64,000 nucleotides of DNA from a virus. Below, piece after piece: positions 1-64,000 of this stretch; the stretch's first letter is position 1, and every line of letters starts with the position of its first letter. The stretch lies in the IMG/VR virus record IMGVR_UViG_3300044713_000194, positions 43,637 through 107,636 of that record. One strand, written 5' to 3'. A program made the position numbers and the translations under genes. The notes below the pieces were generated by a model. That model worked only from the letters and a program-made list of their open reading frames with translations, ran no database searches and had not been told where the DNA came from.

Positions 1-1
1 C

Positions 2-3000
2 GCTCACCGGTCCGGCAGCGCTGATCAGATTGTTGACCCAGCCGTTCATCAAGGAATTGCCCACCGCTTCCATCGAGGACGGCAGCGTGCTCAGTTCCTT
101 GCGGCCCACGAACTGCTTGAAGTTCTTCCGGAACGCCTTCGCCACAAAGTCGTTGATAGTGGTGACATACGGTTCGGAAGTCAATGGGTTGGCCGGGTTG
201 GTGGTCTTGTAGTGACGGCACTCCAGAGCCCCCGGTACGCTGTCAAACACCGTGATACCAGCCTGCGCCAACTGGTCCTTCGTCGGCGAATTGTATTCCT
301 GAAGTGCACGGCTGAAGCCGATCACCTTCTGGCCGGTAAGGGTGGTGGCCACGTCGTTCGACGGGTTCAGGTTCAAACCCGCAGTCGCTGCCGCCAGGAA
401 TTCACCGGAGACCAGGTTCTCAACCGCTGGCTGTGAAACCGAAGGTTGGAGCATGATTCCCAGGGCGGGCGGCCAGACCGCGATCACGCGCTGGTTGGCG
501 ATCGCCTGAGCCGTCGCGGAAGCAGCCGTTGGCGTCGAATACTGGTTGAAGCCAACGAAAGCAATGGCCTCTCCCTTCTGACGCGGAGTCGCCTGCTTGG
601 TCAGGAACTGGCTAAGCGCCTGCTGCACATTGACCGAGGTGGACAACGGTACGATCACACCCGCCTTGCCGCCGCCAGGAATCGGCGTGGTGAGCGAATT
701 GATCGCGTCGATGAAGCTCTGATCCGACGCAAAGGCCGTGCCCGCTACAACCGGCACCTGGATGACCCCGAACTGGCCCGCACCGTTAGCGGTCAGCAAC
801 TGAATCGCAATCGAGAGGCGGTTGTTGACACTGTTCGGCTGGCCATACTCCGCATACGCATCGTCAGGGCTGGCGAAAGTCTGAAGAGCGAAGTCGGAGG
901 CCTGCTTGTTGACCGTGAACGTCACGTAGTAGTACTCGCCGACAGCCGGGGAGTTACCCGAACGGCTGAAGGTTGAAATCAATGCCGTGTCGCCCACCTT
1001 ATTGCCCAGCGTGCTGACCACGTCGGTCTTGAGGCCGGGGACGGCAACGATAGTCTCTCCGGTCACAAAGCCCGCCGTGCGGCTGATGACGAAGCTCAGT
1101 GTGTCACCTGGAGTGAATTTGTAGCTCGGGCTCGGCAACTGAGTGTAACCGTAGCTGAGCGCGCTCGCCGGATCGACGATCGTGAACTGCACACCCGTGG
1201 TCTGGTCGATGTAGGTCTGGCCGAGATAGCCGGACGCGCCAACCGCACCCGAGCCGGAGTCTGCATTGCCACCTTCGGGCGTGGTTGCGCCGCCCGTCAG
1301 ACCGAGGCCGTCGGCCTGTGCCTGCTGCGCCGTGCGGCTGGTGGTGACAAGAAAGCGGTTGGCAAACGGAGTCGAAACAGCCGCCGCGCCGCCTGCCAGG
1401 TTGGTGGCCGCCTGTGCGGTCGCCTGGCCGGAAGTCGATGCACCCTCCGCCGCCGAGCAAAGAATCACGCCAGCACCGGATACGGTTGGCGGGAAGCTGG
1501 AGAACAGGGCGATGACCTCCGCCCAGGTGCGCACCGTCTCCTGATCGGCCATCAACAGTTCGACGGTGACGGCGGTCCCACTGACGCTGATCGCCGTGGC
1601 ATCCGCCTGACCGGTGCCGCCACTGAGGAGAGCAATGGTGACCGAGTTGCCAGCGGTGCCCGGGGTGGTTGCCGTGAACACCAGGGTTGAGGCAATCTCG
1701 ATTGATGCCTGCACTGCTGGGGTGGTAATGGTCGAGAGACCGTCGTCCTGGAATGTCAGGGTGACCGTTTCCGCCGCGCCGCCGATGGCCGCCTGAAGAT
1801 CCGAGAAGTTGCTCGGCCAGACGATCCCGGTGTCGGCAAAGTTCGCGTTGGCTACGGTGTCGGTGCCGTTTGACGCAACTGGAACGATCTGGTTGTTCTC
1901 GTCCGTCACGGTGTAGGTGCCCTGACCCGAGGTGCCTGCGGTCTTGACTGCCACGGTGAACGCGTGGTCGTTCAGTACGCTGCGGTAGTAGGTGGCATAG
2001 ACGTTCTGCCCTTGTGCCGCCGGGTTGTAAAGGGTGACCTTAGCGCTGGCACCGGAAAGCTGAGCCACGGTGACTGCACCGCTGCTCGCGGCCTCGATTG
2101 GGTTGGGGCCGACATAAACCTTGACCAAAGATGGGTCATCGGTTGGGACGCCAAGGCCCGAGCCGTCTACCGGCACATCGGGGAGAGTGAAAACGGAGTT
2201 GACCCCGCTCGTCGCGCCGGAGAGGAGCCGCAGGTAGACCTTCTGATCAACCAGGGTTGTATTGATGTCAGTCGCGTTGAAAGCCGGAAACCCAGCCGTG
2301 TTCTGACCGGCGGCGGTCGAAACCGCAGCGCCCCAAGCAATCGAGTTGCCGTTCAGGGTGTAGTCAACGCCCTCGACGAAATTGGAGGTGTTTGGACCGA
2401 AGCCGATTTCGACGATCGAAGCAACATTCGAAGACGGAAGCTGGTCGGAGGTGTTCTGCCAAGTGTTGGTGAAATAGGTGGCCAGAAGGGTTGCACCCGC
2501 AGGTACGGCGTTCGCTAGGGTGACAAGGCCGGTCGAGCCGTCCACGGCGGTAACCGTGGCTGGCTGTCCATTTACTGTGACGGAAACCTTGGTCGGATCG
2601 GTCGTTACGACACCACCGTTTGTGCCATCGACAATCGGAGTCTGCTGCACCTTGAAGATGGTGTTGGTGTTCGGACCCGCGCCGCCTGTGAAAGCGGTGG
2701 CCGTGAGGGCTGCCCCAGCCGTCGAGGAGGAGCCCCCGGAAACGACGGTAATGTAACCGGCGGTGGTCTCGATGCCCGCGTTGATCAGTGCCGCGACTTC
2801 GGCCAGCGTGCGGACCGTGTTGTCGGTGTTGCGAAGCTCGATTGAGATCGCGTTGGTGCCCGCACCGGACACAGCCTGAAGATCGGAAACGCCCGAGCCG
2901 GTCGTGGCCAAAGTCAGCGCGAGCGTGACGTCGTTGCCGAGCGCGCCGGGGATGGTGAGCGACAAGTGCAGTGTCGCCTGGATCGCGAGGGTAGCGAAAG

Positions 3001-3490
3001 TCGGAACCTGGAACGAATCGTTTTCGTTAAGGACCTGGGTGTCGGTGCGCTTGAAGTAGTAGTTGACGTAGAGACTGCTGCCTTCGGGAACAATCGTCTG
3101 GGTGCTGAACTGGCCGGTCGCTCCGTTTAAGGAGAGGACCGTCACCGGCAACGCCGCAGTCTGTCCCGGCGCTACCACAGTGACCGAAAGATAGGAGGGA
3201 TTGTTGGTTACGGTGCCGGTTCCATTGCCGGTAACAACGGGGAAGTGCGACAATTGAAAAGGACCTGTGGTGCCGTTGACCTGCGCGGTGAGGTTCTCAG
3301 CCACGACCTGGTCATCGGAGGTTGCACTCGAACCACGATGCATTTCAACGTTGGATTCGGTGAAAACCTGCTGGCCTTCTCCGATCAACACCGGAATCCG
3401 CGCGCTCGGCGGCAGGGATGCAACGGTGTCGTTCAGGATCGTCTCGGTGTAGACACCGGGCGGCGTGTAAGACGTGGAGAAAAGTGCCAT
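2..3490 (-). CDS. Contractile tail sheath protein (3' end runs off the window; missing from the ORF track)
   Basis: Open frame from ATG at 3490 (MALFSTSYTPPGVYTETIL...) behind a GAGGAG RBS. The N-terminal Y-x-x-PGVY motif is typical of sheath proteins. Thr/Gly/Ala-rich beta inserts and a sheath-like C-terminal region follow. Confidence 0.85.
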   Translation of the reverse strand, partial: MALFSTSYTPPGVYTETILNDTVASLPPSARIPVLIGEGQQVFTESNVEMHRGSSATSDDQVVAENLTAQVNGTTGPFQLSHFPVVTGNGTGTVTNNPSYLSVTVVAPGQTAALPVTVLSLNGATGQFSTQTIVPEGSSLYVNYYFKRTDTQVLNENDSFQVPTFATLAIQATLHLSLTIPGALGNDVTLALTLATTGSGVSDLQAVSGAGTNAISIELRNTDNTVRTLAEVAALINAGIETTAGYITVVSGGSSSTAGAALTATAFTGGAGPNTNTIFKVQQTPIVDGTNGGVVTTDPTKVSVTVNGQPATVTAVDGSTGLVTLANAVPAGATLLATYFTNTWQNTSDQLPSSNVASIVEIGFGPNTSNFVEGVDYTLNGNSIAWGAAVSTAAGQNTAGFPAFNATDINTTLVDQKVYLRLLSGATSGVNSVFTLPDVPVDGSGLGVPTDDPSLVKVYVGPNPIEAASSGAVTVAQLSGASAKVTLYNPAAQGQNVYATYYRSVLNDHAFTVAVKTAGTSGQGTYTVTDENNQIVPVASNGTDTVANANFADTGIVWPSNFSDLQAAIGGAAETVTLTFQDDGLSTITTPAVQASIEIASTLVFTATTPGTAGNSVTIALLSGGTGQADATAISVSGTAVTVELLMADQETVRTWAEVIALFSSFPPTVSGAGVILCSAAEGASTSGQATAQAATNLAGGAAAVSTPFANRFLVTTSRTAQQAQADGLGLTGGATTPEGGNADSGSGAVGASGYLGQTYIDQTTGVQFTIVDPASALSYGYTQLPSPSYKFTPGDTLSFVISRTAGFVTGETIVAVPGLKTDVVSTLGNKVGDTALISTFSRSGNSPAVGEYYYVTFTVNKQASDFALQTFASPDDAYAEYGQPNSVNNRLSIAIQLLTANGAGQFGVIQVPVVAGTAFASDQSFIDAINSLTTPIPGGGKAGVIVPLSTSVNVQQALSQFLTKQATPRQKGEAIAFVGFNQYSTPTAASATAQAIANQRVIAVWPPALGIMLQPSVSQPAVENLVSGEFLAAATAGLNLNPSNDVATTLTGQKVIGFSRALQEYNSPTKDQLAQAGITVFDSVPGALECRHYKTTNPANPLTSEPYVTTINDFVAKAFRKNFKQFVGRKELSTLPSSMEAVGNSLMNGWVNNLISAAGPVS

Positions 3491-3598
3491 TTGTCGGCTC
3501 CTCGCCCAATTACTTAGCGATTGGGTGCGCTGGGAGTGAAATCCATCTCTATGAAGAGATTGGAAGTCCGTTTATTTCTACGCTTCGATTTTGGAGCC

Positions 3599-4021
3599 TT
3601 AGCGGGGCTGCTCGACGAGTTTGGTCTGGGCGTCGGCATCCGGCTTGTGACCGTCCCGCTCGACATACCCTAAGGCGCGGGTACGGGCCAGGCGCTGCTC
3701 AGCCGAGATGGGGGTGAACTCGTTGTAACCGGTGGCGACCAGGCCCTGCTTACCGGCCTCGCGGCGGACCTTGTTGCGCTTGTTCTGGCGCTCGTTAATG
3801 CTGGACCAGCGCGCTTCGGACTCGCGGCCTACAACCGCGTCGATCGGAGCGTTGGACAGGCCGTTGGTTCCGATTCCGGGAACAGAAAGTTTGGGCCACG
3901 CGGGGGTATGACAGAACTTGCAGGGTATGGTGGACGGCTTGGAGGCCGACATGGGCTGTACAAGCTCCGTCACCGCCCCGCAGCCGCCTTCGCCTTCACA
4001 CTTGTATTCGTAGATTGCCAT
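3599..4021 (-). CDS. FmdB-like zinc-ribbon protein
   Basis: MAIYEYKC...C...CKFC N-terminus. Confidence 0.7.
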   Translation of the reverse strand: MAIYEYKCEGEGGCGAVTELVQPMSASKPSTIPCKFCHTPAWPKLSVPGIGTNGLSNAPIDAVVGRESEARWSSINERQNKRNKVRREAGKQGLVATGYNEFTPISAEQRLARTRALGYVERDGHKPDADAQTKLVEQPR

Positions 4022-4088
4022 GAAACTCCTTCGAGATAACGCCTATCAAGGGGTAATACCGCTTGGAGGGGGGTGGTTCCTTTATTTG

Positions 4089-5645
4089 TCAGCGATAATC
4101 CGGAAGAAATCCGATGGCTCCCACGGAGAAAAGACGAGGACCTACCTTCAGCTTGCCCGGGTAGTCGGTAGTAAAGAGAATTGAATCGATGTTGAAATTG
4201 GTGACGCGGGTGACGAGCGGCTTATAGACGCGCCAGTCAGCGAGCGCCGTGAACTGTAATGAGGCGACCCAGCCGGGTGCGGTTGCGCTTCGGTCACGTT
4301 GGTTTACAAGTGCGGAGCGCGAGCCCTCAAGAATGGTCAGCCCATCGGCTTCGATCCTGGCTCGGCGGTTGATAAGAAGCTCTTGCTTTAGAAGCTCGAC
4401 AATATCGGAGGCCGTGGCGGGATCGTTTGCCTTCACATCGACTGTAAAGCCAATGTTGTCTTTCGATCCGTATACATGGTAAGTTTCGCTAACATTTGGA
4501 GATACAAGGAGAGCGCACTGGTCTCCCTCGGTCACCTTGTCGCCGATTGCAATACGCATCCCAAGCACTAAGTTGATGTTCGAGGACATCTTCTTACCCA
4601 CAACGGTGCTCTGGCCGATCAGGGTGCGCACATCATACCGACACCAGCCTCCGGGGGCAAGTGGCGTGTTCAGGGTTACCGTTCCGGTCTCCAGGTTTAC
4701 CGTGACCGGTACGTTGGCGGCGGCGTTCGTCTCCACCCACACCTGATCCTCAACCAATGTCTCGCCCGAAGCGAGCGTGAAACTCAGCGTGTTCTCCGAA
4801 TTCATGCAGTTGCCGGGAACAGAGGGATCAACCCGTACGACGCCCGTCGCCGTAATAGTGTTCCCCGCCGGAGTCCATCCGCTAAGTTGGACGGTAGTCG
4901 CGGAAGTGAAAATGTAGTCGATTCCATTGCGTAGAGTGAAACCGTCCTGATCCAGGAGCGCGACTGAAGAATAATCGGAAGGAACGGTGGCCGTCTGGGT
5001 CCCAAATACGGTGGCCGGAATAATGACCGTGCTCTGAGTCTGCTCAACCCAAAAGTCCGTCAGCGGTGTAAGCGGATTGCCGCCGGAATCCTTTACTCCA
5101 AGAGCGACTACCGAACTCAGAAGGTAAATGAAATTTGAACCGCCTTGGAAGGCAATCGCGTTACTGGGGTTCTCAATGTCGTAAGGCTGAACCGTTAAGG
5201 CGTCAATGCCTCGGGCGAAGTTGACCTTGGAGCCTCGGGCATTCTTGACCAACCCTTCGTACCAGTGGTAGGTCTGGACGGTAAACTTTACGTCGCGGGT
5301 CTTCTCATCCACAGCATCCACGTTGAACATGTAGATCCCGGCGACCGGCGTCTGAAGGGTGGGGTCGATCTCATCGGCCCATTCAAAAAAGTCCCCGTCC
5401 TTGTCCTCGATTTTGGCGACCAAGGAGCGACCCATCTGGGTGTACATGAAGTAGTCGGGGGAGAGGCGGGCACCGGAGCCGGTGATGTCCTTAATGATGC
5501 ATTGCACGTCGCCGAAGGAGATCATGTTGTTCGAGGTGAGGGACACCTCGCCCAGACTGGCGCGAAACCGGGGATTCCGCGTCACGATGTCTCGGATGAC
5601 GCGGAGCATATACCCGGCCAAATGATTTCCGGTTAAATCGAACAC
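4089..5645 (-). CDS. Putative virion structural protein (tail/neck region)
   Basis: 518-aa beta-rich ORF with Ig-like inserts, next to the sheath gene and on the same strand. Confidence 0.55.
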   Translation of the reverse strand: MFDLTGNHLAGYMLRVIRDIVTRNPRFRASLGEVSLTSNNMISFGDVQCIIKDITGSGARLSPDYFMYTQMGRSLVAKIEDKDGDFFEWADEIDPTLQTPVAGIYMFNVDAVDEKTRDVKFTVQTYHWYEGLVKNARGSKVNFARGIDALTVQPYDIENPSNAIAFQGGSNFIYLLSSVVALGVKDSGGNPLTPLTDFWVEQTQSTVIIPATVFGTQTATVPSDYSSVALLDQDGFTLRNGIDYIFTSATTVQLSGWTPAGNTITATGVVRVDPSVPGNCMNSENTLSFTLASGETLVEDQVWVETNAAANVPVTVNLETGTVTLNTPLAPGGWCRYDVRTLIGQSTVVGKKMSSNINLVLGMRIAIGDKVTEGDQCALLVSPNVSETYHVYGSKDNIGFTVDVKANDPATASDIVELLKQELLINRRARIEADGLTILEGSRSALVNQRDRSATAPGWVASLQFTALADWRVYKPLVTRVTNFNIDSILFTTDYPGKLKVGPRLFSVGAIGFLPDYR

Positions 5646-6472
5646 GTTGGAGTCCCCTCAATGGGAGAGCCCGTAATCCTCTTGGAGGATTTCGCAACTC
5701 TTCGGTGGTTCTCTTTCCAGCAAGTGCGATTGCAGAATTTACCGCCGCGACTGACTGAACGTTCAAAGACTGCTGAGCAGCCCGCGCATGTCACCGTGAC
5801 TCGATTCCGTCGTAAGGCACTAGCGGCGCGAATCCGGGCTACGCTCTCCGGGGAACGCTTCTTACCGCGTAAGGAAGCCGATCTCTTATCTCTTGTTTGT
5901 TGTGTTACGGGTCGTGCTCTCAAAGTCGCTGAGATTTTGGCACGGGATTCTTTCGTAAAACCGGCTAGACGCCGCGCCACCATCTCCGGTGTTTGGGACC
6001 TTCCTTTGAGGGCATCGCTACGTTTTCTCTTAGATGCGACGGTCTGCTTTATACCTACACGTGACTCGACAAACTTTTGGCGAGTTTCGGGGCTGTGCTT
6101 CTTACCGAAGAATGGGTTACCACTACCCGTCATCTTTATTCGAAGCTCGGCCCTACGTTCTTCGGAGCACGGACGTGCGCCGCCATCGCCGCCATGGGCA
6201 ATGTTATAACCCACGGTTACTTCTGTTGAACGGTACTTTGCTATGTATTCAATTTCTAAGGCGTTAAGGGTCTCTAGTGACTCAATACCGGAAACTAGAG
6301 TCGTTACCTCGAAGCAATCTTCCCCGTATTTACGAATGGCGGTTGATAGCCTTGCTCGTCCGTTATTACGCGCGGTGTAGCAATGTTCCTTCCATCGTCT
6401 TTCGACCGTCTTAACGGTCTTACCGATGTAGATCTTTCCGTTGACCCGATTTCGAACCAAGTAGATAAGCAT
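5633..6472 (-). CDS. GIY-YIG homing endonuclease with NUMOD3-like repeats
   Basis: LIYLVRNRVNGKIYIGKT...RWKEH...GYN motif and NPFFGKKHSPETR repeats; lower GC. Confidence 0.9.
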   Translation of the reverse strand: MLIYLVRNRVNGKIYIGKTVKTVERRWKEHCYTARNNGRARLSTAIRKYGEDCFEVTTLVSGIESLETLNALEIEYIAKYRSTEVTVGYNIAHGGDGGARPCSEERRAELRIKMTGSGNPFFGKKHSPETRQKFVESRVGIKQTVASKRKRSDALKGRSQTPEMVARRLAGFTKESRAKISATLRARPVTQQTRDKRSASLRGKKRSPESVARIRAASALRRNRVTVTCAGCSAVFERSVSRGGKFCNRTCWKENHRRVAKSSKRITGSPIEGTPTCSI

Positions 6473-6515
6473 GCCTATCCTGCACTCTGGCTTCCGAGCA
6501 CAAAATCGGCGAACA

Positions 6516-6992
6516 TCAATCCTGAACCCTCACGTCTAGGACACCGTAATCAACGCCCTTCGGTATTGGGGGCACGGTTTGCTGGATAGGGTGCACCCAC
6601 TGAGCGATTGAGCGCCTTACATCCTGTACGCTCACTACCCCACGCTGTCTTGGGTACCACACGTTCCGTATACCTACTGCGCCTTCGAAATCGTAGTCCT
6701 CAATTTCCCACCACGACCCGTCATGTGCGGCAAACCTTGATCCTGGAACCATATAGGTGAAAAATAAGTCATCGCCTTGAAGCGGCGAAAGGGGATTGGC
6801 CAACAACTCATTTCCAATCTCGGGGCTCGTTTGACTGAAGATGCCCTTCTGCTCGCCGGAGTCCCCGACAATCGCCTGTAGCTTGATGTCCAGAACCGGC
6901 TGATCCGTGGGGGGCGTCATGGCGTTCGCCTGTTTGGGGGCGATACCGGCGAAGGCAATGAGGGAGGAAGCTAAAACGTTCGATTTAATCAT
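6516..6992 (-). CDS. Hypothetical phage protein
   Basis: 158-aa ORF with RBS, collinear with the structural block. Confidence 0.6.
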   Translation of the reverse strand: MIKSNVLASSLIAFAGIAPKQANAMTPPTDQPVLDIKLQAIVGDSGEQKGIFSQTSPEIGNELLANPLSPLQGDDLFFTYMVPGSRFAAHDGSWWEIEDYDFEGAVGIRNVWYPRQRGVVSVQDVRRSIAQWVHPIQQTVPPIPKGVDYGVLDVRVQD

Positions 6993-7048
6993 GCTGGGCT
7001 CCGGAGGCGACTCTCTTTAATGGAATCCGGAAGTCAGAACACAGAAAG

Positions 7049-7078
7049 TTCGCCATTTTGAGCCGGACAAGGCAGAAT
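7049..7078 (+). promoter_or_regulatory. Class A bipartite promoter-like motif TT(C/A/T)GCC...CAGAAT; other copies near 7645, 9449, 9782 and 10538 (+) and 50208-50237, 50619-50648 (-)
   Basis: Seven intergenic copies, each with a fixed 21-nt offset from GCC to CAGAA/CAGAG and oriented into small accessory genes. Confidence 0.75.
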
Positions 7079-7087
7079 GTATGAGAG

Positions 7088-7312
7088 GTGATTATGGAGA
7101 ACAGACGGGAGCTAGTACGCGCGGTACGCGAGTACGCACGAGCCCACTACGAAAAAAGCGGCTGGGATGTTGTCGTCGAGAGCTACGACGACGCCGACAT
7201 CATCTCGGCCATGGGACCGGCTGAGACCCCGGAGCAGGCGATACGGGCGGTAGGTGAGGAAATCGGCATGCACGACAAATACCGGAGCGACATCGAGGCG
7301 ACGGCCTTCTAA
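7088..7312 (+). CDS. Small hypothetical protein
   Basis: GAGAGG RBS downstream of a class A motif. Confidence 0.65.
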   Translation: MIMENRRELVRAVREYARAHYEKSGWDVVVESYDDADIISAMGPAETPEQAIRAVGEEIGMHDKYRSDIEATAF

Positions 7313-7313
7313 A

Positions 7314-7613
7314 ATGTTGGACACCGAACAAATGACTAAAGTTTTTGGTATCCAGCTTCATCGCATCAGCGGTGACCGTCTTTTGGCGTGCGAAGCCGTT
7401 TATTGCGAACGTGGTGGATTAGCGGTGGATACCGTGTTGCGTAGGGCAGCGATCTCCGGACGTGTCGAGATCGAAGGACCCTTGGAGCGCCACTTTGCGG
7501 ACCTGCTCGATCTTCAGGGAGACATCGTCTGCTCGGTCGCCCTAGACGCCGGGTCTTACCGTGCAATCAAATATAGATGGGCACCAAGCAAGCTGATAGT
7601 TGAGCCGCAGTAG
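7314..7613 (+). CDS. Small hypothetical protein
   Basis: ATG immediately after the previous stop codon. Confidence 0.55.
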   Translation: MLDTEQMTKVFGIQLHRISGDRLLACEAVYCERGGLAVDTVLRRAAISGRVEIEGPLERHFADLLDLQGDIVCSVALDAGSYRAIKYRWAPSKLIVEPQ

Positions 7614-7693
7614 GCCCGAGATCGCCGCAAGGGAGAACCCTAAGTTCGCCGATTTTGCTCGGCCCGGACAGAATGTACGTAGGAGAGTGAGCC

Positions 7694-8113
7694 ATGGTAA
7701 ACGCACTTGATTACTTTAGTGAACAAGCCTACAACGAAGCTGTCGATGCCGAGCGCGAAGAGACGATGGGTGACGGTTACCGCAACGAATCCCAGCGGTT
7801 GTTCGCTCACTCTAGCAACACGATTCCATACAGGGATGAGAGCGCCAAGATCGACGCGCTGGCCGCCGCTGGCAAGTTCGTGGTCTATCGCATCGTCGAG
7901 GTTTGCTGCCCGCATACCGACGCGTTGATTCGCGTCGAGGAGCGCATCTCTTCAATTCACGACACCTATGTGGCGGCATCCGATGCCGCGCACGGACCCG
8001 ATGGAGACTTTGACGATATGACCGGCATCCGGATGCCGCAGGCGGAAGTTACGCCGGAACCCCGGTCGGTCGTAGACGTGGCCGAAGGTGAAACCTGGGA
8101 CATTCCCTTCTAA
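7694..8113 (+). CDS. Hypothetical protein with acidic DIPF C-terminal tail
   Basis: AGGAG RBS; ends ...WDIPF, resembling an SSB C-terminal motif. Confidence 0.65.
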   Translation: MVNALDYFSEQAYNEAVDAEREETMGDGYRNESQRLFAHSSNTIPYRDESAKIDALAAAGKFVVYRIVEVCCPHTDALIRVEERISSIHDTYVAASDAAHGPDGDFDDMTGIRMPQAEVTPEPRSVVDVAEGETWDIPF

Positions 8114-8121
8114 GGAGCAGT

Positions 8122-8343
8122 ATGGCAACAGCAGCCGCAGTGCCTGTGCCTGATTTCCTGGTGTTGGATCATGGATCAGTCGTGATCCTGATGTCAATGA
8201 ACGACGATGCCCAGACTTGGTTCGACGAGCACGTCTCGTGCAAGTGCTGGCGGACATGGGGGCCGCGCGGCGTCGCCGTTGATCCACGCTACGTGGACGG
8301 TCTGGTCGAGGGTATGATCGAAGAAGGGTTTACGGTCCAGTAA
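8122..8343 (+). CDS. Small hypothetical protein
   Basis: AAGGAG RBS; tightly packed. Confidence 0.65.
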   Translation: MATAAAVPVPDFLVLDHGSVVILMSMNDDAQTWFDEHVSCKCWRTWGPRGVAVDPRYVDGLVEGMIEEGFTVQ

Positions 8344-8345
8344 CT

Positions 8346-8630
8346 ATGAAGACTTTCGAAACCGGCGAGACGAAGCGGGATCTCACCAGCACTGTGGCCG
8401 TAGTAGGACCCGCCGACAAATACACCACCGAGGAGCTAACCAAGATTGTCGCGTGCGCCGAGAAGCTAGACGCCCAGTACGATCGCCTCTTCCCTTTCCG
8501 GCGCGGCTGTAACATGACTGTCTTCGACAAAGACGCTCCCGACTGGTGGCTGCGTAAGCGGTTTAGCTGGTACATGGGACCGATGTATTCCGAGTCCCTG
8601 GATGAAGCGATTGCGTTTATGCTGCGCTAG
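8346..8630 (+). CDS. Small hypothetical protein
   Basis: Starts 2 nt after the previous stop codon. Confidence 0.6.
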   Translation: MKTFETGETKRDLTSTVAVVGPADKYTTEELTKIVACAEKLDAQYDRLFPFRRGCNMTVFDKDAPDWWLRKRFSWYMGPMYSESLDEAIAFMLR

Positions 8631-8682
8631 TCTAAAGATGGACCCAAATCCCATTTTCAGCAATCATAAGTAAAGGACCCAG

Positions 8683-9192
8683 ATGCGTTCGAAACTTCTC
8701 AATCCGCCCGACGCCGCCCGGCCCATGCTGGATCACTTTGCCGCACTCAACCGGCGCACCCAGGCTGCCCGTAAGGAGGCTGCCGAGCCCGAGGTGGGCA
8801 TCTTCTTTGTTTACAATGGTCGCGTCCTTGTAGACGGAACCCCTGTGAGCCAGGCGGAGTCCTACGGCAACTTCAAAGGCCACAATGTCGGCCACGACCG
8901 GTATTGGGACAATCTCAAGAAGGTTGATCTTGTTCCTCGTGATGTCGAATACGACGAGGTCCCAAGAGGGCGTGTCGGATACGACACTAAGGAGCGAAAG
9001 TTTTTCATTTTTGCCGACCCTTGCATCTTGAAAGATCAGCGGGCCATTGACCAGGTGGAGCGTCTTCTACATCTCCCCTCGGTCAACATGGCACCTCCAA
9101 AGCGGGATTCCCACTATAGGTGTCCCGGATGTATGAAGACGCAAAAATCGACGAAGCGGCTTCAACAGGAAGAGGAAGATTGGGATTTCTGA
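8683..9192 (+). CDS. Hypothetical protein (PRGRV...HYRCxxC)
   Basis: AAAGGA RBS; 169 aa. Confidence 0.65.
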   Translation: MRSKLLNPPDAARPMLDHFAALNRRTQAARKEAAEPEVGIFFVYNGRVLVDGTPVSQAESYGNFKGHNVGHDRYWDNLKKVDLVPRDVEYDEVPRGRVGYDTKERKFFIFADPCILKDQRAIDQVERLLHLPSVNMAPPKRDSHYRCPGCMKTQKSTKRLQQEEEDWDF

Positions 9193-9194
9193 TT

Positions 9195-9440
9195 ATGGCC
9201 GAAACAACACAAGAGACGAACTGGTGGGGCGAGATCTCGCACCCGAGCGACCAACTGGTGCACTGGTCCCGCACCAAGAACACCGATGAGGCCCGGCGGG
9301 AGATCGCTGAGTTGCGAACCGCATGGGACCTCATCCACGCCGACCCCAAGATCGCCGCCGCAGCCAAGGTACTAATCCACTGGACGATCGAACTCGAAGG
9401 GTCGAACGCATCGGAGGCGGCGGCGGGCGCGGACCTGTAG
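9195..9440 (+). CDS. Small hypothetical protein
   Basis: ATG 2 nt after the previous stop codon. Confidence 0.55.
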   Translation: MAETTQETNWWGEISHPSDQLVHWSRTKNTDEARREIAELRTAWDLIHADPKIAAAAKVLIHWTIELEGSNASEAAAGADL

Positions 9441-9483
9441 AGGGGATCTTCGCCGATTCTCGTTCGACGCGCCAGAATATGGG

Positions 9484-9780
9484 GTGGGAGGAACCGTGAC
9501 AAAGAAGCAAGCGCTCCTCAAAGCAAAAGAGCTTCTAGGCGATGACGCCTTCGCAATCCTCACTACCGTAGATGCCGAGCGGGATCGTGCAATGCAGAAC
9601 CGCTTTGGCAGGTCGGCTCGATCATTCACGGTTGGCGTCAATAGGGGCGGCGTTCTGATACCCTACGGCGCGGCGGATGGCTGGCAGGCGGCGCTCCGAA
9701 GTGCCGCAGTTTACCAGCCCGGCAACGAGAACAGATTTGCCGATCTCCGCAAGGCATACATCGCACTCAATCGCACCTAA
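9484..9780 (+). CDS. Small hypothetical protein
   Basis: Downstream of a class A motif; start position uncertain. Confidence 0.55.
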   Translation: MGGTVTKKQALLKAKELLGDDAFAILTTVDAERDRAMQNRFGRSARSFTVGVNRGGVLIPYGAADGWQAALRSAAVYQPGNENRFADLRKAYIALNRT

Positions 9781-9831
9781 TCTAGCCGATTCCATTTTGC
9801 CAGGCCAGAGCATTGTATAGGAGACTGAACC

Positions 9832-10431
9832 ATGCCGACCGTCACGCACGTTTTATGGCCCAAGATGGGCCTCGATTACGGAAAGATGTTCAAAATTACC
9901 TCTATGTCTGAGCTTCATTCTTATTGGGATGAGGGCCGAGCAGTGAGGTTGCGCGACGGCATGAACAACTACCTCAATAGCGCGGAGTTTGCGCGCCAAA
10001 CTGGGGTGAATTCACTATGTCAGCACCACCTGTCACACCCCGACGCCGCGTACCTGGACATCGCCTGTACGGGCGAATCCATGAAGGACTCACCACGCAG
10101 CGTCGTTGAAGTCACCGTCGATGCTTTTAACGGAATCCTATTCGGGATGGTAGACGTCCTGGTCAAGTTCGGTGCCATCTACGTCAATGAGCAAGGCGGT
10201 TACTTTACACTCAGCGACGGCATGGAGGAGAAAAGTTCTCAGACCGTTGCAAGCTGGGTCATTCCGGGTGCCGACATTCGTGTTAAGCATTGGCCGCGCG
10301 GTACCCACTGGTACGCCTACGTCGGTTCCGTATCCGTTACCAGGGATGGAAAGAACAGTTGGGATACCAAAGACGAGGCTTACGAGAATGCCCGCCTCTG
10401 GGCGAAAGAGCATCGAGTCAAACTGGAATAG
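9832..10431 (+). CDS. Hypothetical protein
   Basis: AGGAG RBS; 199 aa. Confidence 0.65.
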   Translation: MPTVTHVLWPKMGLDYGKMFKITSMSELHSYWDEGRAVRLRDGMNNYLNSAEFARQTGVNSLCQHHLSHPDAAYLDIACTGESMKDSPRSVVEVTVDAFNGILFGMVDVLVKFGAIYVNEQGGYFTLSDGMEEKSSQTVASWVIPGADIRVKHWPRGTHWYAYVGSVSVTRDGKNSWDTKDEAYENARLWAKEHRVKLE

Positions 10432-10588
10432 TAGGCGTGGTTTTGAGGCGGAGGCGGTTGTAAAAAGGAACGCTATCGTCGCATCCGCCCGAAAGCTATA
10501 CCACGACGGCTCCTTCCGGGGATAGAGTCCCGGAGACTTAACCGCTTTCACGCCGACGCGCCAGAATGTAGTGTAGGGGGATTGAGCG

Positions 10589-12370
10589 ATGGGCAAGGTA
10601 GCCATGAGGGCTCAAACGAGAGCGAGCACCAATCCGCAGAAGGCACCCGCGCCGCTGCCGCCTCACCCATTCTGGAAAAGCATGAAAGACGGGAAATGTG
10701 CACGCATCAAGCTGGTCACTGGCGAATTGGTTCGCTGTGGACTGCCCGAGAACGACCCAATCCATGTAGACGAGGAAGAGGGAGCATGAGGCGCGGCGTG
10801 CGATGGATCGATGGCCGCGAGTTCCTGCTATGTGGGCGCGAATCCAGCCGCGAGGATGCCGAGCGGGCCAAAAAGACGCTGCGCGATAGCTGGGAACGCG
10901 TGCGAATTGTCAAGCTGAACAACTGGGATTTCATGCTCTACGTGCATGGCGGCAGGCCGACGAGTAGACTCAGCTAAGGAGAATCGATGAACGTTTACGA
11001 GTTCCAACCCGGCGATCTCGTCAAATTTTGCGGTGATGAGGCGACGGTCCTCTCAAATTACGGCGACCGAGGCGTCGTTCGTCTGGGCAGTGGCCAGGGC
11101 ACCTGCCGGTGGCATTGGAGCATTTTCGGCGAGTCCGTTAAGCTTGTCCGGAAAGGCGACGCGAGTGTCCGCACAGGGGTGCCGCGCGACACCGAAGTTC
11201 GTGTCGTGGAGGAGTAATGAGCGAGAGAAGCGTTTGTTCGCAATGCGGCGTCACATCGGTGGCCTATACCGAAAAGCGGCTGGGACAGGGGGTCATCGTG
11301 CAACGGGACCACATGCCCGTCACTTTTGTGATTCGGCTCCGGCCCGGCACCACGACGACGTATGTAGTCACGCCTGAGGTTGAACACCTCGACGTTCATA
11401 TCCGCTCTCTGAACGATGGGAAACTCGACTACGCGATCGACGTCCCGCTCTGGCAGTATCGTGAGGCGCTCAGGGCGTTTGAGGCCGACGTACGGGTCGA
11501 GTCCCTATACACGGAGCATTCGGCTCCGGTCTGCGCGTCCCATCAGCACTTTCATGAGACCACCCAACCACAGGCCCGCTATGCCTAAATCCGCGCATGA
11601 AGAGGCGCTCGGACGCATCGTGTGGCTGGCCCGCGAGTGGAGCGCCAACCGGCTGGGCGGAGTGGCTATCCAGCGGAAACGCTGGGAGACACTGGCGGAG
11701 ATCGCGGGCGCTGCCTTGGCTCCTTCGGAGCCGACGCCGGAGATCAATGATCGGCCCGCGCCGAAGGGCCGGACGTGCTTAAGCCATGATTGAACCGCCC
11801 AAAACAACCCCGGAATACATGCACCCCGCCTGGGCTGCGGCTCTACAGGCCGCGCTTCTGAACGACGACATTCGAGGGGCGTTTGAACGTGAGACCGGGA
11901 TGCGGTGGGCTCCCCCTCGCCATCCTATCGAGACCATGATCGACGAATCCACCGGCTTTACCAGTGACTTCATCCATAAATTCGCGGACTGGTTCAACCG
12001 GAACGTCTGGGGAGATGTGACTGCGCCCGACGAAACTGAACGGCACCAGTCTGAATAAAAAGCGGCCCCGATTGCGTAGTTCGGGGGGATTGAGCGGATA
12101 GGTCACAGTTCGACGATGACACGGCCCGGGAAGTCCCATAACGGAGGAGAAATGAAGCAGGGAGATATGGCGCGGGCAATCACTCAAATTGAGTTCACGA
12201 CCGAATACAACTCGAAAACAGATTCCGTTGTCGGTCATCTAAAGGCTACGCGGGTCGATGGGACCTCAACCACGCACACAATCGACTTTAGTCGGGACCT
12301 GATCTCGGTTGTTCCCGGGGCGGAGCGGGTTGTCCAGTCATTGAGTTTCATGCTCCGTGAAGGGCGGTAA
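10589..12370 (+). other. Run of small, mostly translationally coupled hypothetical genes (10589-10789, 10786-10977, 10987-11217, 11217-11588, ~11581-11793, 11786-12058, ~12152-12370)
   Basis: Overlapping stop/start codons and RBSs; no recognisable domains. Confidence 0.55.
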
Positions 12371-12382
12371 GCATCTCTTGTC

Positions 12383-13663
12383 TCATGATTGAATGCGACC
12401 AAACGTAATCGACCGACCGACCTGCGGATCGGGGTTCTCCCAGTGCTTCCCTGGCACCGTGGTCGCCTCGTAGATCGGCTCCGCGCCGCCCTTGCCATCG
12501 AGAGGGTCGCCCGTGACAGCCGGGTTGTAGATAACGGGCTCCTCCGGCGACGCGATCGGGATCAGGTAGCGGGTGTCGCCTGGCGGCAGCAACTCCACAT
12601 CGAAATCCTGCTGGAGCAGAACCCCGCGAGGCATCTTGTAGGTGACGTTTGAAATCACCAGACGCTCACCGTTGCGGCGGATGATCATGTCGCCGTCCTG
12701 GACGATCGGCGTCGGTCCCAGGAACGACTTCGATGGCCGTTCCACCTTGATACCACCCTCATCGAGCGTGCGTACTGCCGGTGAATCGGGATCGATGAAC
12801 TGCATGTCGTAGGGGCCATAGTAACCCCCCACGTAGCCAACCTCGAAGCATATCGGGCACCGGGTACGGGGTGTACCGGTCTCGGTCGTGGTGCAGCCAC
12901 ACAGTTCCCCTGCCCGCTTGCGGTACATGAGGTAAGTTGGCTCCGCGACCTGCTCAAAAATCCACTGGTTACGGCGCACCATTTCGTGCTGCATGTAGTC
13001 CATCCGATCCACTTCAATCGAATTGACGACCTCGGTCCCCGGAGCGCCGGGAGCATGGAACTCACCGTGATCCCCGACTGGCACGACAGTGTAGTAGGTC
13101 CGGATCAGGTTGGCCGCGATGTCCACATAGTTCTCCACCGTGTGGAAAATAGCGGTAAATGATTCAACCTGCTCATAGTTAATGATCGGCCAGGCGGCTA
13201 CGGAACCGGCCTCTGGAGCGGCGGCACCCTGAACAGCCTCGCCGATTGGAAGGGTCACGGTCTGATCTATCGCGCTCACCATCCCGGAGCGCACAACTTG
13301 CTTGGTGCCATTCTGATAGGAGACCTCGATCAGGACATCCTCCGGCGCGGACAGATACTTCACCTTGCCGTTCTCGACCTTCGACGCAGGCATCTCCGGG
13401 ATCTTGAAAATGCGCGGGCCGGTAACGCCATTTTGATCGATCCAATCGGTGGTCTGGATGGGGTATTTGACCAAGCGCAGGCGCGTGGAGTCGCGAAAGA
13501 AGTGGCCCGGGACGGGGCCGTCTTTGTTCAGCTTGACCCAGTTGAAGGGGGCGTCGAAGGCGCGATAGACGTTGTAGCCTTTTGTCGCCTTAGGGACGAG
13601 CGGAAACCAGAGGTCCCGACTGCCTGAGTAGGCGCTATTGAGAATGAGTAGACCCCGGACCAA
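12383..13663 (-). CDS. Putative virion head-completion/neck protein
   Basis: AGGAGG RBS; FN3-like N-terminus (GYNVYRA) and a CxC...CPICFEVGYVGGY motif. Confidence 0.55.
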   Translation of the reverse strand: MVRGLLILNSAYSGSRDLWFPLVPKATKGYNVYRAFDAPFNWVKLNKDGPVPGHFFRDSTRLRLVKYPIQTTDWIDQNGVTGPRIFKIPEMPASKVENGKVKYLSAPEDVLIEVSYQNGTKQVVRSGMVSAIDQTVTLPIGEAVQGAAAPEAGSVAAWPIINYEQVESFTAIFHTVENYVDIAANLIRTYYTVVPVGDHGEFHAPGAPGTEVVNSIEVDRMDYMQHEMVRRNQWIFEQVAEPTYLMYRKRAGELCGCTTTETGTPRTRCPICFEVGYVGGYYGPYDMQFIDPDSPAVRTLDEGGIKVERPSKSFLGPTPIVQDGDMIIRRNGERLVISNVTYKMPRGVLLQQDFDVELLPPGDTRYLIPIASPEEPVIYNPAVTGDPLDGKGGAEPIYEATTVPGKHWENPDPQVGRSITFGRIQS

Positions 13664-13717
13664 AGCGAACGCCTCCTATTAAGGAGGCGAGTAGCCGAGA
13701 CCTGTGTATCTGGTTGC

Positions 13718-16700
13718 TTATTTTGCAGCAAGACCGGCGCTGAAGCCGGACATCCAGTTGACGATGCCCAGCATGTCACTCTGGCGAAAGCGCTTGTCTA
13801 CCATAAGGTAGGTACCGTCTGCCAAGGTCTCAACCGAGAACGTGTAGTAACGCTTCCAGGGAGAAGCATTGAGCGCAGCGGCGATCTTCTCACCGAACTC
13901 GGGATTGACCTTATCGATCGCGCGGAGTTGCGCGGAAATCTCTTTCGATGCTGCCATCTTGGCTCCTTCTTCACCATATTCTGGCGACTTGTCCGCGATC
14001 CGGCGAACATCGTCTTCCGGAAGATGGCTCGCCGTCCTCACCCAGAATTTCCCTTTAAGCGGCCCGGCGTTCAGGTCCTGTTGCTTGAACCCGAAGCTCT
14101 TCGCCAGATTGTCGTAGTACATCTTCACTTTACCGGGCTCGACGGCCTGGTCCCGCGCAGCGATTGAATCGACCGTATGCAAGGCTACGTGCTTGATGCC
14201 ATGACGCCGCGCGATCTCCAGCAACGTCGAGAGCGCGTGCGAAGCCCAGTCCTTGAAAAGATGGGTAAGCTTGTCCTTGATCTCGTCCAGCTTCTCGGCG
14301 GTATAGCCCTGGGCGATGAACGAACGCCGGACCTGGGTGAACCGGGCGGCATCGATTCCCTTCTCGCGTATCGCCTCCCGAATTTTTTCACTCTGAACCT
14401 TCTCCATGAACTCGGCGAAGGTGCGCGATTCCACGATCGCCTTTGCCTGGGTAACAGAATTCACCAGATCGGTCTGAACCTCGTCCACAAGCAGGTAGTG
14501 CTCGTTGACGAAGTCCACGCGGAGCCAGCCTACGGTCTTGTCACCGGACGGGTGGCCCGACATCGTGCTCGACTGGCGCACCATGTCCACATACTGCTCA
14601 AGGACTGGGTCCTCAGCAAGAATGCTCTCCGCGTTTGCGCCCTGGTTGATCTGCAAGACAAGCTGCTCAACATCGCGGAAGGAATTTTCGCCTGCATGGT
14701 ATCGATCGAAAGAAACCTCGTAGTCCGGCGCGGCGGTCTCGTGATAGGACTCCAGCCATTGGGCCAGGTCCTCGCGCGTGACGACGGGACGGTTGTGCCG
14801 GATCTCATTCAGGAGCGGCGTGTACTTCTGTGCGATCTGTTGGAACTGCTTCTGGAACCGAGCCCACGGCAGTGAATCCACATTGTTGTCACCATACCAC
14901 TGGTAGACGCGACGGATGGCGTCGTATTCCTGGGTAAGCGGGCGGTCCGGAATATGAAGCTGGTTGGGGATTGAGGCGGTCTTATCCGCGTCCGGATGCA
15001 GATTCTCCACCACGCCGTCCGGGGACTCTTGTTTTTTCTTCCGGTAGGTCACAAGCTGAGGATAGTCGTTCTCCCATCCGGCGTACGGCTCAATACCTTT
15101 GTCGATTGCCTTGAACATCGCGGAGGCGTGGTCCCAGGTGGGGTGTTTTTTGATCAATTCCAAAGCGTGCTGGACCATCTTTGCCGCCGTTTGCTCGCCG
15201 GTAATGGAGTCGTGTTCCTCCTGAGTGATCGTCTCAAAATTCTGTTTTGGGTCCTGGCGGCCCAGGGATACCCGGCAAGCGTGGGCACCCTCCTCCAGGA
15301 TCGTCGTCATCTGATCCTGGCTCTGAGGATTCATGAAGATCGTCATCTTCCCCTGGTAGCTTCCGAGGGCTCCATGAAAAATGTAATCCTTGTTATCAAC
15401 AACACGACCGTTCTCCACTGCTTTGTTCAGCGCCATAATGGGAACGTTCAGTGCTTTCCGGTAGAGGTCGCGAAGCGCCTTGCCTTGTAAGAAATCGCCT
15501 AGTGTACCGATGATCTGTCCATTGCGAGCACCGCGAAGCTTTCCATAAAGGTCCATGCTCACGCTGCATGGTTGATTTTCAGAGAGGTATTGCGTCTTTG
15601 GGACCTCGTGGGGCTCCTTCTTGGCCGCCACTTTACTCGACGGCGCATACCTCCCTATAATGTCCTCGCCTTCCTCCCACAGCTTCTCGACCTTCGCGGT
15701 CTGCTCCTCGTTCTGTGGATAGGCGGAGCCGCTAAGGCCGATGGTCGGCGACTTCAAATAGAAACGGTCGTTCGTCTTGAAGAGCTTGTAGCGGTAGCTG
15801 CCTGGGTTTTTGTGCTCGACTATTTCGGTAATGCGCTTCTCCATCTTCGGACTCAACCGGCTCGCGTGCGCCCACATGAGCTTTCCGTTCACGTACCGGT
15901 GCATCAGGACAAAGAAAGGTTTGATCACCGACTCATCGACCACATAGCTCTCGTCCGAATGCGGCGTAACGAATCCCTCGCCATATTTGGCGTTGAAGCG
16001 GGCCGCGATTGCGAGCCATGATGGGCCGTGTCCCTTGGTGAAGTCGTACTGCTGGCGAATCTTAAACAGCTTATAGCCTTTCTCCTCCAATTCCTTCCAC
16101 TTATTGACGAGGTTGTCCTCGTGGTGAGCCAACTCGTGGGCGAGGACGCGGCGCACAGTATTTTCATCGCTCATGATCGATTTTTGAAGCTCGATCGTTG
16201 TATTGAGAGCCCCGTGAGGGTCCCCGTTTTGCTGTTGCCCGAACTTCCAAACATCACACCCGAGCCAACCTGCACTGGGCCGGTTGACGATTTTGACTTC
16301 CGGCGTTTCAAGCCCCGGCTGGAGTACTGCCATCAACTCGGTTAGAATAGGACGCCAGTTTACCTGCTCGGCTGCGATGTGCGCCCGCTTGGAGTATGGC
16401 TCCAGGTTCTCATCATTGAGGAGAATATAATCATCGAGTTCTGAAGCTTCGGGCGGAATTTCCCCATCAAAGTAAGCGTTCAAAACCTTTTTCAAATCGG
16501 CCCACGTCACGACGTATGCCTCGATTTCAGCCTTCTTAGCGTTCAGTGCCGCCTGAAGCCGATGGTTCCCGTCCAGGACAAGGTAATGACCATTCCGACG
16601 TTTGGCAACGAGGATCGGAGACAACTCCCGACCTTCTTCCAGGCTCTTCGATAGAGATGTGACCTTCCCCTTATCCGTCGAATTGAAGAAATCGAACTTC

Positions 16701-19700
16701 TGCGGATCGGTGAGTGGTAGAGTCTCCGTCGTTGCGATGGCGAAAATCTCACCCAACCTACGTCCGGCCTTTTTCGACGCGGCGAGCTTCGGCTCACTGG
16801 CCGGACTTTCGATCGAAGGAACGTCGAGCACGTGTACCTGTTTTGGATCGAAAATCACGATGTTGCGAGGTGTTATTGAACCCTCCGCCTTGATTCCACC
16901 AAAACCAGTTTCCTGGATTATACGGTCGAGGAACGCCCAATTAGGTTCGCCGCGCGGATCACTCCAAATCTCCGCCCTATGCGTGTCGTAAAACTCAGCC
17001 CCCTTCTTGCGTCCATAGAGCTTCTCCAGAATCGCCAGAGGTGTGTTGGGCGATTCGGCGTTGATCGTCAGTAACCGCACATCTCCGATCGAGAGCGAAA
17101 GAATCTGATGATTCTCATGCTTCTTGAAATGCGGGTGCATCGGCTGCTCGCTGACGTAGACGCCGGGGCCGAGTTCGCCCCCCACACTCGGGCGAAACCC
17201 CTCCCTGCGAATCACATCTGCAACGCCGGTCGAGTGGTAGTAGATTTTATTTTTGGAAGCGGTGATGCTTGCCTTCTCGGGATTGAAGTCGCCGTTGTTA
17301 CCTATTGCGCTCTTGATCTGGTTGGCGCTAAAGACCGCATAGATGTTGCCCGACGCAGGTGTGCCGTCATAGCCGTTCTCGAAGATGACACCATCGTTAC
17401 CCTGTTTCTTGGCGCTCTCAATCTCACGACCCTTGACATAGCGGATGTCGTATACAGTCTTATTTCTAAGATTGAAATACTCGCCGCGAAACTCATCGGG
17501 CATTTTTGCCAGATCAACAATTCGTGGGTCCTTCAGTGCCAAATACACCGGCATTAAACGTGCCCCATCGCGCCAGCCACCAAAGTAGGTTGCAACTTCA
17601 GGATTCGAAGCAAACCAGGACACCCCAGCGATATTGTCCACGGGACTATCACTCGCCCGCTCACCCTTGTCCGGGTCAAAGGTGTCAAAGTAGGCATTAG
17701 TACCGTGATAAACGCGCAACGGACGTCTATGGTCATCGACTACCTTCGACCCGGCAAACCACGCCTTAAATGCCTGGGTCTCGGTGATGTCACCCGGCTG
17801 ACCCATCCAGTCCTGGTCTTGTGTCGGCCCATCGGCAGTCTTCGCTATAGTGCCGTTCAGCGTAATAACCTTCCTCTCCTTGCTCGGCGTAATGACGGTG
17901 ACTTCACGAATTGTGAAGCTCTTCCCTTTCGTAGTGTCCAGCCCCACATATTTAGCTTCCGCGCCCGGCTTGACGTATGCGATCGTGCAATGGGGCTTGT
18001 AATCGAAGTTGGGCTCGGTGAACCAGTGACCGTTCGTCCTATCACCTTGGCGGCCCAGATAATCGTTGACCTCAAACAGTTCGGGGCATTCGACCGGTGC
18101 AATTATGACCGCAGCATTGTCGCTCGACTCGGAAGGCGGGAACGACGCAGTACTTCCGAGTTTGGCCTGCATAGGGGGTACGGTGCCGAGATATGCCTCG
18201 ATAGCCGAAGTGTCCTCGAACTTGACGCCGTAACGTACGGTAACGTGGTTTTTACCGACGCGGGCTCCCATGCCAGCAAGATCCGTCACGTCGATTTGAT
18301 CGCGCACTTCCTCGATAGCCTCGTTGGCGGCGCTATCTTCGGGAAGGTCTGCCTGGACAGTGCCATAGCTGACCTTGGCGGGTGCGTTGGCTCGTTTCTG
18401 CGTTGCATCTAGGGGGATCACATACCGGTTCAGCCTCTCGTCGAAGCTCACGGGGTATCGCTGCTTAAGATGATCCCACGCTCTTTCGTCGGTCGGCTGG
18501 CGTTGATCGTCAGAAAGGAAGAACTTCGCGCCGCGCTTCTTCGCTTCCGCAATGGCCTTATCGTAAAGAATCTGGCCAAGGCCCGTACCGCGCCATTTGG
18601 AGTCCACTCCGATATAGCGCAAGCGAAAGGCCTTTTGCCCGTCATATCTCGTGCGATATACTGAACATCCCCCGACATGCCGTATCTCGGCAGGCTCATT
18701 CCGGAGTTCTGCGACCAGGTCGAACATGGGACCGTCGTTAGTGATCCGTAATTCCAACTCAGAGATTGGAGTCGGCGGTTGCTTAAGTTCGGCCTGCTTC
18801 GACGCGTAATGCTGGGGCCGCCGCGCCTCAACAGCCTTACAGTTGCTGAGAACGAACCACTCCGCCTGCATCCCGCTGTAGTGACTCTCACCCTGTCGAA
18901 CGCGCATACGCCAGGTCACGAGGGACTCAAGCGCCACACCTTGCACCTTACCGACCGTCTTCCAGACGATTCCGTTCGGGCCATCCGCGAAACCCGCAGC
19001 AGTCTTGTAATTCGCGGACCACGATAGAAGCGGGAAGTGGCTCCCTGTCCAAACCGCCTTTCCGTCGTGATAGTAAGAGTCGGCCCCGGAGTAATATGGT
19101 TCTCCGCGATATAGACACTTGTCCTCGGGATCGGCGGCCCACGGATTTGGAGTGAGAGTTGGTACTGTTTTGATCAACGCCACCAGCTTGTCTGTGAGCG
19201 GCGATTCGCTGAGAATGTCCGGGTGTTGAACGTAGGATGTGATAAGATTCCAGAGATCGTCGTCATTCGCAATCTCATAGCAGACCTTGTCATACTTCGT
19301 TTTAGGAGTTCCATCGTCGTCAAATGCAGCGGCCTTTGGCCCCTTACGCCGATTCAAGTTCCAACGATTCGGCTTATCGGAAAAATGGCTTGGAGCCAGT
19401 TCTTCACCGAGTTCAAAATCCTCGCGCGAAATGGGCGCAGTTTCATCCTCTTTAAGAGCCCGCACCACGTTAGTCAGGAACTTGCGAAAAATCGGCGCTC
19501 CGACCGTGGGGTTGAAGAGATAGATGCGATAGTAGCTCTGAAATGCGTTGCTCTTCCGCGAGAGAATATCCCAGCCGCCTTTGCGCCGAATCCAGATGTA
19601 GACTTCGCGGTCCTCCATCCCCGACTCGCGAAAATCGTGTACGGCCTGGCGAGCAAACGCGGCGATCTCCACCTCATTACCGAGATACTTCGTTACATCC

Positions 19701-22700
19701 CCGTATGGGGACGCTTGCTCGCTTTGGGGAGTGTGGTAGCCTTTATCGAATTTCTCTAAAGTCTTTTCGTAAGCTTGACCACTGGGGTCTTTTTTGCCCT
19801 TGTCTGTACGCCAGCGATCGAACTGGAGCGCGTGTGTGCGCTCATGCACCAGCACACCGGTCGCCTGTTTGACAAAATCGTCCCACCAGCTTGTTCCGTT
19901 CGCTGCGGCATCCCCCAGGTACGATCCCAGACCCGGGCTCAACTTCAAAAGGATCGGGTCAGTACCCGTCCCCATTGCGTTGTATGCGCCGCCCACTCGG
20001 AACTTCAGTGTCCCCGATGCGACAACGGTCGCCGGTGTTCCTTGATAGCGCACCTCAACCGCGTAATCAAGCGCGGCGCTGATTAGCCGAGCAAACTGAT
20101 CATCGCTAACCGCTCCGTGCTTAGCCTCGTCGGCAATCCAATCTCGCGCCCGCTCCAACCCCTTCTTTGCCCACTCTGCATCCGAATCGATCTTTGGGAG
20201 GGAGGCATAAACGCTGTGACGGTTCTCATCAAATTTGCCGGAATTATTCACCGACTTAATCTGATTGGGCTCAAAGACGGCGAACACCGAAGGGTCGCTA
20301 AGATCGATACCGCTCGATGAGATGAACTTTTCACCGGCGACCCACAAGCCGTCGAATCCTTTCGACTTTAAATTCTCGCGCCAGCGCTCAAACCAGGCAG
20401 TGTCCTTCGCGTGCAGATCGCGAATCTCATTCCAGCGGCTGCTCGTGATCTTGTATGGCCGCCGCATCCGGAGGTAAACCTCCATCTGATTCTTGCCGAA
20501 CAATTCGGAGAGATTCGGGTCAGTGGTGAACCAGAAGCCAAACTTGGATGGGCCTGACTGCGATTTCGCGCGATCGAAGGTGTCAAATTCCGCATCGGTT
20601 CCGTGGATCACCGGCAGCGGGTTGCCTTCGCTGTCCACAATCTGTGAGCCGTTGAACCAGGTGATGAATGCTGAAGTATCTGTTACGGGTCCAGCAGACT
20701 GCGGCTTAGCCACCTCCCGCTCAGGGGGAGCCGCAGGTGCGGTGGCTGCGGTCTTAACTGCCTTGCCATTCTCAAACCACTTGATACTTTTGATGGCGCT
20801 ACGGGGAATATCCGCCTCGATGCGCCGATAGCAATCTCCTTGTTTCTTATGCTCAGGATCGGGCTGGCTTTCCCCGGCCCATTCGAACGTAACAACCGCG
20901 CTCTCTCCGGGCTTGTCGAGTTCGTGCCATGAGATCGACTTACCATACTCGTAAGCGAAACCCGGCAACGTCGTGCACCACACATACTTCTTGGGGTACC
21001 TTGGATTCTTACCGTGCCCGGCTTTGATGCCTTCCTGCGCGATCTTTTCAGCAGCGGCCCAAGTGGTGCCGTGATAGTAAAGGCGTGTTGTAGACTCCGC
21101 TGGTGCCTCCACTGCGGCGGTCACCTTGTTGCTCTCCGGATCGAAGGTCCCCACATTGCCTTCAGCGTCTACGATCTGGGAGCCGGAGAACCAGGCCTTG
21201 AAGGCCGGGCTCCCGGTGACCGGTGCGCCTGGTGTTTTGACGGCGGCAATCTTGGTTTCCGCAAGCAAACGACCGTAATCCACATCCATGATCTTTTTTG
21301 CTTTTGCGACTGGAACCTCTTCGCCGCCGATCAGGTAGCGCGTATTGCCGGGGCCGAAAACCTTCTCGCGAATTTGAAGCGGGCCACTTCCTTCTAGGGC
21401 TCCCCGTAACAGGTGTACCCCACGGGCCTTCAACTCCTTCTTCGCCATTTGGTACAGCTTCAGAGCAATGCCTTGGCGTTGGTAGTTTCCCTTGACATCG
21501 ACAGCCATCACCGTCGCCGAGCCTGGGTTGCGGTAGTCGATCTGGAGGAGACCTACGCGAGGGATGCCGTCCTCATCGTCGGAATCCATATCAAACGCGG
21601 CCAGGTCGAAACCATTCGGACGGCGGGTGATACCATATTGAAGCGATTCTTTAGATTCTGTGGTTGAGGCCTCTTTCGGAATTCCCGCGTCAACGTCGCG
21701 CGTTACAACCGAGATATTCGACGGCGGAATGGTTGTCCCGACCACCAGTTCGTAGTCGGCGGTAGTCTTTAGCAACTGCGCGTCGGATGGGACACTGACC
21801 TTAAGCAGCGCCAACCTGGTTTCCTCTCCGAACTGCTCACCCAACCAGTTGTCAAGGGCAGTCTCCACTGCCTCCACATCACGGAATAGATAAATAGCGC
21901 CCAATGGCTCGCCCAGTGCACGGGACCGTGGCCCCTGCTTTGGTACCAGCCCCTCGGTCATAATCCGCTTAAGGTTCCGCGCCGGTGTAATGTGGTACCC
22001 AATACGCGAGGCCTGACCAGGGGTAATCACGGAGGCCGTCTTCGACTCACCCACGGGGAAGCGTCCGGATTTCTTGATCTCCTTCATCATCGAGCGGATT
22101 TCACGCATCGTTCCGTACAAAGGGAACCGCTCATGATTGCCAATGAAGTCGCGGCGGAATTCTTCCGGCAGCCAGGGACCCTTGAGATCGTATTGCCCAG
22201 GGGCCATGCCGAAGTCGTGGGCCATCTCGTCGAGCGTCCGCTTGCCCTTCACATCGAAGTCACCCTGGCCGGGGACGCGGCAAAAGGCATGTGTTATTTC
22301 GTACGGTATCCCGTCATCCCACGCCTTTCCATCGGGATTCGATAGGGCGTACACCTTCGCGCCGGGGTTCAGCAGACCAAGGGCGACGGCAAAAACGCCG
22401 CATTCTTTGCTCTCGCGAATATCGTGATCGAGGGCGGAGGCCGACTTCTTTGTCTCCTCGGCAGGAACGACCGCCAAAATTTCAAGCTTCGACGGATCGA
22501 AGACACCCAGATTCACGTGTCCTTCCCCCGTTTCAAGGAAGGAGTCGTAACCGTTCGCCTTCATCCAACGCACGAATTCGGGGCTCTGCGTCGCATCCCA
22601 ATTCCGCTGCGCGAGCGCCTTCATGTATCCTTCAGGATCTTCACTGCCGTCCGGCCAAATCTCATCGGCACAGATGGCGTCGTAGACTTTCTTCCCGAGG

Positions 22701-22993
22701 GCCGGATAGGTTTTAGGGTCGAGGTAGTACCGCTGGCTGTAATCAAGCAGGGTATCCCCATCAAAGGTGTTGCTTACGTCGGCGCGGACGGTGTAAACCC
22801 ACCCGTGGAAGCCAGCATGTGCTCGTGCAAAGCCTAGATCGGGTGTGAGAAAGATCGGCTGCTCTGCGATCTCCCGGGTAACGCCCCCCTTTGACGTGGT
22901 CTTGAACTGGTCGAAGCGATGGTGCGAGCCGTGGTACCACGTCCGTGCTGCCGCATCGTTACCAGGTTTTGGAAGCAGCCGGTCCAATCGCAA
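13718..22993 (-). CDS. Giant polyvalent multidomain protein: several ADP-ribosyltransferase-like domains, 2 GNAT, 2H phosphoesterase (Acb1-like), ParB-like, HExxH zincin/SprT-like and papain-like modules
   Basis: YHGS/YHGT/YHIT ART motifs; YRG..SWS..QAE; YQRQGIA and WRGTGLG GNAT motifs; HVT/HCT pair; LDGNHRL; HERTH and HELAH. Confidence 0.85.
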   Translation of the reverse strand: MRLDRLLPKPGNDAAARTWYHGSHHRFDQFKTTSKGGVTREIAEQPIFLTPDLGFARAHAGFHGWVYTVRADVSNTFDGDTLLDYSQRYYLDPKTYPALGKKVYDAICADEIWPDGSEDPEGYMKALAQRNWDATQSPEFVRWMKANGYDSFLETGEGHVNLGVFDPSKLEILAVVPAEETKKSASALDHDIRESKECGVFAVALGLLNPGAKVYALSNPDGKAWDDGIPYEITHAFCRVPGQGDFDVKGKRTLDEMAHDFGMAPGQYDLKGPWLPEEFRRDFIGNHERFPLYGTMREIRSMMKEIKKSGRFPVGESKTASVITPGQASRIGYHITPARNLKRIMTEGLVPKQGPRSRALGEPLGAIYLFRDVEAVETALDNWLGEQFGEETRLALLKVSVPSDAQLLKTTADYELVVGTTIPPSNISVVTRDVDAGIPKEASTTESKESLQYGITRRPNGFDLAAFDMDSDDEDGIPRVGLLQIDYRNPGSATVMAVDVKGNYQRQGIALKLYQMAKKELKARGVHLLRGALEGSGPLQIREKVFGPGNTRYLIGGEEVPVAKAKKIMDVDYGRLLAETKIAAVKTPGAPVTGSPAFKAWFSGSQIVDAEGNVGTFDPESNKVTAAVEAPAESTTRLYYHGTTWAAAEKIAQEGIKAGHGKNPRYPKKYVWCTTLPGFAYEYGKSISWHELDKPGESAVVTFEWAGESQPDPEHKKQGDCYRRIEADIPRSAIKSIKWFENGKAVKTAATAPAAPPEREVAKPQSAGPVTDTSAFITWFNGSQIVDSEGNPLPVIHGTDAEFDTFDRAKSQSGPSKFGFWFTTDPNLSELFGKNQMEVYLRMRRPYKITSSRWNEIRDLHAKDTAWFERWRENLKSKGFDGLWVAGEKFISSSGIDLSDPSVFAVFEPNQIKSVNNSGKFDENRHSVYASLPKIDSDAEWAKKGLERARDWIADEAKHGAVSDDQFARLISAALDYAVEVRYQGTPATVVASGTLKFRVGGAYNAMGTGTDPILLKLSPGLGSYLGDAAANGTSWWDDFVKQATGVLVHERTHALQFDRWRTDKGKKDPSGQAYEKTLEKFDKGYHTPQSEQASPYGDVTKYLGNEVEIAAFARQAVHDFRESGMEDREVYIWIRRKGGWDILSRKSNAFQSYYRIYLFNPTVGAPIFRKFLTNVVRALKEDETAPISREDFELGEELAPSHFSDKPNRWNLNRRKGPKAAAFDDDGTPKTKYDKVCYEIANDDDLWNLITSYVQHPDILSESPLTDKLVALIKTVPTLTPNPWAADPEDKCLYRGEPYYSGADSYYHDGKAVWTGSHFPLLSWSANYKTAAGFADGPNGIVWKTVGKVQGVALESLVTWRMRVRQGESHYSGMQAEWFVLSNCKAVEARRPQHYASKQAELKQPPTPISELELRITNDGPMFDLVAELRNEPAEIRHVGGCSVYRTRYDGQKAFRLRYIGVDSKWRGTGLGQILYDKAIAEAKKRGAKFFLSDDQRQPTDERAWDHLKQRYPVSFDERLNRYVIPLDATQKRANAPAKVSYGTVQADLPEDSAANEAIEEVRDQIDVTDLAGMGARVGKNHVTVRYGVKFEDTSAIEAYLGTVPPMQAKLGSTASFPPSESSDNAAVIIAPVECPELFEVNDYLGRQGDRTNGHWFTEPNFDYKPHCTIAYVKPGAEAKYVGLDTTKGKSFTIREVTVITPSKERKVITLNGTIAKTADGPTQDQDWMGQPGDITETQAFKAWFAGSKVVDDHRRPLRVYHGTNAYFDTFDPDKGERASDSPVDNIAGVSWFASNPEVATYFGGWRDGARLMPVYLALKDPRIVDLAKMPDEFRGEYFNLRNKTVYDIRYVKGREIESAKKQGNDGVIFENGYDGTPASGNIYAVFSANQIKSAIGNNGDFNPEKASITASKNKIYYHSTGVADVIRREGFRPSVGGELGPGVYVSEQPMHPHFKKHENHQILSLSIGDVRLLTINAESPNTPLAILEKLYGRKKGAEFYDTHRAEIWSDPRGEPNWAFLDRIIQETGFGGIKAEGSITPRNIVIFDPKQVHVLDVPSIESPASEPKLAASKKAGRRLGEIFAIATTETLPLTDPQKFDFFNSTDKGKVTSLSKSLEEGRELSPILVAKRRNGHYLVLDGNHRLQAALNAKKAEIEAYVVTWADLKKVLNAYFDGEIPPEASELDDYILLNDENLEPYSKRAHIAAEQVNWRPILTELMAVLQPGLETPEVKIVNRPSAGWLGCDVWKFGQQQNGDPHGALNTTIELQKSIMSDENTVRRVLAHELAHHEDNLVNKWKELEEKGYKLFKIRQQYDFTKGHGPSWLAIAARFNAKYGEGFVTPHSDESYVVDESVIKPFFVLMHRYVNGKLMWAHASRLSPKMEKRITEIVEHKNPGSYRYKLFKTNDRFYLKSPTIGLSGSAYPQNEEQTAKVEKLWEEGEDIIGRYAPSSKVAAKKEPHEVPKTQYLSENQPCSVSMDLYGKLRGARNGQIIGTLGDFLQGKALRDLYRKALNVPIMALNKAVENGRVVDNKDYIFHGALGSYQGKMTIFMNPQSQDQMTTILEEGAHACRVSLGRQDPKQNFETITQEEHDSITGEQTAAKMVQHALELIKKHPTWDHASAMFKAIDKGIEPYAGWENDYPQLVTYRKKKQESPDGVVENLHPDADKTASIPNQLHIPDRPLTQEYDAIRRVYQWYGDNNVDSLPWARFQKQFQQIAQKYTPLLNEIRHNRPVVTREDLAQWLESYHETAAPDYEVSFDRYHAGENSFRDVEQLVLQINQGANAESILAEDPVLEQYVDMVRQSSTMSGHPSGDKTVGWLRVDFVNEHYLLVDEVQTDLVNSVTQAKAIVESRTFAEFMEKVQSEKIREAIREKGIDAARFTQVRRSFIAQGYTAEKLDEIKDKLTHLFKDWASHALSTLLEIARRHGIKHVALHTVDSIAARDQAVEPGKVKMYYDNLAKSFGFKQQDLNAGPLKGKFWVRTASHLPEDDVRRIADKSPEYGEEGAKMAASKEISAQLRAIDKVNPEFGEKIAAALNASPWKRYYTFSVETLADGTYLMVDKRFRQSDMLGIVNWMSGFSAGLAAK

Positions 22994-23147
22994 TCTCCAG
23001 GGGCATAACGGTTAATACTTCGGCGTGGTTGTGAAGTCTCCCCAAATGCCCCACTAAAGAGCCAAAAAGTCTTATGCGATCAAGGCGCAGGGTTTACAGA
23101 CCACTTCGATATGTCCATAGAGGGGTTTAAAAGTCAGTTTCCCGGCG

Positions 23148-24002
23148 TCATCCGAGAATCCATCTGTTTTGTCTCAATCCAGACGAGCAGGGGCGGTTAG
23201 CGGTGAGGTTGACGGCCCACTCCTGAAACTCGGATTTGTAGGACTCGGCCAGGGATTGGTACGTGGCCGATTTGTTGATGTCGAGCGAAACGCCGTTGAG
23301 GGAGTAGCCAAATTCCTCCTCGGCCCATCGGGCTGCTTCTTTGCCCAGGCAATGGCCCGCCGCGCCGACTGCCGCCGCATCGGCCCATACGTCGGGGGCG
23401 TTCTCCAGCCTGTATTCGGTCCAGTTCATCGGGTTCCAAGTATTCAACTGGCTAATGGACAGGCGGAGCATGCGAGTTATGGTTGAATCGGTCCAGATGT
23501 AGCCGACCCGTGTGTTGAATCCCGCGACGACTTTACCCGGCGTCGGCGGACGGAAGTGATAATTACGGTCCGGGTTCTCATCGGAAAGAAGCTCGCGGAC
23601 TGTCATGATGTGGCGAGCAATCTTGGGGCTGAGGCCCGGCTTAGAGGTCATCAGAACGGAGGGCGCTTCAAAACTCGTCTGCGCGGGATCTATACGAACG
23701 ACTTCGAACTCTTCGTACACCTGACGCTCTTGATCGTTGGGGTACTGAACGACGTACCAGACCAGGTCGTATCTGCCGTCCCAATTTGAAGGGATCGTGA
23801 GATTGACGTAGTAGGTGCCGTTCCCGGCGCGAGCCGGTACCTGCTTGGGCGGACTGGCCAACGTGCGGACATTGGTAGCCGGGTCAACCGAAAAAATTGA
23901 GTAGGAAATGTAAGCGGGATCGACGAAGTAGCCGCGCTCATCGCGTAAATTGATGCCCAGATCGCCTGGGGCCAGGGTCTTGCCTTGGTTGATAACAATC
24001 AT
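23148..24002 (-). CDS. Putative virion structural protein (Ig-like N-terminus, head-tail adaptor-like C-terminus)
   Basis: AGGAG RBS; 284 aa; position in the late-strand block. Confidence 0.55.
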   Translation of the reverse strand: MIVINQGKTLAPGDLGINLRDERGYFVDPAYISYSIFSVDPATNVRTLASPPKQVPARAGNGTYYVNLTIPSNWDGRYDLVWYVVQYPNDQERQVYEEFEVVRIDPAQTSFEAPSVLMTSKPGLSPKIARHIMTVRELLSDENPDRNYHFRPPTPGKVVAGFNTRVGYIWTDSTITRMLRLSISQLNTWNPMNWTEYRLENAPDVWADAAAVGAAGHCLGKEAARWAEEEFGYSLNGVSLDINKSATYQSLAESYKSEFQEWAVNLTANRPCSSGLRQNRWILG

Positions 24003-24111
24003 TCCGGCTCCTAGGAGAATCGGGGGAAGCCCTGCCGGGGGCGCTAAATCCCCGGCCCGGACATCCCCTACAAAGGGCCTGATAGCCGAAATAAAGAATT
24101 TTGCGCGATCC

Positions 24112-24142
24112 TCGCAACTTTCACGCGTAGATTACGTCCAAG
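24112..24142 (+). promoter_or_regulatory. tRNA-operon promoter 1 (ECF-sigma-like GCAAC-N16-CGTC)
   Basis: TCGCAACTTT-N9-ATTACGTCCAAG; both boxes identical in the three copies, each upstream of a leader ORF. Confidence 0.85.
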
Positions 24143-24147
24143 GAGAT

Positions 24148-24252
24148 GTGAAACATTTATTGTCGAGTTCGCTATCCCTCTCATCGCTGTGCTATTTGCT
24201 CAGCGGTACGGGTTCGCGTGCTGGAAAGCGGGACGGTTACGATTACTACTAA
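24148..24252 (+). CDS. Attenuator leader peptide 1, MKHLLSSSLSLSSLCYLLSGTGSRAGKRDGYDYY
   Basis: AAGGAG RBS and GTG start; contains TTA, TTG, CTA, CTC, CTG, TCG, TCC, TCA, AGT/AGC, TGC and TAT/TAC, matching all 11 downstream tRNAs. Confidence 0.85.
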   Translation: MKHLLSSSLSLSSLCYLLSGTGSRAGKRDGYDYY

Positions 24253-24277
24253 CCACCGCTGACAAGCAGGAAACGCG

Positions 24278-24308
24278 AACCCCACCAGAAATGGTGGGGT
24301 TTTGCTTT
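24278..24308 (+). terminator. Attenuator terminator 1
   Basis: AACCCCACCA-GAAA-TGGTGGGGTT then TTGCTTT. The 5' arm region ACGCGAACCC (24273-24282) is complementary to leader GGGTTCGCGT (24210-24219). Confidence 0.88.
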
Positions 24309-24310
24309 GT

Positions 24311-24396
24311 GCGGGCATGGCTGGAATTGGCAGACGCGACGGTCCCAAACACCGTTGTCCCTGGACGTGGGGGTTCGACTCCCTCTGCCCGCACCA
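24311..24396 (+). tRNA. tRNA-Leu(CAA)
   Basis: Cloverleaf, long variable arm, CCA end; loop CC-CAA-AC (C33). Confidence 0.88.
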
Positions 24397-24411
24397 ACAT
24401 ATTTAGTACGT

Positions 24412-24500
24412 GCACACGTGGGTGAGCGGCTAAAACCACCTGTCTGTAAAACAGGCGCTCCATGCGGGCTACGCAGGTTCAAATCCTGCCGGGTGCACCA
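24412..24500 (+). tRNA. tRNA-Tyr(GTA)
   Basis: CCTGT-CTGTAAA-ACAGG arm, long variable arm, CCA. Confidence 0.92.
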
Positions 24501-24518
24501 GGTTTTGTTTTGCAATGA

Positions 24519-24593
24519 GTGTCGGAACCTAATCGGCTAAGGAATGGTCTGCAAAACCATATTTGGCGGGTTCGACTCCCGCTCGACACTCCA
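24519..24593 (+). tRNA. tRNA-Cys(GCA)
   Basis: ATGGT-CTGCAAA-ACCAT arm, U73, CCA. Confidence 0.9.
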
Positions 24594-24613
24594 TTAGTTT
24601 TGATTTGAAATGT

Positions 24614-24698
24614 CGGGACGTGGCGGAATTGGTAGACGCGCAGGCTTGAGGTGCCTGTGTCCTTGGACGTAAGGGTTCGACTCCCTTCGTCCCGACCA
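24614..24698 (+). tRNA. tRNA-Leu(GAG)
   Basis: CAGGC-TTGAGGT-GCCTG arm, CCA. Confidence 0.93.
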
Positions 24699-24704
24699 TC
24701 GAGA

Positions 24705-24816
24705 TTGTGTACTGATCCTCGTGAAACGAGGCGCTGGCCGAACCCCCAGTGGACTGGACGAGAGTTGTGGCAGGCGAATTGACGCCAAGACGTTAGCGTA
24801 CTCCGGTCGTACACAA
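24705..24816 (+). ncRNA. Candidate structured ncRNA between two Leu tRNAs
   Basis: TTGTGTAC/GTACACAA terminal stem enclosing several hairpins (CCTCGT-GAA-ACGAGG, CCAG-TGGA-CTGG, GGCG-AATTGA-CGCC). Confidence 0.5.
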
Positions 24817-24829
24817 AATTCAGTTATGT

Positions 24830-24918
24830 GCCCGCGTGGCGGAATTGGCAGACGCGCACGGTTCAGGTCCGTGAGGCCCTTCGGGGCCGTGGAGGTTCAA
24901 GTCCTCTCGTGGGCACCA
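24830..24918 (+). tRNA. tRNA-Leu(CAG)
   Basis: CACGG-TTCAGGT-CCGTG arm, long variable arm, CCA. Confidence 0.93.
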
Positions 24919-25026
24919 TGAGGTTCAAAGCGTTGAAACGTGAACTACGAGTTGTCAACTCACAAGTTGTCTAGTCATACATAGTCAAGTCGTACGTTGG
25001 TGCCTATGTATAGATAGTCGGGCCAT

Positions 25027-25115
25027 GGGGGCGTAGCAAAATGGCAAAGCGCCGGTCTTAGAAACCGGAGGAGGTAACCCCTTCATTGCGAGTTCGACTC
25101 TCGCCGCCCCCACCA
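25027..25115 (+). tRNA. tRNA-Leu(TAG)
   Basis: CCGGT-CTTAGAA-ACCGG arm, long variable arm, CCA. Confidence 0.9.
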
Positions 25116-25267
25116 CAAGTTCATGCTGTCGCGCGATCGCAAGTGTTTCGTGCGTCCACAAGCAAATAGTGTTGTGCGATTGCAAGCTTTTCATGTTGTG
25201 CGTTGGTTAGCTTTTAGCGTCAAGGTCTGATGGTTTCGAGAAGAAATCCGACGGTACCTGACGACGA

Positions 25268-25345
25268 GCCCGAGTGAAGGGAAATGGCAGACCTCCCCGC
25301 CTTAAGATCGGGGGCTTGTCGGTTCGAAGCCGACCTCGGGCACCA
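25268..25345 (+). tRNA. tRNA-Leu(TAA), short variable loop
   Basis: Loop CT-TAA-GA; 78 nt; no long variable arm; A73-CCA. Confidence 0.82.
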
Positions 25346-25356
25346 AAATCTGAAAC

Positions 25357-25444
25357 GGTGAGTTGGGAGAGAGGCTGATTCCAGCGGATTGCTAATCCGC
25401 CGAGCCTTCGGGCTCCGCGAGTTCGAATCTCGCACTCACCGCCA
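25357..25444 (+). tRNA. tRNA-Ser(GCT)
   Basis: GCGGA-TTGCTAA-TCCGC arm, long variable arm, G73-CCA. Confidence 0.93.
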
Positions 25445-25554
25445 TATTTGCTGTGCAGCAAATATTACCGTTTAGGAGGCCTTGAGCCCTTAATCGGTAA
25501 AATGTTGCCTATTAACGAGGAATGTGTGAAGCTCCCGCCTCGTTAATGAATCAA

Positions 25555-25649
25555 GGTGTCGTGCGTGAGAGACTGAAACGACTCGCTTGGAAAGCGAGCA
25601 GCCCGGCTGAAACCCGGGCTCCTGGGTTTGAATCCCAGCGACACCGCCA
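25555..25649 (+). tRNA. tRNA-Ser(GGA)
   Basis: CTCGC-TTGGAAA-GCGAG arm, long variable arm, CCA. Confidence 0.9.
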
Positions 25650-25707
25650 ATTTGTCCCCATACATGGGGCGTTAATCGGCTTTAAAGGGCTATATATGGG
25701 TATTTAC

Positions 25708-25802
25708 GGTGGGGTGGCAGAGCCCGCTTTATTGCACCGGTCTCGAAAATCGGCGTGGCCGTGATCCGGCTACCGTGGGTTGAAATCCCACCCCCACCGC
25801 CA
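25708..25802 (+). tRNA. tRNA-Ser(CGA)
   Basis: CCGGT-CTCGAAA-ATCGG arm, long variable arm, CCA. Confidence 0.88.
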
Positions 25803-25853
25803 GCTTGGTGCACGAATCGTAGCTCAGCTACGACGTATAGAATCGTTTCAAAC

Positions 25854-25941
25854 GGAGGGCTGCCGGAGTGGTTTATCGGGCCGGTCTTGAAAACCGTTGA
25901 GCCTTCGGGCTCCGTGGGTTCGAATCCCACGCCCTCCTCCA
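25854..25941 (+). tRNA. tRNA-Ser(TGA)
   Basis: Loop CT-TGA-AA, long variable arm, CCA. Confidence 0.92.
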
Positions 25942-25943
25942 TC

Positions 25944-26231
25944 TCAGTTCGTGAGGCAGATGGCAATGACCGCCAGGATGAGCCCGACCCAACGCCTGGC
26001 GCTCATGGGCTCGTGGAAATATAGCGAGCCAAGTGTTACCCCGATGACTATTGTGCCCAAAGACCAAAGGATTGCAACGCGCCCGAACGCCGCGTCTCGA
26101 TAGAGGAACCAGGCCGGGATGGCCGACAGCGAATAAAGAGTCATTCCTAAAATGAAGCCGCGATTCTTCAGAACGCAATCCGCCCACTGCGCAATCAACA
26201 ACTGAACGATGAGATAGAAAGCGATCCACAT
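25944..26231 (-). CDS. Small multi-pass membrane protein (SMR/EamA-like)
   Basis: Four hydrophobic segments; FHEPMSARRWVGLILAVIAI C-terminus. Confidence 0.6.
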   Translation of the reverse strand: MWIAFYLIVQLLIAQWADCVLKNRGFILGMTLYSLSAIPAWFLYRDAAFGRVAILWSLGTIVIGVTLGSLYFHEPMSARRWVGLILAVIAICLTN

Positions 26232-26454
26232 TTCGGAAACTACCCGTCCCTTTTAACTTTGCGTATCGCCGGGCCGGTCTTCTCGCGGTCCTCACAGATC
26301 AACTCGTGGATTGTGCTGCCAGGCCCACAACAAGGCGCACAGTGGTCCATGCCGATCTCTCCATGACACGGACAGTGGCACTCGATCATGCATTGGCACG
26401 GAGGTCCAAGCAGCGAGTTGAATTCGAGACATCCTCGACTGAAGCACATAGGCG

Positions 26455-26775
26455 TTACTTTGACAGGTCGCCCGCGTTGTCTTCGAGCCCGGTTACGACC
26501 GTCGCGCGTTCAAGATCTCCGGCCTCCGCCTTGGCACCGTGATCGCTCTGGAAGATGTCGAGGAAGTGAGACATGAGCTTGCCCCAGAGCTTCCCTTCCG
26601 TCGCCGCGCGGGCACTGTGAGAGGAGATTGTTTCGTCTGGAGCGCCATTGAATATAACGACGTTGCAAAGCTGATCGAAGGCCACTAGAGCGCGGAGGAT
26701 GTAGTTCTCGCGTCCGGCCTGCTGTTCCTGGGTGGCGGTCTGCTGCGGTGAAAGCGGGGTGATTCCTGAATCCAT
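26455..26775 (-). CDS. Conserved-looking phage hypothetical protein
   Basis: DQLCNV...PDETISS...DH motif; GGAGG RBS. Confidence 0.65.
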   Translation of the reverse strand: MDSGITPLSPQQTATQEQQAGRENYILRALVAFDQLCNVVIFNGAPDETISSHSARAATEGKLWGKLMSHFLDIFQSDHGAKAEAGDLERATVVTGLEDNAGDLSK

Positions 26776-26814
26776 AGGACCCTCCGCTTAAGGGTCCAAA
26801 AGACCATCTTTAGT

Positions 26815-26851
26815 AATCCGGGTCGGCTGGGCGGATGCGGTATTACCCCTT
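26815..26851 (+). promoter_or_regulatory. Class B promoter-like motif (A/T)TCC(G/A)...GTATT(A/T)CC; about 12 copies in the window
   Basis: GTATT(A/T)CC-like box just upstream of gene starts near 4048, 33311, 35379, 41528, 44332, 45149, 46197, 50517, 61034 and 63307 (-) and 26839, 57515 (+). Five copies checked have an upstream TCC(G/A) box 21-22 nt before it. Confidence 0.65.
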
Positions 26852-27319
26852 ATGAGTATGACTGTCGAAGAGTTTAGGGAACGGATCGAACCCTGTTGGT
26901 CGGCGGCAACGTCCTTCTGGCCGGAGACCTGGACGGAGGAGAACCCGGCGCATGGTCAGTGTCTGGTCACTGCGCTCGTGGCTCGCGATGTCTTTGGTGG
27001 CTCGATCGTCTACGGCCACATATCCGGATTGGCCCACTACTGGAACTACTTGCCGCGTCTTGGGGAGATCGATTTCACCCGTTCACAGTTCGGACCCGGA
27101 CCGCATGAGATGGTGATCATTGGCATCACGACGCCCTCGGAGCGCGGCATGCTGCGGCGGCTGCCCGGGCCGCTCCTTTCAGATAAGCACTTTGCCGTCC
27201 TAAACGTCGATGGTGATCTGGAGCGTCGATACCTGCTTCTCAAGCGTCGCTACGCCTTCAATGGGGCTTATCCGCGCCAGAGAGACTTCAAGCCGTTCGG
27301 TGAACTGGCATGGGGCTGA
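26852..27319 (+). CDS. YunG-like protein
   Basis: NPAHGQCLVTALV...HYWN...IDFTRSQF. Confidence 0.7.
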   Translation: MSMTVEEFRERIEPCWSAATSFWPETWTEENPAHGQCLVTALVARDVFGGSIVYGHISGLAHYWNYLPRLGEIDFTRSQFGPGPHEMVIIGITTPSERGMLRRLPGPLLSDKHFAVLNVDGDLERRYLLLKRRYAFNGAYPRQRDFKPFGELAWG

Positions 27320-27711
27320 AGAACTTCAAAAGCGTTCTGTGGCTTGACGACAACCGGATGCCCCTGATACTCGGCATCGATTGGGTGAAGAACTACGATC
27401 AGTTTGTGTCGTATCTTGAGAACAAGGGCATTCCAGACCTGATCTGCTTCGATCATGACTTGGCGATTGAGCACTATCCGGTCTTCGAAAATCGGCCAGG
27501 GATGCAGGTTCCCTACGACAGCTACAAAGAGAAAACCGGCCTCCACGCCGCCCGCTATATCATTGAGCGCCGTCTTCCGCTGCGTCAGTGGTCGGTTCAT
27601 TCTATGAACGTCCAGGGCCGAATCAACATCGAGACCGAGCTTAGACGGTATTGCCCGCAAGGCGAACTTCGCGGGCTGCAACTGCCTTACCGTGTCATCT
27701 CCGGTAACTAG
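27310..27711 (+). CDS. Cyclic-phosphate-processing receiver-like domain protein
   Basis: LWLDD-R...DLICFDHDL...KTG...VHSMN motifs. Confidence 0.75.
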   Translation: MGLKNFKSVLWLDDNRMPLILGIDWVKNYDQFVSYLENKGIPDLICFDHDLAIEHYPVFENRPGMQVPYDSYKEKTGLHAARYIIERRLPLRQWSVHSMNVQGRINIETELRRYCPQGELRGLQLPYRVISGN

Positions 27712-28124
27712 GCAACCCCTCCGAACAACCTTCGATCATACACATCAGTTGTTCGGAGGTTTTACGTTGAAGCCTACGGCCCCCCATCCATATCCCGCCA
27801 ATCGATATACGGCAAAACCGGATGACCATTCACCGATCTCCAACGAAGTCTTACTGATAATGACCGAACGGAATGAGAGACATCGGTCCAAGCTCTTAAA
27901 AAGATCGTCCCCGGCCAGCCGCGTCGAACTTCGTAACATTCTGCGACAGGCCCTTGTGTTCGCTCGGGGCATGCTCTCCGAACTGGATCATCTCCCAGAC
28001 ACCATGAGGACCAACCGGAGAAAACCCCTCAGTTCGTAGTATACGCCGAGACCTTGACGACAATCCTGGTGTTGTCATTTACGGAAGCGATGACAACTTG
28101 TACGTTGTCAAGTCCGACAAAATA

Positions 28125-28149
28125 GAAGGCCCCGATCTCCGGGGCCTTC
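28125..28149. terminator. Intrinsic terminator hairpin between convergent genes
   Basis: GAAGGCCCCG-ATCTC-CGGGGCCTTC. Confidence 0.65.
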
Positions 28150-28191
28150 ATTAGGCACACCAAACGTTCCCTCGCAGGGAACGATTCGCGA

Positions 28192-29022
28192 TTACAGTAA
28201 CACGAGCGCGGTCCCGCACTCGGCGCAGAACTTATTTGTGGCCTTATTAACGCGTCCGCAGGTTGAACACTTCGGCTTGCGGTTCACAGTCACAGCCCGC
28301 TGGACGGGCTGCTCGCCGACGCGCCCGCGAAGCCTCAGTACGATCGTGTGGCTCTGTGACTCGGTCGGGAACCAATCGCCGTTCACGAACACCTGATCGC
28401 TCTCGCTACCGGGCACCGTGATCCCCGCTTCGTTTACGGATGCCTCATTCATATTGAACGAGACGGGAGCCGTCACATCGACGCTAGAGGTATTGCAGAA
28501 AGAGACGGGAGCCAGGCCGCCTATAAGAGGCCCCTGTGTTCCGCCTTGAACGTTCCCGGACCATACGGGCTGGGAGCCGAGATGGACGCGCGGCCATTCC
28601 CAGTAGGGCCGATAGTAATCGTGGTTGTGGTAATGATGATGTTCAACGATCGACCGAGATTCTCCCTGCGGGATCTCAAAGCGGTACTCGACGCGAATCA
28701 AACCGTCCTCGGCCTTGATGCCGCGATGGTTCTCGATGCCCTCGGTCCGCTCGATGAACTTGAAACTATTGCCGGTCTTCAAGTTTCCGTTGCGAATAAA
28801 CCGCTGGAGGTCGATTTCGCCGTTGGCCGGAACAATCAATCCGGTGCCGTCCGTCGTATCGGTCCCATCTATCCAAACCTGGGCGATAGCACGGACGGAG
28901 TTGAGGTTCTTCAAAAGAACGGTGTAGGCGGAGCCGAATGGGAGAGTGACTGTGTCGTCCTGCTCACGGAGGATCTGGCCCCCGGATTTTACGCACACGA
29001 CGAATCTGTTGCGATAGGTCAT
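28192..29022 (-). CDS. Hypothetical protein with C-terminal zinc ribbon
   Basis: 276 aa; CSTCG...FCAECG C-terminus. Confidence 0.7.
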   Translation of the reverse strand: MTYRNRFVVCVKSGGQILREQDDTVTLPFGSAYTVLLKNLNSVRAIAQVWIDGTDTTDGTGLIVPANGEIDLQRFIRNGNLKTGNSFKFIERTEGIENHRGIKAEDGLIRVEYRFEIPQGESRSIVEHHHYHNHDYYRPYWEWPRVHLGSQPVWSGNVQGGTQGPLIGGLAPVSFCNTSSVDVTAPVSFNMNEASVNEAGITVPGSESDQVFVNGDWFPTESQSHTIVLRLRGRVGEQPVQRAVTVNRKPKCSTCGRVNKATNKFCAECGTALVLL

Positions 29023-29179
29023 GATTTACCTTCTACGGCCCACCGGCTAAGGACCTGCGTTGCTGTTTTAAGCCGGTTAGATTAGGGACTGGCGTCCCTG
29101 TATAAGGGTCCGATAATCAGTTTCCGTTTTTACTTCCGCTTCTCCCGTTTCAAGCCGCTAAATGGGTCTGCCCGAAATA

Positions 29180-29255
29180 TGGAGCGAGCGATGGGACTCG
29201 AACCCACGACCAACAGCTTGGAAGGCTGAGACTCTAGCCGCTGAGTTACGCTCGC
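29180..29255 (-). tRNA. tRNA-Gly(TCC)
   Basis: Loop CT-TCC-AA, U73-CCA. Confidence 0.93.
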
Positions 29256-29518
29256 AGTTTTAACCTTGACACCGGAGGTCGAATATGACCGATCGCCCTA
29301 GACAAAGGGGGATGGAAGTAGCGCGTCACAGAAACCCCGTCTTGGGGAGGTTTGCTACAGACAATTGCAAGTGAAGTTGAAATCAAGTGGGGTTGACTTT
29401 GGACTCCTCGGCGGCGGCTTCATTACGCCTTCTCACGGCACAGGAGCGATCGCTTAAACCGAAGAAAAGCAGGACCAGAAGAACCAGTGCGAACTCCATT
29501 ACGATACCTCTAAGAAAA

Positions 29519-29595
29519 TGGTCGGCCCAGGTCGCATCGAACGACCAACCTCGGCCTTATCAAGACCGCGCTCTAGCCAATTGAGCTATGGGCCG
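29519..29595 (-). tRNA. tRNA-Ile(GAT)
   Basis: Loop TT-GAT-AA, CCA. Confidence 0.92.
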
Positions 29596-29598
29596 CAC

Positions 29599-30237
29599 TT
29601 AAACTCCACGCCGCGTCAGTAACCAAGACCGCTTCGACACTTTCACTCCGACAGGTTCGTTATCCGCACAACACGCGGGCTTGAAAACCGGGTGGCCGTG
29701 GTACTTACACCACTCCGTACGCCCCTCGGAGTCCGGTACGTCCAATTGCTGCTGTCCGTACTCGCAACGCTCACACGAGAACCCGAGCGGATTGTCCGTC
29801 GATCCGGCGCTGAGGCGCTCGTCTTTCCATCGTCCGCTGGGACAGCGCCTGCCTTCGGGGTCGCCTGTGTTGGGCTGCTCCCAAAAACCGCAGCTAAAAT
29901 TGTGCGGCTTATTGATTACCTTGGGATCGCGTAGGAGGCATTCATGGTTAAGAATGACGAACATGTTACATGAGGGAGAACTTCCGTTCTTCCGCCCGCC
30001 ACAAAGGTAGGCTCCCGTCTCGTCGTACGTGTTGGGGAGGCCGCACCGAGCATCCGCGTAGTTGGATGTCCGGACTCCACGCATGCGGAGCTTTGCAAAC
30101 ATGACCTCCTGGTCTTTGGTAAGCGCTCCCTTAGGCTTTGCGAAGAAACCATCCGCATCAAGCGGAGCGTCGAGGATGGGCCTGCCCTCGACCTGAGTTT
30201 GATCAGGCATAATCCGAGACTCCGTTGGACTCAGCAA
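29599..30237 (-). CDS. Cys-rich hypothetical protein
   Basis: 212 aa with many Cys; start may be ~30210. Confidence 0.6.
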   Translation of the reverse strand: MLSPTESRIMPDQTQVEGRPILDAPLDADGFFAKPKGALTKDQEVMFAKLRMRGVRTSNYADARCGLPNTYDETGAYLCGGRKNGSSPSCNMFVILNHECLLRDPKVINKPHNFSCGFWEQPNTGDPEGRRCPSGRWKDERLSAGSTDNPLGFSCERCEYGQQQLDVPDSEGRTEWCKYHGHPVFKPACCADNEPVGVKVSKRSWLLTRRGV

Positions 30238-30284
30238 GAGTGCGAAAGCCTATTTGCACGCACTCCCTACATAGGCCTGAAAAG

Positions 30285-31080
30285 TTCAACGGCGCATCGC
30301 CGCCCTAACCACCGGCGACATCTACGCGCGAGAGTCAGATCGCTATCACCATCGACCTGCGCCCGGGCTCCGGAACGGGTACGTCTGATTCAGGCCGGGC
30401 TCTTTGCCAATTAGAAGACCTCACCGCCGCGTGCAATCTACCTGCTGTGGGCAAGCCGCATCTGCGGTAATTGAGGGAGGGATTCGAACCCTCATTCCCC
30501 GGCATCTCAATGTTTGCCCCCTGCGGCCACCCCTCGCGCAGGGTTACAGCCGTATTTGGTCAGGAGGTCTTTAGCGCGGATCATGGGGCGCTTCAACGGA
30601 CGAAGTCCTCGACCATCCCTCACGGCTCGACCGGGTATCTAATCCGGCCTACCCCTTTACGTTGCGCCTTACCGCCGTGGCCGCATCGCGCTGCTCCACG
30701 GTTCTCTTATGGGGCCGGTAGCCCGTTTCCGCTCTAATGCACCTGCGTGCGGCTGGGAGTCGAACCCAGCCAAGCTGCCGTTGCCCAGCCTGGTTGATGA
30801 CGATGCGCGGGTCGGGTCGGATTCGAACCGACGATCGGCGGTGGTGCCCACCGCTGCTTTAGTCCGCCTAAGCTACCGACCGCGCATCTTTCCGCCCGGT
30901 CCCATCGACCACGCGACTACCGTCTCTTGGCGTTTCGGACCCCACCCCCGGGGTCCAGACGGTGCCTGCTCGCTCGGAACCTTACCGGGCGGAAACCTAA
31001 ATGGGGTCTTTTATCCCTTACGGGTGTCGCTCAGAGCGCCTGCCGAAGCATAAAACTCCGCCACAACATTTTCCCCATAC
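30285..31080 (-). ncRNA. Candidate large (~800 nt) structured ncRNA, GOLLD-like in size and context, with an embedded tRNA-like element
   Basis: No credible CDS; many long stems (e.g. TTCCGCCCGGT/ACCGGGCGGAA, 30890-30994) and several T-loop-like hairpins; begins directly after tRNA-Val. Confidence 0.55.
30804..30886 (-). pseudogene. tRNA-like element with non-canonical anticodon loop and no CCA
   Basis: D-like arm and T arm GTCGG-TTCGAAT-CCGAC; anticodon arm GCGGTG-GGCAC-CACCGC. Confidence 0.6.
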
Positions 31081-31082
31081 CT

Positions 31083-31159
31083 TGGTGTGCAGTCTCGGGC
31101 TCGAACCGAGGGCCTCCTCTTTGTAAGAGAGGCGCTCTAACCAACTGAGCTAACCACAC
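31083..31159 (-). tRNA. tRNA-Val(TAC)
   Basis: CCTCT-CTTACAA-AGAGG arm, CCA. Confidence 0.93.
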
Positions 31160-31167
31160 ACATCGCG

Positions 31168-31272
31168 TTGGGTGACGAACCTCACCAGTTCCAGCTTCGA
31201 CGGGATCGAACCGCCTCCGTCCCTCGCGGGACTCTCGCCTGATGAGTACGACTGCCGCCGCTCATCACCCAA
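31168..31272 (-). ncRNA. tRNA-like domain on a long closing stem (Y-RNA-like architecture)
   Basis: 13-bp stem TTGGGTGATGAGC/GTTCGTCACCCAA encloses a D-like arm, a GCGA tetraloop hairpin and a T arm GCGG-TTCGATC-CCGT. Confidence 0.55.
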
Positions 31273-31310
31273 ATTCACACGGCCAAGATAACTACCATGG
31301 CCGTGTTAGT

Positions 31311-31469
31311 TCACCTCAACTTCGGACAGACCTCGTGGTAGTGGTCCTTCGACCCACAGTAGCTGCACTTACGCCTCGCCAGGTTGCCCTGCCCGTTCCA
31401 GGTCTTCGGACAGTGGTCCGTGTCGTGGCAATGACTGCCGCAGTAGGAACACCAAAGTCGCTTGGTCAT
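31311..31469 (-). CDS. 52-aa tandem CCHC zinc-knuckle protein (not in the ORF track)
   Basis: MTKRLWCSYCGSHCHDTDHCPKTWNGQGNLARRKCSYCGSKDHYHEVCPKLR; two CX2CX4HX4C motifs; ATGA overlap with the upstream ORF. Confidence 0.8.
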   Translation of the reverse strand: MTKRLWCSYCGSHCHDTDHCPKTWNGQGNLARRKCSYCGSKDHYHEVCPKLR

Positions 31470-31690
31470 TTGCGCACAATCACAAGTATGATGACGAGGA
31501 CTATTCCGGCCAGCAGTACCATGTCTATCATCCGCACACTCGGAAGCGCCGACGAATCCGAACTATGCAATTTGACTGACCGCTTTTTCGGTTGGTGTTG
31601 GGGGCAATAGTCCGAACCGAATGCCGACTTCTGCCAGCAGCGTCCTCGCCCGCTTCCCGTTCCGTAAATACAAGCTTTCATCGCAACCAC
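31466..31690 (-). CDS. Small protein with Cys/His motif and C-terminal TM helix
   Basis: ORF track; coupled to the zinc-knuckle gene. Confidence 0.55.
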   Translation of the reverse strand: MVAMKACIYGTGSGRGRCWQKSAFGSDYCPQHQPKKRSVKLHSSDSSALPSVRMIDMVLLAGIVLVIILVIVRK

Positions 31691-31691
31691 C

Positions 31692-31769
31692 TGGCACCCC
31701 GAGTAGGACTTGAACCTACGCCCTCTTCCTTCGGTGGGAAGTGCTCTGATCCGACTGAGCTACCGGGGC
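31692..31769 (-). tRNA. tRNA-Arg(CCG)
   Basis: CTTCC-CACCGAA-GGAAG arm (A33), CCA. Confidence 0.87.
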
Positions 31770-31836
31770 AAAATCAAAAACCTGAAATGACTACGATCCG
31801 AAATCGCGACAATTCAAAAGCCGAGTGAACCGTAGC

Positions 31837-32073
31837 CTATTTCTTCGCCTTCAACTCTGCCCGCATTGTCGCAGCATCTTTGGGCCACAACCATCTCTTA
31901 AAACTGGTCAATTTGCTCTCCGGGACGTGGGTGCGCTTGCAAGCGGCACAGCAGGCGATCACATTGAGAGCGTCCTCGGTCTCTACGGTGTAACCGTATG
32001 CCTGGGTATTCGGGCAGAAGTCGCACTTCACAGTCTTCTCCGAATATTTTTCTTCCAAAATCTGCTTCGCCAT
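31837..32073 (-). CDS. Small Cys-containing hypothetical protein
   Basis: AGGAG RBS; CxxC motifs. Confidence 0.6.
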   Translation of the reverse strand: MAKQILEEKYSEKTVKCDFCPNTQAYGYTVETEDALNVIACCAACKRTHVPESKLTSFKRWLWPKDAATMRAELKAKK

Positions 32074-32091
32074 ACTTCTCCTGCAACCTTA

Positions 32092-32168
32092 TGGTGTCCC
32101 CGGAGAGACTTGAACTCCCGACCTGTTGATTCGTAGTCAGCCGCTCTATCCAACTGAGCTACGAGGAC
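32092..32168 (-). tRNA. tRNA-Arg(ACG)
   Basis: Loop CT-ACG-AA, CCA. Confidence 0.93.
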
Positions 32169-32351
32169 ACGGCCATTTAGAAAAATCCGCCGATCGTCAG
32201 ATCGCCTGGATGCAAGCAGAGGCAATTGAGAACCGTCAACTCCTTCACGGTTAGTGGAGACTTCTTTTTCTCCGCGCTCGACCGAAGATCCGTGCAGACG
32301 ACCTCAACTAGCCTACTGAAGCAGTATGGGCATAGATCACCCGCTTTCAAT

Positions 32352-32804
32352 TCACCCATTTCGCGCCGCCTCCCTACCGCTGCCTGTGATAGCCCAAAGC
32401 GTGCGCGGACGACGGTGAAGATTGTCGATTCCCGCATCCACAATGAAACCCTTCTTGACAAGGGGCTCCATGCGCGGCGTGATCGATCCGTACCAGGTCT
32501 GCGTGCGTTCGGCGATAGCGTGACACGTGAGCGGCCTGTCGGCGGCCATAAGGCATTGCAAAACCACTTGCTCGGATTCGGCTACATTCATCCGGCTCGC
32601 GGCGATCTTTGAGGTTGCCCGATCCCCGTTACGCGCAAACGCCGCGCCAGGCCTTGGTGTACGGTAGCGTCGCGACGGATAGGCCGCGTCGAGAAGTTCC
32701 TCGGCTTTGACCGCGAAGCCTGGCGGGATCTCGTACCCCATCAGAAGCCTGACAAGCTCGCTGGCGACCGCGCGATTATCGGAGTGGCCGGACAAAACGC
32801 CCAT
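32352..32804 (-). CDS. Hypothetical protein with C-terminal winged-HTH-like region
   Basis: PLTCHAIAERT...SITPRMEPLVKKGFIVDAG. Confidence 0.6.
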   Translation of the reverse strand: MGVLSGHSDNRAVASELVRLLMGYEIPPGFAVKAEELLDAAYPSRRYRTPRPGAAFARNGDRATSKIAASRMNVAESEQVVLQCLMAADRPLTCHAIAERTQTWYGSITPRMEPLVKKGFIVDAGIDNLHRRPRTLWAITGSGREAARNG

Positions 32805-33348
32805 GAGGGTTAGTACTGTCCGGCGTTCCGTTTCCCGATTACTGCTTCGCTAAAGCCGCCTTATCGGCGTCGATATGCTTATCGATACATTCACCGCACC
32901 ACCAGGTGTCGGCCACGAGATCGTGATCGTTGCAGGGCTTGCCGCACTCGCAGCATTTGCCGTCCATCGGACAATCGCAGGTGCCATCCGGGCGGAAATG
33001 GTTCTTCAGTCGGCACATCGTCAATCCCCACTTCTAGTTGACCACTCCGGATTCGGGCCGGTGGCCTCTGATCTACGGACCGTCAATGATTCGCATCCAT
33101 GTGTTCTCCTAGAAGCTGGAGAACCAGGGCGGCATCGGTAAAGCGCCGATCAAGATTTGCCCGAAATTGGCATCCGGCCTCCTGGCACCTGTAAAATGAG
33201 CTTGTCTCGTCCACGTCGATGCGCCGCGCGGTGGTTGAGTACATGAACGGAGCCATCGAAAACCGCACTGTGTCCGGCCAACCTTCCAGTACGTTCACGG
33301 AACCTCCACTAAGAGGTAATACGCCGCGTCAGGGCGGAACTGAAATAT

Positions 33349-33427
33349 TGGAGGCCCCGGCGCGATTTGAACGCGCGACCTACCCGTTAGGACCGGGTTG
33401 CTCTTGTCCGGGCTGAGCTACAGGGCC
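33349..33427 (-). tRNA. tRNA-Arg(CCT)
   Basis: ACCCG-GTCCTAA-CGGGT arm (G32), CCA. Confidence 0.9.
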
Positions 33428-33762
33428 GGAATGTTGAAGAAGCCGGTGGCCATACTGAGCTTCATCGCGTCGGCGAGGGCGGATTTGATGGTACCTTCGA
33501 CCCGATCGACCTTACCGACACTCGCATCAAGCCTCTTGACACCCGGAAGAACCAGCGTCTTCATCAAGTTCGCGGCTGCATTGAAGTCATCGATACGAGA
33601 GGCCAGGTCCTGCTGGTCTAGCTGCGTAAGCAAGGTGTTTAGCCCGGTAACGAGCCCGGCAAGCACTCCTTTGGCATCGTCGGATGTGGCGGCGTCCCAA
33701 TACGCATCAGATGCGCTCTGAGCCGCCTTAGCAACCAAATTGCGTACGTCACTTTGCGTCAT
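33418..33762 (-). CDS. Hypothetical helical protein
   Basis: GAGGA RBS; stop codon lies inside the 5' end of tRNA-Arg(CCT). Confidence 0.65.
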   Translation of the reverse strand: MTQSDVRNLVAKAAQSASDAYWDAATSDDAKGVLAGLVTGLNTLLTQLDQQDLASRIDDFNAAANLMKTLVLPGVKRLDASVGKVDRVEGTIKSALADAMKLSMATGFFNIPAL

Positions 33763-34678
33763 GGTTCGTGTCCTCGGTTACGATCTTGTGATGCTCCGTG
33801 GCCAGTCGTTTCAGGCCATCAATCGTGTCGTTCAAGTCCGACTGCGACTTGTCGGCGGCGGCCTCGATCTGGAACAGTTTTAGGATCTCGGCCCGCTTTT
33901 CGACTGGATCGAGGTTTGGATTGTTGTGGATGAATTCAGATTGCTGCATCAGCAGTACGCGATAGTCTCCCTGGGATTGCACCCGGAGCGTATCCAGATC
34001 AGCTTCAAGTAACGAGCAGAGGTCCTGCACAATCGGGTCCGCTTCTTTCATCAGATTGGGCAGCCGCTTCTTCACCATGTGATGAATGAAGGGCTTCAAC
34101 GCCGAGTCCATGCCCGACATAATCGAGTTCACTTGCTGCGGCGTCATGATGACGCTATGGCTGTTCGTCAGGGTGCTGGTGGAGGTCGTCGTCTGAGTGG
34201 TGGTGTCGGTGAGCGTCGGGTTTACCTTGACTGCATTGCTCGATGTGGTAGTGTTGGTATTCGTAGTCGCGTTGCTGGCCATCTCCGTGCGGGCGGCAGC
34301 AGTTGTGATGCTTAAGGATTTTGTCTTCGCCTCGACTTCTACCGCCCGCTGATCGGTGGCAAGAGCATCGATCAGATCGATGTACTCCTTCAGCGCGGCA
34401 ATAGCCTCAATCCGGGGCTGCACGTCCTTCTCGGAAATGAAAGGAACCAGTTCGCCCGGGTGGTAGCCGCCTTGTGCATAGTGGCCAACCAGGACCGACT
34501 CCTCTTGGAGCGTGTGAATTTCGTTCGCCGATGTGTAGGCCGTTGATGCTCGGACAAGTGGAGGAGCGACATTGGCGGAGAATTCGGCCACCTGCCTGGC
34601 CCAAGGCCCGTATCCAGCACAACCGGTCAGAAAGAGTAGCAGACTTAGCAACGGCGCGAGCTTTGAGTTGACCCCCAT
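33749..34678 (-). CDS. Putative lipoprotein
   Basis: MGVNSKLAPLLSLLLFLTGC lipobox; GAGAGG RBS. Confidence 0.65.
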   Translation of the reverse strand: MGVNSKLAPLLSLLLFLTGCAGYGPWARQVAEFSANVAPPLVRASTAYTSANEIHTLQEESVLVGHYAQGGYHPGELVPFISEKDVQPRIEAIAALKEYIDLIDALATDQRAVEVEAKTKSLSITTAAARTEMASNATTNTNTTTSSNAVKVNPTLTDTTTQTTTSTSTLTNSHSVIMTPQQVNSIMSGMDSALKPFIHHMVKKRLPNLMKEADPIVQDLCSLLEADLDTLRVQSQGDYRVLLMQQSEFIHNNPNLDPVEKRAEILKLFQIEAAADKSQSDLNDTIDGLKRLATEHHKIVTEDTNHDAK

Positions 34679-34905
34679 CAAGCACCTCTCGCTATAAGCT
34701 AAATAGTCTGAGGGTCGAAAATCGCTAAGCCCTCGGAAGAAACCACCTCGGCTGCCCAAACAACTGGTGAGTGAGCGAATGCCGGGCCAGATCGCACAGC
34801 ATGCACTCCTCGCGATCCAGGCTGACCGGCTCGAACCGATGTCCCGCCAGCAGTGTGCACACCGGACGCAAAAACGTTCTCCACTTCATCGTTAACTCCT
34901 CGATT

Positions 34906-34982
34906 TGGTGCTCCAGATGGGATTCGAACCCATATCTCCGCCGTGAAAGGGCGGCCACCTAAACCATTAGTACGACTGGAGC
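34906..34982 (-). tRNA. tRNA-Glu(TTC)
   Basis: CCGCC-CTTTCAC-GGCGG arm, CCA. Confidence 0.92.
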
Positions 34983-35044
34983 GTCTTTAAAGCTGCAATT
35001 TTCTACGCTTGAGCCTCTTACAAACTGCTGTTTTTCAAAACCAG

Positions 35045-35121
35045 TGGAGGGCGCGGCAGGACTCGAACCCGCCTGATCCACCTACGGTTTCTCGTTTAGA
35101 AAACGAGACCGATACACGCCC
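35045..35121 (-). ncRNA. D-armless tRNA-like RNA with UCU loop and CCA end
   Basis: 7-bp acceptor stem, extended stem CTCGT-TTTCTAA-ACGAG, T arm, TCCA end; no D arm. Confidence 0.7.
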
Positions 35122-35146
35122 AACTTGACCGTATTCGCGAACAAAC

Positions 35147-35374
35147 CTATACGTACTTGAAGGTGCCCTTTTGTAGCATCTTAAGCGCCGATTCGAGCGC
35201 CTTCTCGCCGTTCGGCCTTTTGAGCCTCTGAATCGGCGTCAGTCCTGCAAACCTGTGCTTGGGTAGCTTGAGCCACCGCTGAGCCCGGAATCGGCTGCCG
35301 TGAACCTGGATCGCCAACTTCATTATCGAAGCGGGCACTTTTACCTGCGCGGGCTTGACCGTTTTCTGCCTCAT
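35147..35374 (-). CDS. Stand-alone Xre/MbcA/ParS-type antitoxin C-terminal domain
   Basis: AQRWLKLPKHRFAGLTPIQRL...G...LESAL pattern. Confidence 0.65.
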   Translation of the reverse strand: MRQKTVKPAQVKVPASIMKLAIQVHGSRFRAQRWLKLPKHRFAGLTPIQRLKRPNGEKALESALKMLQKGTFKYV

Positions 35375-35502
35375 GAATGGTAATACTGAGGCTTATGGTC
35401 AGTCCGGATTAAAAGCCTTTTATTTTTCGCCTGGAAGCTAGGCGGCCCAATAAACAGCGGTTGAACTTCAAGTGACTTCTCCCTCCATTGCAGAGGGTAT
35501 TT

Positions 35503-35862
35503 ATGACCGCCGCCGAACTGCTAGTCCAGAGCATTCGCAAAGCAACTCAGCTAGAGATGCAGACGGATGAAGACGTCTTTACCCCATTCATCGTCTTCTT
35601 CAATCCCGTCAGCGATGCATCTGAGGTTGTTTGCCTCGTCTATGAGAACGCCGAAGACCTCCTCGAAGACCTGAAAGAGGCTCTCCAAAAGAAATGGGAA
35701 CCGGTCGCCGTCGAACTATGCGAAGGCGAGGACGTCGAGAAGGATGACTTCCCGTGCCTCGGGTGGATGTATTTCAGCGATGATCCCAGCCTCGAACACC
35801 AGGCCATTATGGATAGTCTCCACGAGCCCGATGTCGCCGAGGACCATGTCTCCGAAGCGTAA
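35503..35862 (+). CDS. Acidic hypothetical protein
   Basis: GAGGG RBS; coding-like composition. Confidence 0.6.
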   Translation: MTAAELLVQSIRKATQLEMQTDEDVFTPFIVFFNPVSDASEVVCLVYENAEDLLEDLKEALQKKWEPVAVELCEGEDVEKDDFPCLGWMYFSDDPSLEHQAIMDSLHEPDVAEDHVSEA

Positions 35863-35863
35863 C

Positions 35864-35955
35864 TGGTGCGCCCGGCAGGATTCGAACCTGCGGCGGGAGT
35901 TTCCTCCGTCCGATTAAAAGTCGGGTCCCTGCTAACCAGACTCGGGTACGAGCGC
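35864..35955 (-). tRNA. tRNA-Lys(TTT) with long variable arm
   Basis: Loop CT-TTT-AA; variable hairpin GGAG-GAAA-CTCC; 92 nt; A73-CCA. Confidence 0.82.
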
Positions 35956-35963
35956 GTTAAAAC

Positions 35964-36038
35964 TGGTGGGCCGTCAGAGGATCGAACTCTGCTCTGAGGA
36001 TTAAGAGTCCCCTGCTTCGCCGACAAAGCTTACAGCCC
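35964..36038 (-). tRNA. tRNA-Lys(CTT)
   Basis: Loop CT-CTT-AA, CCA. Confidence 0.9.
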
Positions 36039-36135
36039 AAACTTGATGCGTTTTCACTGAAAACCCCGTTTTATATGGTGTCATAAAGTGCATCAAAACA
36101 CCCCGAAAACGGGGGTTTTGCTACAGAGAATGACA

Positions 36136-36212
36136 TGGTGGGCCTGGTGGTGATTCGAACCCACAGCCTTCCGATTATGAGTCGGCTGCTCTACCAATTG
36201 AGCTACAGGCCC
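36136..36212 (-). tRNA. tRNA-Ile2(CAT), lysidine type (inferred)
   Basis: CAT anticodon; GGGCCTG acceptor typical of Ile2; CCA. Confidence 0.78.
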
Positions 36213-36217
36213 AAATC

Positions 36218-36294
36218 TGGTGGCGGCGGAAGCAATCGAAGCTTCGACCTTGGGGTTATGAGTCCCACGCTCTGACCACCTGAGCTACGCCGCC
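36218..36294 (-). tRNA. tRNA-Met(CAT), elongator
   Basis: CAT anticodon; GGCGGCG acceptor; CCA. Confidence 0.85.
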
Positions 36295-36302
36295 ACGATG
36301 AT

Positions 36303-36532
36303 TGCTTCGACGAGCAGGGCTGGCAACCTGCATCTGCGGCTTCTGGATAGGTGGGCCGCTGACTTCCGTTAGGGGGTTGACACCGTGCCCCCATTCCGCT
36401 CCGCCGTTTCCGGAGTTAATCGATCATCGATCTTCGCGCACCCTTCAGATTATCCCCACTCTTGCAGGAACCAAGCCTGTCGGCCTGGCGGGATCGGCAC
36501 CACGGTTACCCGCTGCGCTTATATGCCGAACT
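36303..36532 (-). ncRNA. Candidate ~230-nt structured ncRNA
   Basis: Non-coding gap in the tRNA array; 5' TTCGGC can pair with 3' GTCGAA; T-arm-like GCAGG-TTGCCAGC-CCTGC near the 3' end. Confidence 0.4.
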
Positions 36533-36712
36533 TTCCGATCGGGTGTGTTGCTACACCAAAGAACTCTGACCGGCGAATCGTCGTTTGTTCCTCTTATCCG
36601 GAGGACTTCACTAAATCTGTAAATTCGCCGGGTGCGGTATCGCCTTGCGGCGTCCGCGCGGTTCACTCTTTAAAGGAAATGGCTACTTTTAGGCCAACCT
36701 CCCCGGTCGAAA
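36533..36712 (-). ncRNA. 23S rRNA GTPase-associated-centre (L11-binding, H42-H44) mimic with ~110-nt insertion
   Basis: GGAGGTTGGCCTAAAAGTAGCCATTTCCTTTAAAGAGTG closely matches bacterial 23S H43; H44-like GTGT-AGCA-ACAC; closing stem TTCGACCGGG/CCCGATCGGA. Confidence 0.75.
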
Positions 36713-36716
36713 TTTA

Positions 36717-36792
36717 TGGCGGGGCCGACGAGCTTCGATCTCGCTACCTCGGCAGTGACAGTGCCGCGCTCTGCCAATTGAGCTACGACCCC
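36717..36792 (-). tRNA. tRNA-Asp(GTC)
   Basis: CGGCA-CTGTCAC-TGCCG arm, G73-CCA; T loop ATCGAAG. Confidence 0.9.
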
Positions 36793-36809
36793 GCAAAAAC
36801 CTCGAAGAT

Positions 36810-36885
36810 TGGCATGGGCAGAGGGATTCGAACCCCCAAGTTCGGTTTTGGAGACCGACAGTTTACCAATTGAGCTTATGCCCAT
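36810..36885 (-). tRNA. tRNA-Trp(CCA)
   Basis: Loop CT-CCA-AA, G73-CCA. Confidence 0.93.
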
Positions 36886-37057
36886 GTATGCCCGGCCATC
36901 GTGTAGGCCGGGTTCAACTTCACTTTCAATTGTCAAAGACCTTCACCTGGGCCTGAGCCCCGATCTTGGTGGGGGTGGGTGGGCGGAAGCAATCGAGCAG
37001 CCGATCCCACGTCCCTTTGAACGTTTTAGCTGCTCTTTCCTCCGATCCGCATCCCCA

Positions 37058-37088
37058 CAAAGCAAAACCCCCGGCCTTAGCCGGGGGT
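37058..37088 (-). terminator. Attenuator terminator 2
   Basis: ACCCCCGGC-TAAG-GCCGGGGGT then TTTGCTTT. The 5' arm region CACGACCCCC is complementary (with a bulge) to the leader end GGGGGTTCCGTG. Confidence 0.88.
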
Positions 37089-37114
37089 CGTGAACCTACG
37101 AGTAAACCACTCGG

Positions 37115-37216
37115 TTACACGGAACCCCCCAGCACGCGATCCCATCCTTCGCGCACTACGCTCTCCATCCGCTTAACGCGGATGTTGACAGTCGTTTTTA
37201 TGGTCCTGGAGTTCAT
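37115..37216 (-). CDS. Attenuator leader peptide 2, MNSRTIKTTVNIRVKRMESVVREGWDRVLGGSV
   Basis: GAAGGA RBS; contains AGG, ATA, AAA, ATC, CGC, AAG, CGG, ATG, GTA, GAA, GGA, TGG and GAT, matching all 13 downstream tRNAs. Confidence 0.85.
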   Translation of the reverse strand: MNSRTIKTTVNIRVKRMESVVREGWDRVLGGSV

Positions 37217-37237
37217 GTAAAGAGTATCCTTCCCTTG

Positions 37238-37268
37238 CTTGGACGTAATCCCTAGCCAAAAGTTGCGA
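37238..37268 (-). promoter_or_regulatory. tRNA-operon promoter 2 (GCAAC-N16-CGTC)
   Basis: TCGCAACTTTTGGCTAGGGATTACGTCCAAG. Confidence 0.85.
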
Positions 37269-37297
37269 AGTTTTGTAGGATTTGATTCGGAGGTAAT

Positions 37298-37513
37298 ATG
37301 TCAATCAACACACTCGTATCCGAAATCGATCATGAAATTGCCGGACTCACTCAAGCCCGGAAGATCCTAACCTCTTTAAACGGGCATTCGACACGACCCG
37401 CCGCCGGAACGCATAAACGCAGGCCTCTCTCGGTCGCGGCCCGGAAGCGGATCGCTGCGGCCCAAAAGAAACGATGGGCGGAGCAGAGGAAAGCCGCGAA
37501 GAAAACTGCGTAG
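37298..37513 (+). CDS. Small basic coiled-coil/histone-like protein
   Basis: GGAGG RBS; EIDHEIAGLTQAR...LSVAARKRIAAAQKKRWA. Confidence 0.75.
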   Translation: MSINTLVSEIDHEIAGLTQARKILTSLNGHSTRPAAGTHKRRPLSVAARKRIAAAQKKRWAEQRKAAKKTA

Positions 37514-37802
37514 ACTAAGCCCGCGCCAGCTTCTCTTCTACAAACCCCCGCACAACTTCTTTAGCCTTAACCTGATCGATGGGATGGAACGCGCCTACGG
37601 CGTGCACGACAGGGCCGCCGCCGCGTTCCTCGATCACCACGACAAACTCATTGAATGGGCAAGCCTTCGTGAGGCGGTCCGCGAGATCCCACGCGGCATC
37701 CGCCGTTCGTGTCTTCGTGATGCGGTTGAGTAGAAGCATAGAAGAGGCCGTCATAACGATGGCTTCTTCATTATGCTTTGAAGTTGCTTAATCGGAAACT
37801 GT

Positions 37803-37879
37803 TGGTCGGGACGGTCAGATTCGAACTGGCGACCTTACGCACCCCAAGCGTACGCTCTACCAGGCTGAGCCACGCCCCG
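37803..37879 (-). tRNA. tRNA-Pro(GGG)
   Basis: TACGC-TTGGGGT-GCGTA arm, C1-G72, CCA. Confidence 0.93.
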
Positions 37880-38165
37880 ACATCACTTAAACATCCCGAT
37901 TATCTTGACACAATCGGGAGTTAAACTAAGCAGCGCCTGCTGCAAATTTAGCTCTGTACGAAGTTTCTCTTCGGTCCAGTCACTATTCTCGATCTTTAGC
38001 CGCGCCAGGGCATTGAGATAGGGATACGTTCCGAAGCACATTAACAACTGGGTTGTAGGCCAGTCAGATGCCTCAATAACCATTCGCGCGTAATTTTGGA
38101 ATCCAGTCTCAAACTCTTGTCGCAGACGACTTTTCGTTTCACTATCCATCAACTCTCCTTAGAGT

Positions 38166-38243
38166 TGGCCCGAGGAGCGGGAGTCGAACCTGCCCACCGG
38201 ATGACTGCGCAGACCCCGGCGCTACCCACATGCCAGTCCTCGG
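38166..38243 (-). ncRNA. CCA-terminated tRNA-like RNA with degenerate anticodon arm
   Basis: Acceptor CCGAGGA/TCCTCGG-GCCA and T loop TTCGACT intact; centre weakly paired. Confidence 0.55.
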
Positions 38244-38503
38244 TTAAAGCTTCGCTGTTGGCGGAAGCGGGTGATTCCAGTTTTTCTTCATCCACCAGTT
38301 GAGGCTGCCGACAATTACGAATACACCGGCTGCCGCACCGACACAACACATCGCGCGAAAAGCGTCATCGGGGTCGGTAAAGGCCGAATAAACCATGCCA
38401 CCGAGCGCAAATAACAGACCCGCAACGCAAAGCGTGATCGCAATTGCCTTTGCGACTTTCCCGACTGCACCCAGAAACCGCGCCGTCCTATATTGCCATG
38501 TCA

Positions 38504-39241
38504 TCACCAAGCTCCCTCAATTTCTTCCGGCCCCGACAGGATGTGCTCGGGCCGGACGGTTGTCAGATTGGGAAATCTTTTTGCAACTTCCTCAACAAAC
38601 CAGCGGATCATCTGACGCCCCTTGCTCGGTGTACATGCGTCAATTATCGCAAACAGCAGAAACAGGTCAAGATCCTCAACGCTCATCAAGGCATGAAGGA
38701 GCTTCTTCTCATCCATACAGGGCTCCTCCGCTCGCGGAGAACCCTCCAGCGCCTTACAGCGCTGACAGACGCGCCGTAAGAAGCCCGGCGACGATGTGTT
38801 TCGTTCCCATCCTACGAAGTAGGACGCAGCCTTGGGTTCCCACGCGTGACGCGTTTCCTTCATCTTTTTGAACACTGCATAACCGATGTCGTGCCACTGC
38901 GTAATGTTCAGCATACTGCCGTCATCGGTGAACCGCGCCAGATATTCGCGTGCAATCGACGCATGACTCTTGGGATCGAGGATGGCGCTGTCGCGCTTGG
39001 CCTCCATCTTGAACGAGTCGTGCACGTGAATCAGAACTTTCAGCTTCCAGTACCGCTCGCTGTCGGCCTCAACGAGCCCTTGGGATACCAACCTCGCGAG
39101 GTTGGCTTCGAGATCGGCAATGTGCGCCTTCACCGTTCCTTCGGCGTGCCCCCGGCGTGGTTTGCCATACTCGATGTTGGCCTGGTAGCGCGGGTCCGCG
39201 ATGATCTGTTCGTAGACCGCTTTGAAGTTCGTCACACCCAT
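38504..39241 (-). CDS. HD-domain protein with apparent Cys/His insertion
   Basis: H...H...VHDSFK...H...WHD...IID motifs. Confidence 0.7.
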   Translation of the reverse strand: MGVTNFKAVYEQIIADPRYQANIEYGKPRRGHAEGTVKAHIADLEANLARLVSQGLVEADSERYWKLKVLIHVHDSFKMEAKRDSAILDPKSHASIAREYLARFTDDGSMLNITQWHDIGYAVFKKMKETRHAWEPKAASYFVGWERNTSSPGFLRRVCQRCKALEGSPRAEEPCMDEKKLLHALMSVEDLDLFLLFAIIDACTPSKGRQMIRWFVEEVAKRFPNLTTVRPEHILSGPEEIEGAW

Positions 39242-39720
39242 ACCTCGATCGGTCTCCGACCATCGGCTTCGCACGAGACGAGTTTCACCCGCGTGCGGGG
39301 AATCGAGTCATCCTTGAGGATCACTGCTTGCCAGATTTGGCCTACCACTGCGTTGTCGTACTGCACCGGGACCTCCCCATTCATTGAAGAGAGGAACATA
39401 GACACATCGTCGGGATGGAGCCTGACTTCGACAACACGGAGCCGTGGGTCTTTCTCAACCTCTGAAAAACCGTTAGCCAACTTGTCGAGCGAGAAGAAGT
39501 TCAGTTGTTCTGTCATAGCTTTAACCATCGTCCACTACAAGAAATCACAAGAGTCGGGCACGTTTGCTTCGCAGGCTGGTAATGCTTGCGAAGCGGCTTC
39601 CCGCAGGTCTCACAAATCACTTCCCCGCTTGCTCGGAACGCCTCTTTCCACTCCTCCGGAGGGATGTCGTCTTTCTCCCAAGACCAGGCCATCAGTCAGT
39701 TTCCTTATGCGGTACTCCCC

Positions 39721-40926
39721 TCAGTCTTTATAGGGGTCCCGCTCTGTCGAAGACGCCATTGCCACGCCAACCGGCGTCAGCCGGTGCAGAATCTTGACCG
39801 AGTCCTCGACTGAAGCCAGGACCTCGTCAAGGCGCTTGTAGCAATCCGGCGACTCATCGAGGCCGCCGCCGCGAAGCTCGATACCCGCGCGATCGATCCA
39901 GGCACGCATCATCTCCTGGGTAACTTTGCCTTCACGGACGACGCGGACTTCACCCGTCTCCTTGTTCTTCTTGGTAACACCGGTCGCTTCCTTGCGCCCC
40001 ATCGCGCGGCCTGCACCGTGCACGGTCGAGTAGAGAGAGTACTTTGCGTTCTCGTTCTCGACACCCTCAAGGATCACCGACTGCTCACCCATCGAGCCGC
40101 CGACAAAGCCCTTCCGGCCTGGGTAGGCCGGTGTTGCCCCCTTACGGACAACCCAATACCACTCACCGCCATGGAATTCACGCCATGCATAATTGTGGTG
40201 GTTGTGGACTTCCTCAATAACGGGAGCGCCGAGAATCTTTGCAACGCGATCACATACCCAGTCGCGGCCCGAATAAGCGTAGGCACCGGCCAAATGCATC
40301 GCCAGGAGGTACTGGTCACCGAGATCGCTCTTCACGTCAAGCACGCATGGCTCAACCTCCATGCCGTCCTTCGCTCCGGCAGCCTTGAGGAACCAGGTTG
40401 CGATGCCGTGGCCAAGACCGCGCGAACCGAAGTGCACGCCAATCCAGACGCGATCCTGCTCGTCGGTGAACAGGTCCACGTAGTGGTTGCCGGAGCCCAC
40501 CGTACCAAGCTGAACGACAGCCTTCTGATGCAGAGGCTTGCAGGCCGCCAGCTTCCACGCATCGGCATGGGCGAAGTCTTCCCACAAGACGGAGCTATCG
40601 ACCTTCTCGTTGTTCTTGCGGCCTACGCCGAAGCTGATCGTCTTCCACACGTCGTCCATGATCGTCTTGATGTTGGCGCGAAGCTCCGTGCCGGTCATGT
40701 CTACGCGGACTGCCTTGTTGCCGCAGCCGATGTCGTAGCCCACGCCGGTCGGGCTGATGGCATCCTTGTACGCCACCACTCCGCCGATCGGCACACCGTA
40801 GCCCAGATGGTTGTCTGGCATCAGCGCCACCTTGTCGGCGGTCTTCGCGCACGTGCGTATCTGGTTGAGCGTCTTCTCGTCGGCTTCGCCGAATACCGGG
40901 ATCTTTCCGTCAATGAGTTGCATCAT
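39721..40926 (-). CDS. rtcB: RtcB RNA ligase (2',3'-cyclic phosphate/5'-OH)
   Basis: MPDNHLGYGVPIGG, GYDIGCG, GSGNHY, HFGSRG, NHHN, RKGAT, HGAGR, DESPDCYK. Confidence 0.95.
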   Translation of the reverse strand: MMQLIDGKIPVFGEADEKTLNQIRTCAKTADKVALMPDNHLGYGVPIGGVVAYKDAISPTGVGYDIGCGNKAVRVDMTGTELRANIKTIMDDVWKTISFGVGRKNNEKVDSSVLWEDFAHADAWKLAACKPLHQKAVVQLGTVGSGNHYVDLFTDEQDRVWIGVHFGSRGLGHGIATWFLKAAGAKDGMEVEPCVLDVKSDLGDQYLLAMHLAGAYAYSGRDWVCDRVAKILGAPVIEEVHNHHNYAWREFHGGEWYWVVRKGATPAYPGRKGFVGGSMGEQSVILEGVENENAKYSLYSTVHGAGRAMGRKEATGVTKKNKETGEVRVVREGKVTQEMMRAWIDRAGIELRGGGLDESPDCYKRLDEVLASVEDSVKILHRLTPVGVAMASSTERDPYKD

Positions 40927-42519
40927 TTCTTTTCTCCCGCGACCTCGTCTTTTGACCAGTACCACTTTCCCTTATTCTGCACTACGCCCTTGAATCCACG
41001 CGGTGGGCAAAACTCGCGGCCTTCTATGTCGAGGAATGCCCGCTTGCGAGCCCGTATAGCGTAGATACCGTCCCTCATGCATGGTTGGGGCACAATTGGC
41101 AGTAGAACTGCGATCGCCATCAACGTTCACACCTGGGCTGTCCAGTAGTTCTCGCGTCGAATGCAATCGAGGCAAGCTCCGCAGCCGCTGCAATGGCTTA
41201 CCGCCGGTACCCGCATTGCCGCGAGGACGCGTGCCGCCAAAGTATCGTCGAACTTTTCGGATCGTCCATCGAAGAAGCCTCTCATAGGCTCCTGCCGTGG
41301 CCGATAGCAATGCTTTCGAATCTCGTCTGCGGTCTTGATGTCTTGTGCGATCGGCTTCACGTCACAATGAATGCAGAGGCGGTTGACGATGTTTACCGAG
41401 CCGCAACGATCACAGAAGGCGTGACCGTCCGCGCGGTAGTTGATGCCGTCGCGCATGGAGTACTCCATGGGCTCCGCCGCACATTCGTCTCCCGTGGTAT
41501 TTGGCATGTTCCGAAAACCTCCCTAGTGGCTAATACTGAGGCGGAAGGACGGAATTCACATACCCATTAACATTATTCCAAATATTCTTGGTGACCGCCC
41601 TGCGCCGCCCGTTTATGTGCTTCGCGGCGTTTCCGCTTGTGTCCAAAGTACTTATCGGCGTGACAAAGCTTTGAGCCGCAGCCAAGGTTCCACTTGGAGT
41701 ATCGACCCCAGGCGGAAGGCTCCGTGGGATGGACACGGTTGATGAGGTTGGTGCGTTCCTGAACGCGGTGACTGTCGGTCCAGACGTGGTCATGGATAAA
41801 GCGCCGCTTCGCGATGACGCGGTCGCGCTGGTGCCGACGTTCGGCACGATTGGTTGGATGACTCATGGCTGATGCCGCCCCCTTCGTGCGGTGTGTTACA
41901 TCGAAGCCATGAATTCCTCCTCGGACACTTCCACAAGAATCGCCCCCGTTTCGTCTTCAATTATCCACTTGCGATCGAGCCCAAGCTCAATCAGTTCGCG
42001 TACCCCGATTTCAGGAGGCACATCGGCCAGGTTCCTCAGCCGGATTTCACTCAGCCTAATTTGGAGAGACCGAAGACTGAACATCGTTCCATTGAGTTCC
42101 CGCAGCGCGGCTTTGAAATCGAAGATACCGTTCATAAGTCTGTGCCCTTGTGTGTTTCCAGTTGGTGTGGATCAGAAGGCGCAAGAAATTCAGTACCGGG
42201 CTGTTTTCGATGAACTCCACTGGGAGGCCGTCACGACCGATCGGAGTCTTGCCGAATATCTTCACCCTCGCCCCCTTTCTCTACTGGCGCATGATCCGAT
42301 TCCGGCAACATACACTTAGGAATCTCCGTGCGTATTCCGCCGATATATGCGCACACCTCGATACAATCGTCCCAGCTATGCCCGTCCTTGCGCATATTGC
42401 GCACCAGGCGCTCCAGCCCGCGCCGAAAGTTCCGGATTTCCCGCCTACGCTGGAGCCACTTTTTCAGCCAGATCATATTCGCCTTTCGTCAAACTTCCCG
42501 GCGTCTTGCCACTGAGACC

Positions 42520-42715
42520 ACGCGAATGCCTCGACATTCGCGGCGGGATTCGAACCCGCGTTTCCGGGCTTGATGGCGCTCTACCAGCCTGAGCCACTCG
42601 CCGCTTGGCACTACCGGTCAAGCCGGGATCTCCATAAGGCGAGGCGGGATTCGAACCCGCGACCTCCATCCTACTTTTGTCTAACCGGCGTCCTGGGCTT
42701 GAACGATTGGGGGGA
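42520..42715 (-). pseudogene. Two tRNA remnants
   Basis: Two GCGGG-TTCGAAT-CCCGC T arms with D-like arms but no valid anticodon arm or CCA. Confidence 0.55.
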
Positions 42716-42768
42716 AGGCGTTCACCCGCAAGTCCAGTGGCTCACATAAAGCGATTGGGTAGTTCTTT

Positions 42769-42847
42769 TGGAGGGAGGGGAGGGACTCGAACCCTCAAAA
42801 ATCGTGAGCCACAGTCACGCGCGTCTACCAATTCCGCCACCGACCCC
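42769..42847 (-). tRNA. tRNA-His(GTG)
   Basis: CGTGA-CTGTGGC-TCACG arm, G-1, CCA; two acceptor-stem mismatches. Confidence 0.85.
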
Positions 42848-43308
42848 CGGCTTTATGCTTGAACCTTTACCGTCCCATCTTGCAAAAGTGCCTCGACCTC
42901 GGGATCGACCTCCGCTGGAACCGTTGTGGCCCCACTGTCCCTTAGACGCGGCCAGCGAAGCTTACCAATGAAATCGCCATGCCTTCGATACACGCAAATA
43001 TCGAGGACTCCAGACCGTTCATCCTCGTTTGGACAAAGCTCCAGGTCTGGGTGCTTCTCAATTGCGATTACAGCAGAGATGAAATCCATCGTTCTACTCC
43101 CTTCAAAAACTCAATCAAAATCCTCGTCTTCAGCACCACACATCAGCGGCAGCAAGGTGACCAGGCAGCACAAGCAAAACAGGTTTGGATCATCGAGCGA
43201 AGCCGCAATGCCTATGCCATACACAGACAGCACCGAGATCAGAAATGCTACGACTTCGTATGGCATGCAACACCTCTGATGCCCGGTGCCCCACCGCTTA
43301 CTTCAAAT

Positions 43309-43385
43309 TGGTTGCGGGACCGGACCCCGACTCCGGCGATTTCCTGGTTATGAGCCAGGCGAGACTCCCTTTCTCCATCCCCGCG
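43309..43385 (-). tRNA. tRNA-fMet(CAT), divergent
   Basis: CGCGGG...CCCGCA-ACCA (C1:A72); CAT loop; degenerate T loop. Confidence 0.8.
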
Positions 43386-43423
43386 ACTTGTTGAGCGCGT
43401 ATATTCGGCGCTCGAATATTTTG

Positions 43424-43507
43424 TGGAGCCGGGCAAGGGATTCGAACCCCCGATGTTTGTGTAGCGGTTTACAATACCGCCGCTTTCGACCACTCAGCCA
43501 ACCCGGC
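43424..43507 (-). tRNA. tRNA-Thr(TGT), enlarged variable loop
   Basis: GCGGT-ATTGTAA-ACCGC arm (A32); 84 nt; CCA. Confidence 0.85.
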
Positions 43508-43996
43508 CCTACTCACTAATGTTCTGTCCCGCCGACTCTGGATCGGCTAAATTCCGTTCCTGTGGAACCGATACAGTTCGCCGCGAAGCTCCCTCGTCAG
43601 TTCCACAGGTCCGAACGGAGCGGCGGTCTCAGGTCGTTCGCGCAACCCTCGATTGAGCCTTACCGCACGCTTGTTGAAGCTCGCGTCCCCTTGCTGAACA
43701 TCAGCCAGCAATACTTCGCACGCCAGCATTGACGGCAGACCTTGATGTGGTGCTCGTACCGTGCCCTGTCGTCGAGTACGAGCAACGTTCAATCCTTCCC
43801 GTAAACGCTGACCGTGGCAGACTTCCGGCTTTTGCCGATTTTTACCCTGACGCCCGCACCGGTGGTTTCGGATTCGAGTGCCGCCTCGCGAATTTGTGAG
43901 GCGAACTCCGGAGCGTTCTCAAGCTCCTGCACCGCGCTGCGAGGCAGCGTCACGTAGATCGTTTTTGCCATGACATCCTCCTGCGTGACTTTCAGA

Positions 43997-44073
43997 TGGA
44001 GCCCGAGACCAGGTTTGAACTGGTGACCTCTCCCTTACCAAAGGAGTACTCTGCCAACTGAGCTACTGCGGGC
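43997..44073 (-). tRNA. tRNA-Thr(GGT)
   Basis: Loop TT-GGT-AA, CCA; one-base bulge in the acceptor stem. Confidence 0.88.
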
Positions 44074-44317
44074 TTTGAATTTCTCAAAGCGTCCAGCAGG
44101 GCTGTGAGTTCAATCACCAGCCTACCTGGAATTGATAAACCTAACTCGTTGCAATAAATGTCGTCCAAATGGGTCTTAACTTCTTCACGAGCCTCATAAA
44201 GACCCAACACCCAGTCCGGTACCTTAACAAGCTTCCCGGTCCCCGTCTCCCAGAATGTACGCGTCTCGCCCATTTTCAACCCACTAGGACCGACCTCTGC
44301 CAACTGAGCTACTGCGG
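44049..44317. repeat. 23-bp direct repeat CTCTGCCAACTGAGCTACTGCGG (44049-44071 and 44295-44317), the 5' part of tRNA-Thr(GGT)
   Basis: Exact duplication flanking a ~220-bp insert that carries a small ORF. Confidence 0.85.
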
Positions 44318-44368
44318 CGAAATCGTGTCGCTAAGGGGTAATACTCCCAAAACCCCTCGGCAACCATT

Positions 44369-44881
44369 TCAGTAATAGAGAAACTGCCTCCACGCCGGAT
44401 CGCGGTGACCGATCTTCCGCATCAGATGGCGGCTCGTGTGGATTGTCGCCGGTCTAGGACGGTTCAAAAGGACCATTCCCGCCTCTTCCGGCGTCCGGTC
44501 GGCCTTCTTCCCGTTACACGACTTGCATGCCGTCACCAGGTTCTCCCAGGTGTCCGGGCCGCCCTGCGCCCGAGGCGTGACATGGTCCAATGTCAAGTCG
44601 CGCACATGGAAGTGTTCTCCGCAATACTGACACTGGTAGTCATCCCGAAGGAAGATGTTCCGAGCCGAAGGCCGCGTCCTGATGTGCGGGACCTTGCGGA
44701 ACTCAATCAGCCGGACAACGCTGGGCAGCTTGATGCCCCTGTGAATTTCCTGATCGTGCTCTACCTCGGCCAATGCAACGGCCTTGCAAATCAACTTAAT
44801 CGCGTCGCGGGCCGCCGCGAAACGCAGGGGTTCGTACGAAGCGTTCAACACCAGCACCGGTCTGTCCATCACTGCGCCCAT
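44369..44881 (-). CDS. HNH endonuclease (McrA-like)
   Basis: VLVLNASYEP...RDDYQCQYCG...TLDHV...WENLVTACKSCNGKK. Confidence 0.9.
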   Translation of the reverse strand: MGAVMDRPVLVLNASYEPLRFAAARDAIKLICKAVALAEVEHDQEIHRGIKLPSVVRLIEFRKVPHIRTRPSARNIFLRDDYQCQYCGEHFHVRDLTLDHVTPRAQGGPDTWENLVTACKSCNGKKADRTPEEAGMVLLNRPRPATIHTSRHLMRKIGHRDPAWRQFLYY

Positions 44882-44905
44882 ACAATTACCCCCGAAACCT
44901 TGTTG

Positions 44906-44982
44906 TGGAGCCGGTGAGGGCAATCGAAACCCTGACCTGCGGTTTACGAAACCGCCGCTCTGGCCACCTGAGCTACACCGGC
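44906..44982 (-). tRNA. tRNA-Thr(CGT)
   Basis: GCGGT-TTCGTAA-ACCGC arm, CCA. Confidence 0.92.
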
Positions 44983-45187
44983 CCGACTCAAACTCTGAAC
45001 TTCCATCCGCACACAATCGAGGCAAGTCCTAGCCTTTGAGATCCCGTGCAGGAAAATTTCTCTATACGTACCACCCTGAGAAAGACGTTCGTAGACGCTC
45101 AACACATCTCCGTCCAGGTTGATCTGTGTCATACAACACTCCCTTGATAGGAATACCGTTTCGCTATAGCGATTCGGAATATTAAAG

Positions 45188-45262
45188 TGGAGCGGGTGGC
45201 CGGGATCGAACCGGCGGCATCCTGCTTGGCAAGCAGGTGTTCTACCGCTGAACTACATCCGC
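45188..45262 (-). tRNA. tRNA-Gly(GCC)
   Basis: CCTGC-TTGCCAA-GCAGG arm, U73-CCA. Confidence 0.93.
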
Positions 45263-45400
45263 GTCGGCCCGCGCCTGGACGCCGTTGCTCGGGCCTCGAT
45301 ACTCACGACAATTGCGCTCGTCGGCGACGTTTGTGGCCCGGGGCCGCTGGCACGGTCGATCGACCTAAAAATAGACAATGATTGTTCTCGCAATGAGAAC

Positions 45401-45475
45401 TGGCTGGCGGAGGAGGAATCGAACCCCTCATTCAACGGGCCAAAACCGTTTGTCCGACCGTTAGACGATCCGCCA
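45401..45475 (-). tRNA. tRNA-Gln(TTG)
   Basis: AACGG-TTTTGGC-CCGTT arm, G73-CCA. Confidence 0.9.
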
Positions 45476-46190
45476 AAATTCTCTTTATAACGATCCCTAC
45501 TCTTGTTCCACTAACTCCTAACTGTTCAGCGACCCGACTTTTTGTGCTACACTGGACCATCCTTAATAACTCATCATCAGTTGGCCACACAATTTTTTGC
45601 TTATACTGTGCATTGCTCGACCTCGAACACTTTTGACATAACCGGCTCTTGTGTGCAGTCAAACGTTTCTCACATTTTTGGCATTTCGGTAGAGTTGAAT
45701 TACGTGTGTTCTTTCCGCAAAATGTCTCTAACTGGCTATCGCAATTAGGGCATACGAGCCTAAGATTAGGTAGTCTAGCATCGTCGTAGATTCCGTTTTC
45801 ATGATCCAATCGGAGGACGAGTGGCTTACCATTCCACTTAGGTCCTAGATCGCAAATCGAACAGCGGTTTTTAAGGATACCTTCCTTAATCAACCTTCTC
45901 TTCAGAGAGCGCCGACTGTACTTCGAATGCTCAACCAATATCTGATCCAACGGAACCATGGGGGCTGCCCATGAGCGCCCGGCGTGCCACCCGGGCTGAA
46001 GCGTCTCAAAATGATCAAGGTTAAGTCCGGACTCTTCTACGCGTCTCCTAAAGGTTCGAAAATTTCCGCCCTTATTATGCAGTCCCCAGTACGCCAACGC
46101 CTCCCGAATGCTGTTACTTCTGCGCACGATCTGCGCAAACTCATCGTCCGATACTTGCCAAATGACACTTGTTCGCCTTCCCATATTCAC
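45432..46190 (-). CDS. HNH homing endonuclease overlapping tRNA-Gln(TTG)
   Basis: CSIC...LRLDHENG...NLRLVCPNCDSQ; lower GC; 3' end reads into the tRNA. Confidence 0.88.
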   Translation of the reverse strand: MNMGRRTSVIWQVSDDEFAQIVRRSNSIREALAYWGLHNKGGNFRTFRRRVEESGLNLDHFETLQPGWHAGRSWAAPMVPLDQILVEHSKYSRRSLKRRLIKEGILKNRCSICDLGPKWNGKPLVLRLDHENGIYDDARLPNLRLVCPNCDSQLETFCGKNTRNSTLPKCQKCEKRLTAHKSRLCQKCSRSSNAQYKQKIVWPTDDELLRMVQCSTKSRVAEQLGVSGTRVGIVIKRILADRLTVGQTVLAR

Positions 46191-46488
46191 CCCTTCTAAG
46201 GGGTTAATACCTACCGAGACCCATCAAACCGGAATATGTACCAGTGTGAATATCGTCCTGCCGTTGAACGAACCGCCATCAAAAAATTACCTTACTAGCA
46301 CTTTCTCAAATTTCATCGGGGACCCGTCGTGGTCGGAAATCGTTCGCCCCGCAAGCACACCCACGCCAGCGCCTCAATCTTTCACGGCGGGGCCGAGCTT
46401 ACAAAGCACTACCACTGCCCTCGTCTTGGTCTTAGAACCCATGCCTCCAAGCTGACGTTGCATTATTCGTCCGCGTCGCTGTCGAAAC

Positions 46489-46575
46489 TGGAGCGGGTTC
46501 CGGCTTGAAACCATCTCACGGCCCACCCCCACCCGTACGGTGCCGAAAGCAGCCGTTCCTCATCCGAGGCCCGCT
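46489..46575 (-). ncRNA. CCA-terminated small structured RNA
   Basis: AGCGGG...CCCGCT-CCA terminal pairing, internal hairpins, TTCAA loop. Confidence 0.4.
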
Positions 46576-46586
46576 GTAAACCTTGT

Positions 46587-46660
46587 TGGCAGCCCGTCAG
46601 GGATTCGAACCCCAATATGCGCATCCAGAGTGCACTGTCCTACCGTTGAACGAACGGGCT
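46587..46660 (-). tRNA. tRNA-Gln(CTG)
   Basis: Loop CT-CTG-GA, G73-CCA. Confidence 0.9.
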
Positions 46661-46719
46661 GTGAAACCTCGGGTTTTCAAACATCTCACTTCCGTGGCCC
46701 TCAGGCCTTCTGGAATTTA

Positions 46720-46796
46720 TGGTCGGGGCACAGGGAATCGAACCCTATCCACATGCGCCCAAGGCATGGATGCTTGTACCATCACACCCTACCCCG
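46720..46796 (-). tRNA. tRNA-Pro(TGG)
   Basis: CATGC-CTTGGGC-GCATG arm, C1-G72, CCA. Confidence 0.88.
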
Positions 46797-46808
46797 ACAT
46801 CGTATTGT

Positions 46809-46882
46809 TGGTCTCCGAGCGGGGATTCGAACCCCGGACACCGCGCCCCGAACGCGGGATGTTTCCACTACACTACTCAGAG
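46809..46882 (-). tRNA. tRNA-Pro(CGG)
   Basis: CCGCG-TTCGGGG-CGCGG arm, C1-G72, CCA. Confidence 0.9.
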
Positions 46883-46931
46883 ACGACAGCTAACTTTGCG
46901 CCCGATTTGTGCCTCGGGTCCGGGCGGCTTA

Positions 46932-47007
46932 TGGTGGTCACCTTCGGTGTCGAACCGAACTCTACGGCTTTTCAGGCCATCGCTTTCTCCGGATTAGCTT
47001 GGTGACC
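46932..47007 (-). tRNA. tRNA-Phe(GAA)
   Basis: Loop CT-GAA-AA, CCA. Confidence 0.9.
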
Positions 47008-47130
47008 CCTCAATTTCTCCGATCGGCTTACGTCGCTTCCAACAGCCTCCGATCGCGGCCTTTACCGGAGCCATGTCCCTGTCCCGCTGTTTTACGACGG
47101 ACAGGGTGGTACATCGGTCAAGGAACTTTG

Positions 47131-47206
47131 TGGTGGACATGGGGAGGGTCGAACTCCCATCGCCGGGTTGCAGGCCCAGCCGGTTCCCATTACCAAACAC
47201 ACGCCC
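47131..47206 (-). tRNA. tRNA-Ala(TGC), divergent
   Basis: G3:U70 pair, A73-CCA, loop CC-TGC-AA (C33); weak D arm. Confidence 0.82.
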
Positions 47207-47216
47207 ACTGCTAAAT

Positions 47217-47293
<77 letters not shown>

Positions 47294-47350
47294 ACAATGC
47301 AACTAACGTCGTTCCTGCTTCGTTCCCTCCCGGGGAGTGTTTACTCCGCA

Positions 47351-47380
47351 AATGAAAACCCCAGGCGCTTTGCCTGGGGT
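47351..47380 (-). terminator. Attenuator terminator 3
   Basis: ACCCCAGGC-AAAGC-GCCTGGGGT then TTTCATT. The 5' arm region GAGACCCC is complementary to the leader end GGGGTCTC. Confidence 0.88.
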
Positions 47381-47405
47381 CTCGAAACCTGCGATCGCTG
47401 ATCGC

Positions 47406-47504
47406 TTAGTCGATGAGACCCCCGTTCAGATGCGCGGGCGTACCGGCCTGCGGCTGATTGCCGTTGGCTGGTACGGTAAACCGGGTTGTTGCTTGCTGCA
47501 TCAT
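47406..47504 (-). CDS. Attenuator leader peptide 3, MMQQATTRFTVPANGNQPQAGTPAHLNGGLID
   Basis: GGAAGAGG RBS; contains ATG, CAG, CAA, GCA, ACA, ACC, ACG, TTT, CCA, CCG, CCC, AAC, GGC and CAT, matching all 14 downstream tRNAs. Confidence 0.85.
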   Translation of the reverse strand: MMQQATTRFTVPANGNQPQAGTPAHLNGGLID

Positions 47505-47526
47505 CGACACAAAACCTCTTCCTATG

Positions 47527-47557
47527 CTTGGACGTAATGTTTTTGCAAAAGTTGCGA
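47527..47557 (-). promoter_or_regulatory. tRNA-operon promoter 3 (GCAAC-N16-CGTC)
   Basis: TCGCAACTTTTGCAAAAACATTACGTCCAAG. Confidence 0.85.
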
Positions 47558-47723
47558 AGAAAGTTTACTTCTTACAAAGAGGACCCTCGTGCAGCGATGT
47601 CATCGCCTCAATTTGCTCGGCTGCTGTAATCGTCTCCAGTGTTCCTGGGAAACTCGTCTTTGAATACAACTCTATTGCTTCGCCTCTCTCGGCGGAGCTA
47701 ACTATATCGAACACGTGGGCGCT

Positions 47724-48196
47724 TTACGACTTTCGCGCCCCTCGCCGCTTCCTCTTTGGGACAATTATCCAATTGTCTGCAAGAATGTCTCCGGTCGTCA
47801 GATTCGCATCATCAATTTGATCGAACCCTTCTGCCCGAAATTTGGTGGTGTTTGGATCTTCAAAATACTCCCATCCGGGCGGGCCATCCTCCCTGCGCAC
47901 TCTCTCACCGGCATGAGCCCACCGCGCCGCCTGCATAATGTCTGCCATTACCCCTCCACAGGCCCCAAGCCGGGTCCCCGCTTGACAACCACAAGATGTT
48001 CCGCTTTCCAGAAGCGTGACCCCGCAAGATGCCCTATCAGTGACACCTGGCCGTCACCCTGTACCTTCTTGACAGTAACGGCCTTATTGTAGGACGCGAA
48101 CTCTCCTACGCAAAGCCGCTTCTTCAGGCGCACAGTGTCGCCCGGGAAGATGTTCCATATCGCCTGCATCAGTTCTGCTGCTGCGCTCGTCCTCAT
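47724..48196 (-). other. Two small coupled hypothetical genes (47724-47948, 47948-48196)
   Basis: Stop/start overlaps and RBSs. Confidence 0.55.
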
Positions 48197-48831
48197 CTCT
48201 TCGCCTCGACCGTCCCCTGTGCGGCTTCGGCTTTCCTCAAATACTCGATCTCTCGACGAATCCGCCTCGCAGTATCCGCCCAGGCTGACGCCAACGTCTG
48301 ATGGTAAAGATTCGAGGTTGGATCGGTCGAACGGCGAGGCGAAAGAGTTGCATTCAAAGCGTCCTTCTCATAGTCATCCGCAAGGAACTGAAGACGAACC
48401 AGTTCGGGCTCGTCCTTTCCTTTGGCGTCGGCCAGAGATTCCAGTATTTCCACATAAACGGCGTAGCGTGCGGCGGCCAGAAAAACTCGCTCGCATCCGT
48501 CAAAAGACCGACCTCGCCCAGGAAGCACGCCCTCCATGAACTCCTTCAATAGATGGTATTCGATGTCACGCAGCCCTGCGATCATCTCCGTAACCGATGC
48601 CCTTTCCACTGGCGCTGTTTTCTTGTTCTCTGCCTCGGTCTCTGACCAGGCGATAAGCTCGACAGCGTGATTCGGTTTGCAGGACAGCTTGAGCGTTATC
48701 CAGCCCTCGAAGTTCGTGGCAGGGTTCTGTAGGCCCTCGTACGAGACCTGCTGGCGCTTGAGGTATTCCCGCGCCTCCTTCTCCCCGCCAAGGCTCTTGA
48801 TAATCGATTTGACCGCGTGTGTCGCCATCAC
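48193..48831 (-). CDS. Hypothetical protein
   Basis: Coupled to the DUF262 gene. Confidence 0.6.
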   Translation of the reverse strand: MMATHAVKSIIKSLGGEKEAREYLKRQQVSYEGLQNPATNFEGWITLKLSCKPNHAVELIAWSETEAENKKTAPVERASVTEMIAGLRDIEYHLLKEFMEGVLPGRGRSFDGCERVFLAAARYAVYVEILESLADAKGKDEPELVRLQFLADDYEKDALNATLSPRRSTDPTSNLYHQTLASAWADTARRIRREIEYLRKAEAAQGTVEAKR

Positions 48832-49646
48832 TTCTTCTCCTCCGCCAAAGTCTTTTCGTACAGTTCGCGCACCTTGCGGACGTGTTCCGACGTCTGCGGC
48901 ACGCCGCCTTCGTTAAGGTCGAGGAACATCCGTAGCACATCGACCGGCTTGACGACATCGCCATTCAACAACACCATCTGGGTCATAATGTCGCCGAACG
49001 AGAACTTGTCCGCCCCACTCAATTCAAACCAGGTGTGACCTTTGTAGGGGAACCGGCCTTCGCGGAAGTCGCGAAGCGCGGCGAGTCTCTGCTTACCATC
49101 CACGATCTCCAGCCGGTACTCAGGATGTGGGTGCTCCAGGAAAACAAACTTTCCGATGTCCACCCGCGCGAAGACACTCCCAATCAGACGCTGCTTGTCT
49201 TCTAGCGCCCACACATAGTCGCGCTGGTAAATCGGGCTGTCGATCAGACCGCGATGGTAGGTCATGTCCAGTAAGCTCCGGAGGTCGCTCTGGCGATAAT
49301 CCCCGTGAAGACGCGGACGGCTGAAATTGGTGTTCTTCACCGTTGTTTTCGGGTATACATGATTCCACCAGGTAACGATCGGCAGGCGACGCTGATTGTC
49401 GTACGGCTTCCCACGTACCTCACCACGATCGTGATGACTGAGCACCAAAATGCGCCCGTTATCATGAACTTCTTCGACGCGCACGTCCGGCTGGTTCCCG
49501 AAAATAACCTCCTCGCCGGGCTGAAAGGGGTAGTTGGATGCGGGAATAGTATCTTCCCGATTCATGCTCCGAAAGTGACCCCATGCCCTGACAAGAAACT
49601 CATCCCAGGTCTCGGGCTCTTTAATTTTTGGTTGGCCCTTGGCCAT
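48828..49646 (-). CDS. DUF262 (GmrSD N-terminal/ParB-like) domain protein
   Basis: PIYQRDYVW...IVDGKQRL...FLDLN. Confidence 0.85.
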   Translation of the reverse strand: MAKGQPKIKEPETWDEFLVRAWGHFRSMNREDTIPASNYPFQPGEEVIFGNQPDVRVEEVHDNGRILVLSHHDRGEVRGKPYDNQRRLPIVTWWNHVYPKTTVKNTNFSRPRLHGDYRQSDLRSLLDMTYHRGLIDSPIYQRDYVWALEDKQRLIGSVFARVDIGKFVFLEHPHPEYRLEIVDGKQRLAALRDFREGRFPYKGHTWFELSGADKFSFGDIMTQMVLLNGDVVKPVDVLRMFLDLNEGGVPQTSEHVRKVRELYEKTLAEEKK

Positions 49647-49812
49647 GATCCCCCCAATTTCTCCTGCGGACTATCCGCAATCCCGACACCACTTAACACC
49701 GGGCTGATCCTCATCCACTTAAAAGGCGTGTCAGTAGGACTCGCACGAACTCCATGTGTCAAACGTAGTCGCTGAACCCTGCGTATTGGATTCCTTTGTC
49801 CGTACCGCTCAC

Positions 49813-50190
49813 CTACTGCGTTAGCTTCCCCGCATCGCGATCTGTGATCCGTTGCAGTACTTCGAGGCGCTTTGCCTTGAACTTGTCGATCTTCTTTTCC
49901 TGATCGGGAATCTCGCGGGAGTAGACCGGCCACCCCCGTTTTATCCGTTCCTCCAATTCCCTGATGACCCAATACCCGCGCTCAATGTACATATCGATAC
50001 GGGCTAACTCGGCCTCGCTCCGCTGATTGTAGTGCACATTCGGCACCAGGAAGGTCTCGCCAGTATCCGGGTCCCTGTAACGCAGTTGACCGGTCCGGTT
50101 GCTCCCCTCGACCAATTCAAGGAGATCGGCGGATTTCGGTAGGCATTGCCGGAAGTCCGGCTGCTGATAAGGTGCGACGTAGATGCCCAT
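49813..50190 (-). CDS. Hypothetical protein
   Basis: Class A motif and RBS upstream. Confidence 0.6.
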   Translation of the reverse strand: MGIYVAPYQQPDFRQCLPKSADLLELVEGSNRTGQLRYRDPDTGETFLVPNVHYNQRSEAELARIDMYIERGYWVIRELEERIKRGWPVYSREIPDQEKKIDKFKAKRLEVLQRITDRDAGKLTQ

Positions 50191-50239
50191 GTTCCTGCCT
50201 CACTGCTATTCTGGCTGGTCAGTTCAAAAGTGGCAAACT

Positions 50240-50458
50240 TTACACTCCCCGATTTACCAATGGAATTGTCGCCACGTATTCTTTCGGAGTCTTCCCGGTC
50301 CTGAATGCATCGAGGGCAAAGTCAAGCGAGTACCCATCGACGGTCTGATCGCCGTCAAGGGCATGCCCGACGATCTGCTCGGCCTGAGCGATCCAAGCGA
50401 GCCATGGGTTGCCTCCCGTGGCCTCGTGCGATTCAAACGCAATCAACTCGTTGTCCAT
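50240..50458 (-). CDS. Small hypothetical protein
   Basis: AAGGAG RBS before MDNELI. Confidence 0.55.
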   Translation of the reverse strand: MDNELIAFESHEATGGNPWLAWIAQAEQIVGHALDGDQTVDGYSLDFALDAFRTGKTPKEYVATIPLVNRGV

Positions 50459-50691
50459 CGGAATCTCCTTCAGTTTCAACCTGGCGAGTCGATCGAAAAC
50501 CGGCTAAGTTCTCCTTATAGGAAATACCGAATTGCTAGGCCAAACGTGATGTAAGCGCAAAATCACTACCCTCTGAGAGCGAGCGGCCTACTCCGCAACC
50601 CCCGAAAGCTCCCCTTATATTCTGGCGTGTAGAGGCAAAAACGGCTAAGAATAGGTGATTTTTGTGTTATTTTGGTGGGATTTTGGCGTTA

Positions 50692-53600
50692 TTAGACGTT
50701 CCGAACCCAATTTTCTTCAGGGGTCAGTTCGTCTTCCGTGGCGGCGGGCACCATTATGTCAACCGGTGAGCCCGCGTACGCGCCATCCCGCTGATCCGGA
50801 AACAGAGCCCAGCCGTTGGACTGCTCACGGTAATCGGCATCCGGCTTGAGCGCTGGGTTTTTGCTGAGGCCAGCAGTCTTAAGGTTTCTAAGCATCCGCA
50901 ACACTGCGACGCGGGCGCGGGCCATTTCCTGGGTCCGATACGGCGGCTCACTGTTTGCCAATCCAGCGTTCAGCAAAACCGTATCGAGAGGGCACTCGAA
51001 AATACCTTCGGCACCGACGATTCCATCTAAGAACTCGGCTTCCGTCAGCCGTCCACGAGCATCGTAGTAAGCCTCTCCGACTTTGAGACCGACATGGCCC
51101 GGATACGCCGATTGATTTGTGGATACAAATACACCTTCCCGGAATTTCTCCTTCAAAGCCAAAGCGAAATCAAAGCAGCCACCCGCCAACCATGGACGCA
51201 TCCACGCCTCATATTTTGCGGTCTTGACCAACTCATCGTCAATTCCTCGCGCCTTTGCCTCATCGCTCAAATCCATCACCGTGAAATGAACCCCGTCTAC
51301 ACTAAAGAGATGGCGACGCCCAAAGTTTACCCAGTTCTGAAGATTATTCAGGTCGGCGTACTGCTGACCCCACACATAATCGGCCCCAAGATCCAGAGGA
51401 ATCGCACGAAGACGACGGCCAAGACCTGAACCACGGTATTCAGGAATTACAAACAGGGCAACGCCTTCAACACCCCGAAGATCTCGATATGGGGCTGTGG
51501 CTGGAACCTCTGGGTTGTAAATCGACCGATGTGTGAGAATATAGCCGCCAACCACCTTCCCTTGATCTTTTGCGACGTAGGAGTGCGAAAAATCACCTCC
51601 GGTTGCGTCTATGATGATCGACCGAAAAAGGTTCGCGTACTGTGGGAAGCTCTGCTCACCAGCGACTAGTAAGGCGGGGATGTCAGATTTTGAAACTACC
51701 GAAATGGCAGGGGCGCTCGCTTGCTTGGCTCCGTTGACATCCTCAGTGACGGTAAGCCGCCGGATCAATTCATAGGAATTTGTGAACAAAGCCACCAACC
51801 CGGAGTGATAATCACCGGGATTGTTCTTGATGTCCGCTTCCAAGTCCTCAAAAGTCACCCAGGCGATGTGGTCCGTCTCCCAACCAAAGCCGGGCTCGGG
51901 ATGGAGTTCAAATTCCTCTGCGACCTCGCCGAGAAAATTGTAATACTTGAATGATCCGGAGGAGAAGACAAAAGCCGGATGCAGCGTGATCGATCCGTGG
52001 TAGCCGGTCTCCTCCTGAAGCTCGGACATGGCACTCTCTGAGGGGTTCTTGTCCTTCTGAATCGCGCCCCCCAGGGTACCGAAGCAGTCGCCCTGGTTCA
52101 CTTCGCTACTGCGCCAGGCGAGGCAGATGCGCCTTGTGCTCTTGCAGATAGGCAGGATTCCGGACGCACCCCCACCTTCGCCGACCCAGAAGCCGTTATC
52201 GTCGTAGTGGTCTGCAACCTTAATCGCCGGTGTCTCACGGGATGCCACGATTGTGATGTCGGCGACTGAGAACATGCCGGTGCCTGGCTCGACCTGGCGA
52301 GCCTTGTCGTCCCAGTGCTCCACCATGCCCGGGTCCTTCTCATTCGTCGCGTCGAGGCGCGTGCCAACGAACTCCTCGGTCCAATCGCCGATGGCGGCGC
52401 GAATCTTCTCGGCATTTTCCTTATCGGCCATACGGGCGGTGAACACCTTGATTGTTTCACCGTTCTTGAGGGCTGTGCGAACCTTCTCCACCATTTCCAT
52501 GATGGGCTCACCGATCTTGGTTGGATCGGAGTAGTCATCCAGTGCGACCGCGATCGTATCGTCGAGGTCCACTCCGATCCAGGGCTTATACTGCGGCTCC
52601 TCGACAGATGCGGTGATCTTGTTCGAGTTTGAATCAAATTGGCCACTGTTTCCAATCGCGGACTTGATCTGATTCGGACGGAACACAATCCAGCTATCGT
52701 TCCCCGGGTCCTCGACGACGTTCTCGTACACAATGCCGTCGTAGCCCATTGATTCGAGAAGCTTCAGGGCGTCTTCGTTGTCGCGACACTCTTCGAACTG
52801 ATCGATGTCAATGATTTCCCGTTCGAGCAGGGTAGTAGCGATCGCCTCCGTACTTTCCCAACCGCGTGGGTACTGTTCATCCTCATCAATGTTTGTGTCA
52901 TCCTCATCGCGCTCACGAATTGGTTCGCCGGTGTTGATGTCAAGTGACGCCAGATCGGGCAGCCGCAGGGGGTGTACAACACTGAGATACACCGGCATGA
53001 TGTTTGAGCCCGACGCACGGGCAGGGTTCTTGATCTCGTCGTTGTAGAAGTTCCACAGGTCACGGTGACGGTCGTTGGCCGCCTGCTGTGTCCCGAAGTG
53101 CGTAAATGGCCGGAACTCTTCGATGTCCCCAGTCTGAGTAGCGTGGTACATCACCATTGGACGGCCCTGACCATCGACAACCTTCGAGCCTGAAAACCAG
53201 GCCTTGAATTGCGGGGTTTCGGTAATGTCCTGAACAGGGACCTCGGCCTCGGCCACCGCTGCTTGACGCTTCTTTGTCTTCGGAAACACGATGTCTTTCG
53301 GTGCCACGTACGGCAGTACAAACTGCACCGCACCGCTCGCAATGTCAGCATCGTCCGGGTCCGGCAACAACTCGCGAAGGGTTGTATGGATCTCCAGGGT
53401 GACTGGGGAGCCTTTGCGGCGTTGCGTGGAGTTCCGTCTGTACCCCTCGACTGCCGGGCCGGAAACTTCCGTTGTTACGTACACACCCGCACCCGAGTTC
53501 TGGTACAAGTTTGACTTCCGCACGTCCCCTCTCAAGCCTTCACGCTTGATCTGCGGCACCAGGCCGCTCGACGTGTGATGGAAGACTGTCACCGGAAGAT

Positions 53601-56046
53601 CGCCGATAAGTTCTTCGACCTCAGGGGTTGCTTTCCAGAATGTGATGTAGCCGTCGTCCCGGACATCGACCTGGTGTTGATCCCGCAACCAGTCATTCAA
53701 GTAGTCGAGACGCAGCGAATCGTCGGCCCAGGCCTCATTGAATTCCTGCTCGTCCCCGAGGTATTCACGCAGCCACTCCTTGAATTCCTCACCGGCACGG
53801 GGCTCAATCGCCCTCAACGTCGCAGTCTCAGACGGGCTAGGAGCCCATGCCGCCGCCTTTGGCAGTTCCTTTTTCTTGCCAGGCTTCGGCTTGCCGTCCT
53901 TGTTCGTCAGCAACACAGAGCGATACTGCTCAAAGTTGCGCTCCACCCAATCGACCACGGCCTTAAGACGCTCATTCCGGTATACGGGTTTGCCGTGATC
54001 GTCATCTGGAAGGCACCACCCTTCGTCGCAGTCTGTCACGGCGATAATATCGCGGGCATCGTTACCCCAGAATATGACTTGTGGTTCCGAATCACCATAG
54101 TGGTATACCCGGACGCCGGACGCCCGGAAAATAACGCAGTGTTTTCCATACTTGAAGCCACGGCTGCCGTACGTAAAGTTCCTCACATGCTCCGGAAGAA
54201 ACGCAAAATTGTAGCCTCCCCACTCCTTTGCTCTATCCGGAAGGTTGGTTGTTAGACCAAGGCTGGCCATGTCGCTTACGCCAAATCTAAAACCTTCCTT
54301 GGCGATCGCGTCGGCATTGTCGGAAAAGTGTACCAGCCACTGATTCTTTACAACGCCCCTGTAATCCGAGTGCAGGTATAGCGGGGCCTCTGTCGGATCA
54401 TGCTCCATCAACCAGTCGCCGCCCTCCTCCAAGAAGCCAACCAGTAACGCGTCCGGAACGGCTGAGAAGTCGTCGATATACTCGACATCCTCATCGGGCC
54501 AAAGCGTCGGCACCAGGTCCGGATCGTTTTCCTCCACATATTCCTTGAAATGAAAGGGAGCAGTACGAGCGACTTCTTCGCCTTTATCCCGATCGCTCAT
54601 AGTCATATAGTTTTTGAGCCATACGACGTTATTGGGAATGAACGCCACCTTATCCATTGCCGACGTAGGCTCTGAATCAAGATCCCGGACCACTAGCGCT
54701 GGAAATTCCTTCTTGCCAAGAATGTGGAGAGCGCCGAGGCGATGTGCGCCTTCGAGAATATACGGACCCTTCTCGTCGATGACCACGATCAGCGGATTGA
54801 TCTCATTGGATTCACGGATCGCCTGAGCGAGTAGCCCTGTGCGCTCCATGTCGTCCTTGGCATAGAAAAGGTCACTCGGTGCACTGTCGAAAGCGGACAT
54901 CGGCACAACGCGAATCCCCTTCAACACCTCGTACTCATTGAGGCTGCTGCCAATCGAGGATGTGTTCGGAACGTCCTTGCGCACAAAGAGGCCGTCCACC
55001 ACTGGCTTGGCGGGAGGGTAATCTGCCGATGCGGATTTAGTTCTGCCGATACCCTTGGAGTTTACCACCTCGACTTCGCCGCCGTGAACGCTCTTCCATT
55101 GCCGCCAGAAATCTTCCGGGATCGTGCCGTAATGAAGCACCAGTTCGGCAACCTCTTTTCCATCGACCATCTTGCGAGAGCCGCGCGTCGGAATCTCTAC
55201 GACCGCGAGAATACGATTGGAACCGTGGTAACCAATCGGCGTCGTCACGCGGGCAGTGGCATTGACCTTGTCGTTGGTGTTAGCCAACAGACGAAGCGAG
55301 CGGGTAATAGGCTCAACTGCGCCACGAAACCGTGCCTCTGCCTCATTCACAGTCGGAACCGCCTGGTCGAGGGGTTCGACGGGTGGGTAACTGGATTTAT
55401 CTGTGACGGAATCGTACTCCGACATCACCTGATTCCAGCAGCGTGACCAGTTGTAGGTATCATCCTCCGGATTGCGGAAATGCTGGGTCGCCAGGCGGGT
55501 AAGCGCGGGCAGCCACGCCTGATCGGCCAGTTCTTCAAGCCGTTTGCGGAGATCGGCGTGGAGAGCTTTGTCAGAACCCTGAAATTTGTATTCAACACGA
55601 CGCAAGAAGCGATCGATGTAGGCCGTCCGCATCTCCTGAACCGTGTCGTGCCATTTTCCGTGTGTCGCCGCGACGTAATAGCAGCCAACCTGATAAGAGT
55701 TGTCCGACAACCGAGACAACGCTCCGCTCAGGCTTCCGACGATGTCGTCCTCATCCAGGTACATCGTGTTCGGTTGAAGCTCCATGATCACAACTACGAC
55801 GCTTCCGGTGCTCCTGTCACGCGGTGCTCCCTCCGCTGTCAGCAAATTCTTGCTGACATAGATCCCGCCATAGGAAACGCGACTCGGTGTGTGGATGTTG
55901 GTGTCCTTGTCGCTGTCCCAGTTCTTTTTCTTGACCTCCGGAATTAACCCCTGCGCCAAAATCGAACGCAAGTTCTTAAGACTGGACCCGTGATACCAGA
56001 TTGAACGAGGCGCGGCCTGTTTTGTGGAGACTTCTGACACCTTCAA
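50692..56046 (-). CDS. Second polyvalent multidomain protein: ART-like x3-4, ParB-like, HAD phosphatase, Nudix, GNAT and papain-like modules
   Basis: WYHGSS..GIYVS; EGAHRL; FHHTS..GVYVT; YHAT..NQIKSAIGN; GVDLDDT..DD; GG...SELQEETG; YRGSGLG; GCFDFALAL..H..YYDARG. Confidence 0.85.
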   Translation of the reverse strand: MKVSEVSTKQAAPRSIWYHGSSLKNLRSILAQGLIPEVKKKNWDSDKDTNIHTPSRVSYGGIYVSKNLLTAEGAPRDRSTGSVVVVIMELQPNTMYLDEDDIVGSLSGALSRLSDNSYQVGCYYVAATHGKWHDTVQEMRTAYIDRFLRRVEYKFQGSDKALHADLRKRLEELADQAWLPALTRLATQHFRNPEDDTYNWSRCWNQVMSEYDSVTDKSSYPPVEPLDQAVPTVNEAEARFRGAVEPITRSLRLLANTNDKVNATARVTTPIGYHGSNRILAVVEIPTRGSRKMVDGKEVAELVLHYGTIPEDFWRQWKSVHGGEVEVVNSKGIGRTKSASADYPPAKPVVDGLFVRKDVPNTSSIGSSLNEYEVLKGIRVVPMSAFDSAPSDLFYAKDDMERTGLLAQAIRESNEINPLIVVIDEKGPYILEGAHRLGALHILGKKEFPALVVRDLDSEPTSAMDKVAFIPNNVVWLKNYMTMSDRDKGEEVARTAPFHFKEYVEENDPDLVPTLWPDEDVEYIDDFSAVPDALLVGFLEEGGDWLMEHDPTEAPLYLHSDYRGVVKNQWLVHFSDNADAIAKEGFRFGVSDMASLGLTTNLPDRAKEWGGYNFAFLPEHVRNFTYGSRGFKYGKHCVIFRASGVRVYHYGDSEPQVIFWGNDARDIIAVTDCDEGWCLPDDDHGKPVYRNERLKAVVDWVERNFEQYRSVLLTNKDGKPKPGKKKELPKAAAWAPSPSETATLRAIEPRAGEEFKEWLREYLGDEQEFNEAWADDSLRLDYLNDWLRDQHQVDVRDDGYITFWKATPEVEELIGDLPVTVFHHTSSGLVPQIKREGLRGDVRKSNLYQNSGAGVYVTTEVSGPAVEGYRRNSTQRRKGSPVTLEIHTTLRELLPDPDDADIASGAVQFVLPYVAPKDIVFPKTKKRQAAVAEAEVPVQDITETPQFKAWFSGSKVVDGQGRPMVMYHATQTGDIEEFRPFTHFGTQQAANDRHRDLWNFYNDEIKNPARASGSNIMPVYLSVVHPLRLPDLASLDINTGEPIRERDEDDTNIDEDEQYPRGWESTEAIATTLLEREIIDIDQFEECRDNEDALKLLESMGYDGIVYENVVEDPGNDSWIVFRPNQIKSAIGNSGQFDSNSNKITASVEEPQYKPWIGVDLDDTIAVALDDYSDPTKIGEPIMEMVEKVRTALKNGETIKVFTARMADKENAEKIRAAIGDWTEEFVGTRLDATNEKDPGMVEHWDDKARQVEPGTGMFSVADITIVASRETPAIKVADHYDDNGFWVGEGGGASGILPICKSTRRICLAWRSSEVNQGDCFGTLGGAIQKDKNPSESAMSELQEETGYHGSITLHPAFVFSSGSFKYYNFLGEVAEEFELHPEPGFGWETDHIAWVTFEDLEADIKNNPGDYHSGLVALFTNSYELIRRLTVTEDVNGAKQASAPAISVVSKSDIPALLVAGEQSFPQYANLFRSIIIDATGGDFSHSYVAKDQGKVVGGYILTHRSIYNPEVPATAPYRDLRGVEGVALFVIPEYRGSGLGRRLRAIPLDLGADYVWGQQYADLNNLQNWVNFGRRHLFSVDGVHFTVMDLSDEAKARGIDDELVKTAKYEAWMRPWLAGGCFDFALALKEKFREGVFVSTNQSAYPGHVGLKVGEAYYDARGRLTEAEFLDGIVGAEGIFECPLDTVLLNAGLANSEPPYRTQEMARARVAVLRMLRNLKTAGLSKNPALKPDADYREQSNGWALFPDQRDGAYAGSPVDIMVPAATEDELTPEENWVRNV

Positions 56047-56102
56047 AACCTTCCCTACACAGGATTCTAGTATGCGCTAAATATCAGATGACGTTGGTTT
56101 TC

Positions 56103-56720
56103 CTATCGGCGTTTCTTTACGGGCCGGGCCTTTTTGCCCGAGGTTTTCCGTTTCCCCACCTTGATCGCCTCCTCGGTTCCTTCGCTGCTCACGAAATTGA
56201 ACGGTGGCCCCACACTCATTGAGAATTTAGACGCCGCTTCGAGTGCCCTTCTGATTCTGCGCTTTGCCGGAACAGTCACCGACTGTGCATACATAGCCCC
56301 TTTTGCGATTTCATGGCCGGAACCGATGGCATCGTAGCTGTCGCCGACCACTCCGACCTGGTAATCCCCTTCGACTACATAGAGTTTACCCTTATAGCCG
56401 ACGAGAAAGGTTCCGCCCTCTTCCGTGTTGTCTTCGTTCTTTTTTCCAACACCGGCTGTCATCAAGCATTCGCGAACCGCATTGACAAACAAAGTGACCA
56501 TGTACTCGTAGTCATCCATATCACGTGGATGATCGGGCACACGAAGCTGGTAATGCAGCACCTGTCCCATGCGGAACGAGCCGCAGAATCCGATCACAAA
56601 CGGACCGCGCCGGAATACCTTTTGGTCAAGACGAACTTGCTTCGTGTACCCGTCTGATCCCATGGAATCGCCGCCGATAATTACATCGCCGTTCTCAGCC
56701 ACACCGACAATACAGGTCAC
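56103..56720 (-). CDS. Proteasome-beta/HslV-like Ntn peptidase
   Basis: GTG start gives (M)TCIVG with an N-terminal Thr; GGDS, K, IGFCGS and AIGSG motifs; GGAGG RBS. Confidence 0.8.
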   Translation of the reverse strand: MTCIVGVAENGDVIIGGDSMGSDGYTKQVRLDQKVFRRGPFVIGFCGSFRMGQVLHYQLRVPDHPRDMDDYEYMVTLFVNAVRECLMTAGVGKKNEDNTEEGGTFLVGYKGKLYVVEGDYQVGVVGDSYDAIGSGHEIAKGAMYAQSVTVPAKRRIRRALEAASKFSMSVGPPFNFVSSEGTEEAIKVGKRKTSGKKARPVKKRR

Positions 56721-56722
56721 CC

Positions 56723-57478
56723 TCAACCTCCTTGAGAAAGCCGTTGATCCGCGCGTAGCACCGCCATCTGCTCGCGGTCGTTCAGGTCTGTCCACTGACG
56801 CCCTGGAGCGATCGCCTGAATCAGAGTCTTGAAGCGAGGTTGCTCCATGTACCGGCGACCGGCCTCCCGCAGTTCACTGACGGTTAAAAATCTGCCCGGT
56901 CCTGAAACTTCCGGTGCGTCATCGAATCCCAACTCGATCGCATCGCGCAGAGTGGTCCGTTTTTTGGTCACGGGATCGGTTACGCACAACACGGCGGCCT
57001 TCCTATGTCGATCGGCCTCCTCCATCACTTGCTGCTCGTTTGCTGTCTGTTCCGCGTCCACCATTTCCGCCAGGCGGGCGACCGGAAGCTCCCAGACATC
57101 ACCAACTCGCGATGCCCACCCATCGGGGTAGTGCATTAGATAGCACACCGTGGCCGCATTTTTGGTGTCGAAACCTAGCATCACCTTGACTTCGTCGAAT
57201 GAGCCGTCCTCCTTCAATTGCTCAATAACGTAGGCGGTTGGGGAGTCCTTATCGGGGCCTATATACACGTCGAGGTCTTCTTTATCGCCCGAGGACCGTG
57301 TATCCGGCACATAGCCGTAGTCGGCACGCATTTTCCTGGCCCAGCGCTCACCCTTGGCGTTACGACCCCTTCGTGTGGAGCCTTTGGGGTGCTCGATCAT
57401 TACCGGAATTCCTTGGAAGCTGGACTCCTCTTCACTCGCGATTTGAAACAGGCGGCCACTCAGCATATCGGTCCTCAT
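56723..57478 (-). CDS. Inorganic pyrophosphatase-like (polyvalent-protein type) domain protein
   Basis: IEHPKGSTR...DYGY...DLDVYIG...FDEVKVMLGF. Confidence 0.8.
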   Translation of the reverse strand: MRTDMLSGRLFQIASEEESSFQGIPVMIEHPKGSTRRGRNAKGERWARKMRADYGYVPDTRSSGDKEDLDVYIGPDKDSPTAYVIEQLKEDGSFDEVKVMLGFDTKNAATVCYLMHYPDGWASRVGDVWELPVARLAEMVDAEQTANEQQVMEEADRHRKAAVLCVTDPVTKKRTTLRDAIELGFDDAPEVSGPGRFLTVSELREAGRRYMEQPRFKTLIQAIAPGRQWTDLNDREQMAVLRADQRLSQGG

Positions 57479-57594
57479 AAAAGAGGCCGGTAATTCCAGA
57501 CGCCGTCTAAGCTTCAGTATTTCCTCTTAAGGCGCTTTGTATTTTTGGCCGGTTTTCCGCAGTTAGTACGCCAACTGGACTTTCTATTGCCCTT

Positions 57595-59196
57595 ATGAGC
57601 TTGTTCGTTGGCTCAGATGGAGAGGATTTCTTGAAGAAGAACCGCAAAATCCCATCACCACCCAAATCGAACCCTCAACCACCCAAGACCAATAACGCGC
57701 CGACCCGGGATGAGATCATCGAAGACCTCAAACGGGTTCACGAAGAATTTCCCGAAGCCGCGATTACGCGTAATTTCTACCGCTCTCACGGCAAGTTCGC
57801 CGAAGGCGTTTGGCAGACGTTTTTTGGCCGTTTTTCGGACTTTCGCAAAGCCGCCGGGATGGAGCCAGAACCACCCAAGGCGGCGTACGAAGGGGTTGAT
57901 GTTTCGGACTCGGGGTTGGTTTTCAAGGGCAATTACGTCTACAACGAAAACACCGATACCTACCTTGTGTTCCTCGATCGAGCCGGTAAACGTCTCTCCT
58001 TTGCCGGAGCACAAATGCGGAACATGAAAAACGCCTACTCCAACTGGGACGGCGATCCGCATACAATCAACGAAATGTGTCGGTCTTTTGCGATCCGGAG
58101 GGATTGGTTCCAGGAACTCAAGAGCGTTATGGGCTGGACCCATGATTCCGAGCCTTTCACCGAGGAAGAAGTCCTCGATCGGCCCGAAGAAGACATGGTG
58201 GCTGATGTCTTGCAATCCAAAAAGCAGTCATTGTTCCGCGCAACCGAAAAGGCCAAATGGTTGGAGACGGCTCGCAACGCGGACAAATGGGTCAACTTCG
58301 AGCAGAGCGTTCTCAATCCGCTCATGCTTCACATCGCCGACCACTCCCCTGCATACAAGCCCCCCATGCTAAACATTCGCGCCGCCAACGAGAAAGTCGC
58401 AGTCGTTCTAGCCCCGTTCGATCTGCATTACGGCAAGTTCGGCTGGGCGGATGAGACCGGCGCAAGCTATTCGCGCAAGGAAGCACGCGAGCTTCTGCTG
58501 CATCACACGAATGAGCAGGCTAAGCTGTTCTCGGCCTTCGGACGCCCGGAAAAGATCATCGTGGCATCGGCGTCGGACTACTTCCATGTAGACAACCAGC
58601 AACACACTACAACCAACGGCACCCCTCAAGACGTGGACGGCACACGAGCCCAGATACTGATCGAGGGATGCGAACTGGCCCGCGATCACGCTGAAATGAT
58701 CGCACAGATAGCGCCGGTCGAATGGCTTGGTGTTGCCGGAAATCACGATCAAGACTCGGCACTGACGGTCATGCTTTACCTGAACGCCTGGTACCACAAC
58801 AGCAAGCGTGTCCAGGTGGATGTGTCTCCTGCTTTGCAGCGCTGCACCAGCTACGGTAACTCGGCGCTCGGCTTCTTCCACGGTCACGGCGTCAAGATCG
58901 GTGACCTGCATGCGGTCATGAGTAAAAAATTCCGCGAAATCTGGCGTAAGACCGACCGGCACTACGTCTTCTCCGGCCATCTGCACCACGAGGTGGTGCG
59001 CGAGATCCACGGCATCAAGCACTACCAGGTGTCAAGTCTCGCCGGTGAGGACCGCTATCACGCGAAGAACGGCTACATCACTTCGGATCGCGCTCTCCAG
59101 TCCTACGTTGTCAGCCGGGATCGTGGAGTCATCGCCGAGTTCATTTCGCCGGTCGTTGATTCGAAGGCCGTCACGGGCATCAAGATCACCAAGTGA
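57595..59196 (+). CDS. Calcineurin-like metallophosphoesterase with N-terminal helical repeat
   Basis: DLHYG, SDYFH, GNHD, HGH, GHLHH. Confidence 0.85.
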   Translation: MSLFVGSDGEDFLKKNRKIPSPPKSNPQPPKTNNAPTRDEIIEDLKRVHEEFPEAAITRNFYRSHGKFAEGVWQTFFGRFSDFRKAAGMEPEPPKAAYEGVDVSDSGLVFKGNYVYNENTDTYLVFLDRAGKRLSFAGAQMRNMKNAYSNWDGDPHTINEMCRSFAIRRDWFQELKSVMGWTHDSEPFTEEEVLDRPEEDMVADVLQSKKQSLFRATEKAKWLETARNADKWVNFEQSVLNPLMLHIADHSPAYKPPMLNIRAANEKVAVVLAPFDLHYGKFGWADETGASYSRKEARELLLHHTNEQAKLFSAFGRPEKIIVASASDYFHVDNQQHTTTNGTPQDVDGTRAQILIEGCELARDHAEMIAQIAPVEWLGVAGNHDQDSALTVMLYLNAWYHNSKRVQVDVSPALQRCTSYGNSALGFFHGHGVKIGDLHAVMSKKFREIWRKTDRHYVFSGHLHHEVVREIHGIKHYQVSSLAGEDRYHAKNGYITSDRALQSYVVSRDRGVIAEFISPVVDSKAVTGIKITK

Positions 59197-59210
59197 CTGG
59201 GATGAAACGA

Positions 59211-59243
59211 AATAAAAGGCCGCCTACGGAGGCGGCCTTTTAT
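59211..59243. terminator. Bidirectional intrinsic terminator
   Basis: AATAAAAGGCCGCCT-ACGG-AGGCGGCCTTTTAT between convergent genes. Confidence 0.85.
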
Positions 59244-59275
59244 TTTTTGTGCTGGCTGTGGGCTTATCAGGTACC

Positions 59276-61018
59276 TTACTGGGCAGCGGCAGGGTGCTCT
59301 TCATCGGACAGCGTGGAGTCGTCCGGCTCAGCGGGCTGGGGCAGTTCGATTCCATTTGCTTTTAGAAAGCTCTCCGCCAGTTTTCGGATGTGGTCCTCTT
59401 CGACCTGTAACTTGGATATGAGATCGTCGTTCGGATTGCGAATGCCGTCCAACTGCATTTTCTTGACGCCCACAATGTCACTGATGACCGGGTCCGAGCC
59501 GTACTCGGACAGCAGAAAATACGCCACCACGGGGTGAAGCTGACCATCTCGCGCTATTCGGCCAATGTCTTGTTCATGGACGGCGTATGCCCAGTCGAGT
59601 TCACCAAACACAGCGATCCGGCAGACATGCTGGAGCCCATCAAGCCCAACCCCGGAGCGTAGGCTGATGATCATTACCTGGCTATCGCCTTCGACGAATG
59701 CCTTTTTGGACGCCTCCTTCTGAGTCGGTGATTCGGAGCCCGTGTAAAGGACTGGGTTCAAGTCTTTTAGTTTCTCCAGCCAGATGGTGTAGCATTCGCG
59801 ATGCCAGCCGAAAAGAACGATCTTCTGCTTGCTCTCCTGATGTAGGAGCTTGACGAACTCGGCGACAAACGGGGCCTTGGCAATACCCGTCTGTTGGCGC
59901 ATGCGCATATCAAATTCTCCGCGAGCTTGCATCTTCTGCCCACGGAACTTTTCGGCGTCATCGGCGAGAATGAGTTTGGCCAGTTCGATCGCACGGCCCT
60001 GCATCTTCGAGATGACCTTGGGATCGGCATCAATGTAGTGGGGAACGACTGTGACGGGCGGAAGCTCGCGACCCACCTCAATCGCTGTGCGTCGAAGCAT
60101 AAGCCCCGCCTCGCGCAAATAAAGGCCGAAGCCGACTGGGTCTTCAATTTGCCACTTCCCCTCCCTATTTACACACCACTCGCGCAGAAACTCATCCTCG
60201 GTTCCCAGAGCATCCGGTCTGAGAACATTGATGATGTTGAATATCTCGCTGCCGTAGCCATAGATCGGGGTCGCCGACAGCCCGATCCTAAAGAGAATCT
60301 TCTCGGCCAGGTATCGAGCGGCGGCATATTTGTTCGATTCGGCGCGACGTAATTCGCCGACCTCATCGAATACAAGCGAGCGCATGAGGGGTGCAAGAGT
60401 TTCCGACCACCCGGAGAGCTTGTGATAATTTGCAACGACGACATCCGGAAATCGGCCATCCTTGTTGCGTAGATCGTATGGCGTCCCCTTTTTCAGAATG
60501 TGCACGTTCAGACCGGTGAACCGTTTGATTTCCCCCTCCCATTGCCTAGGAAGATGTGTAAGCGTGGTCACTAAGGAAGGAAGGAGATTGCCGCGCGATA
60601 GACCGCAAATTGCAGAAATCGTCTTGCCCACCCCTACGTCGTCAGCCAGGAGCAACCCCTGCGAGACCATCCACACGTTCGCGGCCATAGTTTGATAGTC
60701 GCGTGGAGGCAGTAGAAGATCGAATGTCTCCGGGGGCGTCAATCCGTCGAGAAGCTTGTTAAGGAGTGTCTCATCGTCCCTGTGCTTGCTTGCAAGGGCC
60801 GAAAGAACATGGGGTTCTTCCACCACCATCGGATACCTGGTGATGAACCATTCAAGATCCCGGCTGTTCTCAGTAGTATCCGACAGCGAGACTTTACCGT
60901 GCTCGCGCACATCGATTTTTCCGAATGCACGCTTGAGCCGCATGATGACATGCGGCTCCGCTTCTATGACCCACTTTTTCTTCTCGGGAAGGTGCCGGAT
61001 TGTGCCGTACGTTCGCAG
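59276..61018 (-). CDS. SNF2-family helicase (probable CTG start at 61018)
   Basis: DDVGVGKT, FDEV, LSATP, GVGLDGLQ, QDIGRIAR. Confidence 0.88.
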   Translation of the reverse strand: MRTYGTIRHLPEKKKWVIEAEPHVIMRLKRAFGKIDVREHGKVSLSDTTENSRDLEWFITRYPMVVEEPHVLSALASKHRDDETLLNKLLDGLTPPETFDLLLPPRDYQTMAANVWMVSQGLLLADDVGVGKTISAICGLSRGNLLPSLVTTLTHLPRQWEGEIKRFTGLNVHILKKGTPYDLRNKDGRFPDVVVANYHKLSGWSETLAPLMRSLVFDEVGELRRAESNKYAAARYLAEKILFRIGLSATPIYGYGSEIFNIINVLRPDALGTEDEFLREWCVNREGKWQIEDPVGFGLYLREAGLMLRRTAIEVGRELPPVTVVPHYIDADPKVISKMQGRAIELAKLILADDAEKFRGQKMQARGEFDMRMRQQTGIAKAPFVAEFVKLLHQESKQKIVLFGWHRECYTIWLEKLKDLNPVLYTGSESPTQKEASKKAFVEGDSQVMIISLRSGVGLDGLQHVCRIAVFGELDWAYAVHEQDIGRIARDGQLHPVVAYFLLSEYGSDPVISDIVGVKKMQLDGIRNPNDDLISKLQVEEDHIRKLAESFLKANGIELPQPAEPDDSTLSDEEHPAAAQ

Positions 61019-61065
61019 CGGTAAAGTACCCCTTAGAGGTAAATACCGATGGCCGGACGCAAATT

Positions 61066-61416
61066 TCAGAAGATGCTATGAAGAAGATGTACAACAAAGA
61101 TCGGCTTTTCGAGAATCGACTCCGGCATTCGATGAATGCTGCGCGTCGTGGCAAGAATCAGGTCTGTGATTCGATCATTGCTGGCGTAGCGCCACAGTTG
61201 GCGCTGAACCGCGTTTGTACCTCCGCCGATCTTGACCTCAATCCCTACGCTTCCACATAAAAAGTCGATGCGGTCTTTGGGGCTCAGACGCACCTCTCTT
61301 TCAAAATGCACATTGTGCAGACGGAGAACCTCTTCGATTTGGTTCTGAAGCGACCGCTCATCCATAAACCGAAACCGCGTCCGATGGATGAGGTTAGCGA
61401 TGGCTCTGGGGTTCAT
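61066..61416 (-). CDS. PD-(D/E)xK nuclease
   Basis: E...REV...RIDF...GIEVK...QLWRYA. Confidence 0.8.
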   Translation of the reverse strand: MNPRAIANLIHRTRFRFMDERSLQNQIEEVLRLHNVHFEREVRLSPKDRIDFLCGSVGIEVKIGGGTNAVQRQLWRYASNDRITDLILATTRSIHRMPESILEKPIFVVHLLHSIF

Positions 61417-62093
61417 CGCGGTTTGCTTGAGATGAAGGCAGCCGCCGTAGCCGGTGGAATAACCTGAGGAAAGCAATATGGGTTCCCGGCGTTCGTTGGG
61501 CTACTGGGAGCCGTCCCGACGTGCACGTTTAAAGGCTCTCCGGTCTCGGTCTCGGTCACAACGCCCCCGACTTTGTCACCGAAACTGATATAGTAAGGTT
61601 CCGGAAGCTTGGCGATCCCGACTGAGGATGGAGTCAAGATCGACTGAGAGGCCATCGAGGCCTGCTTCTCCAGATTGGCCAGCTTTTCGCGCGAGATGAG
61701 GACATCGCCGTCCGGAGACTTGCCGAGGAACGCGAATATGTCATTGGGGATGAATTCATCCGGAGAGTGACCGTAATTATCCGCGCCGGACACCTCGGCC
61801 AGAGCGTTGTACGCGACGATCAAACCCCTGGTCCGGCTAAGCAAATCGTCGAGGCTCTCGCGATCCCACCTCAACCGGGCAACACGAGCCTCAACGGTCT
61901 CCAAGTTGGCGTCGATTTCAGCCCCCAAGTCCTTCCGCGCCTCAACACGAGGATCGGCGAGCTTTGATGGTCCGGCTGTTTGGCCCGCAGAACCCCGACT
62001 TTTTGAGTTGTTCCGGTCAATGTTCGCCGATTTGGCGGTGACCATGCCAGAGTGCTTCTGAGTATGCTTACGGTTTCCTTTGGAATTCGACAT
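61413..62093 (-). CDS. Hypothetical protein
   Basis: AAGGA RBS; ATGA overlap with the nuclease gene. Confidence 0.6.
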   Translation of the reverse strand: MSNSKGNRKHTQKHSGMVTAKSANIDRNNSKSRGSAGQTAGPSKLADPRVEARKDLGAEIDANLETVEARVARLRWDRESLDDLLSRTRGLIVAYNALAEVSGADNYGHSPDEFIPNDIFAFLGKSPDGDVLISREKLANLEKQASMASQSILTPSSVGIAKLPEPYYISFGDKVGGVVTETETGEPLNVHVGTAPSSPTNAGNPYCFPQVIPPATAAAFISSKPR

Positions 62094-62486
62094 GGAGTAA
62101 TCCTTTCCCTCGCTGATCTGCGCCGCGTCTTAGAGCAACTGAGTCTTGAGCGCGGACGTTGGTGGCTGGAAGACCCACCCGTACGCCTGGACGGCTCGAT
62201 ACAAACGGTACAGGTCTTCCATTCCCTTGCTGGTCCGGATCAGGTGACCGACGAGTTGAGCTTCCTCGTGCCGGTCATTCCATCCGGCGATTCTTCGGAT
62301 GATTCCCGTGTAGCAGTTTGCCTACATCCTGAATTGCTGCGTTCGCAAATCGAGGGACTGTATCTTGAGAAGGGCCGCGTACTCATGGACTTCATCGAAG
62401 ACTGGGTGCGGTTCTGGGAGCCTCTTAAGCAAGCCGCGTCCGGGTTCACTGTTTCCCAACTGAATGGGAACTCACTTCTCTAAGAG

Positions 62487-63017
62487 CTAATAGCGGCATC
62501 CAATGTCGTTCTCTACCGGCAGCATCCGGGGCGTCCCCTTACCCTCCGGCAAGAGAACAGCCTCCAGGATCTTCAAGCCATCGTCCAAGTTGTTCACCCT
62601 GAAGCCGGTAACGCCGCGCACCATCGGGTGCTCGTGGAGGTTACCGCCATCCTCAATGACGGTAACGATGACGGGATTCGCCCGCGCCACGCTGGCCCAA
62701 CCAAACTCTATACAGGTACCAACGGACACCGTCTTTGCTCCCAAGAGATAGAACAGTACCGCGTCGGCGCGCATGCAGTCGTACTTGTCCCGGTTCGTAA
62801 TCCCTGCGGTACTGGTTAGCGGGTGACCCTCGTAGGCGTCCTGGATGATGCCGACGCGAGAAAGCTCGGCCTTCTTGGCGCGTAGCGGTGAGATCGCACG
62901 GATCTCCTGCGGGAGGTTAGCGGCGGCGTAATCCCGCCAGTCCTGAGCCTGATCGTAGACCAGGCCGGAAATCGGTCCGGCAAGGTAGACAAGAAAATCA
63001 CGATAGGCCGGTCTCAT
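62487..63017 (-). CDS. Nucleoside 2-deoxyribosyltransferase-like protein
   Basis: VYLAGPI...RD...ADAV...SVGTCIEFGWA. Confidence 0.85.
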   Translation of the reverse strand: MRPAYRDFLVYLAGPISGLVYDQAQDWRDYAAANLPQEIRAISPLRAKKAELSRVGIIQDAYEGHPLTSTAGITNRDKYDCMRADAVLFYLLGAKTVSVGTCIEFGWASVARANPVIVTVIEDGGNLHEHPMVRGVTGFRVNNLDDGLKILEAVLLPEGKGTPRMLPVENDIGCRY

Positions 63018-63295
63018 ACTGATGCCCCCTGGGTCATCTGGATGTCGATGTCAGTCGCGAGGGCGATAAGACGACGGGTGGCGTGAAGGTTTGAGATTTC
63101 ATGGGGAAGATAAGCTCGCCACGTCTGCGTAGCCGCCTGGTACTCCACAATGCCGGTCTGGCCGACAGCAAACAACGTTTGCGAAATCTTCGTCGAAAGC
63201 TGACCTTCGGTTTCGTAATCGAACGGCTGCGTGAGACCGATCTCTTCGCCGGTTGCGATTACGGTTGCCGCGATCCGCACGTTGCATTTATGCAT
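63014..63295 (-). CDS. Small hypothetical protein
   Basis: GAGGG RBS; coupled to the next gene. Confidence 0.6.
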   Translation of the reverse strand: MHKCNVRIAATVIATGEEIGLTQPFDYETEGQLSTKISQTLFAVGQTGIVEYQAATQTWRAYLPHEISNLHATRRLIALATDIDIQMTQGASV

Positions 63296-63551
63296 AAAGT
63301 CCCTCAGGAGGTAATACGGTTACCCGCCTACCTCCCAGGTATTTTGCATAAAATTTTGTTGCCGGGCTCCTTAGGGCTTGAGGAACGGGATCTTGGCGAT
63401 GATGCCGGAGTGCTTCTGCTGCACTTTGATCCCGCCATAGAAGGCCGCAAGAATGACAACAACGTCAAAGCCGAGTTTGAAGAGTGTGAGCATGGAAAAT
63501 ACCTCCACCATGGAGATGAAAGCCGGTTCTCCGACCTTCACCCGTGTTCCA

Positions 63552-64000
63552 TTAAGCACTCTTAAAGTCAACCGGGCAGGCTCCGTTTGCACAATCAACG
63601 TGTTCCCGTCCTATGTCTTCCTTGACCTCAGACTTCTTCCAGACACTCTGCTCAAGTCCGGCCTGGATCGTCTCGTACTCCTCACGTGAGATCGCCTGTT
63701 CCGGCAAATACTCGTAGGAGGAGGTATCCTCCTGAGGCATGACAGAGCAGCAGCGAACATGTGGCTGGTACTGGCGCAGCATTTCGGTGAACAGGTCGAA
63801 ACTAACCAATTCCGGCTTGTACTTTAAGGTGTATGAAATCTGGTTGCCCTTGTCGCTTGAAACCGGATTCCCCTGCTCATCAGTGCCAACAATCCAGTAT
63901 TTTTCGCCCAGCATCAACCACTTGAACTGCTCCTCTGGTGTAGCCTCACCGGCAGTAACCAGCCTTTCTCCCATGCCAAGTTCGGTAATGGTAGGAGCAG
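63552..64000 (-). CDS. nrdJ: Ribonucleotide reductase C-terminus, probably class II (5' part outside the window)
   Basis: NQISYT...SVMP...YLPEQAISREEY...CANGACP C-terminal Cys pair. Confidence 0.75.
   Translation of the reverse strand, partial: APTITELGMGERLVTAGEATPEEQFKWLMLGEKYWIVGTDEQGNPVSSDKGNQISYTLKYKPELVSFDLFTEMLRQYQPHVRCCSVMPQEDTSSYEYLPEQAISREEYETIQAGLEQSVWKKSEVKEDIGREHVDCANGACPVDFKSA

Follow-up and report, generated by a model that had tools for sequence, protein, structure and literature searches.

Among the leader-peptide attenuators of the enterobacteria are trpL, hisL, leuL and pheL, the multivalent thrL and ilvGMEDA leaders, in which a single leader senses several amino acids, and the attenuator of pheST. 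A model of the pheL attenuator is described in PMC3082878. In the attenuators of amino-acid operons, a short leader rich in regulatory codons is followed by an intrinsic terminator located just before the regulated genes; the 3' strand of the antiterminator overlaps the 5' arm of the terminator, a hairpin formed by regions 1 and 2 lies within the leader, and the terminator is the thermodynamically favoured structure, so that the control must be kinetic. Judged from its sequence and predicted folds, the phage locus analysed here is alike in all these respects, and shares with the thr and ilv leaders the apparent sensing of several amino acids by one leader. On the other hand, the attenuators of amino-acid operons regulate biosynthetic or synthetase genes, whereas the phage cassette would regulate 11 tRNA genes, so that its output would directly replace the sensed molecule. 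Other differences are that the phage leader samples four amino acids and approximately eleven tRNA species with 16 consecutive codons, that its stop codon is placed well downstream of region 2, and that, in a phage setting, three parallel cassettes partition a near-complete set of tRNAs. Since its targets are tRNA genes, the cassette is not a member of the classical trp, his, leu, thr, ilv or phe attenuators, whose defining feature it lacks. From the analysis that follows it was concluded that these phage tRNA genes are probably subject to a control in the style of the trp operon, i.e., that the tRNAs are made only when ribosomes stall for lack of them. No published account of leader-peptide control of tRNA genes was found in full-text literature searches, and the genome papers of Tunturi and phiCbK are silent on both leaders and attenuation. 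An attenuator before E. coli pheV was also considered and discarded; it does not exist, and pheV has a plain promoter.

The nearest published inducible spare tRNA set is the trn operon of Anabaena sp. PCC 7120, a long tRNA array that is induced under translational stress (PMC8421152). The phage cassettes would resemble this array in being supernumerary, horizontally mobile, silent by default and inducible by an impairment of translation, as well as in the association or co-regulation of rtcB. In contrast, the Anabaena array is controlled by a protein repressor, TrcR, whose binding sites are direct repeats located over the -10 box (PMC10272220), and no leader or attenuator is reported in PMC8421152; a search of the window for the TrcR direct-repeat signature, allowing at most one mismatch, gave 0 matches. 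T-box riboswitches also choose between a terminator and an antiterminator according to the status of a tRNA; however, they bind the uncharged tRNA directly, do not need translation and control synthetase or amino-acid genes, unlike the phage cassette. Neither a T-box nor any other Rfam leader family was detected in the window, where only tRNA reached the threshold; the best sub-threshold match within 24050-24320 was to an unrelated hairpin-terminator leader, with 29.7 of 55 bits.

The leader frame and the tRNA block

The window, i.e., the whole stretch of 64,000 nucleotides that was analysed, is the final 64 kb of a single virus contig of 107,636 bp, and contains 39 tRNA genes. This contig has many proteins in common with the Tunturiibacter phage Tunturi_5, a jumbo myophage of 309 kb whose host belongs to the Acidobacteriota; the identity is 74% for RtcB (gp296) and 62% for a neighbour gene. 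Judging from its sequence, the contig represents part of the genome of a giant soil phage related to Tunturi_5, and from the protein kinship the Acidobacteriota were inferred to be the likely host phylum. Two very large ORFs are present on the minus strand, at 13718-22993 (3091 aa) and 50692-56046 (1784 aa), and a part of the former shows 53% identity over 194 aa to gp321 of Tunturi_5, annotated as a NUDIX hydrolase. A protein of 272 aa encoded at 48828-49646 (minus strand) has a GmrSD N-terminal domain (Pfam E = 1.5e-14) and is 46% identical to gp317 of the same phage, which has been likened to the BrxU/GmrSD type IV restriction enzymes (PMC11924767).

The block of tRNA genes that follows the leader (block 1) extends from 24311 to 25941 on the plus strand. 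ARAGORN identified 11 genes in it: Leu caa, Tyr, Cys, Leu gag, Leu cag, Leu tag, Leu taa, Ser gct, Ser gga, Ser cga and Ser tga; nine of the 11 were also matched by the tRNA family of Rfam. Five Leu, four Ser, one Cys and one Tyr tRNA are the content that had been claimed for it, although its description as a class II tRNA block does not fit the Cys gene, whose product is not a class II tRNA. A sigma-70 scan gave no sigma-70-like promoter inside the block on the plus strand. The gene located upstream of the leader, at 23148-24002, is divergent, therefore the intergenic region belongs to the plus-strand unit. An element of approximately 125 nt was found between the tRNAs of the Leu/Ser/Tyr/Cys block in three phages (window 24699-24829, plus strand; L001 2402-2523, minus strand; L012 2766-2888, plus strand). 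It has an invariant core of 26 nt and a consensus fold of 32 pairs, nine of them with compensatory changes, and had no match in Rfam; it is a candidate for a new small RNA lying within the array of tRNAs.

The leader is preceded by a promoter-like motif (24112-24142, plus strand), formed by a 10-nt box, nine variable nucleotides and a 12-nt box, that is common to three cassettes of the contig. The exact 21-base bipartite motif is present in three copies in the window, where 0.01 are expected, and no further copies were detected in the 107.6-kb contig even when up to five substitutions were allowed. A variant of it precedes the leader in L001, a closer metagenomic relative of this phage. Scanning a collection of viral contigs with the motif gave no match, and scanning a metagenome collection gave only the L001 contig and chance matches without tRNAs. 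The motif does not follow the sigma-70 consensus, and the sigma-70 scan gave no match at 24112-24142; its action as a promoter is inferred, given that the transcription start has not been mapped. Read as its reverse complement, the 3' half of the motif (24131-24142) agrees at 11 of 12 positions with tRNA-Leu(gag) in its variable-arm region (24662-24673). This likeness was set aside as probably fortuitous, since two of the cassettes headed by the motif have blocks without any Leu tRNA.

The leader ORF (24148-24252, plus strand) runs from GTG to TAA and has 34 sense codons. The position and the frame of its start are conserved in relatives, and the homologous start codon is ATG in L001, in Tunturi_5 and in G002, a more distant phage of 231 kb. 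A Shine-Dalgarno-like AAGGAG is found at 24140-24145, only 2 nt before the GTG, which is an atypical spacing, and an ATG-TGA start-stop overlaps the start of the leader at 24146-24151. The homologous leaders of L001 and Tunturi_5 have no Shine-Dalgarno sequence. It is likely that the leader has a very short 5' UTR, on which translation may begin; that the ORF is translated at all is an inference.

Reading of the frame bore out the run on which the original prediction was based: codons 4-19 (24157-24204, plus strand) are 16 consecutive codons for Leu, Ser, Cys or Tyr. In the six frames of the 107.6-kb contig this is the sole run of at least nine such codons, and only four runs of at least 11 were found in 386 kb of the contig and related phage DNA; three of these are the homologous leaders, and the fourth is out of frame in a membrane-protein gene. 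The run of L001 differs from that of leader 1 at eight places, and all eight differences are synonymous or are swaps among Leu, Ser and Cys. Twenty of 33 codons of leader 1 are cognate to block 1 and 13 are not, while only 6 and 8 are cognate to the other two blocks of the contig. None of the 21,575 windows of 33 codons taken from the 43 long ORFs of the contig reached 20 block-cognate codons, and 0.2% of them covered all eleven tRNAs of block 1. Within the same stretch, cognate codons amount to 22/44 in the leader frame versus 9/44 in the other two frames. Six codons exist for Leu and as many for Ser, and frames of low complexity do occur, so that a Leu/Ser-rich open frame and a hairpin could have come to lie before a tRNA block by chance; nevertheless, this is scarcely credible in view of the uniqueness of the run, the motif common to the three cassettes and the replication in relatives, and it is contradicted by the comparative data described below.

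Whether the leader enumerates individual isoacceptors is a subtler matter. The claim that it covers all of them is true for this phage (11/11), but the excess over what the amino-acid composition alone would give depends on the wobble rule: given this composition, full coverage has P = 0.49 when U34 is allowed to read A and G, and P = 0.004 when only Watson-Crick cognates are counted. Strict enumeration is incomplete in the closest relatives of leader 1, hence it is not conserved. For nine units of the kind described below, the strict Watson-Crick rule gave 85 cognate codons against 74.7 expected (P = 0.0025). No significant preference for rare codons was found in the three leaders of the contig (P = 0.06, 0.43 and 0.23; combined 0.07). 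Likewise, the ORF does end in TAC GAT TAC TAC before the TAA, as had been pointed out, but the terminal Tyr codons are not conserved in relatives.

Sister cassettes and related phages

The contig carries three cassettes, in each of which the promoter-like motif and a leader ORF are followed by a terminator and the tRNA block. The other two are on the minus strand: the one at 47351-47556 (motif 47556-47527, leader ORF 47510-47406, terminator 47381-47351) precedes a block that goes from Asn to His, RtcB, Arg gcg and Pro ggg, and the one at 37058-37267 (motif 37267-37238, leader ORF 37216-37115, terminator 37088-37058) precedes a block that goes from Trp to Gly tcc. After each copy of the motif come an ORF of 32-34 codons, a hairpin rich in GC whose T-rich tail is much alike in the three cassettes, and the tRNA genes. 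When each leader was compared with each block, the cognate codons on the diagonal were 20/33, 21/33 and 20/32 versus 3-9 off the diagonal; likewise, each leader covers 11/11, 13/14 and 13/14 tRNAs of its own block versus 4-7 of the others. The peptide character of the sister leaders is entirely different from that of leader 1.

Within the block behind the cassette at 47556-47351, the gene for the RtcB tRNA ligase (39721-40965, minus strand; Pfam E = 6.6e-69) is co-oriented with the tRNA genes. An ORF of 252 aa at 45401-46280 (minus strand), with zinc-finger/HNH-like motifs and no Pfam match, overlaps the 5' end of tRNA-Gln(ttg), and immediately upstream of it, at approximately 46275-46240, there is a sequence similar to a tRNA 5' half. 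This arrangement looks like a homing-endonuclease insertion in which part of the tRNA gene was duplicated.

Tunturi_5 has the same three blocks, and each is preceded by a mini-ORF with a terminator; the coverage of its own block by each leader is 8/9, 15/16 and 16/16 tRNAs, respectively. L001 retains the cassette of leader 1, with a coverage of 11/11 tRNAs. G002 has its tRNAs grouped differently, and its leaders cover 7/7 and 13/14: the one that precedes a Tyr/Leu block is rich in Leu, Tyr and Ser and lacks Cys, and the one that precedes a Val/Gly/Ala/Asp/Glu/Cys block is rich in Val, Ala and Gly, and includes Glu, Asp and one Cys codon. The off-diagonal values remain low across these relatives, and 9/9 units in four phages match their own block. 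The co-variation of leader composition with block content, with the Cys codon tracking the Cys tRNA, is observed; as far as sequence comparison alone can tell, it represents the strongest argument for a selection of the codons in relation to the tRNAs. A cassette is not found immediately upstream of every cluster, given that in the third cluster (Ile/Thr/Gln) of G002, G004 and G005 the tRNA genes directly follow protein genes, with no adjacent leader. A scan of viral contigs for the terminator-plus-tRNA pattern gave no match, and the pattern used was too strict.

G002 and G005 also carry suppressor tRNAs with the anticodon CUA and a tmRNA gene (L014 6824-6897 and 10875-11275; L015 8412-8489 and 9127-9203), which hints at amber reassignment or suppression in this group of phages; no tRNA with this anticodon is present in the window.

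A like design was observed in an unrelated phage lineage. In phiCbK (JX100813.1, 47200-52800), the annotated gene gp083, whose product of 45 aa is rich in Ser, Leu, Pro and Lys, is placed with an annotated terminator directly before two Pro, two Lys, three Leu and two Ser tRNAs, and a second mini-ORF with a terminator is placed before Phe, Val, Ile, Ile, Val, Gln and Gln tRNAs. There is no sequence similarity to the window cassette and the host phylum is different; the match between leader and block, judged by eye only, is looser than in the window cassette.

Predicted pairing in the leader transcript

The intrinsic terminator of leader 1 (24277-24310, plus strand) has a stem of 11 pairs at 24277-24302, a loop of 4 nt and a T-rich tail; the hairpin has a predicted energy of -19 to -22 kcal/mol and ends 6-8 nt before tRNA-Leu(caa). 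Its tail is nearly identical to those of cassette 3 and of unit 1 of Tunturi_5. The 5' strand of the antiterminator, or region 2 (24205-24221, core 24210-24219, plus strand), follows the codon run, and the 3' strand, or region 3 (24270-24287, core 24273-24282, plus strand), overlaps the 5' arm of the terminator; the duplex of both regions was calculated at -23.2 kcal/mol. The perfect complementarity of 10 nt that had been noticed between the cores is exact. In the forced-terminator MFE fold, part of the run (region 1, 24163-24178, plus strand) is predicted to pair with region 2 if it is free of ribosomes, and in this state it holds region 2 around a hairpin formed in the 3' part of the run (P1, 24183-24207, plus strand; -13.1 kcal/mol), a candidate pause hairpin. 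P1 and the region 1:2 extension were found in the four units of the leader 1 type, nested in the same way but with different arm sequences. The resulting scheme of 1:2, 2:3 and 3:4 pairings in leader 1 and in units of its type is the same as in the trp attenuator. When both states were forced, leader 1 gave nearly isoenergetic folds, of -59.3 kcal/mol for the antiterminator and -60.5 kcal/mol for the terminator.

A second pairing of 8 nt (24200-24207 with 24255-24262, plus strand), proposed as a competitor of the first, is also an exact complement; however, the fold in which it is forced is 6-7 kcal/mol worse. As a conserved element it was rejected: it is strong in this phage only and not in the relatives.

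In the antiterminator region, the MAFFT alignment of the four units of the leader 1 type did not have the quality needed for an analysis of covariation by columns, therefore a matrix of duplexes across units was used instead. In leader 1, the duplex between the ORF and the terminator arm has -23.0 kcal/mol, a value reached by 1.3% of shuffled ORFs and not surpassed in either its row or its column of the matrix. Over the nine units, the cognate duplexes have a mean of -21.2 kcal/mol versus -14.9 kcal/mol for the 72 non-cognate pairs, an advantage matched by 0/20,000 permutations. The sequences of the antiterminator strands vary between phages while complementarity is kept, and the terminator sequence differs from unit to unit. 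The support for an antiterminator is weak in three units, namely T5_1, T5_3 and the cassette at 37267-37058. The distance from the stop codon to the terminator stem is 22-26 nt in eight of the nine.

These observations bear on a reading in which the product of the ORF is a small functional peptide and the ORF has a terminator of its own, or else no translation takes place, and the terminator is a constitutive leaky stop that only adjusts how much tRNA is transcribed, the match of the codons being a by-product. The peptides of the leader 1 type can be aligned, are hydrophobic and look somewhat like a signal or membrane segment, a canonical ribosome-binding site is absent, and the terminator is thermodynamically dominant, all of which speaks for it. 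Nevertheless, the sister leaders share no peptide character, and such a by-product would leave unexplained the nine matches of a leader to its own block, the restriction of the substitutions within the run to the same four amino acids, the cognate-specific complementarity of ORF and terminator arm, and the conserved spacing between stop codon and terminator. We regard this reading as improbable.

How the alternative structures would be exchanged was approached by folding. In transcripts cut before the 3' arm of the terminator, the MFE folds of all nine units pair a segment of the 3' part of the ORF with the 5' arm of the terminator. With equilibrium folding of the full-length leaders and a ribosome mask, the terminator was formed in the three window cassettes at every position of the ribosome (P >= 0.9), without a flip; in the leader of L001 the antiterminator wins even at equilibrium. 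Since there is no flip at equilibrium, the switch must be kinetic, as in trp, although its kinetics are inferred. In a simple footprint model, in which no pair may span the ribosome and which contains no kinetics, the terminator arm of leader 1 was sequestered with a probability of 0.55-0.78 when the A site was at codons 2-17, and of 0-0.4 from codon 19 on, where the run ends; the same step was shown by each of the remaining eight units. The stop codon of the leader is approximately 30 nt downstream of region 2, so that a ribosome waiting at the stop leaves region 2 uncovered. It has to be assumed, then, that the antiterminator is blocked from the stop codon either by steric exclusion, no helix being able to close around the ribosome, or by a close coupling of ribosome and polymerase.

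The antiterminator formed in cut transcripts without any ribosome implies that read-through is the predicted default, and this is compatible with a cassette that couples transcription of the tRNAs to translation but senses a general signal, such as the global rate of translation, amino-acid starvation or the stage of the infection, instead of specific tRNAs. Any slowing or loss of leader translation would then open the terminator, and the codons would only be a representative sample. The equilibrium behaviour of L001, the lack of significance of the isoacceptor-level match under the lenient wobble rule, and the induction of the Anabaena tRNA array by general translational stress (PMC8421152) also speak for it. 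However, a general signal has no need for three leaders of disjoint composition, nor for a composition that, from phage to phage, tracks what the block contains, the Cys codon included, and the enrichment of strict cognates over the nine units also goes against it. For these reasons a general signal seems unlikely to us, without being dismissed.

A probable sensor for decoding capacity

The idea of a leader-peptide attenuator whose codons sample the downstream block, put forward in the original prediction, is supported by the sister cassettes, the relatives, the conserved spacing, the cognate pairing and the folding, while the regulation itself is inferred. There is no experimental or transcript evidence; nevertheless, on the observed anatomy, statistics and conservation, we consider it likely that 24112-24310 is a ribosome-mediated (leader-peptide) transcription attenuator that gates the block at 24311-25941.

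According to this attenuator model, transcription would begin at the dedicated promoter-like motif, and a ribosome would translate the 34-codon leader close behind the RNA polymerase. When the Leu, Ser, Cys and Tyr codons are promptly decoded, the ribosome would be over or past region 2 (24205-24221) as region 3 and the terminator emerge; the hairpin at 24277-24302 would then form and transcription would end 6 nt before tRNA-Leu. If, on the contrary, the ribosome stalls anywhere between approximately codons 4 and 17 through the scarcity, lack of charging or damage of a tRNA of this set (the natural stalling signal is inferred), region 2 would remain free to pair with region 3, through the 10 perfect pairs and their extension, and the 5' arm of the terminator would be sequestered, with read-through into the tRNA genes. 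Given that the tRNAs produced would relieve the stall, the circuit would be a homeostatic loop. Together, the three cassettes would give the phage a separate measure of decoding capacity for each of three groups of amino acids.

A bolder proposal, possible but only tentative, is that the cassettes are a codon-resolved sensor of damage to the host tRNA pool and, together with phiCbK, represent a widespread and undescribed principle of regulation in phages rich in tRNA genes. When a host anticodon nuclease or a phage-induced turnover of host tRNAs removes certain tRNAs, only the leader that samples those codons would stall; that cassette alone would open and supply the replacement phage tRNAs, and a sister block would also supply the RtcB repair ligase.

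The reason why large phages carry near-complete sets of tRNAs is currently explained by the matching of codon usage and by the escape from defences that target tRNAs. If an attenuator precedes each block, the phage would gauge decoding capacity directly and the tRNAs would be made on demand. This idea is directly testable in Tunturi_5, which carries the same three cassettes and is in culture together with its host, Tunturiibacter psychrotolerans X4BP1 (PMC11924767). If it is true, a textbook bacterial mechanism would be extended to a new class of target genes, and these phages would provide a natural and compact device for sensing the availability of tRNAs, in which groups of amino acids have channels of their own.

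Follow-up and report, generated by a model that had tools for sequence, protein, structure and literature searches.

Long variable arms in bacteria are confined, according to textbooks and recent reviews, to the tRNAs for leucine, serine, tyrosine and selenocysteine. Canonical tRNA-Lys is a class I molecule, with a YUU anticodon (U35, U36), discriminator A73, a variable loop of 4-5 nt and a 4-bp D stem; the variable loop lies on the side from which a tRNA is approached by class IIb synthetases. Long arms on anticodons outside Leu, Ser and Tyr do occur in allo-tRNAs and other non-canonical Ser-type tRNAs, the allo-tRNAs having 8/4 or 9/3 acceptor/T stems and Ser identity.

Lys identity lies in U35, the rest of the anticodon and A73; Leu identity in E. 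coli in A73 together with A15-U48, G18G19 and A20a; Tyr identity in A73 and U35, both critical in E. coli; and Ser identity in G73 together with the arm (PMC9976931). The tRNA body is also read by enzymes that destroy it. The targets of the PARIS nuclease AriB are Lys(UUU), Thr(UGU) and Asn(GUU), which it cuts at 40|41, and it requires contacts beyond the anticodon stem-loop (PMC12409363); tRNAs of the T5 type escape it at normal length, through point changes at positions 39 and 41 (U39A, A41C). Here, we describe a phage tRNA-Lys(UUU) which, like the T5-type tRNAs, is an isoacceptor of a nuclease-targeted species in a tRNA array beside repair genes, but which retains U39 and C40 and differs instead throughout its core.

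The phage contig and its tRNA array

The window, that is the whole stretch of 64,000 nucleotides analysed, takes up the final 64 kb of an IMG/VR viral contig of 107.6 kb (GC about 56%), whose CheckV completeness of ~35% implies a jumbo phage. ARAGORN places 39 tRNA genes on the contig, all of them within the window and together covering all 20 amino acids; the sole tRNA(UUU) among them is a 92-nt gene called as tRNA-Lys. Its parts, and the three neighbouring features to which we refer below, are as follows.

35864..35955, minus strand: whole tRNA-Lys(UUU) gene, class II-type body, CCA encoded (ARAGORN and Rfam)
35949..35955, minus strand: 5' strand of the acceptor stem, GCGCUCG, pairing with 35868-35874
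35927..35946, minus strand: D arm, 3-bp stem CCC/GGG plus G13.A22 and a 12-nt loop with A14, G15 and G18G19; the register is partly ambiguous between the Rfam alignment and the ARAGORN brackets
35909..35925, minus strand: anticodon arm CCCGA-CUUUUAA-UCGGA, anticodon UUU at 35916-35918, C27.A43 mismatch, U36-A-A-U39-C40 followed by G41
35892..35908, minus strand: variable arm of 17 nt, made up of C, the hairpin GGAG-GAAA-CUCC (35896-35907) and four unpaired nucleotides, CGCC, ending in C48
35875..35891, minus strand: T arm GCAGG-UUCGAAU-CCUGC
35864..35874, minus strand: 3' strand of the acceptor stem, CGGGCGC (35868-35874), discriminator A73 (35867) and CCA (35864-35866)
35964..36038, minus strand: canonical tRNA-Lys(CUU), 75 nt, 8 nt upstream of the long tRNA-Lys on the same strand
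39721..40965, minus strand: RtcB RNA ligase gene within the tRNA array, a tRNA repair context (Pfam PF01139, E = 6.6e-69)
43424..43507, minus strand: tRNA-Thr(UGU) of 84 nt; its variable loop is unpaired, 12 nt long and ends in CAUCG, and its 3-bp D stem is class II-like

A sequence-only reading had reported a tRNA-Lys(UUU) with a class II, long-armed body, a GGAG-GAAA-CTCC variable hairpin, a class-II-like D arm and A73, and ARAGORN, Rfam and the predicted folds confirm every one of these observed elements. The 7-bp acceptor stem contains one U-G pair and is followed by U8 and A9, the T stem has 5 bp, and the anticodon stem consists of CCGA/UCGG plus the C27.A43 mismatch, with A26 present and a CUUUUAA loop; among the matches listed, 15 of 139 long Lys tRNAs have the same mismatch. 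The MFE fold and the centroid fold each contain the variable hairpin, and the whole molecule has a z of -2.25. Relative to canonical tRNA-Lys, the anticodon with U35 and U36 and the discriminator are shared, but the short variable loop has given way to a structured arm of 17 nt, and the 4-bp D stem to one of 3 bp that carries G13.A22 in addition and closes a 12-nt loop; the long hairpin and the 3-bp D stem are shared instead with bacterial class II tRNAs (Tyr, Ser, Leu). Allo-tRNAs differ in turn, since the present molecule has a 7/5 arrangement, A73 and no Ser determinants.

Such a departure from the expected build could mark a relic that has lost its function, or a decoy that resembles a tRNA but takes no part in translation. 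Aberrant tRNAs do occur within the array, and the window contains weak calls, with 32 Rfam hits set against the 39 ARAGORN calls and 7 of the 39 under the Rfam gathering score. The 92-nt gene, however, scores 48.2 bits against RF00005, for which the gathering score is 29, which places it within the tRNA family; its tertiary-pair positions (U8, A14, G15-C48, G18G19 and the T loop) are intact, its CCA is encoded, and it is conserved with compensatory changes across phages, at least 119 viral loci being involved. We regard a relic or decoy as extremely improbable.

Several other features of the window are unusual in their own right. The tRNA-Leu(UAA) at 25268-25345 (plus strand) is 78 nt long with a 5-nt variable loop, that is, a class I body on a Leu anticodon, and lies below the Rfam gathering score, as do six further ARAGORN calls (30807-30882, 38166-38243, 25555-25649, 29519-29595, 33349-33427 and 45401-45475); that at 30807, a Cys(GCA), is without CCA and has an odd anticodon loop. 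The tRNA-His(GUG) at 42769-42846 (minus strand) shares an identical, Leu-type D arm with the tRNA-Leu(GAG) of the same phage, and its acceptor stem pairs poorly; the Xanthomonas phages X1 and BUDD carry a similar His tRNA, along with a 77-nt tRNA-Leu(CAG) with a short variable loop. A 33-aa ORF at 37115-37216 (minus strand), described previously as a leader containing an AAA codon, does contain one AAA, and one AAG, among codons for many of the amino acids of the downstream tRNA block; after it, at about 37065-37100, stand a G+C-rich hairpin and a T run for which an attenuator had been proposed. Two giant polyvalent proteins are also encoded, one of 3091 aa (13718-22993, minus strand) with ART-PolyVal, GNAT and 2H-phosphoesterase domains and one of 1784 aa (50692-56046, minus strand) with ART-PolyVal, GNAT and NUDIX domains, and these are probably injected anti-defence proteins.

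A phage family of long-armed lysine tRNAs

The sequence-only reading treated the long tRNA-Lys as a single oddity, and in this respect it did not hold. A pattern consisting of a Lys-type anticodon arm, then a long variable region, then a T loop was run over IMG/VR and matched at least 119 viral loci, and ARAGORN confirms at least 124 long tRNA-Lys genes (at least 88 UUU and at least 36 CUU) of 81-94 nt. We define the family by a Lys anticodon arm, a variable region of 10-22 nt, a class II-type D arm and A73 or U73, the usual variable region being 1 nt, a stem of 3-5 bp, a GNRA loop and 3-4 unpaired nucleotides, and the 92-nt tRNA-Lys has every one of these elements. The long-armed tRNA-Lys family is large, conserved and mostly phage-borne. 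Versions with CUU and with UUU both exist and often occupy the sole Lys slots seen in an array, and short and long Lys(UUU) are both kept in 33 loci among the matches listed.

Cultured phages are among the carriers. X1 and BUDD each encode an 89-90-nt tRNA-Lys(CUU) of the same architecture, with the hairpin GGC-GAAA-GCC, directly after a normal 76-nt tRNA-Lys(CUU), and these are the nearest relatives of the 92-nt tRNA-Lys among those compared (72/88 and 70/89 identities, 78-82%). No proteins common to the window phage and X1 were detectable, which made a codon comparison with X1 impossible. The Caulobacter phiCbK group carries two long Lys tRNAs per genome, and further cultured carriers include Rhodobacter RcXuper, Xanthomonas XacN1, Mesorhizobium Cp1R7A-A1, Ruegeria and Roseobacter phages and a Microcystis phage. 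Arms are not restricted to lysine: in X1 and BUDD it is Lys and Asn, among tRNAs of class I type, whose variable regions are expanded, and in the window it is two such tRNAs, Lys(UUU) and Thr(UGU). phiKZ has a long-armed tRNA-Asn(GUU) of 87-89 nt (NC_004629 269557-269645; L199 395-481).

The same pattern, applied to one genome per species for 185,579 prokaryote species, matched 70 stretches, of which about 53 are true long tRNA-Lys, mostly in dense tRNA arrays on MAG contigs with up to 35 tRNAs per 8 kb. Five archaeal MAG matches (L125, L135, L145, L151 and L185) were rejected as family members, being normal tRNA-Lys genes with an intron; in these an insertion of ~12 nt in the 3' half of the anticodon stem mimics a long variable arm to the pattern search, and the insertions look like short introns at a non-canonical position.

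We also considered, and rejected, the idea that some cells depend on a long tRNA-Lys. The draft genome of Thalassospira xianhensis has 96 tRNAs, of which only two are tRNA-Lys genes, both long-armed. Since canonical tandem tRNA-Lys(UUU) genes, often at contig ends, are present in 27 of 30 congeners and missing from the three other drafts, and no long form was found in any of the 30 congeners searched, the case is best read as an assembly gap combined with an accessory array. The two long Lys genes lie on a 423-kb contig (G003 C1) with 36 tRNA genes in several arrays between 82 and 417 kb, a tRNA-rich region that is accessory and probably mobile, given its absence from the other Thalassospira genomes searched. 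Two actinobacterial MAGs have canonical Lys(CUU) and Lys(UUU) in the long form only, the MAGs being incomplete, and no flank synteny was found around actinobacterial long Lys(UUU) genes across six MAGs.

A chimeric body and a selected hairpin

In comparisons that left out the variable region and masked the anticodon, long-Lys bodies clustered with one another, 111 of 127 having a further long Lys as nearest neighbour. Region by region, among the loci listed, the acceptor stem and discriminator lie nearest to canonical short tRNA-Lys and the D arm nearest to Ser-type tRNAs and long Thr tRNAs, and the T arm and 3' half of the acceptor stem of the long tRNA-Lys resemble those of the phage's own tRNA-Tyr. 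Judged by its sequence, the body of the 92-nt tRNA-Lys is chimeric, with Lys-type ends and anticodon arm, a Ser-type D arm and a Tyr-like arm on a class II core. An origin from tRNA-Tyr, which we also considered, is borne out in part, the arm being Tyr-like but the D arm Ser-like and the acceptor stem Lys-like. A comparison of the anticodon stem-loops of short and long phage Lys tRNAs is biased by the search pattern, only 15 of the long ones being unselected.

The arm itself is a conserved structure. RNAalifold on a plain MAFFT alignment of 70 members recovered the acceptor, anticodon, T and variable-arm helices, and at three consensus pairs of the arm pairing is kept with both sides changed in 12, 35 and 37 of the 70 sequences. 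This strong covariation indicates that the hairpin itself is under selection. Among the matches listed, the typical arm has one unpaired nucleotide, a stem of 3-4 bp, a tetraloop (GAAA in 40, GCAA in 12 and GUAA in 6) and 3-4 unpaired nucleotides; the sequence of the stem varies across the family, and what is conserved is the shape and the GNRA loop. The number of unpaired 3' nucleotides, 3-4 in long Lys and in phage tRNA-Tyr, compares with 1-2 in Ser and Leu tRNAs among the loci listed.

A hairpin of conserved shape may act as a handle by which a partner, encoded or recruited by the phage, recognises the tRNA; the partner might be an enzyme that modifies tRNAs or adds CCA, a repair factor (RtcB or another) or an aminoacyl-tRNA synthetase of the phage. 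Phage tRNAs marked in this way would be processed, repaired or used in preference to others. RtcB is encoded in the window array and homologues are present in other long-Lys arrays (54% identity in L133, for example); SerRS, TyrRS and other proteins do grip long arms (PMC7609411; PMC9976931); and Grad-seq places the tRNAs of phiKZ, as a group, in ribosomal fractions, and as a group they sediment unlike host tRNAs (PMC8545117). However, no aminoacyl-tRNA synthetase or tRNA-modifying enzyme was found among the window ORFs scanned, the sequence of the arm stem is unconserved beyond its shape and loop, and the carrier phages have no detectable proteins in common, which makes a common dedicated partner unlikely. 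On balance a handle function seems improbable.

Amino acid identity

The 92-nt tRNA-Lys carries A73, U35, U36 and G15-C48. Among the matches listed, the Leu-type pair A15-U48 is present in 53 of 61 phage Leu tRNAs of the same loci, against 13 of 139 members of the long-Lys family, 95 of which have G15-C48. The family discriminator is A in 104 and U in 35 of the matches listed and never G, the residue found in 52 of 68 Ser tRNAs of the same loci, which also leave 1-2 nt on the 3' side of the arm stem (56 of 58, among the matches listed). In the other long-armed types the discriminator likewise matches the anticodon, with G in Asn (17/17) and Trp (9/9) and A in Ile (9/9) among the matches listed.

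Codon use in the phage is in keeping with lysine decoding. AAA accounts for 163 of the 585 Lys codons (28%) in 17 long ORFs of the window phage, and in a small sample of homologues from the loci compared it falls on Lys no less often than AAG (18 of 45 against 77 of 240 aligned residues), with neither Tyr nor Leu seen among the residues most commonly aligned to AAA. Given that the tRNA has neither the Leu-type A15-U48 nor the Ser-type G73, and that AAA stands at conserved Lys positions, it is most likely charged by LysRS. The side from which class IIb synthetases approach does mean that a long arm could hinder LysRS; even so, we think it highly probable that the 92-nt gene specifies a functional Lys-accepting tRNA. 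The suggestion in the sequence-only reading that it serves as a real Lys decoder thereby gains indirect support, from the Lys-type anticodon arm, acceptor stem and A73, from its being the only tRNA(UUU) and from AAA at conserved Lys positions. The accompanying suggestion that LeuRS could mischarge it fares less well, the pair typical of phage Leu tRNAs being replaced by G15-C48 and the D arm being of Ser type.

Charging by either LeuRS or SerRS appears unlikely. tRNA-Leu, which combines A73 with A15-U48 and a Leu-type D loop, shares A73 with the 92-nt molecule, but there the pair is G15-C48 and the D arm is of Ser type; tRNA-Ser has the closest D-arm sequence, but the discriminator is A73 rather than G73 and four 3' nucleotides of the arm are unpaired rather than one or two. 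If AAA were partly read as another amino acid, TyrRS would be the most plausible agent, and a more credible one than LeuRS, as the sole non-cognate enzyme whose known determinants (A73, U35 and arm geometry) are present. A73 and U35 are the critical determinants for E. coli TyrRS (PMC9976931), the arm has the geometry found in phage tRNA-Tyr (1 nt, 3-4 bp, a tetraloop and 3-4 nt), and the Tyr-like T arm and 3' acceptor half point the same way. The GUA anticodon of tRNA-Tyr, with G34 and A36, is nonetheless replaced by UUU, and mischarging by any of these enzymes sits poorly with the alignment of AAA to Lys rather than Tyr or Leu in homologues, with the Lys-like acceptor stems of the family, with the prevalence of G15-C48 and the lack of G73 described above, with a discriminator that tracks the anticodon in every long-armed type among the loci listed, and with the existence of CUU and UUU versions that often fill the sole Lys slots seen in an array. 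We therefore consider partial reading of AAA as another amino acid to be very unlikely.

The arm and tRNA-directed defence

The reading that we favour is that this tRNA-Lys(UUU), after charging with lysine by what we infer to be host LysRS, would serve a jumbo phage in reading AAA and, through wobble, probably AAG. The parts that LysRS reads (U35 and U36 of the anticodon, A73 and the acceptor stem) are Lys-type, whereas the usual core is replaced by one of class II, in which the D arm is Ser-type and the variable hairpin Tyr-like. Defence nucleases such as PARIS AriB, PrrC, RloC and similar enzymes recognise a tRNA through its body or cleave its anticodon stem on the 3' strand, which adjoins the point where the arm exits, and the arm would sustain Lys decoding while they destroy canonical tRNA-Lys. 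RtcB, encoded in the same array, would supply repair as a second line.

The distribution of arms over anticodons is suggestive here, in that the set targeted by PARIS (Lys, Thr with UGU, and Asn) is also the long-armed set. Among the loci listed, which were chosen for long Lys, long arms are found on 17 of 64 Asn(GUU) and 9 of 44 Thr(UGU) tRNAs. Within threonine, the 9/44 for UGU compares with 1/54 for GGU and CGU combined (0/30 and 1/24, respectively; Fisher p = 0.005, loci chosen for long Lys), and long arms are commoner on Asn and Thr(UGU) together than on the other class I types, with a Fisher p of 6e-9 in these same long-Lys loci. No long arms were found on Ala, Asp, Phe or Val tRNAs among the loci listed. 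Some of the long Thr(UGU) genes in other phage loci have hairpins. The enrichment is not exclusive to AriB targets, since arms also occur among the loci listed on Ile(UAU) (7/18), Trp (9/43), Cys (4/25) and His (5/46).

The long-armed tRNA-Ile(UAU) forms a second distinct long-armed phage tRNA type. It is found in L023, L032, L038, L052, L054, L055 and L060 (7 of 18 Ile(UAU) tRNAs), at 90-95 nt with a variable arm of 19-24 nt, and the loop of the arm has a conserved CCAGAUUAG-like motif.

A point against evasion is that the 92-nt tRNA-Lys retains the U36-A-A-U39-C40 that AriB reads; position 41 is G, where E. coli has A. T5 was considered as an experimental link to long arms and rejected: its PARIS-resistant tRNAs are of normal class I size (Lys 78 nt, Thr 75 nt and Asn 78 nt), so the published PARIS rescue experiments are silent on long arms. 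An arm may also be a liability, given that Septu PtuAB cuts the variable loop of tRNA-Tyr (PMC13096335).

A simpler account is that the molecule is a functional Lys tRNA whose arm has no role in defence, being an inherited feature of one successful phage tRNA lineage that has spread between arrays, and that might be kept for folding stability across many hosts or under incomplete modification. The coherence of the family, which looks like one lineage, fits this account, as does the lack of common proteins among the carriers, which would be expected of horizontal spread of a tRNA cassette. Phage arrays are moreover loose as to class, with a short variable loop in 42 of 103 Leu tRNAs among the loci listed and a Leu-type D arm on His, and GNRA-capped hairpins are generic stabilising modules. 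Such an account deals less readily with the strong covariation, which implies selection on the hairpin itself, with the non-random spread of arms over anticodons, with the frequent retention of short and long isoacceptors together and with the co-occurrence of tRNA repair genes with long-Lys arrays, X1 for instance encoding Pnk, RNA ligase and a CCA-adding enzyme. We judge it unlikely, if the most serious of the alternatives.

Taken as a whole, the proposal of a Lys-charged tRNA that belongs to a family, has a chimeric body and bears its arm for nuclease evasion, in which charging and the purpose of the arm are what we infer, is one that we hold tentatively, at a little below an even chance. 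For nuclease evasion as the reason for the arm, taken by itself and already suggested for PrrC and AriB in the sequence-only reading, the case is circumstantial and our confidence is somewhat lower again. The case draws on RtcB in this and other long-Lys arrays, the 2H-phosphoesterase domain of the 3091-aa polyvalent protein, the repair genes of X1, the enrichment of arms on Lys, Thr(UGU) and Asn, the retention of short beside long Lys(UUU), and the contacts that AriB makes outside the anticodon stem-loop. The wider notion, that a class II core on class I tRNAs may be a general phage counter-defence and a second escape route distinct from point mutations in the anticodon loop, is more speculative still, but we think it a possibility worth stating.

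Implications

A literature search, which included a review of non-canonical tRNAs (PMC7609411) and one of tRNA identity (PMC9976931), found no description of a long-armed tRNA-Lys; the long-armed phage tRNA-Lys family is apparently undescribed, and the gene in the window is one ordinary member of it. A large, conserved family of long-armed Lys tRNAs breaks the rule that reserves such arms for Leu, Ser, Tyr and Sec, as do the related Asn and Thr forms, and its existence indicates that long-armed bodies are probably tolerated by class IIb synthetases, by EF-Tu and by the ribosome. If it is true that the arm blocks defence nucleases, then it would represent a new and widespread form of phage counter-defence, and it would also offer a design principle for nuclease-resistant or orthogonal tRNAs.

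Follow-up and report, generated by a model that had tools for sequence, protein, structure and literature searches.

Leader-peptide attenuation has been known for about 50 years from amino-acid operons, and enterobacterial examples are the multivalent leaders of thr (Thr and Ile) and ilvGMEDA (Ile, Leu and Val), together with those of trp, his, leu and pheA. These leaders consist of a promoter-proximal short ORF, in which regulatory codons for one to three amino acids are arranged in runs, and of an intrinsic terminator ahead of genes for biosynthetic enzymes. Alternative pairings (1:2, 2:3 and 3:4) are available to the transcript, and the position of the ribosome reads the speed of decoding. 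In the trp attenuator, the terminator is more stable than the antiterminator and control is kinetic. Attenuation also couples the state of the tRNA pool to the translation apparatus in the pheM leader of pheST, which senses one amino acid and controls a synthetase, and in T-box leaders, which bind uncharged tRNA directly and without translation.

The role of phage tRNA genes is debated, and codon-usage compensation, replacement of degraded host tRNAs and escape from anticodon nucleases have been proposed. Phage tRNA sets such as those of T4 and the T5-type arrays are associated with compensation for host tRNA loss or for anticodon-nuclease defence. To our knowledge, these arrays have been described as constitutively or temporally expressed, and we know of no codon-matched feedback sensor described for them. 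The nearest published case to the locus presented here is the L-array (trn operon) of Anabaena sp. PCC 7120, which is silent and is induced by translational stress with co-regulation of rtcB. Its control is exerted by a repressor that acts at promoter repeats, and neither of the two papers that describe it (PMC8421152, PMC10272220) uses the words leader, attenuation or terminator. A full-text literature search found no paper in which tRNA genes or phage tRNA arrays are connected with attenuation or leader peptides, and no published description of leader-type control of tRNA genes was found; the mechanism proposed below would itself be a variant of known leader-peptide attenuation.

The window analysed here is a stretch of 64,000 nucleotides, bases 43637-107636 of a 107,636-bp IMG/VR virus record. 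CheckV estimates this record to be approximately 35% complete, which makes it part of a very large phage genome. ARAGORN predicts 39 tRNA genes between 24.3 and 47.3 kb of the window, 32 of which are supported by Rfam at the gathering score and three more with permissive filters. The set is made up of three co-oriented blocks:

24311-25941, plus strand: tRNA block 1, with Leu (five genes), Ser (four), Tyr and Cys
36885..29180, minus strand: tRNA block 2, with 13 tRNAs (Trp CCA, Asp GTC, two with CAT, Lys CTT, Lys TTT, Glu TTC, Arg CCT, Arg ACG, Arg CCG, Val TAC, Ile GAT and Gly TCC, according to ARAGORN)
47293-37803, minus strand: tRNA block 3, with Asn, Ala, Phe, Pro (three), Gln (two), Gly-GCC, Thr (three) and His

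Ahead of block 2 lies a short ORF, leader 2, which is fairly likely to be the core of a ribosome-mediated leader-peptide transcription attenuator gating this 13-gene block. Its codon-matched sequence probably lets the phage make block-2 tRNAs only when the corresponding codons are read slowly. In mechanism, such a device would be closest to the thr and ilvGMEDA leaders. It shares with the enterobacterial leaders the promoter-proximal short ORF with regulatory codons and the intrinsic terminator before the regulated genes; the alternative 1:2, 2:3 and 3:4 pairings, the more stable terminator conformer and the reading of decoding speed by ribosome position are predicted here as well. Unlike the enterobacterial leaders, it precedes tRNA genes, it addresses about 13 isoacceptors, mostly once each, and it is phage-borne and belongs to three codon-partitioned paralogous cassettes. 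As in pheM and the T-boxes, attenuation would couple the tRNA pool to the translation apparatus, but the target would be the tRNA genes themselves, and no T-box covariance-model match is present in 24-48 kb at E <= 5. The likeness to the Anabaena L-array lies in a horizontally mobile supernumerary tRNA array that is predicted to be silent by default and induced on impaired translation, and in the presence of rtcB (39721-40965), which is located within block 3; the two differ in that the L-array is under repressor control, whereas leader attenuation is proposed here. With the T4- and T5-type arrays, the locus shares a large phage genome that combines a near-complete tRNA set with an RNA ligase (RtcB).

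If the attenuator reading is correct, phage tRNA supply is feedback-regulated and not constitutive, and each leader lists, codon by codon, the decoding events that the phage monitors. Leader-peptide attenuation would thereby extend from amino-acid operons to tRNA genes, a single sensor would address about a dozen isoacceptors in place of one to three amino acids, and the cassettes would provide compact, directly testable parts (about 180 nt) with which single tRNA species could be sensed in vivo.

The elements of leader 2, in order of transcription, are the following:

37238..37269, minus strand: promoter-like motif TTCGCAACTTT-N9-ATTACGTCCAAG, 32 nt, located 21 nt upstream of the leader-2 ATG
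37227..37234, minus strand: Shine-Dalgarno-like GGGAAGGA, 10 nt upstream of the leader-2 ATG
37216..37115, minus strand: leader 2 ORF, ATG plus 32 sense codons plus TAA (33 sense codons)
37208..37214, minus strand: segment 1, GAACTCC (codons 1-3), candidate anti-antiterminator in the RNAfold minimum-energy structure
37183..37167 and 37156..37132, minus strand: two hairpins within the ORF, which may act as pause hairpins
37129..37118, minus strand: segment 2, GGGGGTTCCGTG, which spans the final four sense codons and would form the 5' arm of the antiterminator
37092..37083, minus strand: segment 3, CACGACCCCC, 3' arm of the proposed antiterminator, overlapping the 5' arm of the terminator with CCCCC common to both
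37056..37089 (stem 37089..37066), minus strand: intrinsic terminator with 10 pairs (8 G-C), a 4-nt loop and the T-rich tail TTTTGCTTTG

Motif, Shine-Dalgarno site, ORF, terminator and tRNAs follow each other on the minus strand with nothing in between. The 5' arm of the terminator, CCCCCGGC, starts 27 nt past the stop codon. This terminator is the top terminator match in 28.5-48 kb. The number of terminator-like matches in the region does not exceed that in shuffles. A distance of 178 nt separates it from tRNA-Trp, and no sigma-70-like promoter match is found in between (37062..36886), where phage promoters of other types could hide. Block 2 itself extends over 7.7 kb, and protein ORFs and further RNA-like stretches lie scattered among its tRNA genes. 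Within the block there are also two weak signals, one promoter-like (36326..36298) and one consisting of a small hairpin followed by a T-run (36114..36101). Because the block is long and has promoter-like and terminator-like sites of its own, leader 2 need not control all 13 tRNAs. Two further features are seen 3' of the leader-2 terminator: a C-rich, G-poor tract, CCGCCCACCCACCCCCACC, at 36960-36995 on the minus strand, which is a candidate Rho-loading site, and a hairpin, CCGGCC-N8-GGCCGG, directly ahead of tRNA-Trp, which is a candidate processing site.

The first-pass annotation had described 37058-37216 as a leader that samples the codons of block 2, and the minus-strand sequence bears this out with accurate coordinates. 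AGG, CGC (three times), CGG, ATA, ATC, AAA, AAG, an internal ATG, GAA, GAG, GTA, GTG, GGA, TGG and GAT are all present, AGA is missing as described, and all sampled codons lie 5' of the G-rich segment 2. The block-2 sampler comprises codons 4-26, and codons 12-28 are nearly pure block 2. With codons assigned to blocks by standard wobble rules, and with 200,000 random peptides drawn from the codon usage of the phage's 62 long ORFs as the null, all 13 block-2 anticodons have a cognate codon in leader 2 (simulation P = 4e-5). Own-block codons account for 20 of 32 positions, compared to a share of 0.364 in the 62 long ORFs (P = 0.0024), and an own-block count of at least 20 jointly with 13/13 coverage has a simulated P of 1e-5. 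Among the stop-free windows of 32 codons in all six frames of the 107-kb record (n = 6986), not one reaches the same coverage.

All 13 block-2 tRNAs score between 48 and 66 bits with RF00005. The two CAT tRNAs are unlike each other, and the C1xA72 mismatch of bacterial initiator tRNA is absent from both. If both are taken as Met, coverage becomes 12/12, which only 4 of the 6986 windows match; the codon match thus does not hinge on calling one of them Ile2. The first-pass annotation had also taken the use of normally rare codons as a sign of selection on codon identity rather than on the peptide. AGG, ATA and GTA are indeed rare in the long ORFs of this phage (4.6, 4.3 and 9.8 per 1000), and when the peptide was held fixed and synonyms were redrawn according to phage usage, full coverage arose with P = 0.019, or with P = 0.002 when each U34 tRNA had to meet an A-ending codon. 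This result supports selection on codon identity, beyond the peptide alone. One element of the earlier description is not recovered: a D-armless RNA with a UCU loop in block 2 is not called by ARAGORN, its D-armless mode included.

Among the three leaders, purity is lowest in leader 2, where 10 codons belong to other blocks (three Thr, two Asn, three Ser, one Leu and Gly-GGT) and two Val codons remain unread under strict wobble. The majority of the sampled codons are present only once. This suggests a design suited to the severe loss of one isoacceptor rather than to mild starvation. Two tRNAs called by ARAGORN only, tRNA-Cys(GCA) at 30807-30882 and tRNA-Arg(GCG) at 38166-38243, both on the minus strand, have no Rfam tRNA match, the one at 30807 reaching only 22.7 bits to tRNA-Sec. 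Their codons are missing from the leaders of their own blocks, i.e., TGY from leader 2 and CGY from leader 3. A seemingly Arg-rich ORF ahead of the three Arg tRNAs was rejected as a further candidate, being an alternative frame of a 114-aa gene.

The 32-nt motif upstream of leader 2 recurs with at most one mismatch at only two other places, which define two paralogous cassettes:

24111..24309, plus strand: cassette 1, with motif 24111-24142, ORF 24148..24252, arms 24210-24219 and 24273-24282 and terminator 24280-24309, adjoining tRNA-Leu at 24311
47349..47558, minus strand: cassette 3, with motif 47558-47527, ORF 47504..47406, arms 47422..47415 and 47383..47376 and terminator 47379..47349, ahead of block 3 including rtcB

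With five mismatches allowed, no further copy of the motif is present in the window or in the whole 107-kb record, and none was obtained in 100 shuffles. Each cassette consists of the motif, an ORF of 32-34 codons, a G-rich segment, a spacer and a C-rich segment overlapping a strong terminator, followed by a tRNA block. The distance from stop codon to terminator is 27, 27 and 26 nt across the cassettes. The aligned cassettes have in common the motif, a GYAGGWWWC element and an GGGGTTTT..TTTG tail, whereas their ORFs have wholly diverged; the terminator tail of leader 2 is common to leader 1. The copies of the GYAGGWWWC element (GTAGGTTCA at 37093-37101, GCAGGAAAC at 24264-24272 and GCAGGTTTC at 47384-47392) have a fixed place between stop codon and terminator, directly 5' of segment 3.

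The ORFs have diverged in line with the tRNA blocks that they precede. Codons of blocks 1, 2 and 3 number 20, 7 and 5 in leader 1, 4, 20 and 6 in leader 2 and 2, 6 and 21 in leader 3 (chi-square 48.4, p = 8e-10), and own-block coverage is 100% for each leader (11/11, 13/13 and 13/13). Leader 1 contains 16 consecutive Leu, Ser, Cys and Tyr codons ahead of the Leu/Ser/Cys/Tyr block. The borders of the blocks are set by the cassettes and not by codon content, and in cassette 1 the terminator tail directly adjoins the first tRNA, so that no additional promoter would fit between them. Leader 3 has the Shine-Dalgarno site AGGAAGAGG at the same 10-nt spacing as leader 2, and no well-spaced Shine-Dalgarno site precedes leader 1. 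Leader 1 also lacks the 5' UTR of approximately 21 nt of leaders 2 and 3, and its mRNA may therefore be leaderless or nearly so. It begins 5 nt past the promoter-like motif, where GAGATGTG (24143-24150, plus strand) forms an ATG-TGA mini-frame that overlaps the GTG start.

All three copies of the motif contain AAC-N16-CGTC, which resembles the ECF-sigma consensus of a -35 AAC and a -10 CGT(C) element about 16 nt apart and makes the 32-nt motif a candidate ECF-sigma promoter. A reading as a sigma-70 promoter was rejected, as the match to the -10 element is poor. No Sigma70_r2 match and no sigma-factor gene were found in the 107-kb record, itself about 35% of the estimated genome.

Folding of all three leaders is much more stable than that of their dinucleotide shuffles (z = -3.9, -4.5 and -4.5). 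In the full-length minimum-energy fold of leader 2 (RNAfold), the G-run of segment 2 is taken up by GAACUCC of codons 1-3, CGUG is paired with CACG, and the terminator is closed, which corresponds to the 1:2 plus 3:4 state. When a 28-nt ribosome mask was moved along the ORF, the terminator of leader 2 formed with P >= 0.96 at equilibrium for every position of the mask, and an equilibrium ribosome-masking switch is therefore not supported for leader 2. As the terminator dominates at equilibrium, any switch in leader 2 would have to be kinetic. Forced conformers differ by +5.2 kcal/mol in leader 2, +0.9 kcal/mol in leader 1 and +3.0 kcal/mol in leader 3 (antiterminated minus terminated), and gaps of this order are found in classical attenuators. 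A pyrBI-type logic is excluded by the geometry, because a ribosome terminating 27 nt before the terminator cannot mask the terminator hairpin.

In a model of the nascent transcript, in which the 3' arm of the terminator has not yet been made, segment 3 is paired with segment 2 at P = 1.00 for A-site codons 2-25, and pairing drops to 0.89 at codon 26 and to 0.56-0.72 at codons 27-34. The G-rich end of the ORF can therefore pair with the 5' arm of the terminator, as the first-pass annotation had suggested. In the same model, the antiterminator also forms without any ribosome, and readthrough is predicted in that case too. The strength of the pairing was controlled by comparing the energy gained on adding segment 3 to the real upstream leader and to dinucleotide-shuffled versions of it (n = 150). 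For leader 2, 101 of 150 shuffles gain at least as much energy, i.e., the segment 2:3 pairing is no better than chance and constitutes no evidence by itself; the corresponding numbers are 3/150 for leader 1 and 16/150 for leader 3, in which perfect complements of 10 bp and 8 bp, respectively, overlap the base of the terminator. The weight of the leader-2 pairing lies in its homologous place in all three cassettes and in its position exactly under the terminating ribosome.

Building on the observed anatomy, codon statistics and conservation of the cassette across the paralogues, the attenuator is predicted to operate in the following way. Transcription would start at the conserved ECF-like promoter motif, and a ribosome would load at the Shine-Dalgarno site and translate the 33-codon ORF with its at least one cognate codon per block-2 tRNA. 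With prompt decoding, the ribosome would reach the last codons and the stop codon and cover the G-rich segment 2. The C-rich segment 3 would then stay free, the terminator would form, and transcription would stop 27 nt plus one hairpin past the stop codon without any tRNA being made. If a sampled isoacceptor is scarce, the ribosome would stall upstream, between codon 2 and about codon 25, and leave segment 2 uncovered. Free segment 2 could then pair with nascent segment 3 and delay closure of the terminator stem, so that the polymerase would enter the tRNA genes. The predicted outcome is a demand-driven feedback on phage tRNA supply with isoacceptor resolution, and cassettes 1 and 3 would act likewise on the other two blocks.

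More tentatively, the three cassettes together might allow the phage to survey the tRNA pool isoacceptor by isoacceptor and to respond to the catastrophic loss of a single tRNA species, e.g., by host anticodon nucleases or by phage-induced decay of host tRNAs. A single hungry codon could then call up replacement tRNAs and, via cassette 3, also the RtcB ligase and its neighbours, which would constitute a self-limiting counter-defence circuit and not a nutritional attenuator. This wider role is possible but doubtful at present.

Whatever probability lies beyond the attenuator reading falls mainly to other outputs of the same sensor. Leader 2 could be a real decoding sensor that acts not via the segment 2:3 antiterminator but via Rho access to the C-rich tract after the terminator, via stability or processing of the precursor, or through a system that is on by default and is switched off only once translation has been completed. 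Such outputs would explain why strong codon statistics are combined with a leader-2 antiterminator that does not surpass shuffles and loses to the terminator at equilibrium; the formation of the antiterminator without a ribosome in the nascent-RNA model suggests a default-on state, and the tract CCGCCCACCCACCCCCACC would be suitably placed. They are nevertheless rather unlikely in view of the perfect 10-bp and 8-bp complements at the terminator base in leaders 1 and 3, of the homologous position of the G-run/C-run pairing in each of the three cassettes, and of the fixed stop-to-terminator spacing, which fits a ribosome-masking design.

Explanations that dispense with a decoding sensor are less probable still. 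An incidental ORF would not give 13/13 coverage and a match at the synonymous level, three times and each time with the right block, and it would not account for Shine-Dalgarno sites at identical spacing in leaders 2 and 3. It is on these grounds improbable that the leaders are structured untranslated 5' RNAs, i.e., protein-, tRNA- or metabolite-binding elements or processing or insulating modules, although the very strong folding of all three (z about -4) and the start of leader 1, possibly at or near the 5' end of its transcript and without a well-spaced Shine-Dalgarno site, would suit such a role; the lack of a match of leader 2 to an Rfam family, such as the T-box, at E <= 5 speaks against it as well. 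The remaining reading, that leader 2 is one of the ordinary small genes of the phage or an ORF present by chance, with the terminator of a short unit, that the tRNAs have promoters of their own and that the codon match reflects coincidence or post-hoc selection, is very improbable. Small ORFs are plentiful in the window, promoters of another type could be present in the 178 nt before tRNA-Trp, and terminator-like matches in the region are no more frequent than in shuffles, but the joint P of about 1e-5 for count and coverage in leader 2 alone and the block-specific pattern repeated in two paralogues argue against coincidence, as do block borders that follow the cassettes, a cassette-1 terminator in contact with the first tRNA and a motif that occurs nowhere else in 107 kb.

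The surroundings of the cassettes contain several additional features. Phage tRNA regions are known to be accompanied by homing endonucleases, and genes for an HNH endonuclease (44369-45025, minus strand) and a GIY-YIG-type homing endonuclease (5633-6472, minus strand) are located within block 3 and elsewhere in the window, respectively. Two giant ORFs encode 3091 aa (13718-22993, minus strand) and 1784 aa (50692-56046, minus strand). Between tRNA-Asp and the CAT tRNAs of block 2, positions 36625-36707 (minus strand) match the Rfam model of bacterial LSU rRNA (24.5 bits, E = 6e-4) at model positions 1091-1152, which belong to the GTPase-associated centre and L11-binding region. A match to YrlA (Y RNA-like) at 42573-42668 (minus strand; 40.9 bits, gathering score 69, E = 5e-6) adjoins tRNA-His at a distance of 1.6 kb from rtcB, an arrangement reminiscent of the rsr-yrlA-rtcBA operons for RNA repair in bacteria. 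Two tmRNA-like repeats of 18 nt each are present at 42543-42560 and 42644-42661.

Homologues of the system were sought by promoter pattern, by nucleotide similarity and by protein neighbours. An 18-base promoter pattern has 0 matches in IMG/VR and 11 chance-level matches in 185,579 genomes, none of them at a tRNA array. A 14-base pattern gives 108 single, chance-like matches in IMG/VR, only one of which (L103) lies near tRNAs, with the motif on the opposite strand. A blastn search of 36890-37800 against GenBank phages returned no match. RtcB relatives in IMG/VR occur at 66 loci, the closest with 63-68% identity; the motif is present in none of these loci, and most are without tRNAs. The 336-aa ORF of block 2 (34759..33749), the 1784-aa ORF and a 256-aa ORF have no relatives in IMG/VR. 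In a set of 5.8 billion proteins, the 336-aa ORF has two relatives, P0002 (75% identity, on an 8.9-kb contig) and P0003 (52%), and the one JGI locus (L178) is without tRNAs.

When the other arrays examined were scanned for ORFs whose codons match a tRNA block downstream of them, no convincing case emerged. In G001 (L190), the array of 43 tRNAs is of mixed isotypes and lacks leader/terminator cassettes. An 'MM...' ORF ahead of the L152 and L154 arrays was rejected as an analogue, as it runs into tRNA-Pro without stop codon or terminator and is missing in L170. The cassette system is thus not universal among the tRNA arrays examined (G001, L152 and L154). The two RtcB-carrying phages among these have a different arrangement, in which a good sigma-70 promoter (TTGACA-N17-TATAAG) and a conserved structured RNA of approximately 150 nt (GAGAGCCCAGUGGCCCGUC...) lie between rtcB and an array of 9-10 tRNA genes (L152, 11340-11540; L154, 2575-2760).

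What the first reader, a model, noticed from the sequence alone, without database searches (positions are those of the whole stretch)
47351..47504. Leader 3: samples Gln/Ala/Thr/Phe/Pro/Asn/Gly(GGC)/His codons of block 3 at isoacceptor resolution
It contains CAG and CAA; ACA, ACC and ACG; CCA, CCG and CCC; plus GCA, TTT, AAC/AAT, GGC and CAT, matching every tRNA from Asn (47293) to Pro-GGG (37803). Glycine is split correctly: GGC here with Gly(GCC) in block 3, and GGA in leader 2 with Gly(TCC) in block 2. GGGGTCTC, three codons before the stop, is complementary to GAGACCCC in the terminator arm, so a ribosome reaching the stop would mask it. tRNA-fMet is also in this block, and failed initiation should likewise leave the antiterminator free.
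Basis: partly seen in the sequence, partly recalled or inferred. Interest (0 to 1): 0.88.

Follow-up and report, generated by a model that had tools for sequence, protein, structure and literature searches.

The report
Leader-peptide attenuator gating phage tRNA block
Ahead of one of its three blocks of tRNA genes, this soil giant phage carries a tiny translated test gene written in the amino acids those tRNAs carry and wired to a switchable transcription stop, so it probably makes these tRNAs only when ribosomes run short of them; I found no paper describing such control of tRNA genes.

Summary
On the minus strand, 47557-47350 holds a promoter-like motif, a Shine-Dalgarno site, a 32-codon ORF (47504-47406), an 8-bp antiterminator pairing and an intrinsic terminator, 58 nt before tRNA-Asn. 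By amino acid, 24 of 31 residues belong to block 3 (background 0.43, P about 9e-5). All 13 credible block-3 tRNAs have a cognate codon. The same cassette heads the other two blocks, and each leader matches only its own block.

Tunturiibacter phage Tunturi_5, a closer fragment (L229) and four more giant-phage records repeat the layout. Across 17 leader-block pairs, no shuffle of 20,000 matched the observed fit. In all 17 leaders folded, the terminator's 5' arm pairs with the 3' end of the ORF or the bases just after its stop, and the hairpin encloses the stop codon.

Best reading (0.7): a trp-type ribosome-mediated attenuator that reads decoding speed and gates tRNA genes and, if the unit extends that far, RtcB.

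Three details fail:
- Isoacceptor resolution is not beyond chance.
- No fMet tRNA lies in block 3.
- Arg(GCG) is unmatched and doubtful.

There is no RNA or bench evidence. This scan has already noted the same class on other phage DNA; no publication was found.

The parts
47527..47557 (-). Promoter-like motif TCGCAACTTT-N9-ATTACGTCCAAG. The AAC-N16-CGTC spacing resembles ECF-sigma promoters.
   Evidence: It occurs exactly three times in the 107.6-kb record, only ahead of the three leaders, against 0 expected. L229 carries a variant. The ECF likeness is my inference from the known consensus.
47515..47523 (-). Shine-Dalgarno-like AGGAAGAGG, 10 nt before the ATG at 47504 and 4 nt before the GTG at 47510.
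   Evidence: Read from the sequence. Leader 2 has the same 10-nt spacing.
47406..47504 (-). Leader ORF 3: 32 sense codons plus TAA, with an alternative GTG start at 47510.
   Evidence: It is the only open frame on this strand here. Codon and amino-acid match to block 3.
47415..47422 (-). 5' strand of the antiterminator (GGGGTCTC), inside the last codons of the ORF.
   Evidence: It pairs with 47383-47376 at -18.0 kcal/mol, P = 0.008 against shuffles. The pairing forms in the minimum-energy fold of the transcript cut before the terminator's 3' arm.
47384..47414 (-). Inner part of the antiterminator hairpin. It holds the last two sense codons, the stop codon and two inner stems (47411-47408 with 47389-47386; 47405-47400 with 47396-47391).
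   Evidence: Truncated-transcript fold.
47350..47383 (-). Intrinsic terminator. The 8-bp GC stem (47379-47372 / 47366-47359) extends to 12 bp with GAGA:UUUU. The loop is 5 nt and the T-tract is 47358-47350. Its 5' arm overlaps the antiterminator's 3' strand (47383-47376).
   Evidence: Folds give -21.5 kcal/mol. One compensatory pair distinguishes it from the Tunturi_5 homologue.
42769..47293 (-). Block 3, proximal part: tRNAs Asn, Ala, Phe, Pro x2, Gln x2, Gly(GCC), Thr x3 and His, interspersed with co-oriented ORFs (HNH endonuclease at 44369-45025).
   Evidence: ARAGORN and Rfam; Pfam.
37803..42768 (-). Block 3, distal part: a tRNA-like remnant (42535-42668), RtcB ligase (39721-40965), the doubtful Arg(GCG) call (38166-38243) and tRNA-Pro(GGG) (37803-37879). 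Membership of the same transcription unit is inferred, not shown.
24112..24310 (+). Sister cassette, leader 1 (ORF 24148-24252). Its terminator T-tract ends at the 5' end of tRNA-Leu (24311).
   Evidence: There is no room for a separate promoter, so block 1 needs read-through.
37058..37268 (-). Sister cassette, leader 2 (ORF 37216-37115), ahead of block 2.

Best explanation
Leader 3 is a ribosome-mediated (leader-peptide) transcription attenuator that gates tRNA block 3.

Proposed sequence of events:
1. Transcription starts at the shared promoter-like motif.
2. A ribosome loads on the 32-codon ORF, which is written mostly in Gln, Ala, Thr, Phe, Pro, Asn, Gly and His codons.
3. If these are decoded fast, the ribosome reaches the last codons and the stop. 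There it occupies GGGGTCTC and the inner stems of the antiterminator. The terminator hairpin then forms and transcription ends about 58 nt before tRNA-Asn.
4. If the ribosome stalls further upstream for lack of a usable tRNA, GGGGTCTC pairs with GAGACCCC as the RNA emerges. The terminator's 5' arm is sequestered, and RNA polymerase reads into the tRNA genes and probably on into the co-oriented HNH, RtcB and distal tRNA genes.

The result is negative feedback on tRNA supply. Together with leaders 1 and 2, the three blocks cover all 20 amino acids.

Shown: the sequence elements, the own-block enrichment, the predicted alternative structures and their recurrence in relatives.

Inferred: translation of the ORF, the response of termination to stalling, the direction of the logic, and the extent of the transcription unit.
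For: 1. Anatomy at the stated coordinates: motif, SD, ORF, terminator.
2. Own-block specificity. The share of leader codons read by blocks 1/2/3 is .61/.24/.18 for L1.12/.59/.28 for L2 and .09/.21/.64 for L3. Own-block tRNAs with a cognate codon number 11/11, 13/14 and 13/14. By amino acid, each of the six leaders of this phage and Tunturi_5 is enriched only for its own block, with P from 1e-7 to 5e-3.
3. Independent replication. Tunturi_5 has the same three blocks and three leaders with diverged peptides. L229, G006, G008, G009 and G010 sort their tRNAs into different blocks, and the leaders follow suit. Across 17 pairs the mean excess of own-set residues is 0.30, against 0.017 +/- 0.047 when leaders and blocks are permuted; 0 of 20,000 permutations reach it.
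4. The switch. In transcripts cut before the terminator's 3' arm, that arm's 5' partner pairs with the 3' end of the ORF (or, in G010, just after the stop), and the hairpin encloses the stop codon. This holds for the six leaders of this phage and Tunturi_5, for L229, for nine leaders of unrelated phages, and by manual pairing for G010. Duplex P values for the first six are .004 to .18. A masked ribosome at the stop abolishes the L3 antiterminator; stalls with the A site 18 nt or more upstream of GGGGTCTC keep it.
5. Covariation. In the L1 antiterminator, GGGUUCGCG:CGCGAACCC is replaced in L229 by GGGGUCCUG:CAGGACCCC. The L3 and Tunturi_5 terminator stems differ by one compensatory G:C to C:G change.
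6. The distance from the stop codon to the terminator stem is 25-31 nt in the six leaders of this phage and Tunturi_5.
7. In block 1 of this phage, Tunturi_5 and L229, the terminator T-tract abuts the first tRNA, so those tRNAs can only be made by read-through.
8. No Rfam cis-regulatory family matches.
Against: - There is no RNA-seq, Term-seq, ribosome-profiling or reporter evidence.
- Isoacceptor-level matching is not beyond chance.
- By strict wobble, 12 of the 33 codons counted from the GTG are not read by block 3 (TCG, ATG x2, CGG, GTA, GCC x2, and five of the last six codons).
- The His codon and the last Asn codon lie so close to GGGGTCTC that a ribosome stalled there would mask the antiterminator. 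Not every listed codon can signal in the proposed direction.
- The antiterminator is thermodynamically weaker than the terminator, so the model needs kinetic, co-transcriptional folding and transcription-translation coupling. Neither is known for Acidobacteriota.
- A 58-nt spacer follows the terminator, and block 3 spans 9.5 kb with protein genes, so internal promoters cannot be excluded.
- For block 2, a conserved GTCTTTGACAA lies between the terminator and tRNA-Trp.
- In the L1-type leaders the antiterminator's 5' strand lies 27-51 nt before the stop. Simple masking by a terminating ribosome does not explain those.
Confidence: 0.7

Rival explanations
1. The leader is translated and does sense decoding of the block's codons, but the output is not classical termination control in the stated direction. 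Ribosome position might instead control processing or stability of the precursor (RNase access), or efficient translation might promote read-through (reversed logic).
For: - The codon match shows a link between the ORF and the block, not the direction of the response.
- L1-type leaders place the antiterminator strand 27-51 nt before the stop, where a terminating ribosome would not cover it.
- The G010 block-3-type leader has a poor T-tract after its hairpin.
Against: - A strong hairpin plus T-tract sits at a fixed 25-31 nt after the stop in the six leaders of this phage and Tunturi_5.
- A mutually exclusive pairing that encloses the stop codon recurs in every leader examined.
- For L2- and L3-type leaders the geometry fits the trp-type logic directly.
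Confidence: 0.12
2. The terminator is a constitutive, leaky stop or insulator behind a dedicated (ECF-like) promoter. Regulation is by the sigma factor or a DNA-binding protein only, and the short ORF is incidental or untranslated.
For: - The promoter-like motif is unique to the three cassettes.
- Tunturi_5 encodes a sigma-70-family protein.
- The only published stress-induced tRNA array, the Anabaena trn operon, is controlled by a protein repressor (PMC10272220).
Against: - This does not explain why each ORF is enriched only for its own block's amino acids in 17 pairs from 7 phage records.
- It does not explain why the ORF's 3' end is complementary to the terminator arm, with covarying sequences.
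- Tunturi_5's three leaders share no long promoter motif and yet keep the ORF-terminator design.
Confidence: 0.08
3. The three short ORFs encode functional micro-proteins. Their composition reflects peptide function, and the terminators simply end these small genes.
For: - Block-3-type peptides keep some sequence similarity across three phages: a conserved Arg-Phe pair near the N-terminus and a Gly run near the end.
- One Tunturi_5 leader is annotated as a CDS (ORF308).
Against: - The residue sets are not physico-chemical classes. Leu, Ser, Tyr and Cys are the class II tRNAs plus Cys.
- The sets change between phages exactly as the tRNA blocks are re-sorted, for example Val/Gly/Ala/Asp/Glu/Cys or Gln/His/Arg/Asn/Lys blocks with matching leaders.
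- In block 1 the terminator abuts the first tRNA, so it cannot be a simple gene end.
Confidence: 0.04
4. Chance: an accidental ORF and accidental complementarity in a GC-rich intergenic region upstream of an ordinary terminator.
For: - Taken alone, L3 is only moderately improbable (P about 1e-3 to 1e-4).
- G-runs facing C-rich terminator arms are easy to find in GC-rich DNA.
Against: - There are three cassettes with a shared 31-nt motif in one record.
- All six leaders of this phage and Tunturi_5 are enriched only for their own block.
- The 17-pair permutation test gives 0 of 20,000.
- The structural design recurs in unrelated phages.
Confidence: 0.02

Closest known systems
Leader-peptide transcription attenuators of enterobacterial amino-acid operons (trpL, hisL, pheL, leuL; multivalent thrL and the ilvGMEDA leader)
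   Same: A short translated ORF enriched in the codons whose decoding is the signal. An antiterminator overlaps the 5' arm of an intrinsic terminator. A ribosome that reaches the stop prevents the antiterminator. Multivalent leaders sense several amino acids at once.
   Different: - The genes controlled are tRNA genes (and probably RtcB), not biosynthetic enzymes.
- Eight amino acids and 13 tRNAs are sampled, without runs of a single codon.
- The element is phage-borne and comes as a set of three that partitions all 20 amino acids.
- The signal could be tRNA abundance or integrity rather than amino-acid supply.
- There is no sequence homology and no Rfam hit.
pheM leader of the E. coli pheST operon (leader-peptide attenuation of a tRNA synthetase; from my own knowledge, not looked up here)
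   Same: Ribosome-mediated attenuation applied to a component of the translation apparatus.
   Different: It senses a single amino acid (Phe), is cellular, and controls a protein gene.
T-box riboswitches
   Same: They sense tRNA status and switch between antiterminator and terminator upstream of translation-related genes.
   Different: A T-box binds uncharged tRNA directly through a specifier codon and the conserved T-box sequence, and has no ORF. Here there is an ORF with an SD site and no T-box match in Rfam.
Anabaena PCC 7120 trn operon (long tRNA array, silent until translation is impaired; repressor TrcR; rtcB often nearby), PMC8421152 and PMC10272220
   Same: An accessory tRNA array that is switched on under translational stress, with RtcB associated.
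   Different: Control there is by a ribbon-helix-helix DNA-binding repressor, with no leader peptide or attenuator described. The small ORF beside leader 2 here has no RHH or other Pfam match.
Leader-peptide attenuators ahead of phage tRNA blocks noted earlier by this scan on other genomes (unpublished AI notes, e.g. e1-5618024, e1-5928568, e1-5746329)
   Same: The same architecture and the same reading; this window is a further instance.
   Different: A different phage lineage (Tunturi_5-like, probably with an Acidobacteriota host), a shared ECF-like promoter motif, and RtcB inside the gated block. Those notes are not independent evidence.

Membership tests
Ribosome-mediated (leader-peptide) transcription attenuator | A short ORF with a start codon and ribosome-binding site directly upstream of the regulated genes, on the same strand | tested here: met
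   ORF 47504-47406 with AGGAAGAGG 10 nt upstream; it is the only open frame on this strand.
Ribosome-mediated (leader-peptide) transcription attenuator | The ORF is enriched in the codons whose decoding is the regulatory signal | tested here: met
   24 of 31 residues against a background of 0.43, P = 8.7e-5, and no enrichment for blocks 1 or 2. Codon-level P is 0.0006-0.0017. Isoacceptor-level choice is not significant.
Ribosome-mediated (leader-peptide) transcription attenuator | An intrinsic terminator between the leader ORF and the regulated genes | tested here: met
   Hairpin of -21.5 kcal/mol plus T-tract at 47383-47350, 58 nt before tRNA-Asn.
Ribosome-mediated (leader-peptide) transcription attenuator | An alternative antiterminator pairing that is mutually exclusive with the terminator | tested here: met
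   47422-47415 pairs with 47383-47376, P = 0.008. It forms in the truncated-transcript fold. Analogous pairings occur in all other leaders examined. This is prediction only.
Ribosome-mediated (leader-peptide) transcription attenuator | Ribosome position (stalled upstream versus at the stop) selects between the two structures | tested here: inconclusive
   In silico masking supports it for L3. Masking is not an experiment, and the His and last Asn codons are too close to signal in the proposed direction.
Ribosome-mediated (leader-peptide) transcription attenuator | Read-through shown to respond to translation of the leader | not testable with these tools
T-box riboswitch | Stem I with a specifier loop and the conserved T-box sequence, with no leader ORF | tested here: not met
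   No T-box or other cis-regulatory Rfam match at gathering or at E <= 1. An ORF with an SD site is present.
Rho-independent (intrinsic) terminator | A GC-rich stem-loop directly followed by a U-tract | tested here: met
   An 8-bp GC-rich stem, 5-nt loop and TTTTCATTT. The simple scanner did not list it; I suspect it extends the stem into the T-tract.
TrcR-type repressor control of a tRNA array (Anabaena trn operon) | A ribbon-helix-helix repressor gene and its operator at the array | tested here: not met
   The small divergent ORF 37298-37513 and the neighbours of leader 3 have no RHH or other Pfam match. Only 35% of the genome is on hand.

The most novel reading that the evidence does not exclude
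The three attenuators form a phage-encoded sensor of the host tRNA pool that covers all 20 amino acids in three channels. It keeps about 38 replacement tRNAs and the RtcB repair ligase silent while host tRNAs work. It switches on the matching block when ribosomes stall, for instance after host tRNA-cleaving immunity or host shut-off. That would be an inducible counter-defence. The same design has arisen or spread across unrelated giant-phage lineages.
Probability: 0.35. Interest if true: 0.93.

Novelty: new variant of a known kind. Interest (0 to 1): 0.84.

Why it matters
Phage tRNA genes have been explained by codon compensation and, more recently, as replacements for host tRNAs destroyed by anticodon nucleases or retron effectors (PMC10264068, PMC11555353). 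How their expression is controlled is essentially unknown.

A leader-peptide attenuator would make tRNA transcription a direct function of how well ribosomes decode the very codons those tRNAs read. That extends the classical trp/his logic from amino-acid supply to tRNA supply. It gives a testable mechanism for on-demand deployment of tRNAs and of the RtcB tRNA ligase that lies inside the block.

It also offers a simple annotation rule: short ORF, terminator 25-35 nt after the stop, then a tRNA array. The rule finds such leaders in several unrelated giant-phage contigs.

Tunturi_5 is a cultured phage with a cultured soil host (PMC11924767), so the idea can be tested at the bench.

Tried and rejected
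Searches for closer relatives that failed or gave little:
- The 212-aa neighbour has no relative in viral contigs and only itself among 5.8 billion proteins.
- The exact promoter motif gave nothing in viral contigs or metagenome contigs.
- The junction of the L1 terminator and tRNA-Leu gave nothing.
- A degenerate motif found only L229's contig plus non-phage contigs without tRNAs.
- RtcB-anchored loci and their records mostly lack tRNA arrays, so RtcB does not track the lineage.
- ParB-like-anchored relatives L153, L155, L158 and L162 have small Ile/Thr/Gln blocks that directly follow a protein gene, with no leader or terminator. The design is therefore not universal.

Tools that were not available:
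- The leader peptide is too short for the search for homologous proteins.

Ideas rejected:
- T-box or any other Rfam cis-regulatory family.
- An fMet tRNA in block 3.
- Isoacceptor-resolved codon choice.
- An RHH or other recognisable regulator next to the cassettes.
- A shared long promoter motif among the Tunturi_5 leaders.
- A sigma-70-type promoter between the L3 terminator and tRNA-Asn.

Structure, complex and atlas tools were not used because no protein question arose.

Full report
**What the window is.** The window is the last 64 kb of a 107.6-kb IMG/VR virus record that CheckV estimates to be 35% complete, which implies a giant phage of about 300 kb. Its nearest named relative is Tunturiibacter phage Tunturi_5, a 308.7-kb phage of an Acidobacteriota host. 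The two share proteins at 30-75% identity: RtcB at 73%, a 133-aa protein annotated as nudix hydrolase at 73-74%, an exonuclease at 68% and a helicase at 66%. ARAGORN finds 39 tRNAs, all inside three blocks, and none elsewhere in the record:
- Block 1 (+, 24311-25941): Leu x5, Tyr, Cys, Ser x4.
- Block 2 (-, 36885 down to 29180): Trp, Asp, two CAT-anticodon tRNAs, Lys x2, Glu, Arg x3, Val, Cys, Ile, Gly(TCC).
- Block 3 (-, 47293 down to 37803): Asn, Ala, Phe, Pro x2, Gln x2, Gly(GCC), Thr x3, His, a doubtful Arg(GCG), Pro(GGG).

Together the blocks cover all 20 amino acids.

**The observation.** Reading the minus strand from 47557 to 47350 gives, in order:
- a 31-nt motif, TCGCAACTTT-N9-ATTACGTCCAAG (47557-47527);
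- a purine-rich Shine-Dalgarno site (47523-47515);
- an ORF from the ATG at 47504 (or the GTG at 47510) to the TAA at 47408-47406;
- GGGGTCTC at 47422-47415;
- a small perfect palindrome just after the stop;
- GAGACCCC at 47383-47376, running into an 8-bp GC stem (47379-47372 / 47366-47359) followed by TTTTCATTT.

tRNA-Asn starts 58 nt later. The whole stretch folds far better than shuffles (z = -4.3).

**Is it more than chance?**
- By standard wobble, 21 of the 33 codons after the GTG are read by block-3 tRNAs, and 13 of the 14 ARAGORN tRNAs of the block have a cognate codon. Blocks 1 and 2 read only 3 and 7 of these codons.
- Both measures together have P about 0.0006 in random draws from phage codon usage and 0.0017 in 33-codon windows of long ORFs. 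Only one of the 897 short ORFs of the record reaches them, and that list includes the leader itself.
- By amino acid, 24 of 31 residues belong to the block-3 set against a background of 0.43 (P = 8.7e-5), with no enrichment for the other two sets.
- The unmatched tRNA, Arg(GCG) at 38166-38243, is not seen by Rfam even at E <= 1, so 13 of 13 credible tRNAs are covered.

**The three leaders are one design.** The 31-nt motif occurs exactly three times in the whole record, each time ahead of a short ORF plus terminator that precedes a tRNA block. Leader 1 (24148-24252) has 16 consecutive Leu/Ser/Cys/Tyr codons and covers 11 of 11 block-1 tRNAs. Leader 2 (37216-37115) covers 13 of 14 block-2 tRNAs. 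The matrix of leaders against blocks is strongly diagonal. In block 1 the terminator's T-tract ends at the first base of tRNA-Leu. There is no room for another promoter, so that block can only be expressed by reading through the terminator. This is the clearest sign that termination must be conditional.

**Relatives.** Tunturi_5 has the same three blocks in partly different internal order. Each is again preceded by a short ORF and a terminator, and one of these ORFs is annotated as ORF308. The peptides have diverged but keep own-block enrichment (P = 4e-5, 2e-4 and 2e-4).

A closer fragment, L229, has a connector protein 77% identical to this phage's. It has the block-1 cassette with a variant of the motif and a Leu/Ser/Cys/Tyr-rich ORF.

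More distant giant-phage records reached through shared proteins (G006, G008, G009, G010) sort their tRNAs into different blocks, and the leaders follow:
- a Val/Gly/Ala/Asp/Glu/Cys block has a leader rich in exactly those residues;
- a Gln/His/Arg/Asn/Lys block has a leader with a Lys/His/Gln/Arg/Asn run;
- G010 has a block-3-type leader ahead of Asn, Gln, Thr, His, Phe and Arg.

Over 17 leader-block pairs from 7 records, the mean excess of own-set residues is 0.30. It is 0.017 +/- 0.047 when leaders and blocks are permuted, and 0 of 20,000 permutations reach the observed value. A generic scan also finds the layout in unrelated contigs (L097, L098, L102/L105, L138, L144, L147), where several leaders rank in the top 1% of short ORFs of their locus.

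**The switch.** I folded each transcript cut just before the terminator's 3' arm, the state in which the choice is made. The terminator's 5' arm then pairs with the 3' end of the ORF in a hairpin that encloses the stop codon. This holds in all six leaders of the two phages, in L229 and in nine leaders of unrelated phages.

For leader 3, this hairpin is GGGGUCUC:GAGACCCC stacked on two inner stems, with UAA in an internal loop. The outer pairing scores -18.0 kcal/mol against -10.7 +/- 2.5 for shuffles (P = 0.008). The six P values range from 0.004 to 0.18.

Masking 30 nt for a ribosome at the stop removes the antiterminator and leaves the terminator. Masks centred on codons further upstream keep it. 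A mask with the A site near the His codon removes it.

The distance from stop to terminator stem is 25-31 nt in the six leaders of this phage and Tunturi_5.

The sequences covary. The leader-1 antiterminator GGGUUCGCG:CGCGAACCC is GGGGUCCUG:CAGGACCCC in L229, at -25.1 against -12.1 +/- 2.5 kcal/mol. The leader-3 and Tunturi_5 terminator stems differ by one compensatory pair.

**Mechanism proposed.** This is trp-type attenuation. Fast decoding carries the ribosome into the antiterminator and transcription terminates. A stall upstream lets the antiterminator form and the polymerase reads into the tRNAs. The sign of the loop is homeostatic.

Shown: the elements, the statistics and the predicted structures. 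Inferred: that the ORF is translated, that termination responds to stalling, and that the unit extends through the co-oriented HNH, RtcB and distal tRNA genes. One search finds no strong same-strand terminator inside the block, but the block is 9.5 kb long.

**What does not hold.**
- Isoacceptor resolution is not shown. With the peptide fixed and synonymous codons redrawn, all 13 tRNAs are covered 37% of the time.
- No CAT-anticodon tRNA lies in block 3. Both are in block 2 and neither looks like a bacterial initiator.
- The glycine split is only a tendency.
- The two GCC codons are not read by Ala(TGC) under strict wobble. Tunturi_5, however, has Ala(GGC) and Ala(CGC) just after His. This window has a tRNA-like remnant at the syntenic place, 42535-42668. 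The leader may therefore preserve an older block content.

**Promoter.** The motif has AAC-N16-CGTC, the spacing of ECF-sigma promoters; this is my inference from the known consensus. Matches to a degenerate form of the motif in metagenome contigs lie on non-phage contigs without tRNAs. Tunturi_5 encodes a sigma-70-family protein, and none is found in the part of this genome on hand. The three Tunturi_5 leaders share no long motif. G010's block-3-type leader sits behind a TTGACA-N17-TACATT promoter with almost no 5' UTR. The attenuator design is thus independent of promoter type.

**Comparison with what is known.** The element works like the multivalent leader-peptide attenuators of amino-acid operons, but it gates tRNA genes. 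It is not a T-box. The Anabaena trn array is induced by translational stress through a protein repressor, not a leader. The Tunturi paper lists the tRNAs without comment on their control. Seven full-text searches found no description of leader-peptide attenuation of tRNA genes. Earlier notes of this scan report the same class on other phage genomes. They are leads, not evidence, and I re-tested the claim here on this DNA and on its relatives.

**Verdict.** This is a real feature with strong comparative and statistical support. The mechanism is plausible but untested: a new variant of a known kind of regulation.

Noticed in passing
window 42535-42668 (-): A tRNA-like remnant lies just downstream of tRNA-His. 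It gives a partial YrlA (Y RNA-like) match of 40.9 bits (E = 2e-6, below the gathering score of 69), two short matches resembling the tmRNA 3' end, and a 96-nt 'Ala(GGC)' call at a lowered ARAGORN threshold. It is syntenic with Tunturi_5's tRNA-Ala(GGC) after His, and would read the two GCC codons of leader 3.
   Followed up: partly
window 24112-24142 (+), 37268-37238 (-), 47557-47527 (-): A 31-nt promoter-like motif with ECF-like AAC-N16-CGTC spacing is unique to the three tRNA cassettes in the 107.6-kb record. L229 has a variant. Degenerate-pattern hits in metagenomes are on non-phage contigs. Tunturi_5 encodes a sigma-70-family protein (W01 152341-152520).
   Followed up: partly
window 36931-36941 (-) and L002 about 8920-8935 (-): GTCTTTGACAA is conserved in both phages between the leader-2 terminator and tRNA-Trp. 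It could be the -35 element of an internal promoter or a processing site, which would weaken exclusive control of block 2 by leader 2.
   Followed up: no
window 39721-40965 (-): An RtcB-type tRNA ligase (73% identical to Tunturi_5 gp296) lies inside block 3, co-oriented with the tRNAs. If the unit is continuous, the repair ligase would be induced together with the tRNAs.
   Followed up: partly
window 44369-45025 (-) and 45432-46190 (-): An HNH endonuclease (PF01844, E = 6e-18) and a 252-aa ORF with a weak HTH match lie between tRNA genes. These are probably homing-type insertions that stretch the block.
   Followed up: partly
window 38166-38243 (-) and 30807-30882 (-): ARAGORN calls tRNA-Arg(GCG) and a second tRNA-Cys(GCA) here, but Rfam does not find them. 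These are the two tRNAs that have no cognate codon in their leaders, so they are probably degenerate or false calls.
   Followed up: partly
window 37298-37513 (+): A 71-aa, very basic ORF with a good SD site lies divergent from the leader-2 promoter. It has no Pfam match. It could be a DNA- or RNA-binding regulator of the cassette.
   Followed up: partly
L256 around 11043 (-), record G010: The block-3-type leader of a distant relative sits behind TTGACA-N17-TACATT with only 6 nt before the ATG, so its mRNA is nearly leaderless. Its antiterminator strand GGGGTCTC lies just after the stop, and its terminator has a weak T-tract.
   Followed up: partly
L153, L155, L158, L162 (ParB-like-anchored relatives): Small Ile/Thr/Gln tRNA blocks directly follow a conserved protein gene of about 130 aa, with no leader ORF or terminator. 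Not all tRNA blocks in this wider group are gated.
   Followed up: partly
window 13718-22993 (-) and 50692-56046 (-): Two giant ORFs (3091 and 1784 aa) are partly similar to Tunturi_5 gp273, which is annotated as a MutT/NUDIX hydrolase. They were not examined.
   Followed up: no
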